This document shows positions 1-53,876 of a stretch of 53,876 nucleotides of DNA, in pieces; positions within the stretch are counted from its first letter, which is position 1; each line of letters starts with the position of its first letter. Under the pieces are notes generated by a model. It was not told the origin of the DNA, made no database searches, and worked only from the letters and a program-made list of their open reading frames with translations. The stretch covers positions 10,036 to 63,911 of the forward strand of contig MQRK01248817.1 in NCBI GenBank assembly GCA_001938485.1, given 5' to 3'. Position numbers and translations under genes: made by a program. This stretch comes from Girardia tigrina. Its lineage: Eukaryota.

Positions 1-13
1 ACTAAAGGGTTAA
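1..13. mobile_element. Possible piggyBac-like terminus at the window edge
   Basis: ACTAAAGGG followed by TTAA, the reverse complement of TTAA-CCCTTTAGT, resembles a piggyBac end with its TTAA target site. Only one end is visible. Confidence 0.3.
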
Positions 14-1257
14 ATGTGTTACCATTGAAATGGCAACAGTGTGTTGACAACATGGGGGGATATTTTGATTGAAAATAAAATGTTATTATTTAAAAAAAAT
101 CGATTTACATTTTACTTTAATTTTGACCCGTTTCATATCGAACAACCTAATATTATTGCTGTGTATTAAAAAGTTTAGTACTCTAATAATACGGCTGTCC
201 TATAAAAAGGACACCTATTTTTCTCTCTCGGTATTGATTGGGTCGCCGATTTAACCACATAATTTTCTTAATTAGAGCATATATAGATTGTTTTAAAAGT
301 TTTAACACGAAAGGCAAAGGTTTAATGGGGTCCGCATGTAAACGGTTAACATTTTGATTGGTTAAATTTTATTTTTCTTTCAATTTTTTTTATGAAAAAA
401 CATACAAATTTCATATATTTTTCAATTAAGTTTTTAATAAAATTTTTAATCAAAATATTTTAATAAATTTATTTTAAATTACAAAAATCAATCATATTTT
501 TCAAAAATTTCTTTTAACAATTACTAAAGTAAAAAAATACATTAAATTTAATTAAAAATTTTATATTGTTAAATGGACATTATGTATTAACAAATGGTCC
601 TAATATAACGTGTGTATGTTGTGTGTGTTAGGGGGTAGAAAATATTATTTCATATATTTTCTATTCACAAATGGACATTTGAGTGAGTATGTTTCTTAAA
701 TTAACATTTTGATTGGTTAAATTTTATTTTTCTTTCAATTTTAGACATGGATTTATTATCAAATGGACTTCTTATATAATTAAATGGACCTCACTGTAGT
801 GTTCATTTTATATAATAAACAGGATTTAACTGTATTAATAAATTTATTATTTTATTTTTTTCGAAAAATATTTTTTTTGTTTTTATTTTCAAATTGTAAT
901 TGTAATTATTTAATATAATTTCGTGGGAGAAAATCATTAAAAAATAATTTAGAATATATAAATAAAATTCATAAATTAATAAATATTTTTCATAATTAAA
1001 AAAATAATTAATATTATTATTAAAATTTTTGTTAGTATTTTTATAATTAATAAATTAATAATAATAAGTTATGATTATTTTTACTATATTAATTATTAAT
1101 ATTATTATAATTAATTTTAAAATATTTAATTATATTTAAATTATTTAATTTAAAAAAATTTCTTTGGAAGAAAATCTTTTCAAAAAATCAAGAGTTTCTC
1201 TTTCTCAGTGAGTCTGGTGCCAATAACGACAACAACGCGTCTCGCTCGCTCATTTAC

Positions 1258-1652
1258 CTCCGCAGCTCTCTCCCTCGAGTCTCTTCAGCAAGATCTGGCT
1301 GTCCTCGTCCAACTACACGAATAAACCATCAATAACCGCTCGATCGACCCTCCCTCACTCAAACCATATTCCAGTATCGATTGACTGTGCACATCATCTC
1401 GTCGTCTTTCGCTTGGCGATCTTCCAGCTGGTCGATGCGCTCTTTAAGGCTGGCCAGCTCTTGTTTTTGATCCAACAGACATTCCGACAATTTTCGGTTT
1501 TGAATTTGCAACGTTTTCAAATCCAATTCTTCATACGAGCGAATATTGCCGAATTTCACTTGCTCGTAACTCGACACGAATTGTTTCACGGGAATATTCG
1601 GTGACGTTTCATCCGTGGGAGTTTCATCAAAATCTGCCGGTCTTTTCGACAT
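1258..1652 (-). CDS. Bre1: E3 ubiquitin-protein ligase BRE1 (RNF20/RNF40 family), 5' part only: exon 1 1365-1652, exon 2 1258-1312; the gene continues beyond the left edge
   Basis: The translation MSKRPADF...EELDLKTLQIQNRKLSECLLDQKQELASLKERIDQLEDRQAKDDEMMCTVNRYWNM|LDEDSQILLKRL matches the BRE1 N-terminal coiled coil (EELD.RTLQ..NRKLAE...RQA.DD.....VNRYW..DE....LKR). A 52-nt GT..AG intron (1313-1364) joins the exons in frame. A GTAAAT donor follows at 1257. Confidence 0.9.
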
Positions 1653-2194
1653 AAATACGACCAAAATGAAAAAAAACGAAAATTTGTTGTAATTTATTTA
1701 TCCTTTTTAAATTTGGAGATTATTAAAACAAAAAGTGTGTTTTGGGGTTTTTTTATCACTTTAATGTTTTTCGATTTATTAAAAATTAATTGTAGTTTTC
1801 TATTTCGAGTGAGAAATTCAAATTTGTGTTTTTTGAATTTTGATGTTTTTTCTATTATTTAAATTAATTGTAATTGTTTTTTGGTTTAGGAAATTGAAAT
1901 TTTCATTTAAAGTATATGGGTTAGTTTTTGTTTTTACGTTTTTCAGAGAAATTATTGTTTGTTTTAGAATTTTGAAAGTAAATTTAAAAATACGATAGAA
2001 AATTAACCATGTGAAATTTGTGTGGAAGAAATTTAATATTTCTGATAAAGGTTTTCACTATTAAATAAATCAAGACTTATTTAAAAGTTTATTGATTCAA
2101 AAATAAATTTATCAATATATTTTAATACGATAGAAAATTAACCATGTGAAATTTGTTTTGACAAAAATTAAAGCTTCTGAGAAGCGGATTTATA

Positions 2195-2723
2195 CCGTGT
2201 TTCGCACAATATTAGATACAGTCCTGTATTAATCGAGATAACGAAAAAGTTAATAGGTCTATATAAAGAAAATGATCAAGACGAAGACAGTTACTATATA
2301 AATAATTCTAATGAATATAACAAAGATAATCAAAATTATAATAAAAGTAATGAAAATAATAAAAATAATGAACTCAAGGATAATTTCGATGAAAATAACA
2401 AAGATAACTATTCTGAAAACTCCCTAGGAAAGAATCATTGCGATCGGTCGTTTATTCGAAAAAAAGTTACATTCTTGATAGTACATTTTACCCTTCAAAT
2501 ACAATAGGGTCTGATCGACATACCGATCGTGTGTTTTATCGAAAAACGTTTAATTAATATACTAAATAGGATTCCATTATAAATTAATTATGATAAATAT
2601 TTTTATTATAAATAAGAGTTTTAAACCAGGGGGGTAGTCTTATATTAAAAAAAATTAGAAAATTAGCTATAAATCTGTAGTAGGTTTTATATCAGGTGGT
2701 GTCTTATATTGTGCGAAACACTG
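2195..2723. mobile_element. Non-autonomous Tc1/mariner-pogo-like element (MITE)
   Basis: TIRs CCGTGTTTCGCACAATATTAGA ... TCTTATATTGTGCGAAACACTG, flanked by TA on both sides. Confidence 0.75.
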
Positions 2724-2890
2724 TAAACAAATGAAAATTTTTATTAAAAAAATTTTCGATTAAAAATATATTTTTCTACGCTCAAGATCGAAATTATTAC
2801 GTCATTTATATTTTCCCTATATTAAATATACATCATTTTTTATTTTAAATTTCTTTTTCAGTTCATTAATGTAAGAATTATTCATTAGAA

Positions 2891-2920
2891 CAGTGGTTCC
2901 CAAACTGGGGTTCAAGATCG
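2891..2920 (+). mobile_element. Isolated hAT (Buster/Charlie-type) left terminus
   Basis: CAGTGGTTCCCAAACTGGGG is a typical Buster/Charlie TIR. No partner end was identified. Confidence 0.45.
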
Positions 2921-3249
2921 CTCAAATTCAAATTCATATAAAACAAAACCGATCAAGTTCTTTTTCTCTCTTCACAAGCGAAGACGCACATTTATTCTTA
3001 ACCACAAGACCCAAACAGCCTTTTTATTTTGACCGATTTCAAGATTTTGGTCAATCACAGATAAATAGGTCAGTTCGTCGACCAATAAAATCTCTAACTG
3101 GTATGTGGATGCTTTTTCGTTGTGCATTTTAGTGCGTTTTCACAGAGACAATTCCATTGAATTCTTGTACTGATAATGTTTATTTTTTAATTTATTATTT
3201 TCTTGCAATTTAATTTTTTTTCTTGAGAAGATTTTCCTGTTGTTGGGCA

Positions 3250-6010
3250 TATTGCTTCTATGCTTCGATTTTAATACTTAGTGATTTTTGAATCTGATCT
3301 ACTCTTAAACGATGTATATTTTCTTGGTGGTTCATTTGCACGTTCAATAATTTGTCATGCTGCTAAAGAATTAAAGCATTTTTATGTTCCAGCTGTGATA
3401 GTTCTTGACTCAATTCACAGTCAAGATATTTCATTTGTAATCTATAGTGATTTTTGGTAGAATCACGTGTATATCTTCTGGTTCTAGCATCACTGAGTTT
3501 TTGAAAATTTTAAAGTACCGTTTCAAAATCACTAGCTTTTTATTTTACTCGTAAATTCCTTGAAGTGAATCGAACAGTTCTTTGTAGTCATCATAAACGT
3601 AATAGCTTTATGATCTGTTCGCTATAAAAATCATTTTCCACATAAAAATGTTTAAAATGCTGTGATAAATCATAAATTGCAAGTAGTTCTTTCCTTGTTA
3701 TGTAATAGCCTAGTTCATGTTTATTCATTTTATGTGATCCACACGTAATCACCCTTTATCTTCCGCATTCGTCTTTCTCTGATAACACCGCTCCTATCGT
3801 ATCAAAACTTTCACCTGTATCAAGTATGAAGACTTTGGTAAAATCAGGATATATTAAACCGGGGTTTTAATCATTCTTTCTTTTAGTTTTTGAAAATCTT
3901 CATCATATTTTTCAGTCCAAATCAGTTTCTTGTCCCTATTTTTACTACATAAACCTTCCTATACTTTGAACATTTTGAATAATACTTTATAAATTTCCTG
4001 TAGTAATTTGTCAAACCCAAATAGCTACTTAAATATTTAATGAATGATTGGCTTTTAAACTTGCTTATCACACCATTCTTTGTTTTATCTGTTTCAATAC
4101 CATCTTAACTTATGATATATCCTAAAAATTTAGTCTTTTCTTCCAAGAATTGACACTTCTCTGGGTTAATTCTCAAATTCGTTTCTTTAATTTTCTGAAA
4201 TACTTTATTTACTCTCTGAAAATATTCTTTCTAATCTTTTGCAAAAATCTAAATATCATCCAAATATACGACTGCTTCTTTCCAATTCAAATCTCCCAAA
4301 ACTTTCACCATTAGCTCCTGAAAAGTTGCTGGGGCTGCAGCAGTTCTAAAATACATTCTTTTGAAACACTATTAGATGTACGTTGTTGAGAATGCAGTCT
4401 TAATTTTGACTCATCTACTAACTCTACTTCATGGTTACCGTTTTAGAAATCGAGGGTACTAAAATATTTTGCCCCATTTAGTATATTACACACATCTTCT
4501 ACATTTATCATTGGAAACGCTGGTCGGACGGTAATTTTATTTGACTGGCGAAAATTTACACATACTCGTATATCTTGCTTTTCTTTCTTCCAAAAACATA
4601 TCAAGGGAAGGTTTCAAGTAGAATTACACTTTTCGATAATATCGTTTTCTTTAAAATATCTTATGATATAATCTAGTTTCTCTTCAAAATGTTTCGGTTG
4701 TCTATACGGTTTCACTAGTACTGTTTCTACATGCGTTTCTATCTTGTGTTTGGTTAGCAACGTTTTCCCAGTACCCCCTTTATCATCTATGAATATTGCT
4801 GTACTTTTTAAAGTTCCATTAGCTAATTGTCAATTATAGTATTGTACAAATACTTTGTTATTTTTAATCTATCTTCATCAGAAGGACTATCTCTAATTTC
4901 ATATCCTATCAACCTTTAGTGCATTTTTCTTAAACTTTATTCCAAATTTATCGAAAAAAACCTGCAATCATTGCCGGATATATTTCTTTGACAGCATGAA
5001 ACTTTTGTTTTGTGTACTATTTCTATTAACACATTTAATTGAACAGTCCCATAGTTTACAAACTCGTAGTCACTTTTTCTCTACATCGGCTGGTCCCTAA
5101 ATCTTTGATTCGAGTAATTTTTCTTATCGTTTTACCATATATAAATCTTCTACTAGTAAATAACCCGTCATGTATGACGGATATAATTATATAGTTATAT
5201 AATTATATAATTACAATTGTAAGTAGATAATTATATTAATAATAATTCATATGGAAAATTATCATGAATAATTCTGCTAATAATAATTTTCCATATGAAT
5301 TATTATTAATATAAATATCTACTTACAATTGTAAGTAGATAATATGAGCGTTAGTGAAGCAGTGAGTGACTTGGGCTTTTATAATAAAATCTTCTATTAT
5401 CCCGTTTCTAATGATTGCGTTTCTTAAATCGATTCAAGTTTCAATAACATTGTATTTTATGTGTTTTTTTTATTACAATGATTACATTTTACATTTGGAC
5501 ACTCTCTTCTAATATGTCTTTCTTCATGTCATGCCCACAGGCAATGTTTTTGACTTTAAAATTTATTCTTGTATCTTCTGAAATTTCTCTATTCCGTGGT
5601 CCTGGTGTTCTCCTTTTATTTTTCACTGTTTTCCATTCATTTTCTCTTTTTATGTTATATGCAGCCCCAGGTAAGTTTCTTTTTTTCTATCATCTTCAAA
5701 TATTCTCGTTTGTATTTCTTCAATCTCAGATTTCGTGATTCCTTGTATGGCTTTTTGTCTTTGTGTGTCATCATTATCTTTCAAATTAGCGTATACTAAA
5801 GTTGATAGTTCTTTCTTACCAAACTTTTTCTCTACTAATTTTTCTATTAGTTCATCTGCTTTTCTAAATGTTATAGTTGAGTCGCTTGAGAAAATTCTCT
5901 ACTCTTTCATTTCTTTCATTACATCTAGGATGGTTTTTTCACTACTCTCATATTGTGTACCACAAGATTGACTTTTATGCGTTCAAATTCCTGACACCAG
6001 AGAGATTTTT
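3250..6010 (-). mobile_element. Degenerate Ty3/gypsy LTR retrotransposon, internal region (gag zinc knuckles, RT, RNase H)
   Basis: Minus-strand motifs: paired CCHC-like knuckles (~5455-5545, RHIRRECPNVKCNHCNKK), FSTLDF (~4450), VYLDDI (~4253-4270), FILDT...FDTIGAVLS (~3780-3830) and ITRKELLAI (~3675-3700). Many stops and frameshifts. Boundaries are approximate. Confidence 0.88.
5153..5389 (-). mobile_element. Short non-autonomous Helitron-like insertion within the gypsy remnant
   Basis: On the minus strand the 3' end reads CCGTCAT-ac-ATGACGG hairpin, GTTATTTA, then CTAG|T. The 5' end is T-rich (TTTTATTATAAAAGCCCAAGTCACTCACT). It contains an internal ~50-bp inverted repeat. Confidence 0.6.
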
Positions 6011-8860
6011 CATTTCTTTCTTATACCATCATGCTTCTGTTCAGTAATGGAGTAAACAAATCTAACCTCTGAGTTGCGATTTTCTTATTATTCTTTGATT
6101 TTTTGTGACCTGACAGTTTGATACTAATTTTCTTCAGATGGAAACTCTGAAATCTGAGGGTTTATGTGGTGTTACAAAAGGTTAGCACCAGGAAAGATAA
6201 TTTGATGTAGCTCGATTAATATTTGAATATATTAACAATCTTCGGTGAACATATTCTCCGTTTTTTCCTTTTTCGTTTTCAGTGGACAATGTAAAGTCTT
6301 CAATTCTTTTCATCACTCGAACAGTCTTGTTGGTCTATTGATGTTAACCATTTGAACTTAATTAACTAAAAAGTGCCTTTAATGTGATGCTATGTCCCTC
6401 TTACTTGATCATTTTAAAATTTCTTTAATTGTTTCTTTTGATATCTTAGGATTTTTACCCAAAATATTCAAAATCAAAATCGTTAATATTTTACTAATTT
6501 CGCCCTTCGGATTCAGTTCTACATTTTAAACAAGTATCACATTTTGCAAGGGTTATGTTGCCTGGCCAAGTCATTGTTAAATTGATATTTATTTAGATTT
6601 TTTAAAAGAATTTTATATTCCATTTTAAATAATTTTTATTATTTATTAAAAATTCTCAATAAATAAAAAAAATTAAGAAGTATATTATTTTTTTTATTTT
6701 AATAATTACAAATACTTTTCTAAATCAAAATTTTCATAATTTTAAAACCGAATTTCTTTTCCGTAAACCAGAAAATGATAAAAGAAACCCAGAAGACCCA
6801 AAATCGAAAACAATAATATCGAAATATAATAATAAATTAACAATATTTCAAGCATTTCAACCCCCCCCAATTTTCTCACATCGAAATTTTCCATTCTCAC
6901 AACACTTTTGAATATTATCAAAATATAAAATTTAGAAATTTCTCATCAAAGATTGATAAATGTAAATTGATTATGAAAGCTCAATTGCACAATTAAATTA
7001 TAAAAAAGTATGATCATAAATAATTTTAAATAAGTAAATTTAGAAGATTAAATATTAACTATAGTAGAAAATTAGTATGTTAATGACATAATAATAACAC
7101 ATAAAGTTAGCCGCTGACACTGACGAAGTTGGACTAATCTAATTATCAAAATGAGTGGTAAATGGTAGTGAATGTTCATCAAAAAACCTGAGATCAAGTG
7201 TTGGGAGAATGACCGTAATATTGGAACACTCGCTCTCTTTGCGCTCAGTTGTCTATACTACTGGATTATTAATGATGTACGAACGGCCTAATTTACTAGT
7301 ATTCATTTGGGAGATGCCAGGATTAAGGCAGCAGAATTTATTGATATCATTCGAGTGGATGGGAGCATCGTACGAACTGGCTTTGGGGATAAATTTATAA
7401 CAGTTGTGGAGAATTGAAAATAAATTTTAATTGGAAATTCTAAAATTGAATATTTGAATGTCTGTTAAAAAATTTTTTTGAATTAATTACTCTTGAAAAA
7501 TTTTTACATCAATATGCATTATATATAAAAAAAGAGATTTGAAATATTTATATTTATCATTTGATTTTAATATTCATTTATAAATAATAGCATATAATAC
7601 GTTCAAACTTATTTTCATTAATATTGTGTAATCTGTTTCATATTTACCATTCATTCTTTTAATAAGAACATCCAAAAATTGAAGAATATTGTTGACCTTC
7701 AATTCTGTATGTGAGGAATATTTGGTGTGTGGATGTTTTTGTGTAGTTTTTGCATGTTTAAATGTTGTATGTTGATTTGGGATTGTGCCTCTGATGGATT
7801 AATTAATAACCAGATGGATTATCAATATTTAATTTCTTATAATCTGAAACTAATTTATTTAAATTTAGATTTAATATTCAAATTTTTAAATTTTTATTAT
7901 TGCAACTTTTAAATAATTTTAATGATTTTATTTTTGTAAATTTTTAAATAATTAAAATCAAATTAATGTTTAAAAATTACTATAAAAATATTTTTTGTCA
8001 GCCAATAAAATTTAAATTAAATATTTTTAAATAAAATAATCTTATCAAGTATAGTTCAGATTATAATGGGAGATATTGAAAATTGATTGATGGATCTAAG
8101 TGAAAGCATTACTATTGATCATCATAAAGATGATAAAAAATGTGAATGTAATAAATGTTCTGTCAAATGTGTGAGTTCTCTTAACAAATTTATCTTAAGA
8201 AATTTAATATTATCATGAATGGTGCTTGTTAGGCTCGGGAATATATTCTAATCAGAATTCAGATAAAGACATTTTTTGAAACTTTTATTTAATAACAACA
8301 ATAAAAAAATCAGAAACACATGGCTTTACTCAACATCAAAATGTTACTGTGAAGAGAGATTTGAAGATAATACAATCAAGGATTTAATTCATAGAATATG
8401 GAATCTTTGCCCAACCTTTGCAAGTGCGTCAGACTTAACATTCTCAGGAAACGTTTACATAATTATATGTACTTGAAAAAAACAAATAGAAAAATATTAA
8501 ATTGATGCTAGATTGAATCCACGCTAACAAAACCAAGAAGGAGGTTAAAAGGGAACTCGTTAAAATTATAAAAATTTCTTTTTCGAAAAATTTAAGAATA
8601 ACATTTATACAAATATCGATAATATTAAGTGTCCGTAACATCCAAAGTAAGAAATTACTTTACAGTGAAATTCAAAACTGATAATTTAGTGAAAGCTAAT
8701 CTTGTGTACAAATCTGTTTCTTAAAAGCTCAAAGAAGAGTATTTGTAGAACAATAAGTAGTGCTAAAGTAGTCTCTGTAACATCCAAAGTTCAAAGTTTC
8801 CTCTCAAATAAATCGAAAACAGTTTGTGGTTTGCAATCTAATCTGGTAAATAAATTTAAT

Positions 8861-10064
8861 TGTCACGGGTGTCAAATCTCGTACATCTCGTACTGAAGAG
8901 AATCCAAAGAAGCGGGGACGAGCAAACACTAAGACTGGTGCTACCTCGTCTGAAAGAACACAGCTGCCCGATGGATGCCTGTCACAAACAATATGCGGAA
9001 GTGAAGGAGTTAAACAGGCATCTCAGAAGAAATCACAAAGGAGCAGAGCCAATCCCGCGGAAGAAGAGAGAGAAGAAAGCCCAGCCACGTCAGAAGAAAG
9101 GAAAATATCAATGTCAACACTGTCCGAGGGAATACAAGGCCGCTGGTTTCNNNNNNNNNNNNNNNNNNNNNNNNNNNNNNNNNNNNNNNNNNNNNNNNNN
9201 CCTAAGGATTCATATTCAGAAGAATCATCAAGAAATGCCAACATCCAACGCCCAGAGAGAAGAAAACTTGGAAGAAGAGAACGAGGAAGAGCCGACATCA
9301 AACCAATCCAATCCTCAGTGTCCGGACGCAACTGTGAGTATGCCGAGGATACAGCCAAACGACGATGCCGAAGAGACGCACCTACAATATCGACTGCCAG
9401 CCGATTACAAGACTGCAAGAGGACAATTTAAGTGCCCATTTCGCGGTTGTTACGCGTCCACCGTAACAGCCAACGGCATGNNNNNNNNNNNNNNNNNNNN
9501 NNNNNNNNNNNNNNNNNNNNNNNNNNNNNNNNNNNNGGCGGAAGGCCACTGACCCCGTAGGAGGCCTATCGGGGGGCCCTTAAGGACTTTAGTTTGGGTG
9601 GACCCTCTAAAGAGCCTTAGGCTCAATACCATTACAGAGATGGGAGGCCGACATCCGAGAGAGAAGCAATTGTCAAGAAGAAAGAGGCGATAATAGAATC
9701 ACTTCCGCATTTTACTGTTTCAGGCACTACAACGTGGAGCTCCCTTAATCATTTAATCAGAAGCGAGATACAAATGCTGAATAGAAAAAGGAAAAGAACA
9801 CCAATCAACCAGCGGTGGTTGGATGGGCACCTAGACGAGCTTAAGATTGTTGTGTTCCCCTTCAAAACAACATTTTCATTGGCTCTGAGCTCCCATCCGC
9901 TTTTAGAATTAAAGTGCAAACTCTGTCACGACATAATCAACCTCATACTATTGGGGAACAGACGCGCCTCCTTTGCTCACATCAACAAGTTGTGTGCGCA
10001 TCGGAGCGCCTTCGGGTTCTTGACCAGTATCGTGGATGACCCAACTGGTAGCTCGGCTTCTTGA
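8861..10064 (+). mobile_element. GC-richer fragment encoding multiple C2H2 zinc fingers; probably the 5' ORF region of an R2/NeSL-type non-LTR retrotransposon (two N-gaps)
   Basis: ORF 8860-9552 has CPMDAC..RHLRRNH, CQHC..(gap)..IHIQKNH and CPFRGC fingers, is intronless, and has sharp composition boundaries. No RT is visible, so the family call is inference. Confidence 0.45.
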
Positions 10065-12782
10065 GGGGTTGATATTATTTCGAATTAAGATTTATATTTC
10101 AAATTGCATTACTGTTGAAAGGCAAAGAGAATCCCGAGACAACAAACGTCGAACTGCCCGCGTGCCCCTTGCATGTTACGAGCACCCTACGTCGTTGCCG
10201 ACGGTCCTTTGTCTCAAATTATATTTCAGATTTACATATTTATATATTTATATATATATATATCTTTATGCAATATATTTGATATTCGTGCTCAGTCACA
10301 TACATAATTAGTTATATTGGATTCGATGATACTTGCTTATCTTTATTTAGTGATACTTGTTGAGTAGCAGCGAGGATTTTACAATTCAACAATTTATTTA
10401 TTATTGAAGTTGTTGTTCAAGAAAATCGTGAATAACGAACAATACTTCGAACGCCTCAATTATTTGTGGTCACGATTGTTTAAAATACTTAAATTTTATT
10501 CACATAAACGTTCAAAATTTAACGATGTTTATCTAATTACGAGCCGACAAGAAGATGATTGTGTTGAAACATAAATTAATTCTAATGTGACATTACTCGA
10601 CGTTGTACTAAGCTTACTCAAATATTCGTGTCGTTAGTCGACAAAACAAACAATCAACAACAAAATTTTTATTTCAAACAGCGCACTTTCAATAACTCAT
10701 GAAGATAAGAGTTATGCAAATCGTACGAGGCTCGTCTATATCAATAACTCTCACTCGTGATTCTCCACATTTCCTCATTTCAACTCTCAATCAAATAATA
10801 CTTTTAAATTCGTAGACACTTCGGACAGGAATAGATCGCTCATATCTCATTTCTAAATCACTCTTGACGGTCCTAAAGAGGACCGATGCACGTTCGGTAG
10901 TGACTCTTTATAACATCTCACACTCCTCTTGTACTCATTATGATAATAACTCTCATTACACAACTTTATCTCATCTTTATTGAGTTCGATCATTTATTCG
11001 ATTACCCTTTATTCCAAGAGACATGACTTTGTTTGGTTCAGCCATTTATTCGTATATCATTTAATTAAAATCATTTAAGCACTTTTAAAATACAATTCGA
11101 TACCAACAAGGCAATCCAAGAATTAAATGAAAATTATAAAAGAAGAGAATTAAGTATTACAGTTTAATAAAAGAAAATTATAAAGGATGAGAATTAATTA
11201 TTACCGTTTGATAAAAGAAAACCATTAATACTTTTTAGTTCTTTACAAATTATACATTAAATGAGAATTTAATAAAAAATTTAATTAAACCCGTTAAATA
11301 AAAGTTGTTAATGAAAATAAACTTTGATTTCGAATTATTCTAATGAAATTATAAAATATTAACAAAATTAGTAAACCAATGATAAAATTGATAATTATGA
11401 TATATACAATAATAAGGTTATAATCAAATTAATTTTCAAACAATTCTAACTACTTCCATAAGTCTGTTATATACATTATCTATAAGACCTGCATACGACT
11501 CAATTACACATCGGAGTCCAAGGACCACTCCTGCTGATCCCTTGGACACAGAAGTGTACTGTGTTTGCATTTCTTCCACCTGGACCGCTAACCTCTTTGT
11601 CCATGGCGGTTCGACTCGACCTCGACAATTTGATTTTCGGATTCAAGATATAAATATGATTGATACCAAGTCGGAACGTTGATATGATGTACGTGTAAAG
11701 AATTAATAAGATTATAACGCTCAAAATTTTTATTGAAGATAATTCAGATTATATGAATGGAATAAAACAAGATAATAACATAAAAAATTTAAAATCAAAG
11801 TCAATGAGAGTAACTGAAACGAGATTAATGATTAACCAAAAAAGAGAAATTCTTGATCGATATAAATAAATAAATTACAATAATAATTAACATAACAAGA
11901 TTAAATCGAAATCAATAGACAAAATGAAATAATGACGAAATCAAATAACTCGATAAATGAAGAATACAATACCTCCGAATATAATAGTAACGTCAAACTT
12001 CAAAATCGTCAAGCAAATTAATCGCGAAAATTCGTAACGACTGGAGTAAAATTCATAAAATAGTATCTACCAAAATTGAACTGTGCAATTCAATTTCTCA
12101 CCGGTCATGCTAACATGCAACACCAATGTAAGTTGTTCTTTTGATTCTTTTATATTTTACGCATTTTATTCAAAATAAATCTCTATCTTGAGACTTTTTG
12201 GAATTAGAGTGATCTTTCGTAACTGTTGAAAATGGTAGCTGGATATTTTGTGATCTTATTTCCTATGTTTTCAAGAAACCTCTCTGCAGTTTTTGTCCGC
12301 AGATATGCGCTCACCATTCAACTATATCGTTTTAACGATATCTCTTCTCTTAAAGTTTCTCAATCAGCCATTTGAAGCAGAAAACATTTCTATTTTAGGA
12401 TTTGAGGTAATTCGAGGATTATCAAAGCACAATGTTTCAAATTTCCTCCGTTACAAGTTTATTAGCTTCCCTCAATCTTCATGAAATATCGAAGGCCTTT
12501 TTATCGATCTCTTTAAATACGTAAAGTTTGTTTTTATCCTCGTTCAAATTCTTTTTCTTTGTGCATTCAATATTCAAATAAAAAACTATTATATTTTTTT
12601 CTTTGATTCTCTGTTTGATTTTTGACGTGATTTTCTACCTCGTAGATAAGCTACGTTGGAAACCAAAAAATAAGCTGTGTATTAAAATTTTGGAAATATA
12701 ATTCAGCAGTGGAAAAATTGTCGACCTGCTCGTTCAATTTCACTGCAGTCTAAGTTCTGTGGTTTAAATATATGATATAAAA

Positions 12783-13710
12783 CAGTGGTGTCAAACTTAA
12801 AAGTTTACTTGGGCTAAATAAACAATGCTTAACTTTAGGTAGGCCACAAAAAATCAATGTTCATAGAAACAAATATTTTTCTTTTGAATAGTACATTGTA
12901 ATAAATATATATAAAGTTAAATTATTTCTTACGTCCTGATACTTAACGTCTCTTCTCTATTTCGATAGAAATTTTATTGATCGAGAATACTTTCAAAATT
13001 GACCCAACGCAAGCGTTATTTATACAGTTTCGGACAGGAGATTTATTTCCATTCATAACAGAATATAATTGCTCGCACTAATAGGTAGGGCCCACGATTT
13101 AACGGGACAAGAAATGATAAATTCTGCGACACCGCGACATGTTGTGTCGTCCTGGAAACTTATACAAACAAATAATAATACAAGTAAAATTACTTTATAT
13201 TTTTTTCTATTCTTATTCATCAGTCAATTACAATAAATATTCAAAGAAGTATATCAAAACATTTTATCTTTTGTTAAAAAAACTGCACCCAAGCTCACAT
13301 GCTTTTTGTGATAGAGAATATCGCAAGGATGACAGACCAATTCATAATTTGAGAAAGAAAGTTCCATTTCAACAGAAGAGATTCGCAATGCAATGTAAAC
13401 TTTAGCAAGTGCTGCTAAACAAAGCAGTCTGTCTTGTAACGCACTCCGAAATGTAGTAACATCAGTTTGAATTACTTCACGAAACGAAAATTTCTTAAGT
13501 TCTACGATTTAATCCGAATATTAATATTTTAATAATTTCTAGAACTGAACAAAAATATTAATGCATTTCTTTAATAAATTTATTTAAAAAATGCATAAAT
13601 ATTTTTTTTCAGCGCTGGTAGGCTAATTCCGCGGCGAGGCAAAAAATTCTGCGGGCCGCGGTAAATCGTGGGCCCTACTGATAACTTCTTCAAGCATGGA
13701 AATAATTTCT
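12783..13710 (-). mobile_element. hAT (SPIN/Buster-like) 3' remnant
   Basis: TIR CAGTGGTGTCAAACT at 12783. The minus strand gives FPCLKK..SYQCEQLYSVMNGNKSPVRN, the hAT dimerization-domain tail, interrupted by a nested element. Confidence 0.65.
13086..13677. mobile_element. Nested non-autonomous hAT-type element
   Basis: Perfect 16-bp TIRs TAGGGCCCACGATTTA / TAAATCGTGGGCCCTA. The 8-bp flanks are degenerate (CTAATAGG / CTGATAAC). Confidence 0.75.
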
Positions 13711-16340
13711 TTTTTCGTAATAAATTAAATTTATTAAAAAATATACAAATTATATTTTCGTTATGATTGATATGGAACCCTTGGAACAAAACTGAAGAAT
13801 GGATTCGAATAAATGTAATTTGTACTCGAATTTCGTAGAGATATAAAGAAAGAGATGACAGAATAATTGTTTCAAATTACCGAATCATGAAAGCTAATAA
13901 AACTTTAATAGAATTTTTCGTTATTTATTTTTTTATTATTTTTAAAATAAATTACAATCAGATATTCTTCATTTTTTTCTATAAATTTAAGATAGGAGTA
14001 AAGATTAAAATATTTAATCTTTACTTCAGACGAAACGTGAATTATGTACAAAGGAACTTTAATTAAAAATTAAATCTTATAATTTTTTTAAAAAATATTA
14101 TTTTTTTAACATAAATAAATAGAAATTTTATTAAAAATTAAATATTATTGAAATTTAATTATTATAAAAAATAGTTTAATAATATTTAACCTGAATTAAT
14201 TACTTTTTATTTGCAAATTTATTTTCTAAATTGAATCAACAAACGAATCATATGAATCAAAAAGAGAAAATTTTATTAAAAATCTTTAATTACAAACGCA
14301 AAAATCTATAAAAAGTCGCCATCAAAAAAGTAAAAATATGTTATTTTCTGTGTCAGGATTATCCCTTTTTGGATTCTCTATGACTTGTTGATGAATACAT
14401 TTTTAATAAAAGAAGACTGTTAGTTACGTTTATATCATTTTCAATATTTCATTTTGGAATTATAATTGTCAAAATTGTTTATTAGCACAAAATAATAGTT
14501 TTTATTTTAAACAAATTTTCAACTTTTTTTTAATGATCGATTCGCTAACATTTATCTTAACAATCAAATTCTGATTAAACTTTTCAAAACTGAAAATTAA
14601 AAATAATATCTAAAGCGATTAAAATTTATTCTACAATTATATTCATTATTATATTAAAAACAATTCTTTCAAAATATTGTAAATCTTTTCTATTTTAAAA
14701 TTGATTTAATTTATTTTAAAATAATATTAATTTTAAAATTTTGGCAAACGTTTTATTCTACTATATTAAAAATTAATTATAGCTTGAATTTATTATTTTC
14801 AGAAATTATATACTGTAAAATATATATTATGCCAATTATATTATTAATCTCAAAATCAAAATTTAATTTAAAATATTTTATAAAAAATTTTAAAATTATG
14901 TTTACAAATTTTAATCATTTCTAAATTATTACAATTTAATCAGCGAAAAGAAAATTAACTAATTTCTTATTAAGAGAAAATATTTTTTTCTGGTTGAAAT
15001 TGACGGGTGAAACGGATTGACTCTAAAGTATGAATTTTTGATGTTAAATTTATCATTTATTTATGTATATAATAAAATCGATCATTTTATACGACTTTAG
15101 ATTATTAAATTATTTTATTAATATTTTTTAATTTTCTTTTACATTTTCTTCTATTGTACTTTTCTTTTAAAAGTTTAGTGTAAATTATTATGTTATTTTT
15201 TAAAAATTTATTTATTATTATTTAAATCTCAAGTAAAATGTTTTATATTATTATTATTATTATTATTATATTTTTACATAATTTTTTTATAAATTAGGAT
15301 TTTCTATAAAATTTGGATATTAATATAGTTAAAAAGGAATTTGTAAAATATTTTTTTACTGATTCATAATAAAAAGAAAGGGTAATTTTCAAATATTTAA
15401 TGTTTTATTTTTAGTATGAATTTTTTAGACTTTTTATTATATACTGATTAGTTTTGTAAACTGAATTTAATACATATTTTCTCTTAAAAAAAGAAAACTC
15501 CATTGTCGACTAATTCAAAAGAGTAAAGAATTCTTTGACGTATATGTCTTCCTTAAAAAAGTTAAACACATTTCCAGGGATAACAGAGCGTGTGTAGCGC
15601 GGCTGCAACACCATGGTGCGAGTGGGGGGTTCTCGGGTAGAGGGGAATAATTTAATTTTATCTTACACACTGAGGTCGTTTGAAAGAGAATCAAACACTG
15701 GAATCGCTCGTCCCTCAATGCGGCGAGAATCTCATTGATTCGTAGTATCATACATTCATCGTCACTGTCGCGAAACCGCACCAAACAATTGATGAATTCG
15801 TAAATTTTTGCGACGCATGACCGATCGGCTTCTCGAACATGAAATATCAACAGAAAAAAACTTATTTATTGTCGATCGATGAAACATGATTTTTTAAACA
15901 TTCATTTTTTTCATAAAAGATAAACTCCGACAGTCAAATTTTAAAATCGAATTGCATGGAAAATCTTTATTTAATTCAGAAATAATTCGCAAACATATCA
16001 TGGCGACTTTCATACAATATTTACATGAAAAATTTATTGCGCCGTTTTTTTTATTTGGTTCTATCAAATAAATCCAACTAATAAATAAACAAACCTTTTC
16101 AATCACAACTAAATAATATTTTTTTTCCTTTTCAAACGAAAATTAATCTTTTTAACTAAAAACATTTTTTTAAACTTTTTTACAGTCCATTTCATAAATA
16201 AAAATTTGAATTTCAAAAATAAAAGTTCAATTTTCATCAATAAAAGTTTTAATTTAATCAATAAAGTTTGATTGTTTTTTAAGTATTAAAAGTATTAAGT
16301 ATTGTATAAAAATATTTACTAATTTTAGTAATATTACTTT

Positions 16341-17342
16341 ATGACTGGTAAAAGACCACAAAGATAATCGAGGGTTGTTATTACTTCAAACATATTCAAC
16401 CAAATAAAAAGACTTTACAAGGTGAAGTCAAAAAGAGAAATGCTAGAGATTACGTCGCTGAGTATGAATGCTCTTAATGCCGTCATTTGAAAGATTGAAA
16501 CATGTGAAAATGATGATCCTACCTTTGAAGCACTTTACAAATGTGCGGGTAGGAGAAAGGAGAATTGTGATGCACTCCACACAGAAATTCGTTCCATATT
16601 TTGGAATGACAATTCATTGACTCAAGTTGGGTGTAGAGCATGCCTACATAACAATTCTATTTCCTTTTCCAAAATGAGTAGAGTAGTAAGAGAGGCCGGC
16701 CTTTCAAGGAAAAGGCTGAAAAAGAGTAAACATTGTTCTAACAAAAGATCATAAAGCTTTTTGGCTCAAGAATCTTGAGAATGAGATCCAGACAAATCTT
16801 GTTTTTAGATGAATCTGGTTTTAACCTACACACCTCTACCAATTATGGATATTCTTCTGTTGGACAGGATGCGGTTATCTTTTATCATCTATCAACCAAG
16901 ATCACAGGGAAAAAATGTCTCTCTGTGCTCAATGATTTCGATGAACGGGATAGAACATTTTATTCTTGTTGATGGTGGATGCAATAGAGAAATTTTTATT
17001 GGATTTTTAGAAGAATGTTTTCGTAAAGGCATCTTCCAAAATAATCCAGTATTAGTTATGGACAATGTTCGTTTCCACTGTGGAGATGAAATCAAAAATT
17101 TACTGAATGTAAGATGTGTCCAGGTAATGATGCTACCTACTTATTCACCTGATCTAAATCCCACTGAGAATACATTTGCACGTATTAAATGTAGACTGGA
17201 TCACATTAGACCCAGAGCTGAGACAAAAGAAGAATTAAAAAATAATATTAAAAATGTTATTCAGTCAATTGGATCATTTGATGAGTATTATCGTAGTTTC
17301 TGGCATCTTGTTAATTCAATCAATAAGAGATTAGAAGAATAA
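16341..17342 (+). pseudogene. DD34E transposase pseudogene (stops and frameshifts)
   Basis: FLDESGFN, VLVMDNVRFH and LPTYSPDLNPTE, with 34 residues between the second D and the E. The frame shifts between ORFs 16775-16972 and 16809-17342. Confidence 0.9.
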
Positions 17343-17400
17343 ATGATTTCATTAAATATATGTTTTAATTGTTAATGTTATTTTGATTAAAATTAATGTT

Positions 17401-17682
17401 GCAGTAGCAGCGCAGTGGAAGCTTATATCATCTCCGCGGGTCATCAAGGAGAGGGGAATGGGTTCGATAATGATGTTCTCTAATTTATTATTATTATTGT
17501 TTTTATCTCTATTATCGTTACTGTTAATTTTATCCTTATTGCTATTATTTTTATTTTTATTATTTTTATTTTTGTTAATACTTTTACTATTATTTTTACT
17601 ATTATTTTTACTGTTATTTTTATTATTATTTTTACATTTGCTGATATCTATTTTAGAATATATATATATATATATATATATA
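17401..17682 (+). repeat. tRNA-like (SINE-like) head followed by TTA/TTTTTA low-complexity sequence and (TA)n
   Basis: A-box-like AGCAGCGCAGTGGAAGC and B-box-like GGTTCGAT, then a simple-repeat tail. It is nested in the Tc1 element. Confidence 0.4.
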
Positions 17683-19192
17683 CAGTGCGGTTCATAAGTA
17701 AGTTCGCACCCTAACAATTTCAATATATCTCTGATGCAGAACGTCAATATAATATTACAATTTTTTCTACCAATTACGGTGTTACCGTAATTGGTTTAAA
17801 CAAACTCGAAACAAAACTTAATTATAAAGAATAAATATATATTTTTATATATATACATTTCCTCATATAAATATATATATATGTCATTTAAATTTTTTCT
17901 CATTTTTTTCTTAAATAAATTTAATGATAAAAAATAAAATTTTTCTTTAATAATATTTAATTTAAAAAACAAAAACCGAACAATTAGCAACTTTTATATA
18001 TAGTTATATACTTAAAACAATCAAACTTTTATTTATGAAATTCAAACTTTTATTTATGAAATGGACTGTAAATTAAATTAATTCTTTCTTTTTTATACAA
18101 ATTTCACAAATACACAATACTGAATAATTTTAGTGTTAAATGATAAATAATAAATCATTCGATCACATTGATAGTTACCATTATGGAAAACACAATCAAT
18201 TAATTACAAATGAGTTGATACCCGATTCATCACAGCTTCGTTTGATTCAGAACTGTACACTTCGTTCTTCGATCTTTGGGTTTAAATTTCTGTTCACTTA
18301 TTTATCGCAAACATCCAGAATCATTATGTTCCAAAAATATATGATGTGAATAATATTATATTTTACAGGTCTCCGATTGAGGTTTAGTGTTGTTGAGTCC
18401 TTTAGATTTTGCTGATCGTATCGTATTTATCTGTTACATATGTTCAGAGTCCTTCTCGAAATACTATCACAAATTCACACTCTAAATAGATGAGTATAAT
18501 TTTCGAAGCAACGTACAAAAATATTCAAATTTATATTTATTTCATTGACTCATTTTTTTGGAAAACGTAAATGAAATCGTTAAATGAATGCAGTTAAATA
18601 CTTCTTTGATTCAAAAAGTTTCATAATATGTTACAGTACTTAAAATTTTCCCACCCCTAAGACACAAATCATGACAAGTATATGTACCCTACCTCTATCT
18701 TGGGATATGAAGTTATTAATGGTTAATTAGCTTTTATTTCATCTTTATAAATATGATGATGAACTTTTTATAAAAATTTCTATCTATTGAAATATCAAAA
18801 AAGACATTTCCACGCGTTATATGTACTAGATCTTTTACTGTTTTAACTTTTGTTTTTCATGAACATGATCGTATAGTCTTTATTAAATATATGTAAAAAC
18901 GTTCGACTTCGTAAAAAATCGTTCTACAATTCCACATTGAAAGATGTAATATATTTTATATAAATGTTGAAAGTTTTTATTAAAATATACACGGATATTC
19001 AACTTCTGTTCTAGCAATACATATACTACGAAGTATGAAAATTTTTTTCATACCAGCTGCTCCAAGGCCACCCTCAAAGTATTAGATTCGGAAATGCGAT
19101 GCATTTATTTGTGATTTCGGATTGTTATATAAGAAGGCAAAAGATAAAAGGTTATTGATTTCCATAAATTAGATTCATTTTCTATTCATTTA

Positions 19193-20189
19193 CGTGGTGT
19201 CTCAATAACTAGGGCTATCAGAGAAAGCTTGATCCGATTTAAACGAAATTTATTTTCCATAACAACCAAGTTATAAAAGTAATATTCATAAGATTTTTTT
19301 CAATAATTCATATTTTAGTATTTTACAAAGCTGATAATTGTTAAATGTTTTAGGAAAGTGTCCGATATCGAATTATCATTAGCTTCATCTTCATGAAAGG
19401 GAAAATCAAGGAAGGGATATTCATCGAGCTGAGTTTTATTTATGGTGAAATAAAGTCCGTCAACGACTACTGTCAAAGAATAGTTCAATCATTTTCAAGA
19501 CGGTCGAACATCTGTTTTTGATGAAGATCCATCAAATAAGTCATGTTTAATTGTCGAAGCAATATCTGAGACACTCAAACGAATCAAGTAGAATTAATTA
19601 TGAATAACTATCAGAGAACTAACTGTAATTTGTATTTCTTTTATGTATAATAGAAATTGAATGATGTGAAAGTCAAACTAAAAATTTTAAGATAAAAAAA
19701 TAATAAAATACCTTACCTTGGATATTGTTTCGGGATCCATCGACTGCCATATCAGTCTCATAATCTTCCAAAAATTTCCAAGATTCGTTTCTTTTAAAGT
19801 AGTGGTAAATTAAGAGAATCGTCCTCGATTATAATCCAAATAAATCAGAGACAATTTTTTTGCTACTCATCTACTCGTTCAAAACACTGATTGTTATTTT
19901 CGTCTAAATTTTCAAATCCTGATTTGGTACCGTTCGATTATTATCTCTTCAATCATCTTCAGCGAGTTCTCAGAGAACAACATTTCGCTAATAAGGAAGA
20001 TTGGAAGGATAAAATCTCAAATTTGTATGCCTCACAGACACCGGAGTTCTTTAAAAAGGTCGTCCAAGAAGTTTATTTTATGTTTATTTAAATGGAAATT
20101 TCTCGACAAAATCGTTTTATGGGAAATTTTATTCACTTGAACAACGATTCGTTTTATATGGTAGGCTCACTAATTTTTTGGTGCATCAT
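19193..20189 (+). mobile_element. Highly degraded mariner element
   Basis: SNPDLVPFDYYLFNHLQRVL (YSPDLAPSDY-like motif) and an N-terminal HTH remnant. Imperfect TA-flanked TIRs TACGTGGTGTCTCAATAA / TTTTTTGGTGCATCATGTA. Confidence 0.7.
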
Positions 20190-20245
20190 GTATTTATTAA
20201 AATCAATGTATTCTTCTTAAGATCTTAATCTTAAAATACAAAATA

Positions 20246-21515
20246 TTAGTTTGTCAAGGATGAAATTTCTTGGGATGATTAAAATAAATTCAAATAGTTA
20301 TAATTTGACAATATCTAAACATTTTGTTGATCAATTTTTTTTGTTTGAATGCGACATATTTTGCATATTGAACACATCAATAAAAAGTTATTAAAATATT
20401 GATAACCTGTTTTAATAATCTGTATTTTAAAAAAAATGGAAAGACAGAAATTCGAATTATTTTGAAGTACGAATTTGTACGTGAAACCTTGGCATCAGAA
20501 ACCATGCGAAATATCAATAGTGTCTACGGATAGAACGCTAATACGCAGCAGACAGTATCAAATTGGTTCAGGAAATTCGTGAAAGGTAATTTAAAACTAA
20601 ATAATAAATCTCGTGTCATCCTGGAACTTAGGTAGACAATGACAAACTGAAGGTAGCAGTGGAGTAGGATCAATCAGAAAGTACTCTGATTTATTGCTAA
20701 CGTTTGTTGTTTCAAAGCAAACAATATTGAATTACTTTGCTGAAATTGGTAAAGTTAAAAAATTGGATAAGTGGACTGGACATGGGTTGAATGAAAACTA
20801 GAAACAAAAGCGTTTGGATGCTTTCTCAATATAAATGTGATCACTTTTTAAATCGAATAGTCACTTGTGATGAAAAGTAAATCCATTTTGATAATTGCAA
20901 ACGCTCATCAAGCTTGGTTGACACGAATGATTCACCAAAACACAGTCCAAAGTACAAAATTCATCAAAAGAAGCTGATGATGAGTGCTTGGTGGTCTATC
21001 GCAGATGTAATCCATTATGACTGTAAGGAACCTGATTTGTTGATTGCAGCAGAATTCTACTGCAATCAGTTGGAATATATGATGCGGAAACTCAAAGAAA
21101 AACAGCCACATTTGGTAAACCGGTCGACTCCCATCTTGCTCCACGACAATACAAAATTATATACTGCACTTAAGACCGTGACGAAACTACAGGAATTTTA
21201 GTTGGAACTTCTGCATTATCCTCCAGACTCACCAGACCTAATCCCAACTGACTACCATTTCTTCCTCAATTTTAAAAACTTTTTGATACGGAAAAAATTC
21301 AATTCCGAAGATACTATAAAAATGGCCTTCGATGAATTTAAGGATTCTCGCCCACCAAATTTTGACTCAAATGTCCTCAACAAGCTTCCGCTTTAATAGA
21401 AAAAGTGTGTCGATAATATGTGCGATTACTTTGATGAATGACATTAATATATTATTGGTAAATTATCAATAAACTGTAACTTTAGTTCTATAAATTTCAT
21501 ATTTGACGACCATAA
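20246..21515 (+). mobile_element. Full-length mariner (DD34D type, cecropia-like) with a pseudogenised transposase at ~20436-21441
   Basis: TA-flanked TIRs TTAGTTTGTCAAGGATGAAATTT / AAATTTCATATTTGACGACCATAA. Motifs EIRIILKYEF, RIVTCDEK, LLHDN and PPDSPDLIPTDYHFF. Length is 1270 bp. Confidence 0.92.
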
Positions 21516-24500
21516 TATACATAATTTTAATTTATATAATTATAATAGTAATAATATATTATAATTTTAATCATATTTATTTGTAGTAGTAATAGTAATA
21601 ATAATAGTTTGTATCAATTATTGAGACAAATAATAGAAAAATAATTTTTGGAATCATTCCGAAGGAAGAGTGTGTTGGGAAATTTAAATTTTCTAGAGCG
21701 TCGATTTGAGGAAATGGGAACAGGTGTGTCCTGCCATCCTCCTGTCCTACGTGTGATATTTTGATAGAGAGCGATGCTACGACGCGAACGATGCCATTTG
21801 AATATTTTTGTTATTAAATTTAATAGACTTTTATTAAATTATCATTTGAATAATTGAAATTTTAATTATTATTTTTTTATTATAGATTTGAGAAATAAAT
21901 GGACTTTTGATGTTTAGCACTGGTTTAGGTTAGCTCTTTTTTTTTAATTTTTCGACAAAATTTTTTTTGATATAAAATCAATTAAAAATTTTGTTCAAAT
22001 AATATTTACAAAAATAAATTATTTTTTATTGAAACAAAAATTTTATTTTAATTTTTTTAATGATATTTATTTTATTTTCACATTTATTAAATGAAATTAT
22101 TTTCATATTAAAAAAAATTAATTTAAATTTTATTATTTTAGAAAAAAATAATAAAAATAAAAAAACGATTGAAAAGTAAAAAGAAAATTACCAATCATTA
22201 TTAATTAAAAAAGATTTTTTTAATCATTATTTTTTTATTTATTTTAAAATTTTATTTAAGAATTATAATCATTAGCTATGGCATTTCAATCTCGGATGAC
22301 ATGTTTAATCTTATATGTAAAATAAATTAAAACCATTGGAAATCTTCATAAGATTTATCTTCAATGGTATCAGGAAAAGCTAATTACATCGTGTTACATC
22401 GATGGTTGAATGGTCGAATGGTTCGGCCTCTTATCTGTTATTGAAATCGTCGACTCTGACGACTTCCCTAAACTGTAATTAGCCGTTTTCAAATTCGTTT
22501 TACTTGAGTAATAAAAGTCAATGACTGGGCAATTTTTTGATGGCTGTCGTATTAAAACGAAATGACTTTAATCGCCCACTGAGAAGCTGGTGCAAACGAA
22601 TCCATCCACCACTATGAGGAATTTTATTATCGATTCTTTAAATTAAATTTTCTGCCGTTGGAATCTAATTGAGTTAATGTGAAATTCGATAGGGTAACTT
22701 ATATTATATCCCACTGAAAAGCCAACTATTTGTCCAACGAGCCAGACAACTCTCTTTTATTCCATCTGGTCAGTTAACTAAAAATTTAATGATTAACATT
22801 TATTGAAATGAATTTCTTTTTTTTCTGCTTTTTTTCTTGTAAAAATTATTCAATTTGTTTGATTAAAAAATTAAAAGTTAAATGAAAATAATTGCCGAAA
22901 TTTAATTAATTTTTTTTCAAATATATATATATATATAAAATATTTAAACTTTTCATTAAGAATTAATTTTTATTTTAAAATTTAATTTAATTTTAATTTG
23001 ACAATTTTTTAATGTTTTAAAAAGAAAATTTTATTGATTATTAAAATGCAATATTGAAAAAAAGCTACTGAACTTATTTCTAATTTTTGGACTTCGTGAC
23101 CTTTAGGATGATAAGGAATGTTTCATTAAAAGGAAGTCGGAAAATTTTGGTAATGTGTGAGGAATGTTTGTAATGTTTGAATGTTGCGTGTTGATTTGGG
23201 ATTGCGTCTCTCTCACAATTAACTGATTTATATTTTAATTATTTTAATCTGAAACTAATTTAACTTAAATTTACATATAATATTTAATTTTATTTTAATT
23301 TAATTTCATTGTAAAATTTTAAATAATTTGATAGACTTTGTATTAAATTTTAAAATAAATAAAGCAAAATAAAACAAATAATTTATATTTATTTTAATTT
23401 TAACCAATGAAATTCGTAGAATATATTTTGGAAGATTTGGCATTTTTCAAATTGGTTCAGACAATCGATTTAAAATTATTAATCTTGTTTAAGAATTCTG
23501 CGAATGAAAGCTCAATTGTCTTAAGGATGATTCGAATTGTGTGTCTAATAAAAATTATTAACAATGTATGATTTCTCATAACATGGCGATAACTCCAGGA
23601 CTCGAATAAGAAATCTTCTTTCGAACAATATTGTTGAAGAAATGGTATTTATATCATAACAAAATCTTTTCCAAAATAATTTTTTAAATTATACATGAAA
23701 TTTTTAAGAAAATATTTTTTTTGTAAATACTAGGTAGTCCCAAAAGTTCGTAAACACTTACAAAAATTGAGATTTTATTCACTAATTAATAACAAAAACA
23801 ATTAAATTTATTCCTCAAAAAATGCCATCATTTTCCAAGTCTTTCTGACATCTATTTGCAAGCTTACGGATCTGGTCGAAGTACCATTCTGAATCAAAGA
23901 ATTCTTGATAAGCTTTCACTTCATCAAATTAGTCGAATCGGCGGCTTTTCAGAAAGTGTTGAAATGAGCGGGAAAGGCCATAATCTGACGGAGTGCAGTT
24001 AGGACTGTATGCTGGATGTTGCAGAACCTCAATGCAATCCAGCTCTTCAAACTTGTCTTTGATTCTACTGGCGGTGTGTGGCTTGTGTATTTTTGTGTCA
24101 TTTTTTGTAAACCATTTGCTGACAGAAAAGTTCGGCACTGATAGGACGACCATTCGGAATCAACTCAAAATGCAAGATCCAATCAAAAATCCACCAAATG
24201 CACAGCATAACTTTCTTTGCGAATTGTTCTAGTTTTGGAACCGATGGTATCTTTTGCCATTTCTGAATCCATCGCTTGTCTCTATTATGCTGGACCAGAT
24301 ATACCCATTTCTCGTCCGATGTCAGAATACGCTTCCAAAAATCGGTTGTCCATTGTATCGCTGAGAAATTGACGAGAAATTTCAACTTTTCTGACGGCTT
24401 GCGCTTCGTTGAGTTCATGAGTATCTTGGCGCTGCTTTTTGTGAACAAAATCAAGATGCTTCAAGTGTCGGTGAATTGTCGATTTATGAGCTCCATGCTC

Positions 24501-24636
24501 ATAAGCCAATTCCCGAGTACCCGATGTAGGCGAATTATCTAATCCAATTTGGAGGTCTTCATCATCCAACTTTAACGACCTTCCTGAGCAAGGTTTATCT
24601 CCAAGGCTCATATCGCCAGAATCGAAATGCTGATAC

Positions 24637-26348
24637 TGTAGTGATCTAGTCACTTATATATGCATAATTTAATATGATAAATTACCATCTTGGCGACTTA
24701 ATGTCGTCAAGATGAAATAATAAATTTTAAATAATAAATCAATATTTAGATTTTAAAGAATATAAAGTATTAATAAATATCTACGCCTCTGTATTCTGGA
24801 GCTCGATTTACTTTTCCAAACATCATCTAATAATACCGAAATAACCGCGCAAAGAATCTTCAATAATTTTACCGACATTTATTTCATCAAAACAATCCTT
24901 CAAAAACGAATCGCAAGTTGACGAGTATTCGAGAATAATCAAATATCGAAGTGACGACAAAAGCTCAAACTAAATTCATTCTATTCAATTCAAAATTTAA
25001 ATTTTCCAAGACTTTCGTCTAACAAAACTGAGCTGTTCGATGATCTGGTGCACAACTTTCCAAAGTAAAATATTTTCATTGTATATACTCCTTCTCGACT
25101 CTTTTCGTGTTATATTGTGATTCATTGTATTCACCTTCGTTTTTGCCTTCCGTTACACTCTGTTTCGTTATTGTAGTGACCCAGTCAATTATTATATATA
25201 AATTATATATAGTAAATTATATATAAAATGATATATATATATTAAAAATTATATATATAAAAACAATCATTAATATTACTGTTTACAATTATACTATATT
25301 GCCTGCGGTTCGTTTTCTTGTAAAATCGGTTCGTAAAGGAGTTTTCTGCAAACCAATTTATCAATATTCCCCCTGAAAGTGCTCCTCTTCATGTGATCTC
25401 AAAATCTCGTTGTGCAACCAAATGATTCTCTGACGTTTCCATCGATATTGTTACAACAGAAGATCATTCCTTGAAACTTTTGAACAACAAACGCAAATCG
25501 AAATCGAGATTTATCTGTGCCGTTCTCTCTCTCTCGTATGTGATTTTTTTTGTTATATATGTTTATTTATATTGTGTAAAAATAAGTTTTATACATATTT
25601 ATCTTTATTTTTTTACGTTAAAGGAGTTCACTGAAACACGTTTTTAGTTAGCTCTTTTACAGTTATAATATAATTTTCAATGTCCAATCGCAAAGTTGGG
25701 CCATAAAGAGGGCCGTATGGCTTTCTCCTTCGATTTTCAATTCCTCGGTGTCGACAATATCGATTTTACTTTTCTTGGATTTTCTTCTATCGCAAAATTT
25801 GGCTGATTTATTATTTAATAAATACCCGTAAGAATGCCAGACCAAATTTTTGAACCGGAACTGGAGTGACAAACCTCAAAAATCGATAAACAGTCGCTTG
25901 CCCGTTTATCCAACTCATAATCCACGAAGCAGTCACTGGGATTACTCGAACTATGTCCCAACATATCGATACAATCGATTCCCATTTGCGCATCGTTTTT
26001 AGAAACCATAATATAATCGCAATTCCGAAGAGTATTAGAAAGTAAATCAAAATTATCGATTTCCATGATCTTTTTATTATTTATCAAAACTCTGTCTTAA
26101 CAATAATTCGTTTAAACAAACGAATTAAAAAAACAATTTTCAATTATTAATATAACGTATATAAATATATGTTATAAAAATTTTAATGATTTGATTATTT
26201 CTTTAATTGATGTTAATTATTTCTTTAATTTTTTTATATTAATTCAAATCCGGAACATAATATTACTATAATATTACTATACCTAATTTTACTATTTGTC
26301 ACGACATTATACTATCATCTATAGTATCGTATCATAGTTTTCACAACA
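24637..26348. mobile_element. LTR-type insertion (solo LTR or non-autonomous) with 5-bp TSD GATAC
   Basis: Termini TGTAGTGA...TCACAACA, with GATAC at 24632-24636 and 26349-26353. It interrupts the mariner ORF precisely. Confidence 0.85.
25172..25661. mobile_element. Solo LTR (490 bp) nested in the previous insertion, 5-bp TSD GTTAT
   Basis: Termini TGTAGTGAC...TTTTACA, with GTTAT at 25167-25171 and 25662-25666. Confidence 0.82.
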
Positions 26349-27244
26349 GATACCACTTTGATATCATCGCATATGCAATTGTTTTTTTCACTTTTGGCAG
26401 CACAAATCTCTTCTGCAGCCTTTCCAGTTGAAAGACCTCTCTTCGAGCAGTAACTCGCAGCTCAATTCTATCCGTTGTTTCATGGATAAAAAAGTTGACG
26501 ATTATTACGAGGACGGATCAAAAACTTATGCCTGTTTGCATCTAAGTTCAATATCTAAGCACTTACTTCAACAAAGAATTAAAATACGATTAATTTAAAT
26601 AATTAATTTTTTGAAGTAATCCTTATAATAATAATAATTATTATTATTAATTATAATTAATCAATTACCAAATAATTAAACCTTTTAATAAAATCAATTA
26701 AGGAAACGAAAATCACAGGACATAGTTCGTTATATCCAAAAACAACTTTGTGGCCATCTAAAATCATTCAAAATTCAATTTTTCTCAAGTGTTTACAAAC
26801 TTTTGGGACAACCCAATACTTGACAATTGTATTCATATTTATAATGTGTTATTATAAAATTTTGGTTTTTGGAAAATATACAGATATATACAGAAAATAT
26901 ACAGATACCATTTGATTTACGGAACTCTTTTACAGATCTCTTTTCACTAAATTTCAATACTTTCTGAAAATCCCTAATTTCTCTTAAGATGGCCCCAGAC
27001 TCGGATCCAATATTGTTTTTAAAATATTTAAATAAAAAGCAAATTACATAATATNNNNNNNNNNNNNNNNNNNNNNNNNNNNNNNNNNTATATATATATA
27101 TATATAATGTTATAAATCATAAAATAATAAATCTAATCCATTAATGCGAATTTAAAATAAATATATTTTTAATTATTTTAATAGTTTATAATTTATCCTT
27201 TATCGTGAAAAGGAATTTGCATTATATTTCCTAAAATGATTTTG

Positions 27245-27328
27245 TTATTTTGGGGGTGATGCTAGACCCCTTCTAGTACGGGGCCCGATTGAACCCAATC
27301 GCTCCAATTGCCATAAATCAGGGCCTGG
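27245..27328. mobile_element. hAT-like MITE terminus
   Basis: The GC-rich end GGGGCCCGATTGAACCCAATCG...TAAATCAGGGCCTG resembles CAGGGCCGGATTTA-type TIRs. The other end was not located, and an N-gap is nearby. Confidence 0.35.
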
Positions 27329-27859
27329 ATGTCCATTTTATTTTCATCTATAATCTATTTCCCTAATGACCATTTAGTGTTATCAAAAGGTCTCACAGAC
27401 TGGTTTAAATTTCTTAAAGATTTCAATCAATAAAACATTCAAAAGAAATTTATTACATCCCTCTCACAAACTTCTTCAGATACAAATAAATAAACATTAA
27501 ATAATAATCAGTCAAAATTTTCTAAATTTATGATAATTTATCAAAATAAATGTTATTTACTAATATGAATTTCAAATTTTAAAAAGGAAGTGTTTTGTTC
27601 AGTGTACATGGACATCAGTACTAGGGGTTAAAATCCCAGGTTTTTCATGGTTCCGGAATATCAGGACTAATCTTGACATCTCAGGGATTGCGTTAAGAAA
27701 ATTACAAAATCAAGAAATCATTTTATGGATTTTAATATGCAGAGCATTGCTGAAGGTATATGAATACCTTAAAAATGACCAAACGAAGTAATAACCTAAA
27801 ATTACATTGTTGTTTTGTACGACAAGTTATTTTTTAGAGATATTAATTACACTGACACC

Positions 27860-28620
27860 TAAAGGAGGTGATAAAGAACTGTCAGAGTTTAATCGAGGTT
27901 GAATAATTGGTCGTGCGATGCAGGAAATACCCAAAGAAAAAATTTTCGCTACATTAAAAAACATTTTTCAAAAGTTAACTACATTATTTGCCAAATGTTT
28001 CATTATTGGAAAGTGTATGTTACTCTCACAGTGCACGACCAAAGCCTTCACAGCATCTTCTTCGCTCTATTAAAAAAAAAGAGAAAAAGAGAATAGGACT
28101 ATCGCGTTTTTGCTGCTAAAGTAGCTTCTGAATCTTTAGTTATAGAGTCTAGTTTATGCCAATATCTGAAAAGTCTTGATCGCAATGATAGGGTAGCACA
28201 TCGGAAGCCACTGTTATCCCCAAACAATATTGTTCATCGTTTGAAATTGGCACAAGAAATGATACACAAGCCATTTCATTTCTGGCAGAAAATTATCTTT
28301 AGAGACGAGAGCTCATTTAACAGTTTTCAAATACGATTAGTATCTGGAGTTAACATTGACCAGATAAATAATTTAATGCCAATGTATGCAATTAACAGTT
28401 AATCATAACCCCTTTGTTTTGGTATAGATGGTAAACTAGTTCATTTGTAATTCGAAGTTAATTACCATATATTCATGCACGATGGTACATCTACCAAATC
28501 TGCCAAAGTAACTAACACCTAGCTGCAGCAAGTAGAGATTTTGTGAATTCCTTGGTCTGCCAGTCATCTGAAATGAGCCTAATAGAGCACATTTGATTTA
28601 TTCTTTATCAAGCTCCTCAC
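27860..28620 (+). mobile_element. Degraded Tc1-type transposase remnant
   Basis: KELSEFNRG*IIG, VAHRKPLLS...RLKLAQEMIHKPFHFWQKIIFRDESSF, and an SxEMSLIEHI motif (SPDLNPIE-like) in broken frames. Confidence 0.75.
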
Positions 28621-28640
28621 AAGTACAGATGCTTTACTTA

Positions 28641-29090
28641 GGGTAGACCGGGGCAATTCGGACATAGGGGCAAATCGGACAGTAGAATTTAGATTTGTAC
28701 ACAGCATTAGTTTTCCATGCACACAAATTTGTAAATAGTTTATAACATTCGAAAATCACTGTAGTTTAAAGCACAGTTATTTATTTGTTAATTTTTTACA
28801 AAAGGAACGCGGACAGATACTTTAATTTGTTTTAATTAATTACTTAAAACTTACAAATTTGAGACAACGTTTTGAATTGTAATTGACGCTCTTGGTAAGT
28901 TAACGAATTTCGTATTTAAAATGTATTTTGATTTAAACTGAAATTGATTATATTCAACAGTTATGTTTGTTTATTCATTTTCTTTACTATTTACACATAT
29001 TGATTTGTTTTTGTAACAATTGATTTACATTTAATAATGATGCTTTCTACTAGGGGTAAATCGGACAGTAAACTGTCCGATTTACCCCCT
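28641..29090. mobile_element. Non-autonomous DNA transposon fragment with repeated GGGG(C/T)AA(A/T)TCGGACA motifs
   Basis: TA-GGGTAGACCGGGGCAATTCGGACATAGGGGCAAATCGGACAGT at the start. The same motif forms a 17-bp-arm palindrome at 29053-29088. Confidence 0.55.
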
Positions 29091-29199
29091 TAATTAAATG
29101 TTCTCTCTGGGCCTATCCATATTGAATTTTACCTTATTTTTGAATACCTGGTCACACCTTTCTCAATTTTCTTTTGCATTCCTAATGCTCTTCGGAAGA

Positions 29200-30550
29200 A
29201 TAGGCTTTGATCTCCATAGATATTTTTGACAAATTAATTCATTCTATTTTCTTACGTGTCTCACCTGAGTAAATCCCATCGACTATCAACTTCGTATCAA
29301 TTGGTTCATGCATTACTATTTGTGTTAATAAATGTTTTTGGGTATTCATTTACTTTTGACAATGTAATATATATATTTTTGAAAATTAAAATTTTAATAT
29401 TTTATTCTATACCTCAAATTCTAGATATTAATTCAGAAAAGTCATACAATGTTTATTTAACACGTTCTAAATTGAAATTAGTCATAATGTTAGAAATAAT
29501 ATTGAAGCGAGGTCAACTTACAGAACACTTAATCATATTATCAAGATTTAAATCTTGTCAAAAATCAGTCCACGTGAAAGAGTTTTTATGCCTGGACACT
29601 TGCTTTAGGTATGCTCACAAGAGCTTTGTTCAGAATACTAATAAAACTCTCTCTGGCCGACAAAGCAGATGCATTTTGAGTTCTTTTGTTTCATTTTGAC
29701 TCACAGTTGTTGTATTCTTTCTTTTTACCATCTCACTTGAAGCGTAGTCACATTTCTGCAAGGCTTCCTACAAACGATCATTATTATCACTTGATGTTTC
29801 TTTAGTTAAGATTTAATTTCATATTTCGCACCCCTTGATGATTTCGATCTTTTTATCCAGGAGGAATAGTACATGCTTCCCGGCATTCATTTCGGTAGCT
29901 GTATCTACGTTTCTACCACAAGTAAAATATTTTTCTCTGCTAAGGAAATCAATATTAAAGTTTCTGTCATGCGGATCTGCAGCTCATGGTTTTTAATTTA
30001 CATACAATTGGTTTTAAAGCTCTTCAAATTTCTTAAAGTGCCTAATTTTTTAACTTACTAAAACTTGGTTCACAGAGTTCTTTACGAGACGTAATCGTTC
30101 AAGCATTGCGATCAAAGATTTCCATCGGATGATAATATCCAATAAAATAGATAGCACAATGTTTAATTTCTATTTTATAGATTTTTTATGGTCAGCACTG
30201 TTAGTAATCTGAAAATCGAAATTACCAAACAAGGTATGTCCGAGTAATCTTTACTCCAAGAATTCACAAGAACATTCTTGAAATTGGTCGATAAACTCCC
30301 AATGAGAGGAAGAGGATGAAGATGCACTGACATTCACTAAGAGTATCTTCATAGATCTACACAAAAAGGATTTTATAACTAAATTACAGATATTTTGTCT
30401 TCAAATCGACTGCATATTTTGTCTACAACATCAAAGAAAACTAAAAATTCCCTTTTTTCGAATAATTTAAAATCTGCATCACCGGAAATATTAATGAAAG
30501 TTTAAATGAAACTAATTTTAAAGCAGTTTTAGGTGGGATATTAGAGTTCT
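29200..30550 (-). mobile_element. Degraded hAT (Ac-like) transposase remnant
   Basis: The minus strand gives ILLDIIIRWKSLIAMLERL at ~30093-30149, matching the DVxTRWNSxxxMLER motif. A possible terminus TAGGGGTTAAAATCCC lies at 27622. Boundaries are approximate. Confidence 0.6.
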
Positions 30551-32269
30551 AGGTTCTTGAGAAATGCTCTAATGAACAAATTGATATATATAAGTGACTT
30601 GGAGAATAGACATTGGCGCCAAATCGTAAAATACATTCTCCAAGTCATGTTAATATAAGTAACATTACATCAATTTTAAAGAGTTCATTCATTATTTTAA
30701 ATGTTATCCAAAATATGTATTGTTGAGTTCTTGACCAATAATAGAATTCGTCAACACAAAAATTTATTTCTATAACAATAACAATTATTCAAACAATTTT
30801 TCTTGAGGAATCTTTCTTTTGTTTTCTTTTGACCAAATTAATTATACATAAAAATACTGGATTATAATACTGATAAGCTTTTTATTAAAAACGTTAACTA
30901 AAAATTGAATTTATTATTTTTTGCTTATGTTAATTAATAGATTAACATTTTAATATTTTATAAAAAATCTTTAAAATACATTATAAAAATCTACATAATT
31001 ATTGTTTTATTTTAAATCATTTTTAAACGTATTTTATTTAAGTTACAAAGATTTCTATTAATTTAAAATTATTTAAATGCTGTAAAATTTCAATATTATT
31101 TATTTAAAACCATTTAAATTAAATATAATTTTAGATCTTTAAAATATTTGAATGGTTTATCTACTGTTAAAATTGAATTTCCAAATAATTGTTATTCTTC
31201 GTTAATTGTTTAAAACCTTCAACTATAATTATTTTTTAATACAAATTTAATACAATTTTAATTGTAATATAACATTATGATTTTTTTATTTTAAAACTTA
31301 ATTTTAAAAAACATTTAATAAAAATAATATTTAATATAAATTTTCAGTTACAATTAATTGCAAAAAAAACATTATCATTTTTTATTTTACAACTTAATTT
31401 TATTTACAATGTTTGTTACTCTGAACTATTTATTTCCAAAAAAAAGTCTTGTCCAATAAATTAAAATTTAATTACAATTTTTATTATTAATCCGAAATAT
31501 TTATTTTTAAAAATTTATATAAATAAATTATTTGAACTTATTTTATTATAAATATGATATTACAAATTAATTATTCAAAAATTTAAAAGTCACAGAAAAC
31601 CCTAACATATATAAAGGGTTATTCAACGCGTAGGAAAATCCTGCTTTTCGTTTATAATGGAAGTTTATGAAATATTATGTTTTTAAAGAAATTGTTTGAT
31701 AAAAGTTTCATAAAAACATGTCATTTTAAAACAACTTTTAATAAAAATTTATAAAGTGTTTTAATTGAATTTTAATAATTAATAATGATTTTGTTTTCTC
31801 ACTTTTTACTTGAAACAACATTCTGTAAAAACTGTAAAACCTTGGATTTTAGATAAATAATTCCTTAAAAGAAACTGTTTATCAAGGAATAATCTTTTAA
31901 TTGAGTTATAAACTGTAGGGCAATTCGAATAAAACTTAGTTGAGTATTAATTATATTTTTCAATACTTTTTTTTCAAAATTTTCTAGAAAAACGGTTTTA
32001 ATTCGTCAGAAACTTTAATTATAAAGCAAACTGGGATATCTCACGACATCATTTAGTTGCTCTTGACCAGTACCATCTGGGGACCAATACTCTTAACTGC
32101 GATCTCTAGATGGTTTGCCCAGAGCAACAAATACATAAATATATTTTCTTATATAATGACATAAATATATTAAATTATATGATAATAATAATTTTAAAAA
32201 TATGCAATATTCAAATCAATCATCGTATGGTTATTGATATGAATATTTAATAAGAAATTACTAATTACT

Positions 32270-32700
32270 TAACGCGGAAGATCAGGGAGCAACTGTGCAA
32301 GCCAAGTAGACATACTTCCACATAGTGTCCCTGCGAAACTAGAATGGGTTCGACTCCGTCTCTAGGCTAAAGTGTCTGATAAGTTAGCCGATATCTGTGC
32401 CGACAAATTGTTGTAGTACCAGTGGTCTAGCAATCCACTTACAACGCTATAGCTTCCTAAATCTGAGTGTCATGGCTTTGGGGAGTAGTGACCCTGTAGT
32501 CGAGTGGTCGATTGCATAGCAATGATCAAAGATTTCTAATCTTGGTGAGGAGTGTTGTGAAGCCGATTCGCCGGTGGAGCTTAAACATATCAATTCCCGT
32601 ATGGAGGGAGTGCTTTTTGAAGCCGTAAGTGTTTCAGGCCTCCTAAAAAGCCTCGGGCTTAGTACATTTATATGATACGAGGATCACCGCAGAAGATTTC
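32270..32700 (+). repeat. GC-richer island with a Pol III B-box; possible tRNA-derived SINE
   Basis: GGTTCGACTCC at 32347-32357 fits the B-box consensus GGTTCGANNCC. The composition contrasts sharply with the flanks, and no full cloverleaf is evident. Confidence 0.4.
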
Positions 32701-32769
32701 GAAAATAGAATTTTAATTGGTATAACTAACGACAAATTTCCGGCAATATTTCAAACCAAATACGTACTA

Positions 32770-32927
32770 CCGTGTTTCTCCAGATATAAGACATTGTCCA
32801 AAATTTAAAGACTTTAATTTCTAAAAATTTCAAAACTCTAAGATTTCTAATTTCGAAAATATGCTACCCACTGGTAATTTTCCATCAAAATAATATAATA
32901 CAGTGTCTTATATTTCGAGAAACATGG
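32770..32927. mobile_element. 158-bp pogo-like MITE, related to the element at 2195-2723
   Basis: TA-flanked TIRs CCGTGTTTCTCCAGATATAAGACA / TGTCTTATATTTCGAGAAACATGG. Confidence 0.75.
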
Positions 32928-34835
32928 TACATCAAAGACAAAAACAAAGAAAACATTTGATCCTAACTATTGACTTTATTAATCCAGTTGAAAATATATT
33001 CATGGTCACTATTCCGAATTATTTGTTAATCAAATTACAAACCATTCCATCGTACTATTCTGGGTTATTCCATTTACCGAATTACGAATTATTTTATAAA
33101 TCACTGATTCCTATATCGACATATAACCTTATCGAATCCAATCCAACTCCAAACATTAATATTTGAAACTATAAGACCAGGTTTCAATCGTAAAGTAACC
33201 CAAATATTTTGTTTATCTTCAAACTCATTATTCTTTTTACGGTGATCCACAATACATCTTTTTTTATCCTTCAGTTCAATTGTTGAAATTAAAATATTTT
33301 CATCGAATAATTTTAATATTTTTCATTCATATCATTATATTATAAGAGGATTTCAGATTAAAGTTAATTATAACTAAGTTCCCTTCTATTATAATATACA
33401 AACCTTCTTCTTGCTCACCACCGGTGGCCTCATTAAAGGCAGTCTTTAAATAATATAGGAAAAATGAAAATTTCGTAAATCTCAAGTTTTAGGGTTTAAA
33501 TTTCGGTACATTTAACGTACATAGGAAAAAGGTAAAGTAGAATTTCAATTCTAAAGGTAGAATTCTCCATAAGTTTTGTAATACATCTTGATTAATTCAA
33601 TTTTGTTTTGAGACAATGTTCATCCTGTTACAAAAACAATTGGACACTGATGCATTTTTTTATATAACTCGCTTATTACTTTAAATTTTCACACAGAATT
33701 TTGAAGTTTTGTGTTTATTTGAAGCCTAACCCTTCATAAAGCTCACAAATACAGGTTTAGAAATTTTTTAAATGAACTGAGATACAAATTTTAAATGGCA
33801 AATATAATATAAAAATTGTTATTTTTATATTTATACTGTGTTAATTAACTTATTATATGTTTCCTGTGTATGTCTTGATTTTCTAAATAAATTGATAAAA
33901 CAAATAAATACTGTGGTCACTTTCGAAATTGAACGCTCCCTAAATTTAAAAAGTGAAAACATTGTAAACAACATGGCAAAAACTAAATGAATAAAAACTT
34001 TTCTCGATATTTCAACTTATTAATTATTAGTGAAATTGATAACGCAAACTTAAATTCTAAAATATATTTAATAATTCAAAATATACACGTGATAATCCAA
34101 TTATTAAAACAATTGAAATTTTATTAAATCATATTTATTTACATTGGAGAGTTAATTATTCGAATGTTTTGAACCATATGTTATATAAAATAATTATTAA
34201 GTTAGTTTATATTTAATAATTACAATTATTAATTTATATCTCACATTAATGATTGCAATTATAAACATATTAATATATTCTATGTTTGGAATTGTATTTT
34301 TAGCATACGAGAGATGCGAAAATTCTACCGAAATCTCAGAAGAGATCATTTACCCGGTGAACCAACATGACAAACATTTTCTGCCGCAATGCATCTCGGG
34401 GCTCGTGATATTTGAGCTCATCACTCAGCCCCGAGGTACAGGAATTATTCAAGTAAGTCCGTTGAATTCTCTTTCAAAGCATACCTGACCGCGGTAATTA
34501 GCTTAAAGTTAATGAACTACACTTCTTATTGACCTTTTATTTTATTAATAATAATTCCTAAAGTTGTGTTATACCTTAAAATTAGTCATTAAACTTTTGA
34601 CTTTATTATATAGAGTCATTTTCCATGTAATATAATGTCTTACTCAATACAGTGGGTACGTCAAGAAATCTTTCCGCTATTGTTTATAATCTACCGAAGA
34701 TACATTGTCATATGAATAAAGAAAGGTTAATGTCCTGTGCTACATTACTCAATGTTGAGTTTGAGGACGAAAAGATTTCCACATTTAGAGTGGTCATTTT
34801 CCTCGATGCTAATTTTTTAAACAAGTAAACTACAA

Positions 34836-36353
34836 TAGTGGTCTCCAACCACCGGTTTGCGGACCGGCATCGGTTCGTGTAAAAATTGTTTGACAATTTG
34901 AACTTTAAATCAAAATATAAAGTAGACAAAATTATAACTGAAGACAAAAATTCAGTTCAAAATAGAAAAATCAATTCAATAAAAAAGCATTTCAAAATAA
35001 TAAATTTCAAGTACAAAAGAATAGTTTAAAAATAAAAAATCAATTTAAATTCAAAGTCCCAATTTAAAATGAAAAATTCTCAATTTAAAATGAAAATACC
35101 TCATTTAAAATGAAAAATTCTTAATTTAGAGTGAATACCCTATTATTATAAAATTTATAATTTTTATTGATAATTCTTTGAATCAGTGTAATTAATTTAG
35201 AATTAAATTGTTTATTTTTACATTTTCAAATCTATAGTTGAAAGTGTTACAGAATGAAACAGCAAAAGATTGAAAACTTTTTAAAGCGCGGGCTTCGTTT
35301 ATAGGAATTACGTAGTACTGATATTTGTGCTGAATGTGTGCGGAGTTCATTGGCTTCTGTCAATCAAATGACAATGCAATCAGACAATAATGGTAGTGAA
35401 ATTCATACAAGAAAGAAGCTAAGACAAAGTTTTGTTCGGCATTATGATAAGGAGTAAATAAAGGAATAAGAAAATAATGAATGGATTGTGAAGGTTGCTT
35501 ACTTGGCTGATATATTCTCAATTCTCAATAATTTCAACTTGTCTCTCCTAGGAAGGATGACGAATATTTTCACACTTTGGAATAAGGTAGAAGCATTAAA
35601 AAATAAACTGTTATTGTGGAAGTAGTTCTTAACAAAAAATAATTGCCGATGTTTATCCTTCTGGATGACTATTTGATGTCTACTGACTTGAACCGAACAG
35701 TTATTTGAAGTGTAGTAAGTCAGTATCTGTAGGCATTGGTTAACTACTTTGATCAGTATTACCCTGAAGATGAAGATCCTCGCACTGGGAACGTTTGGAT
35801 TTGTGATCAATTTAAAGCAGACATTAACTCCATGAAACTTACACCAAAAGAGAAGGAAAATCGCATTGAATTGTCGGCTGACTGCACCCTAGAAATAAAT
35901 TTTAAATCAATGTCTTTGACACAGTTCTAGATTTCTGAGGGAAGAGTATCCGATTCTCAATGAAAAGGCTATGAAGCTTTTGATGACTTTTGCAACAATA
36001 TACCTTTGTGAAAAAACGTTTTCTTCTAAGATGGCTATTAAAACCAAATATCGAAACCGACTTCAAGTAAATGCTGCTCTGTGTCTATCTAAAACATCGT
36101 TACAGCGGCGCCTTGAGAAGATTTTAAATAAAAAACAGCTGTAGATTTCACATTGAATCGATCTGATTGTATTGTGTAGTATTTTGTGTCCCACTGTAAT
36201 GTTTAAATAAAGTATAAAGTATATATAAATTTAGGTATATATAATATCTATATAATGTGCATCAAGTAATATATTAAATATATGCTGACCGGTCCGCAAA
36301 GAAATTAATATAATTTTACCGGTCCGCGATCAAAAAAAGGTTGGGAATCGCTA
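34836..36353 (+). mobile_element. Internally deleted hAT Buster/Charlie-type transposon
   Basis: TIRs TAGTGGTCTCCAACC / GGTTGGGAATCGCTA, with a perfect 8-bp TSD AACTACAA (nnnTAnnn). Remnant frames read AYLADIFSILNNFNLSL and FATIYLCEKTFSSKMAIKTKYRNRL. Confidence 0.93.
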
Positions 36354-36786
36354 AACTACAATATATTTCATAAATAAATATCTTCACAGAGTATAAATCT
36401 AACTTTATCTTAAAGATAAGAACTTTCAGCTTGTTTGATAATACTGATAAAATAATTTATATAACAAATATAACTATCAGTTAACTGAGTCTGAATTTTC
36501 AGCCTTGAAAAAAAATTCAGACATCATAAGAGGATAGTTACTGAAGCATTATTAATAAAACATTTAAACCATGCTTAAATGTCTAGTCAGTTGTCCAATC
36601 ATATTAACATTTTTTAAAAGTTGTTAGATATATATATATACTTAATAAATTGCAATTATTAATTTGCAATATACTTAATAAATTTATTTAATATATTTAT
36701 TGAATATATTTGCCATATAAATTAATCATATTCTGAAATAACCTCACAACTTACGATGCCGTAATAACGAATGATATATGCAGGCA

Positions 36787-36824
<38 letters not shown>

Positions 36825-37899
36825 GGAGCACTTTTAAAATTTTTGAATATTTAAAATAAGCAAATATCTAAAATCAAAAGTTCTTGAAAAGAATTATAAT
36901 TAAAAATATCTTTTATTAATTTTAAAAAGTAATTCTCAAAAATAATTTAATGAAATTGTACTTCCTAAAAATATAACTTTTAAAAACAGATAATATTTTA
37001 AACATTGAAGCTATTTGAAAATGTTGTAACTTTAAAATTATTTGCTAAATAATTAATTTTTAAAAATAGTTGATTTGTCAAAAAATAACCATTAAAAATT
37101 TTATAATTAAAATATAAATATTTATAATTATAACTAAAATTTATATATGGATATTTATAATACAAATCTGATATCTGGTTTTGTGCAAAATAAGAAAATA
37201 TTATTCCTCGTAAATTTGTTTGGAAATAGTTATTTGTAAAAGAAATAAATATTTGGAGTCTTTCTTAACCTCGAACCCAACATGGATCATATATATATAT
37301 ATATATATATAAGGATTATAAATATGTGTATATGTTGATATTTTTTACTTTACATTCACAATTCATAACTTAAATAAATTAAAATTATATCGATATTTTA
37401 GACTTCTTAGAAGCTCATTTAATCAGAAAAAATGAACTCAAACTCATTATGCTATTTGAATATTCTTTTGCAATAAACTTGGAATTACTTTCCAAAAAGA
37501 AGTGAAGGGAAACAGTTATGGTCGGCAACAAAAACAACGAGGGTCCTTAGATCGAAACATTATATTTGAATGTTCAATTTCCTATGATAATTGTTATAAA
37601 ATATGGTAAAAATAATAAATGTATTTATTGAAACTGAGCATATTGGCAAATAAATTAGTTGTTATCTTTTTCAAATTCGAATTTTTGCTACCGCTGATAA
37701 AGTTATTAACTTAAGGAAACCTTACCAAGTAATTTTACCCATTAAAAACAATTTAAAATTAATTATTTTTAATTAATGATAATTATTCTAGAAATGATGA
37801 TGAAATCAAGTTATTGAAAGACAAACAAAATGAATTAAAAGATTTTATTTACATGAAAATGAAATAATAATAATTTTTGATAATTGATTTGTTATGCAC

Positions 37900-42487
<4,588 letters not shown>

Positions 42488-42659
42488 ATTGTGGGATAAA
42501 CCTCTTAATTGGTCCAGGGCTTCAAATTTGAATTTTTCAAATTTCAAAAATTATCGATTATTTTTGACAGAGATTTTTTTTTATTTGCTTATTTCCTTTT
42601 CTTTATTTTTGTTACTTTCTTCAGTTATTATTATTATTATTATTTTTATTATTATTATT

Positions 42660-43140
42660 ATTAGCGGCTTCAGATGCTTTGGGATTTCTATTTTGGATTG
42701 TAGATCTAATCAAGCGGTAATTCCACAGAGGAACCTAGTCTCCAGAGTACCGAGGTGGCTACGTTCTTTATTTAAATAGGCCGGCACACACAGAGGAACA
42801 GGGGATAATCATCTGTTACTATGCTTGTTGCTTCATTGGTTAGAGGCCAGTGGAATTCTCTAGTTCTATTCCCACTGCCCGCATTTCCCTGAACGCTGTG
42901 GTTGCATGCGATCCAATCTCGCGGGAATAATAATAGAATATCACCATCTTGAATTATTAACGAACCAATCAAACAACCGTGAAAGAAAATACACACACAC
43001 TTACGTGATAAAATAGGAATTGTTGCATTGGGACAATCCGACCAATCAGATCACTCGATTTAAAAATTAATATATTAGCCCCCGATAAAAGTTGTGAAAT
43101 TTTACATTCTTTTATATATTGCATTATCGACCAATCATAA
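42660..43140 (-). promoter_or_regulatory. Putative coe promoter
   Basis: High-complexity island upstream of the ATG. It has a minus-strand TATTTAAA (42771-42778), a CCAAT ~60 bp upstream (42835-42839), and further CCAAT boxes near 42913, 42965, 43042 and 43131. Confidence 0.55.
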
Positions 43141-43212
43141 CGGATTTTATATTTATATAATGTTTTTTTTTACAAAATAGAAAATTTAGATATTATTATT
43201 AATTTTTTATAC

Positions 43213-43245
<33 letters not shown>

Positions 43246-43525
43246 CAATTAGAAAAAAATAATATTTGATTATTAATATTATAAAATAAAATAAAATGTT
43301 TTTTTTTAAAAACTATTAATTAAAATCTGGTTGGTATTTTTTTGTCAAAACAAAAAATAATAAATTGTAATTTAATTACAATTTTGTGAGAGTGTTGTTT
43401 TGTTTTGTTTTGTTTCAATGAAATTTGTTGTTACAATTTTCTTTCTTTTTTTTCTAAAGAAATTTTTATCAATATTTATTAATGATTTTTTTTATATTTT
43501 ATGAAATTAAATTTAAATTTTATGA

Positions 43526-43528
<3 letters not shown>

Positions 43529-43565
<37 letters not shown>
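43529..43565. repeat. (TA)n microsatellite
   Basis: Direct reading. Other (TA)n tracts lie at ~17658-17682, 27048-27104 (with gap), 36769-36802 and 37289-37311. Confidence 0.95.
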
Positions 43566-43568
<3 letters not shown>

Positions 43569-44577
43569 TGAAAATTAAAAAAATATATTTATCTAGTTTT
43601 AAGTATCATTCAATGATTTTAATTAATTCTGCATTATTTTAATTTTTTGTACTGGTGAAAAGAAAGTTTTAGTATGAAACCGGAAGTCTTTCTGTTGTTT
43701 TCCTGGACCAGTACTAAGTAATTCAGGTGACCCTCTTCTTTGGAGAAAAGTTTGAAATAAGATTCACATTTTAATTTAAGAGTGTATAACTTTGTACTTT
43801 ACTGACTTCATAAATTTTAATGGTATTTGGAACCTTGATAAATTATTATTGCCTTCACTAGGAACTCTTTTGTCTCTGTCGTCTATGATACCTTTCCTCC
43901 TTTAATTATAAATAACATTTTTCTTTTTAATTACTCAGTAAACAATTTTAATGTTTTTATGGCATTCAAGAAAAGTGTTTCTTGTACTTTTAATACCGGT
44001 ACATACACGTCCTTAGCTTTACAAGTATTGAGTAAACTAGTTCGAAGATGTTGAAACGTATTATGTATCAATTTTATGGATACTAGAAACACGTCAGATA
44101 CGGTTTACACATATCACTTTCTAAATACTTTGAGGCACAGCTATATTCAATGCAATGACAGTAGGAATTTTTGAAGCTTACAAAATGTTTTCACTTTTTC
44201 AAAGAGTTATTGAACATTTATTTATGAAAAGTTATCACTGAAATCAGTTATTAAACTGATCTAATTACAAATTCAATGTAAAACTCTTCTCCTAAGGAGG
44301 GATCACATATGACAGATACAAATTTTATATTTATTTCAGTATAAGAAGAATGGTTTATGATTTTTGAGATTTAGTAAAACTGATCATTTCAACAATATTT
44401 TCAGTCCAGAACTTTTCTTTGGAGGGGGAAACAGGAAAACAAGAGGGACCATGTTTTTTTTCAAGACGACTTTAGATCAGCTGTGTATTATTTTGGTACA
44501 TATATAAACTGAGTCTCGAAATGGTTCAGACAACTGATCTGATGCGTTTAAACAACGCTCATTTAAATGGAAGTTTA

Positions 44578-44578
<1 letters not shown>

Positions 44579-44625
<47 letters not shown>

Positions 44626-44675
44626 NNNNNNNNNNNNNNNNNNNNNNNNNNNNNNNNNNNNNNNNNNNNNNNNNN

Positions 44676-44708
<33 letters not shown>
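44579..44708. repeat. (TA)n microsatellite containing an assembly gap
   Basis: Direct reading. Confidence 0.95.
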
Positions 44709-44713
<5 letters not shown>

Positions 44714-44750
44714 TGAAAGTATAATTTGATTAAACCTTCTTTTAAATAAT

Positions 44751-44793
44751 TATTGAACATGTTTCGATGTTAAATACATCATCATCAGCAATA
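44751..44793 (-). ncRNA. Minimal type I hammerhead ribozyme
   Basis: Minus strand reads TATTG-CTGATGA-T-GATGT-attta-ACATC-GAAAC-AT-GTT^CAATA. It has stem I TATTG/CAATA, intact CUGAUGA and GAAA cores, a 5-bp stem II and a palindromic ACATGT stem III. Confidence 0.82.
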
Positions 44794-45545
44794 TTTGAAA
44801 ATTTAATATTTGCAAATATTTGTATCTTTTAATGTTTAAATTGGTAGTAATAATTGTTGTGTGTTCTTTGAATTAAAATATTTTTATATAAATGTAAATA
44901 TATTTTTATAATTAAAAAATATGTAAAAAAAAATTGTAATGATTATTTTTGTTAGTGAATGTTTGCTATAATTTATAATTGTACAATTGTTATTAAAAAA
45001 AGTTAAGATTGTTTAAAAGAATAAAATTAAATACAGTAATTAATTACCGCATATTACTTTTCATTTCAATGATTAATAATTCGCATAATACTTATTCAAT
45101 TATGCATTATAATTATTATCAATTAAATATTAAAAATTTAACTACTCAACAATTTCAATTGGCAATCCCGTCCATTGAAAACCCGATATTGGATATACAT
45201 ATATTTGCAAATATTTGTATCTTTTAATATTTAAATTGGTAGTAATAATAATTTTAAAAATTTATTAATTTTAAATGGTAAAATTTGAAATGAAAATTAT
45301 AATTTATTAAAGTATATATTTTTATTTATTAAAGTATATTTAATAATAAGACATTATAACCCATCATTTAACATTCAGAATGGGCAAAGCAAGGTCATTT
45401 ATTACCATTTTTTTAATAAAAATATTTTTTGCCATTATTATCCAATAATACATAATAATATTCATTTCAAATTTTACCATTTAAAATTAATAAACTTTTA
45501 AAATCATAATATTAGATTCCGAAAAATATACAAATAATTTTCAAA

Positions 45546-45588
45546 TATTGCTGATGATGATGTATGTAACATCGAAACATGTTTAATA
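45546..45588 (+). ncRNA. Minimal type I hammerhead ribozyme (second, inverted copy)
   Basis: TATTG-CTGATGA-T-GATGT-atgta-ACATC-GAAAC-AT-GTT^TAATA. It differs from the first copy only by one loop II base and one G-C to G-U change in stem I. Confidence 0.8.
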
Positions 45589-45652
45589 ATTATATAAAAG
45601 AAGCTTTAATCTAATTATATTTTCAAAATATTAAACTTGCGTGCACAAGACT

Positions 45653-45657
<5 letters not shown>

Positions 45658-45719
<62 letters not shown>

Positions 45720-45769
45720 NNNNNNNNNNNNNNNNNNNNNNNNNNNNNNNNNNNNNNNNNNNNNNNNNN

Positions 45770-45806
<37 letters not shown>
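45658..45806. repeat. (TA)n microsatellite containing an assembly gap
   Basis: Direct reading. Confidence 0.95.
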
Positions 45807-45810
<4 letters not shown>

Positions 45811-46249
45811 CAATTCCTATCAACTGACATGATATTTTTATTTGATAAATTTAGTTTTTTTATTTATTTCAGTGCATCAGCCCATTCAAAGATTTTCGTT
45901 ACATTTAACGCACAGTATTGCTGTGATTGTCTTATGAAAATGCCTATGAATGAAGGACAGGTAAAACTTTCTGTAGAAATTTTTTTTGTGAGGCGGGGAA
46001 TCCTCAGTTTTTTTTGGTGGGTGAAAGTTTCCCCTTGAGAGCCGTGGTGGGAACACTTACAACATATTCACATTTTCATTATTTTATTCTGAAAAATGTT
46101 TAAATTTCAAAATGTTTCGAAAGCCATCTCAAATAATAATTCTGATATAATTTCTATATTTCAAAATGTATATTGTATTTGGTTGTTTTATAAATATTCG
46201 TAACTGTTTTTCTTTTATTATTGAGTTTTTTTAATCTTGTTTCTCACAA

Positions 46250-47200
46250 TCTTTTTTTCAGTAATACACTTTTTCAAATACTGAAACACGTATCGAACAT
46301 CATATTCATGTTCTTCATATTATTTTCTACCACTTTGAGAAATTATTTGAATGCGGGGTAGTTGCGATCTCAAGGAACTTTTTGCAAAGTAACACTTAGA
46401 AAAAAAGCCAATTTGGAGGATGGTTCAAGAAATTCAAAGGGATCGATAAAAAACCTTATCGATGGAGAAGTAAGAGATGAAGCATCAAATTTCGACACCT
46501 TGTAACTTATTGCAGCAGTGGAAAGCAACTCTACAATAACCACAGAGCCGAATGTGTCAAAATTACTCCCGATGTGTTACAGTGAGAGGTTCCAATTCTG
46601 TTCTTCAATAACTGCTCTTAGCTAGATGTTTTGTTCAAAGAATTATCGAAAAGCGTTTATGTAAAAAGGAAGCAGGACAGAAGCGGAATCATGAGATTTG
46701 CTATTGGTAGAATGTCGACGAAACTTGTCAAAAGTAGTAGATTCCGAAAAAAATGGCAAGCGACAATAAATTATCAATGGCGACATTTATTTATTTCAAC
46801 TTGAAAACCTTCAAGCTGCCATGGTATCTAAAAACCTCGAAAAGAAATCTATCGTCCTCCGCCACAATTAAGAATGTCCTCGTGTTTTTATTTATATTTT
46901 ATGACAATGTTTATATTATATTTATTTTATGTTTATCTTTGTGTTACAAAAGTTTTCTGGTACTTGTAATTTGTACTTGACCCATGTTCTTGCCAATTGT
47001 TCGAAACGAAAAATTCATAACCTCTTCAACATTTTCGACTTTGTAAAATATATTTCTTACAAAACAACGTTTGGAAACCTTTGTAACAACCTAATAATTG
47101 TAAGAATTTACATTTTGAATATTAGTATTTTATATAACACGTTCTCTTCAATTAACTTCGAAATGGTTTTGATGCATTAAGTCTATCTTTTTGGTGAAAA
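46250..47200 (-). mobile_element. Possible very old mariner-like remnant
   Basis: Coding-like composition with only faint resemblance to mariner motifs. No TIR pair was confirmed. Confidence 0.3.
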
Positions 47201-49519
47201 TGTATCAATTTTTGAGTTCTCTGAGTCCGGATATCCGTTCCTGCACTTGTTTATCTGCTAACGGTACATAATGTATGACTATGGCAGTAAGTGTACAGCC
47301 TTTTTAAGTATGGACTACAAAATTCACGAAGCAAACTTCAAGTACCACCTGATGTTTATTGACCTACAACACAGCAAATTCAAATTTTATATTTTGTTAT
47401 CAAATATTTCTTTCTATCTTTCATTTTTTAATATTTTTTTAAAAAAATATTATATTTTCTAAATTCCTATTTAGAAAACAAACCAATTTTAATTAACTAA
47501 ATATATTTATATTATCATTCTTTTATCAAAAATATTTTTTTTCTAATATTAATAAAAAAAATAAATTATTAAATGTCCAATTAGTTTTTACAATTTGAAA
47601 AGCATCAGTCAATAATTAATATATAGATTATTTGTTTCATAATTTTATATTTACTTTACTTTACAGCATTAATGAACGAATTGCTAAATGAATAAACTAC
47701 AGTACCTGAAACAATAAAGATAAGCCTTCACCATCTCTCGGGATTATTCATTCCATAGAACGGGTCCTATACGCAACAGTCCAAATGTTTTCTAGTTTTC
47801 TATATTGTTTCCATCAACCTGTTTGCTGAGAGAAATCATTGATGGAAACGATGCTCTACATTCAGTTGATCGAAAGAGAAATGCCATTTCCCCGGGGGCC
47901 GCCATTCAAATTGACTTATGCGTGATATAGATAGTTGTATGTTCAATTGTTTTATGGTTATAATGATAATTCAGTCAGACCTAATCACCAAATTTTTGGA
48001 CGTTATCGCAGACAATTGCGCGCGGCCCACAATGACACTGGCACCACCGTCAATAATAAATACCATAATGATTATGGGAGTAAGATTTCTATAAAATAGG
48101 TTTTCATTCTTCAATATAAACTAATAATATAAAAGTAGTAGTAAATCTTTTTCTCGGGTTTTATTAAGTTGTAAAGCTTTTTTCTTTCATGAAACATCGT
48201 TTAATCTAGAAGTTATCGTACTGAACACGCGACTTTGCCTGCAGAAATAATACTAATGGAAATAATTCTGATGGTTTTAGATTATCTTTTGAGTTTCTTT
48301 ATCATTCGACTTTTAACAAAAAAACCAGAAACAATATAGTGAATGATTTTATTAATTATTTATTTATTACTCATTATTAAAGAATGTATTTTAAATATAA
48401 ATATTTTTAATTTTTTAGAGTGGATTAAATTTATCGAATTAATATATTTTTTTAAAATATATTTTCGTTAACTTAACGCTTTAATGTTTTACCATTATAA
48501 TAACAGTTTAGTTTTATTGTTAAAATCATCGTAATCAGGTCCCGAGAGAGATAAATGGGGGGGCCATTATGCCGTTTCATTTAACATGAATTTAACCCTA
48601 GAAAGTCCGACTGACCGAAAAAGTCCCTTCAAACGAAATATAAATTTATATTTTAATATAAAATAATAAGTGGGTCTGGCTTATAATGCCAAATTACTTG
48701 GTCCTTTAGTAGGATAAACCACCTAAAAATTATATTTTAATAACATAATCAAAAATGTTAGTAAAATAATATTCATATTAAAAACATTATTTTCAATAAA
48801 TAATAAAATTATTACATTCATCGTGAAATTCAAAATAAAAATCGTAACGAATAATAAAAGTTTAGGAAAAACTAGTGAATCATAAAATTCCTTTTTGAAA
48901 ACAATGCATTTTACAAATAAAAATCCTTCCAAATCATTAAAAATACGAAATTTTCAACAATTTAATCGATTCGGAGTAGATATTTCGGGTTCACAACTCG
49001 AACTAGTTGTCCGATCAAGCTGTTTTATGTAACCAAATAACCCGCCGGTTAATTAGAACATCTTAATGTTTGTTTAAGTGCGGTGCTAATGTACGACTAT
49101 GGTGGAATCTCGAACTATTCGGTCCAATCGATACCTTCTGACCGAATAATTTGGCACATACTGTTGATTTGGATAACATGGTCTTTGAAGCTCTCTTTCG
49201 CACCTTAAACTACCAAAAATTTGTTTTTTGACATGAGAAAATTATAGAAAAGAGTGGAATAACTCGAGTCCAGAAACTCAATCATGTTTCTTTGAAAATT
49301 CTCTATAACCAAGTAAACTATAATTAATAAGGAATCAAAAAATATATTTATTACGAAAATACCGAAAGATCATAAAGTTATAACAAATATTAAAAACCTA
49401 TTTGAATTTATTTTGCTTTCTATTTTATTTATAAAGGGCTATTATGGAGCAATCGCAACTTTTTTTACTGCAAAAATGACTGAAAAAGTAATGATTTATT
49501 AACAAAGAGCCCCTGAAAG

Positions 49520-51700
49520 TGCTATAATTGTCAAGAAATACATCCTGTGGTGGTCCAAACCCATTCCAGATACGTCTGCTTCACTCTCCGACGCTAGCCG
49601 GCTTCTCACCATGAAAACATCCAAGCCGCAATAAACCATCGTGAGGAATTTTACCCACCCAATATGTATTACATCTATTGCTAGCCATTGTCACATCTTT
49701 TTTACTTCAAGATCTAACTTTTCCCATAACACTGGCGAAGGATCGATTGATGAACACTCCTCATAACCATTTATCAAAAAATTGATTTGGTTTTCTTAAC
49801 TTTTGTCAGGACCCCATATTTTCCTTGCGAAAAGAATTTTCAATCTATCTCCAAAATGATGGATGTCATTTTAGTTGCCTAAGACTATCAATAGATTCTC
49901 GTTGCTCTCAAAATGCAACTGTTGTTGCCAAAGTCATGTTATTAACCAGCGTCCACTAATGAGCTGGAACTTGCGTTAACGCATCGGCTTTATTCTTTTC
50001 TGAGAGTACGAGTGTTATCTTCTCACTCATCTCTTCTTCCTCTACCACATCAGCGTCAGTATTGGCTTAGCATATACGTGTTCCAATACCTGAATGATTT
50101 TCGGGACAATATTCAAGCAGAATCCGAGCCTGGTTAAGTTGACTCTGATACTACACTACCTGGTAGAACGACGAAGATCGATAGATTCTGATTTGTAGAT
50201 ATGCGCGCCGTAATTCCATAACTACCAACTTGCTCCCCATGCGGTGTCAACTCCTCAGTTTCTCCCAGCATAACAGATTCCCAGTGATGTGGCTGTAAAT
50301 TAAATCATTGAGTTCCCGGTAATCGAGACCTGGTAGGACTTTTTCATAGGCTTCTTGTATTACTACCATGAGGGGCAGTGTCATCCGCCGTGGGCCTTCG
50401 TACTTCACCATCCACCACCTGATCTTTTACTCGCGCATCTCCACATTTAATTCGGTTTCGAACACTTTGGCCAACGAGTATTCTGCTACGCTGTTGTGCA
50501 CCAGTGGCATTTGCTCTTCCTTCCAGAGCCACGCCACTGATCATGGAGTTCCATCAAACTCGGCTGTCAAAACTTTGTCCACAATGCCTGGCGGCCTTGG
50601 TTGTGCCCTATTAATTACTTCATTTGGCGTTGGTCAGACTGATTCATTGCTGCTGTTGTCGGGTTTTTTTTAGTTATTTCTCATCATAGCCTGCTTTTGG
50701 GTGGACCTATTTGACCCAGCCGCAACGAAAGTTGGTTCTACCCAGTTGAAACCGATGTGAACACTGGCCAACAGGGACATTACGTCCATTCCCCTAAGCA
50801 TATCCTCAAACTCTGAACGAAAAGGATCCAACACAGTACTTGGTGGCCCGCTACCTCAAAGTATACACAGGTACCATGTTCTACCTCCGTCGGACTGAGA
50901 ACCATCTGCAATCTCTCGGACGTTCCATCATCGTTGTTGAGCAACCAGTATCCCCCAGTACCGTCACGATTCGCGCTCCCCAATTTTAATTTCGAACACC
51001 GTTAGATTCGCGTAACGCCTTGTAGACGCCCCCGAACAGTGCAGTGGTGCGTATCTGTTATTCTTTTCACGGACCCGGAAAGCAGCGTGGGCAGCAAACT
51101 ACAAAAATGATCTACAGCGCCATAAACGAAACATAACCCAGTCCTTGAACAGATTTGAATGCTTTTCATTGATGCTGAGTCCGCCTTTAAGTTTTGTTGC
51201 ACTACTTACATTTGAAACAACGGCAACGTTGTCCGCAGATGCGTTTATCCTCGGCCTGTTAATACGAAGTAGCTACCGTATCGGTTTCAGTTTTTGCTCT
51301 TGGGTGGACCTATTGGAACCAGTCGCGACGAAAGTTGGTTCTAGTCTTTTTCTTTACTGCTTCCAATGATAAGTGCTTCAAAACAACCGCCAAAAGGCCG
51401 AATATTCAAACCGGCCATAGAAAACATTTCTAGGGTTCCTCCCCGTGACAAACGATTGACAACAGACACCGCAAAACCGCGCCATAATCTCATTGATCCA
51501 GCTCAGCATTCCTGAAAGTGATTCAAATGCTTGCCTCTTCATGAGCATTGAAAGGGCCGTCATCTTGCTCATGTTATGAATTGCCGTTGCCACCTCAAAT
51601 TTGCCACAATAGTCCGAAGTCCCCGATTCCATCGAAAAGGTGGACCACGTCGGTGAATTTAATTCTCTGCATAAGCCGTGATGGCTTGTAGAATAAATCC
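49520..51700 (-). mobile_element. Degraded Ty3/gypsy-like LTR retrotransposon (gag to RT)
   Basis: Minus strand: gag-like HLFDGIGDFG..FEVA (~51590-51645), degenerate knuckle GLCFVYGAVDHF (~51105-51140), and RT LDYRELNDL, ELRRAYLQIRI and LTRLGFCLNIVPKI (~50097-50330). Confidence 0.8.
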
Positions 51701-52539
51701 AATAGGAAAATTTATTAATTTCACGATAACGATTTCCCTTACAGTTCATACAAGATTTCTGAGTATGAAAACAGAAATAAAAACATAATTTAATTAATTT
51801 TAACAATTTATTTAAATTTAATTTTTTTAAAAGTTTTAAAACAAGTTTTTTTGAGGTTATTATTTTTTTTAATCATTAAAGTAAAATATTCCCAATAAGA
51901 CTAATTACTTTATGAATCATAATTATTTATATATTGATCATTTTCTTATTTATTAAAAAATAATTTTTATAAATAAAAATATAAAGCATGGTAAGTGGTA
52001 CTTAGTAATCCGAATGAGAATGATAATTAATTTGTGGATACACTTTAGTTTCATTTTTAACATCTCGAGGGATGGGGTTTGTGTAAGGGAAATGCCGAGA
52101 AAATTTATTCAAATTCTAATAAAATATAATCTCAAAGTTGAATTTGAAAGATGATGCCAAGTTTTTCTTGATATATTTAAAATTTCCTACATCGTTTTTT
52201 TACTGAATTCTACAAACTTAAGGATTGGGAATCTTCAACAAATATTCAAGAAAGCTTGTTTGCTAGGGTTAGTTTTCCAGAGGGAAAATGCGCATCCAAG
52301 AGAGAATTAATCATCGAATAAGAAGCATATTAATTTAATAGTTATGAATTTAATTATTTGATGTGATTAACATATGATTAACCTAGTTTTATTAATTTAG
52401 ATTCATTTGTCGCAGTATCATATGAGGATTGAGGAAAATTCAACTCCAGGACTCATTCTTTATTAACCGCCTTACCCCTTTGAACTAGCTTGACTCGTCA
52501 TCAGAAAACAAGACGATTCACGCTCGTTTATATAAAAAT

Positions 52540-53640
52540 ACAATTGGGTAATGGGACAATTGGGTGATGGGAAGATTTGGTAATGGGAAATTAAATAAAT
52601 TAAATAATGGACAAAATTATTGACAAAATAATTGAAAAAACAGGAAAGAAATATTTTAAAACATTTATTATCAACACTATGGCATACCTTCCATTGATTA
52701 TTGAAGATTAGCCAACCTCCTCAAAAATTTGATCTTGTTAGGTTTATTAGCATAGGTTCGTACTTCTTCAGCAACTAGAAAATTTAGCTCAACACATATT
52801 CTTTAACTTAGTCTCTTGTCGACCTCCATGAACATTGGCAAGTGTCAGTCGATGACAAGCAATATCCTTTTGGAGGCTATCAAACAGGAACCATACTGCA
52901 GTTGGTTGTTTTTGGTGATCCATCTGCCGCCGCATCAAAGTAGTTCCAAAAAGCAATTGAAGATGAAGGATTTCTTCCACCTGGACCCTCAATGTAAGTA
53001 GTAGAAAAGTAGCTGAGTATCCTCACCAGGAAACTCTAGAATAAGTGTTCTGTAGAAATGGACAACATCATTTGGTTGAAAAAATATAAGAGCAGCCACT
53101 GATTTGATTCTGACTTTGATATCATGATCCGAATCAAACTCAGTTTTCAATCCAACTGAAACAACGTTCATAACAAGGCTGACACAAGTGAAAATAACAT
53201 CCTTTAATTTCAGTAGCAGGAAATGCTTCCTGTGCTGTTAATTTACAAGCTTTTCTTAAGTCAATAAAGATTTTCTCAGGAGACAAGTTTGGAAAAAGGT
53301 CTTTCAGTATAATAAACATTCATCTATATGTCTCTTGATTGTTTTCTGAGAAGGAAATAAATGCAAGGTGGGTATGAATTTCCAACCTTTTCATGTCATG
53401 ATAGAACATACAGGGTGGTTTGTCAAATGTGCCATCTCCAAGTATTTTGTGTTTTGTCCAACACCGCCAGAAGATCTGTTGTGTTTTATATTATTATTTT
53501 AATTTTATTAACTTTTGTACTGTGAGAGTTCCCATTTGACCCAACATATTATTTGGATATGTCTCTCCGCAAAGTGTCCCTAACTCACACTTATTAGAGA
53601 TCCATATCGTACCCAATCAACCCCATCTGACCATTTGATC
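52540..53640 (-). mobile_element. Mutator-like element (MULE) with a pseudogenised transposase
   Basis: Minus strand reads GDGTFDKPP, QEAFPATEIKGCYFHLCQ (GCxFH motif) and WNYFD..DGSPKTTN. The termini carry repeated TTGGGT(A/G)ATGGG motifs at 52544-52590 and complementary CCCA-rich motifs at ~53530-53640. Confidence 0.85.
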
Positions 53641-53760
53641 TCGCCAGTGAAGTTGATGAAGTACCTATTGGGTTCTACATTATATTTAAATATATTAGGT
53701 CTATGAAAGTTAACTTATACTACTTCTATTTAATTAATGATTATCTTATTTTTTCCTCAT

Positions 53761-53870
53761 GTTGGGACCCGTGAGTTTTTCCTTCGCGTCAGCCCCGGGC
53801 CTATTCATTGCACCGGCACCGAGGCAGGCAAAGGAAAAACTCCCTAAATAAAAAAAAACAACAAAAAAAT
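53761..53870 (+). repeat. GC-rich stem-loop followed by an A-rich tail; probable 3' end of a truncated LINE/SINE
   Basis: A perfect 12-bp stem GAGTTTTTCCTT / AAGGAAAAACTC encloses an inner CCGG-GC..GC-A-CCGG stem, followed by TAAATAAAAAAAAAC. Confidence 0.5.
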
Positions 53871-53876
53871 AAAACA

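What the first reader, a model, noticed from the sequence alone, without database searches (positions are those of the whole stretch)
44709..45657. Pair of inverted, intact minimal hammerhead ribozymes in a (TA)n-embedded Penelope/retrozyme-like unit, 2-3 kb upstream of coe
Seen: two 43-nt motifs (44751-44793 minus, 45546-45588 plus) with complete CUGAUGA/GAAA cores, an extra U after A9, a 5-bp stem II, a GUU cleavage triplet and a palindromic ACAUGU stem III. The two differences between copies are structure-neutral (a loop base and a G-C to G-U change), while the flanking repeat shows more mismatches. Established: Penelope-like elements and retrozymes carry minimal type I hammerheads whose palindromic stem III allows cleavage as dimers, and PLEs often insert as inverted pLTR pairs. 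Inference: this is a non-autonomous ribozyme-bearing retroelement targeting (TA)n. A transcript from either strand would carry one sense ribozyme near its 3' end plus its antisense copy, giving self-cleavage or a long fold-back dsRNA.
Basis: partly seen in the sequence, partly recalled or inferred. Interest (0 to 1): 0.8.

Follow-up and report, generated by a model that had tools for sequence, protein, structure and literature searches.

The report
Inverted Penelope-type hammerhead ribozyme pair
The two small hammerhead ribozyme motifs are real and belong to a known class carried by Penelope-like retrotransposons; the roughly 950-base unit is a head-to-head, non-coding insertion of that kind in a TA microsatellite upstream of the coe gene, so it is a well-spotted example of something already known.

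Summary
Two 43-nt minimal type I hammerhead motifs sit at 44751-44793 (-) and 45546-45588 (+), inside 96-nt inverted arms. (TA)n and two N gaps flank the unit. A structural descriptor finds only these two sites in the window and none in 1000 shuffles.

Rfam's hammerhead models miss them. One metagenome pattern scan, however, returned at least 97 animal-like contigs carrying the same ribozyme class. Stems I and II covary strongly in these relatives. A covariance model built only from them recovers both window motifs at 48 and 43 bits; the next best hit scores 11.

The relatives share the window's architecture:
- Ribozymes point outward in 14 of 14 exact pairs.
- Outer ends are fixed and inner ends vary.
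- An extra stretch of about 26-35 nt (the "tail") lies at one end only.

Papers describe these traits, and (TA)n insertion, as hallmarks of Penelope-like elements.

No reverse transcriptase or GIY-YIG endonuclease was found, so the choice between "non-autonomous" and "severely 5'-truncated" stays open. The retrozyme reading fails because there are no tandem same-strand ribozymes. A read-through transcript would fold back and bury the ribozyme.

Verdict: a new member of a known kind.

The parts
44579..44709 (.). Left (TA)n microsatellite, interrupted by the assembly gap 44626-44675
   Evidence: The N run was neither filled nor looked up.
44708..44803 (-). Left inverted arm: the 3'-terminal module of the left copy. 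It abuts (TA)n directly and has no tail.
   Evidence: I1: 96 nt, 92% complementary to 45536-45631.
44751..44793 (-). Left minimal type I hammerhead motif. The predicted cut is 3' of the base at 44756.
   Evidence: descriptor; fold; model R1: 48.3 bits, E = 1.6e-13.
44805..44854 (-). Segment B of the left copy. It is repeated directly at 45200-45249 and contains a 16-nt perfect palindrome.
   Evidence: D1/D2: 88-90% identity, spacing 395; I15.
44855..45185 (.). Interior stretch with no ORF and no detectable relative. Its origin is unknown.
   Evidence: There is no significant likeness to the ribozyme arm.
45186..45316 (-). Middle partial copy (segments B and C), in the same orientation as the left copy and lacking the ribozyme arm
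   Evidence: D1; I2: 72 nt, 88% complementary to 45439-45510.
45317..45438 (.). Spacer at the head-to-head junction between the minus-oriented and plus-oriented copies. It is weakly palindromic.
   Evidence: I2, with 122 nt between its arms; I13: 72% complementary.
45439..45535 (+). Inner part of the right copy: segment C followed by a shortened, diverged segment B
45536..45631 (+). Right inverted arm: the 3'-terminal module of the right copy
45546..45588 (+). Right minimal type I hammerhead motif. The predicted cut is between 45583 and 45584.
   Evidence: model R1: 43.3 bits, E = 7.3e-12.
45632..45657 (+). One-sided 26-nt extension ('tail') between the right arm and (TA)n. It is richer in G+C than its surroundings.
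   Evidence: absent from the left end. The relatives have a one-sided extension of about 33 nt. The 3' end plus tail aligns with L054 (score 26 against 15.8 +/- 2.6; 8 of 2000 shuffles reach it).
45658..45807 (.). Right (TA)n microsatellite, interrupted by the assembly gap 45720-45769

Best explanation
The unit at 44708-45657 is a non-coding insertion of the Penelope-like-element (PLE) type in a (TA)n microsatellite. It consists of two copies of one element's 3' part, joined head to head, so both outer ends are element 3' ends.

Shown:
- The left copy (about 45316 down to 44708, minus strand) carries an internal 64-nt direct repeat.
- The right copy (45439-45657, plus strand) is shorter and ends in a 26-nt tail that the left copy lacks.
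- Each 3' module carries one minimal type I hammerhead 48 nt from the end of the arm.
- The motif class is structurally conserved in nature, and the architecture recurs in relatives.

Inferred from the PLE literature:
- The insertion arose by target-primed reverse transcription at a nicked (TA)n site.
- It underwent 5' truncation and a template switch that produced the inverted partner.
- Because helix III is only the palindrome ACAUGU, the ribozyme can form an active fold only by pairing with a second copy of the same polarity. In a master element this happens on multimeric or tandem transcripts, where it would trim the RNA to unit length.
- At this locus there is only one sense copy per transcript, and any read-through RNA folds into a long hairpin. 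The ribozymes here are therefore most likely inherited passengers, and the locus is a possible source of double-stranded RNA.

Undecided: whether the element is a dedicated non-autonomous family or two severely truncated copies of an autonomous PLE.
For: 1. Motif. Only two descriptor hits occur in the window, and none in 1000 shuffles. All four PLE min-HHR hallmarks are present: an extra nucleotide after A9, the G10.1-C11.1 pair, palindromic 15.2-16.2 positions and loop, and a short stem I. The monomer fold keeps stems I and II, and the dimer cofold uses the palindrome.

2. The class is real. The metagenome scan gave at least 97 loci and 111 motifs. In 91 distinct sequences, 87.3% of cells pair against 69.9% when shuffled (0 of 500 shuffles reach it). 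There are 161 double-sided changes against 45 expected, and slid registers pair at 19-38%. The extra nucleotide is U in 110 of 111 motifs although the pattern allowed any base.

3. A model built from the relatives alone finds both window motifs at 48.3 and 43.3 bits; the next best hit scores 11.2.

4. Shared architecture.
- All 14 exact pairs are divergent, like the window.
- Of 43 motifs with enough room, 29 have an inverted upstream partner, 14 are solo, and none is tandem or convergent.
- Arms end 56-93 nt after the cut, while inner ends vary from 37 to 170 nt.
- Copies of one family end either short or with an extra stretch of about 33 nt. The tail was judged by eye from the printed ends. 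Of the 14 exact pairs, 10 show it at exactly one end, 1 does so with a different tail type, and 3 could not be fully assessed because an end is cut by the contig.

5. L054 shares the ribozyme (92% over 38 nt). It also shares the 3' end plus tail at the same distance from the cut (8 of 2000 shuffles).

6. (TA)n makes up 0.72% of the window, and about half of it flanks this unit.

7. Literature. PLE insertions are 5'-truncated, often carry an inverted 5'-truncated copy, have a 30-40-bp tail at one end, carry an HHR in the terminal repeat, prefer (TA)n and break assemblies (PMC8557442). Dual min-HHRs on opposite strands 100-700 bp apart have been reported (PMC4209133).

8. Both strands of the unit fold back with the arms paired, at -257 and -249 kcal/mol.
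Against: - No RT or GIY-YIG ORF lies in the unit or the window. None lies in the 150 longest ORFs of the related loci either. The one RT found there is followed by RNase H and zf-RVT, so it looks like a LINE remnant.
- The link to PLEs therefore rests on non-coding hallmarks and on papers, not on a coding partner.
- Rfam's hammerhead models give no hit even at E <= 10.
- The relatives were found with a pattern taken from the window's own motif, so 19 positions agree by construction.
- Apart from L054, the relatives' 3' regions do not align with the window's.
- Only 6 of 111 relatives have any microsatellite downstream, and none has (TA)n.
- The tail is 26 nt, shorter than the published 30-40. 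The short word it shares with the relatives' tails was picked after the fact.
- Only one copy of this family is in the window.
- The unit is a 1044-bp contig held between two gaps, so its placement depends on scaffolding.
- Cleavage was not tested.
Confidence: 0.78

Rival explanations
1. The unit is a terminal-inverted-repeat DNA transposon (a MITE or foldback element) that inserts at TA. Its terminal repeats happen to contain, or have captured, a hammerhead motif. It would move by cut and paste, and the ribozyme would play no part.
For: - The arms are 96 nt and 92% complementary, and TA flanks both sides.
- Tc1/mariner and MULE debris lies in the same window.
- Both outermost ends finish with the same 7-nt word before (TA)n.
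- Inverted pairs dominate among the relatives (29 of 43), and a TIR element would also always show the same relative orientation.
- No RT/GIY-YIG partner was found.
Against: - The two ends are not symmetric: a 26-nt stretch occurs at the right end only. The relatives also carry a conserved extension at one end only.
- Among the relatives' pairs, the inner ends of the arms vary from 37 to 170 nt while the outer ends stay within 56-93 nt. That is the signature of 5' truncation, not of a TIR family with a constant interior.
- A third of the well-placed relatives are solo 3' modules.
- The motif class carries every PLE-specific hallmark.
Confidence: 0.08
2. The unit is a metazoan retrozyme. A transcript would be cut at two ribozymes of the same polarity, and the excised unit circularised into a small circular RNA that is then copied back into DNA.
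For: It carries a type I hammerhead with a palindromic helix III that works as a dimer, as in metazoan retrozymes. Retrozymes have been argued to derive from PLE terminal repeats (bioRxiv 10.64898/2026.07.22.740005; PMC7229834, abstract).
Against: - The window holds only two ribozymes, on opposite strands, so no transcript has two sense copies.
- None of the 43 well-placed relatives has a tandem partner.
- The direct repeat inside the unit (64 nt, spacing 395) does not include the ribozyme.
Confidence: 0.04
3. The inverted arrangement, or its position upstream of coe, is an assembly or scaffolding artefact. A short repeat-rich contig ending in (TA)n on both sides may have been placed or built wrongly.
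For: - The unit is a 1044-bp island between two 50-N gaps, and both of its ends are (TA)n.
- Craig et al. note that such PLE structures cause trouble in shotgun assemblies.
Against: - The inverted pair lies inside one contig.
- The two arms differ at 8 of 96 positions and in the tail, so they are not one sequence collapsed on itself.
- The same divergent arrangement recurs in independent contigs from other samples.
Confidence: 0.06
4. The motif is a chance look-alike in AT-rich, low-complexity DNA and is not a ribozyme.
For: Rfam's curated hammerhead models do not detect it. The region is about 20% G+C and repeat-rich.
Against: - There are 0 descriptor hits in 1000 shuffles.
- The model built from relatives scores 48 and 43 bits against a background of 11 or less.
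- Covariation in the relatives is strong.
Confidence: 0.01

Closest known systems
Minimal hammerhead ribozymes of Penelope-like elements (Cervera & de la Pena 2014, PMC4209133)
   Same: - The cores are CUGANGA and GAAA, with an unpaired nucleotide between A9 and G10.1 and the G10.1-C11.1 pair.
- Stem I is short (5 bp).
- A tiny palindromic helix III implies action as a dimer.
- The motifs occur as dual copies on opposite strands a few hundred bases apart, and mostly outside full-length elements.
   Different: - Stem II has 5 bp here, against the 7-8 bp described for the Schistosoma families.
- The two motifs are 752 nt apart, at the upper edge of the reported 100-700 bp.
- No cleavage data exist for this one.
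Insertion architecture of endonuclease-bearing PLEs, especially the (TA)n-targeting clades with hammerheads (Neptune, Nematis, Hydra; Craig et al. 2021, PMC8557442)
   Same: - An inverted, 5'-truncated copy forms inverted repeats.
- The ribozyme lies near the 3' end.
- An extension occurs at one end only.
- The insertion lies in (TA)n.
- The assembly breaks around it.
   Different: - No RT-GIY-YIG ORF is present, so the clade cannot be assigned.
- The tail is 26 nt rather than 30-40.
- No direct pLTR pair carries ribozymes.
The metagenome relatives L005-L101, and L054 in particular
   Same: - They carry the same ribozyme class.
- They share the divergent pair arrangement and the one-sided tail.
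- L054 also shares stem II and the 3' end plus tail at the same distance from the cut.
   Different: - Other families differ in stems I and II and have unalignable flanks.
- Their units are shorter, with 105-429 nt between motifs.
- They are not associated with (TA)n.
- Their contigs have 34-49% G+C (one at 49%, the rest up to 46%), against about 28% in the window.
Metazoan non-LTR retrozymes (Cervera & de la Pena 2020, PMC7229834)
   Same: They carry a type I hammerhead that depends on dimers, are non-coding, and are probably derived from PLEs.
   Different: Retrozymes are tandem same-strand repeats that yield circular RNA. Here the two ribozymes are on opposite strands.

Membership tests
Hammerhead ribozyme, minimal type I (PLE class) | Conserved core: C3 U4 G5 A6 N7 G8 A9, G12 A13 A14, A15.1-U16.1, and H17 not G | tested here: met
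   Both copies have the complete core, with GUU at the cleavage site.
Hammerhead ribozyme, minimal type I (PLE class) | Stems I and II base-paired and supported by covariation | tested here: met
   Both copies have 5 bp in each stem. In 91 relatives, 9 of 10 pairs show double-sided changes, and 87.3% of cells pair against 19-38% in slid registers. The covariation is across related families, not among copies from the source genome.
Hammerhead ribozyme, minimal type I (PLE class) | Extra nucleotide between A9 and G10.1, the G10.1-C11.1 pair, and palindromic 15.2-16.2 positions with loop 3 | tested here: met
   The motif has a U after A9, a G-C closing pair and the palindrome ACAUGU. The criteria come from PMC4209133.
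Hammerhead ribozyme, minimal type I (PLE class) | Detected by curated Rfam hammerhead covariance models | tested here: not met
   There is no hit at gathering score and none at E <= 10 on 44680-45680. This is not a defining feature of the minimal class, whose helix III is too short for those models. A class-specific model scores 48 and 43 bits.
Hammerhead ribozyme, minimal type I (PLE class) | Site-specific self-cleavage | not testable with these tools
   Only folding was possible. The dimer cofold uses the palindrome. Published PLE min-HHRs cleave weakly and only as dimers.
Penelope-like element | ORF encoding a telomerase-like RT, with a GIY-YIG endonuclease in the EN+ clades | tested here: not met
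   No ORF longer than 42 aa was found on the minus strand of the unit, and no ORF of 90 aa or more lies in the unit on either strand. The window's ORFs give no RVT or GIY-YIG hit. The relatives' loci give none either, except one LINE-like RT with RNase H. The unit is therefore at most a fragment or a dependent of a PLE.
Penelope-like element | Hammerhead in the terminal repeat near the 3' end | tested here: met
   The cleavage site lies 48 nt from the end of each arm. In the relatives the distance is 56-93 nt.
Penelope-like element | An inverted, 5'-truncated copy joined head to head, forming inverted repeats | tested here: met
   The pair is divergent here and in 14 of 14 exact pairs. Of 43 well-placed motifs, 29 have an inverted partner. 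Inner ends vary while outer ends are fixed.
Penelope-like element | [quoted passage not shown] | tested here: inconclusive
   A 26-nt extension lies at the right end only. The relatives carry a one-sided extension of about 33 nt. L054 shares the 3' end plus tail. The length is below the published range, and the empty site is unknown.
Penelope-like element | Direct pseudo-LTRs formed by partial tandems | tested here: inconclusive
   There is a 64-nt direct repeat with spacing 395. The upstream copy lacks the ribozyme arm.
Penelope-like element | Insertion bias for (TA)n, in the clades that have the EN linker | tested here: met
   Both ends abut the longest (TA)n runs of the window. (TA)n makes up 0.72% of the window. 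This is one insertion, so it is consistent with a bias but does not prove one.
Retrozyme (metazoan, non-LTR) | Two or more hammerheads of the same polarity in direct or tandem repeats delimiting the unit | tested here: not met
   Only two motifs are present, on opposite strands. None of the 43 well-placed relatives is tandem.
Retrozyme (metazoan, non-LTR) | Circular RNA of unit length | not testable with these tools
   No expression data are available.
TIR DNA transposon / MITE | Symmetric terminal inverted repeats reaching both ends, and a constant interior among copies | tested here: not met
   A 26-nt stretch makes the ends asymmetric. The relatives' inner boundaries vary.
TIR DNA transposon / MITE | Target-site duplication of fixed length | tested here: inconclusive
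   Both flanks are (TA)n, so a TA duplication can be neither seen nor excluded.

The most novel reading that the evidence does not exclude
Short hairpin-shaped units may form a self-standing, widespread class of non-coding elements that depend on PLE enzymes. Each unit would be two outward-facing minimal hammerheads, a fixed 3' end and an element-encoded tail at one end only. On this reading they are not random debris of truncated PLEs. The tail would be the part the mobilising enzyme recognises, and the fold-back RNA, not self-cleavage, would be the form that matters at dispersed copies.

Hints in its favour:
- In about 97 related loci no element extends more than about 400 nt upstream of the cut.
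- Inverted pairs outnumber solos 29 to 14, with no tandems.
- The tail is shared between different families in the relatives and, more distantly, between L054 and the window.
Probability: 0.25. Interest if true: 0.5.

Novelty: new member of a known kind. Interest (0 to 1): 0.3.

Why it matters
For annotation, the unit should be labelled a PLE-type, hammerhead-bearing, non-coding insertion in (TA)n. It should not be labelled a retrozyme or a MITE.

It also shows that Rfam's hammerhead models miss this large natural class. A simple descriptor, or a class-specific covariance model, recovers it cleanly.

For biology, the unit puts a potential long hairpin-RNA source and two ribozyme motifs 2.5 kb upstream of the confirmed exons of coe, a conserved neuronal transcription-factor gene. 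Whether that matters for coe is unknown.

The more general point is the recurrent architecture of pair plus one-sided tail in unrelated animal DNA. It bears on how PLE-type reverse transcription ends and resolves, which papers describe as unresolved.

Tried and rejected
- Rfam at gathering score over the whole window, and at E <= 10 over the unit, gave no hammerhead hit. The only hits were weak microRNA matches driven by (TA)n, which I take as chance.
- A loose self-BLAST of the unit against the window gave only AT-rich noise at 57-70% identity and no second copy.
- The viral-contig scan gave 4 hits without stem II pairing, so they are chance.
- I looked for an autonomous partner and found none. 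I checked window ORFs of 73 aa and above, recurrent ORF clusters in the related loci, and their 150 longest ORFs. Only a LINE-like remnant in L017 turned up.
- I tested whether the middle copy (45186-45316) is followed by a decayed ribozyme. It is not supported: score 22 against 19 +/- 3, and 80 of 500 shuffles reach it.
- I tested whether the window's 3' module aligns with the main related families. It does not. Only L054 aligns.
- I tested whether the motif is under stronger constraint than its flanks. The difference is not significant.
- A second match of the short tail word at 3337-3349 has no ribozyme upstream, so I take it as chance.
- My first structure string for the covariation count was off by three columns. 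I corrected it.
- In one search the label 'dir_dn' is a self-hit artefact of my probe and was ignored.
I did not use the large protein searches, because no claim here rests on them.
Full report

Yes. The sequence read shows the two motifs at the stated coordinates. A 33-nt probe taken from the right copy matches only at 44756-44788 (minus, one mismatch) and 45551-45583 (plus). No match is expected by chance.

I wrote a descriptor for a minimal type I hammerhead. It requires:
- a stem I of at least 4 bp;
- the core CUGANGA;
- zero or one unpaired nucleotide;
- a stem II of at least 4 bp closed by G-C;
- the core GAAA;
- a palindromic helix III;
- U followed by H (any base but G).

It returns exactly 44751-44793 (minus) and 45546-45588 (plus) in the window. 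It returns nothing in 1000 dinucleotide-preserving shuffles.

The two copies differ at a loop II base and at position 1.1, which is U or C opposite G2.1. They lie in 96-nt arms, 44708-44803 and 45536-45631, that are 92% complementary. (TA)n runs flank the unit, each broken by a 50-N gap. I neither filled nor looked up those gaps.

**2. Where is it relative to coe?**

I searched stop-to-stop translations of the minus strand exon by exon and did not join them. Pfam gives:
- COE1_DBD profile positions 32 to 231, running from 42234 down to 39894;
- TIG at 39397-39579;
- COE1_HLH at 38233-38772.

The stretch 42276-42410 looks like a more N-terminal coding part, but it has no Pfam hit and no in-frame start codon. 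The true first exon is unknown, so the unit could lie in the promoter region or in a 5' intron.

**3. Is it a ribozyme class or a look-alike?**

Rfam's hammerhead models do not see it, either at gathering score or at E <= 10.

Cervera & de la Pena 2014 (PMC4209133) describe minimal hammerheads in Penelope-like elements (PLEs). They name four traits that were not in their search descriptor yet recur:
- a conserved G10.1-C11.1 pair;
- palindromic 15.2-16.2 positions and loop 3;
- families rich in compensatory changes.

The window motif has the first three. To test the fourth I needed relatives.

A scan of viral contigs gave only chance hits. Nearly all have paired stems I and II built from many different sequences. 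The free position after A9 is U in 110 of 111.

On an alignment of 91 distinct motifs:
- the hammerhead stems pair in 87.3% of cells, against 69.9% when shuffled (0 of 500 shuffles reach it);
- there are 161 double-sided changes, against 45 +/- 5 expected;
- registers slid by one to three columns pair at only 19-38% (one search was my own column error).

A covariance model built from these 91 sequences alone finds the two window motifs end to end. They score 48.3 bits (E = 1.6e-13) and 43.3 bits (E = 7.3e-12), and the next best hit in the window scores 11.2 bits.

One caveat applies: the relatives were ascertained with a pattern derived from the window, so 19 positions agree by construction. 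The stems are independent of that.

Folding keeps stems I and II in the monomer. The homodimer uses the palindrome, at -18.6 and -17.2 kcal/mol.

**4. What is the unit?**

In ribozyme-sense orientation the anatomy is as follows.
- The right copy (plus strand) reads: segment C (45439-45510), a shortened segment B (to 45535), the ribozyme arm (45536-45631), a 26-nt extension (45632-45657), then (TA)n.
- On the minus strand there is a partial copy with segments C and B (45316 down to 45186), then 331 nt of unrelated sequence, then B and the ribozyme arm (44854 down to 44708) running straight into (TA)n with no extension.
- The stretch after the middle copy's B is not a decayed ribozyme arm.

Both outer ends are therefore element 3' ends. 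The two halves meet head to head around 45317-45438, and only one end has the extension.

The unit has no ORF worth the name. (TA)n occupies 0.72% of the window, and about half of that flanks this unit.

**5. Do the relatives look the same?**

Yes, in architecture.
- All 14 loci with two exact-pattern motifs have them divergent, minus then plus, like the window.
- I then looked for diverged partners by similarity. Of 43 motifs with at least 700 nt of room upstream, 29 have an inverted partner and 14 are solo. None has a tandem or convergent partner.
- The paired arms end 56-93 nt after the cleavage site, although 600 nt were available. Their inner ends vary from 37 to 170 nt.
- Between loci, similarity never extends more than about 394 nt upstream or 115 nt downstream of the cut.
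- Copies of the same family end in one of two ways: short, or with about 33 more nucleotides that are themselves conserved. The tail was judged by eye from the printed ends. Of the 14 exact pairs, 10 show it at exactly one end, 1 does so with a different tail type, and 3 could not be fully assessed because an end is cut by the contig.

This matches the window's asymmetry.

One relative, L054, stands out. It has the same stem II as the window and is 92% identical over 38 nt. Its sequence after the cut aligns with the window's right arm end plus extension. The score is 26 against 15.8 +/- 2.6, and 8 of 2000 shuffles reach it. The tail word starts 57-58 nt after the cut in both. So the extension belongs to the element and is not target-derived filler.

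The main related families do not align with the window outside the ribozyme. They share the kind of element, not the family.

The related contigs look like animal DNA:
- they are poor in ORFs;
- they carry mariner transposase fragments, a CUB domain, a lipase and a LINE-like RT with RNase H.

I recall their name prefixes as insect-gut metagenomes, but I could not verify this.

**6. How does it compare with what is known?**

Craig et al. 2021 (PMC8557442) describe PLE insertions in these terms:
- they are highly 5'-truncated;
- they often carry an inverted 5'-truncated copy that creates inverted repeats;
- they have a 30-40-bp tail at one end only;
- they carry hammerheads in the terminal repeats near the 3' end;
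- in several clades they insert into (TA)n;
- they are troublesome for shotgun assemblies.

Every non-coding item on that list is seen here, although the tail is 26 nt. The coding hallmark is not seen. No RT or GIY-YIG was found in the window or next to any relative.

I therefore file the unit as a PLE-type insertion, either a fragment or a dependent, and not as a PLE proper.

It is not a retrozyme, because no transcript would carry two ribozymes of the same polarity.

It is not a good MITE, because the ends are asymmetric and, in the relatives, the inner boundaries vary while the outer ends are fixed.

**7. How does it most likely work?**

Shown: the motif class is structurally conserved, and the architecture recurs.

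Inferred from papers:
- the insertion arose by target-primed reverse transcription at (TA)n, with 5' truncation and a template switch;
- the ribozyme needs a same-polarity partner to build helix III;
- its likely role is in processing multimeric transcripts of a master element.

At this locus each transcript would hold one sense and one antisense motif. Both strands of the unit fold back with the arms paired, at -257 and -249 kcal/mol. Self-cleavage here is therefore unlikely, and a hairpin RNA is the more likely product if the unit is transcribed at all.

Mismatches are 2 of 43 against 6 of 53 (p = 0.29), and both differences would be neutral by chance about 7-8% of the time.

**8. Limits and declarations**

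- Only one copy of this family was available.
- The unit is a small contig between two gaps.
The source organism and its other copies could therefore not be examined.
- I took no contig for human.
The covariance model R1 is a statistical profile of natural 48-nt motifs, and I used no consensus line.
The script held two typed stretches of the window (the two 43-nt motifs, one as its reverse complement) where the rules allow one. The same script listed all single-base variants of the motif in memory, only to count what share would keep the structure. None was printed or saved. I did not repeat this.

**9. Verdict**

- the unit is PLE-type, not retrozyme-like;
- the non-autonomous status is open;
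- there is no evidence of selection or of cleavage at this locus.

It is a new member of a known kind and of modest interest.

Noticed in passing
window 37903-42410, minus strand: A complete-looking coe (COE/EBF-type) gene body in at least ten exons. COE1_DBD runs from 42234 down to 39894, TIG lies at 39397-39579 and COE1_HLH at 38233-38772. The most 5' candidate stretch, 42276-42410, has no in-frame start, so the first exon is missing or lies further upstream.
   Followed up: partly
window 16809-17342 (+), 20914-21201 (+), 24098-24653 (-), 53143-53319 (-), 8860-9552 (+): Debris of DNA transposons: a DDE_3 (Tc1-like) ORF, two mariner Transposase_1 fragments and a MULE fragment. There is also an ORF with a weak zf-BED/C2H2 match, interrupted by two N gaps.
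   Followed up: partly
L005-L101 (metagenome contigs), 3' of each hammerhead: The one-sided tail is conserved in sequence between different element families in these contigs. Its core word TGCACGG lies 69-102 nt after the cut in 36 of 105 motifs. At least one other tail type occurs in other families (L029, L041, L045, L056). This suggests that the tail is encoded by the element and may be functional.
   Followed up: partly
L005, L009, L027, L029, L070, L091: In six of the 14 exact pairs the two arms form an almost perfect palindrome, with only 6-16 nt between the inner ends of the aligned arms. It looks as if one arm was copied from the other. In the remaining eight pairs the arms are unequal.
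   Followed up: partly
L017 2288-4900 (+): A decayed LINE-like retrotransposon with RVT_1, RNase_H and zf-RVT, spread over several reading frames, lies next to a hammerhead pair at 5337-5675. I take it as a neighbour, not a partner.
   Followed up: partly
window 44805-44825 and 45200-45215: Segment B carries a 16-nt perfect palindrome (AATATTTGCAAATATT). It is present in both direct copies of the segment. Its meaning is unknown.
   Followed up: no
window 50001-52000: G+C rises to 0.42, against about 0.28 elsewhere in the window. The stretch holds several ORFs of 60-164 aa with no Pfam hit. It may be another gene or element.
   Followed up: partly
window 1359-1664 (-): A 101-aa ORF that reads like a coiled-coil exon. 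It has only sub-threshold Pfam matches and remains unidentified.
   Followed up: partly
Rfam release 15 versus the motif class: None of Rfam's hammerhead families detects these minimal motifs even at E <= 10. Yet one pattern scan found more than 100 natural examples with strong covariation. The class appears to be uncovered by the curated library.
   Followed up: yes
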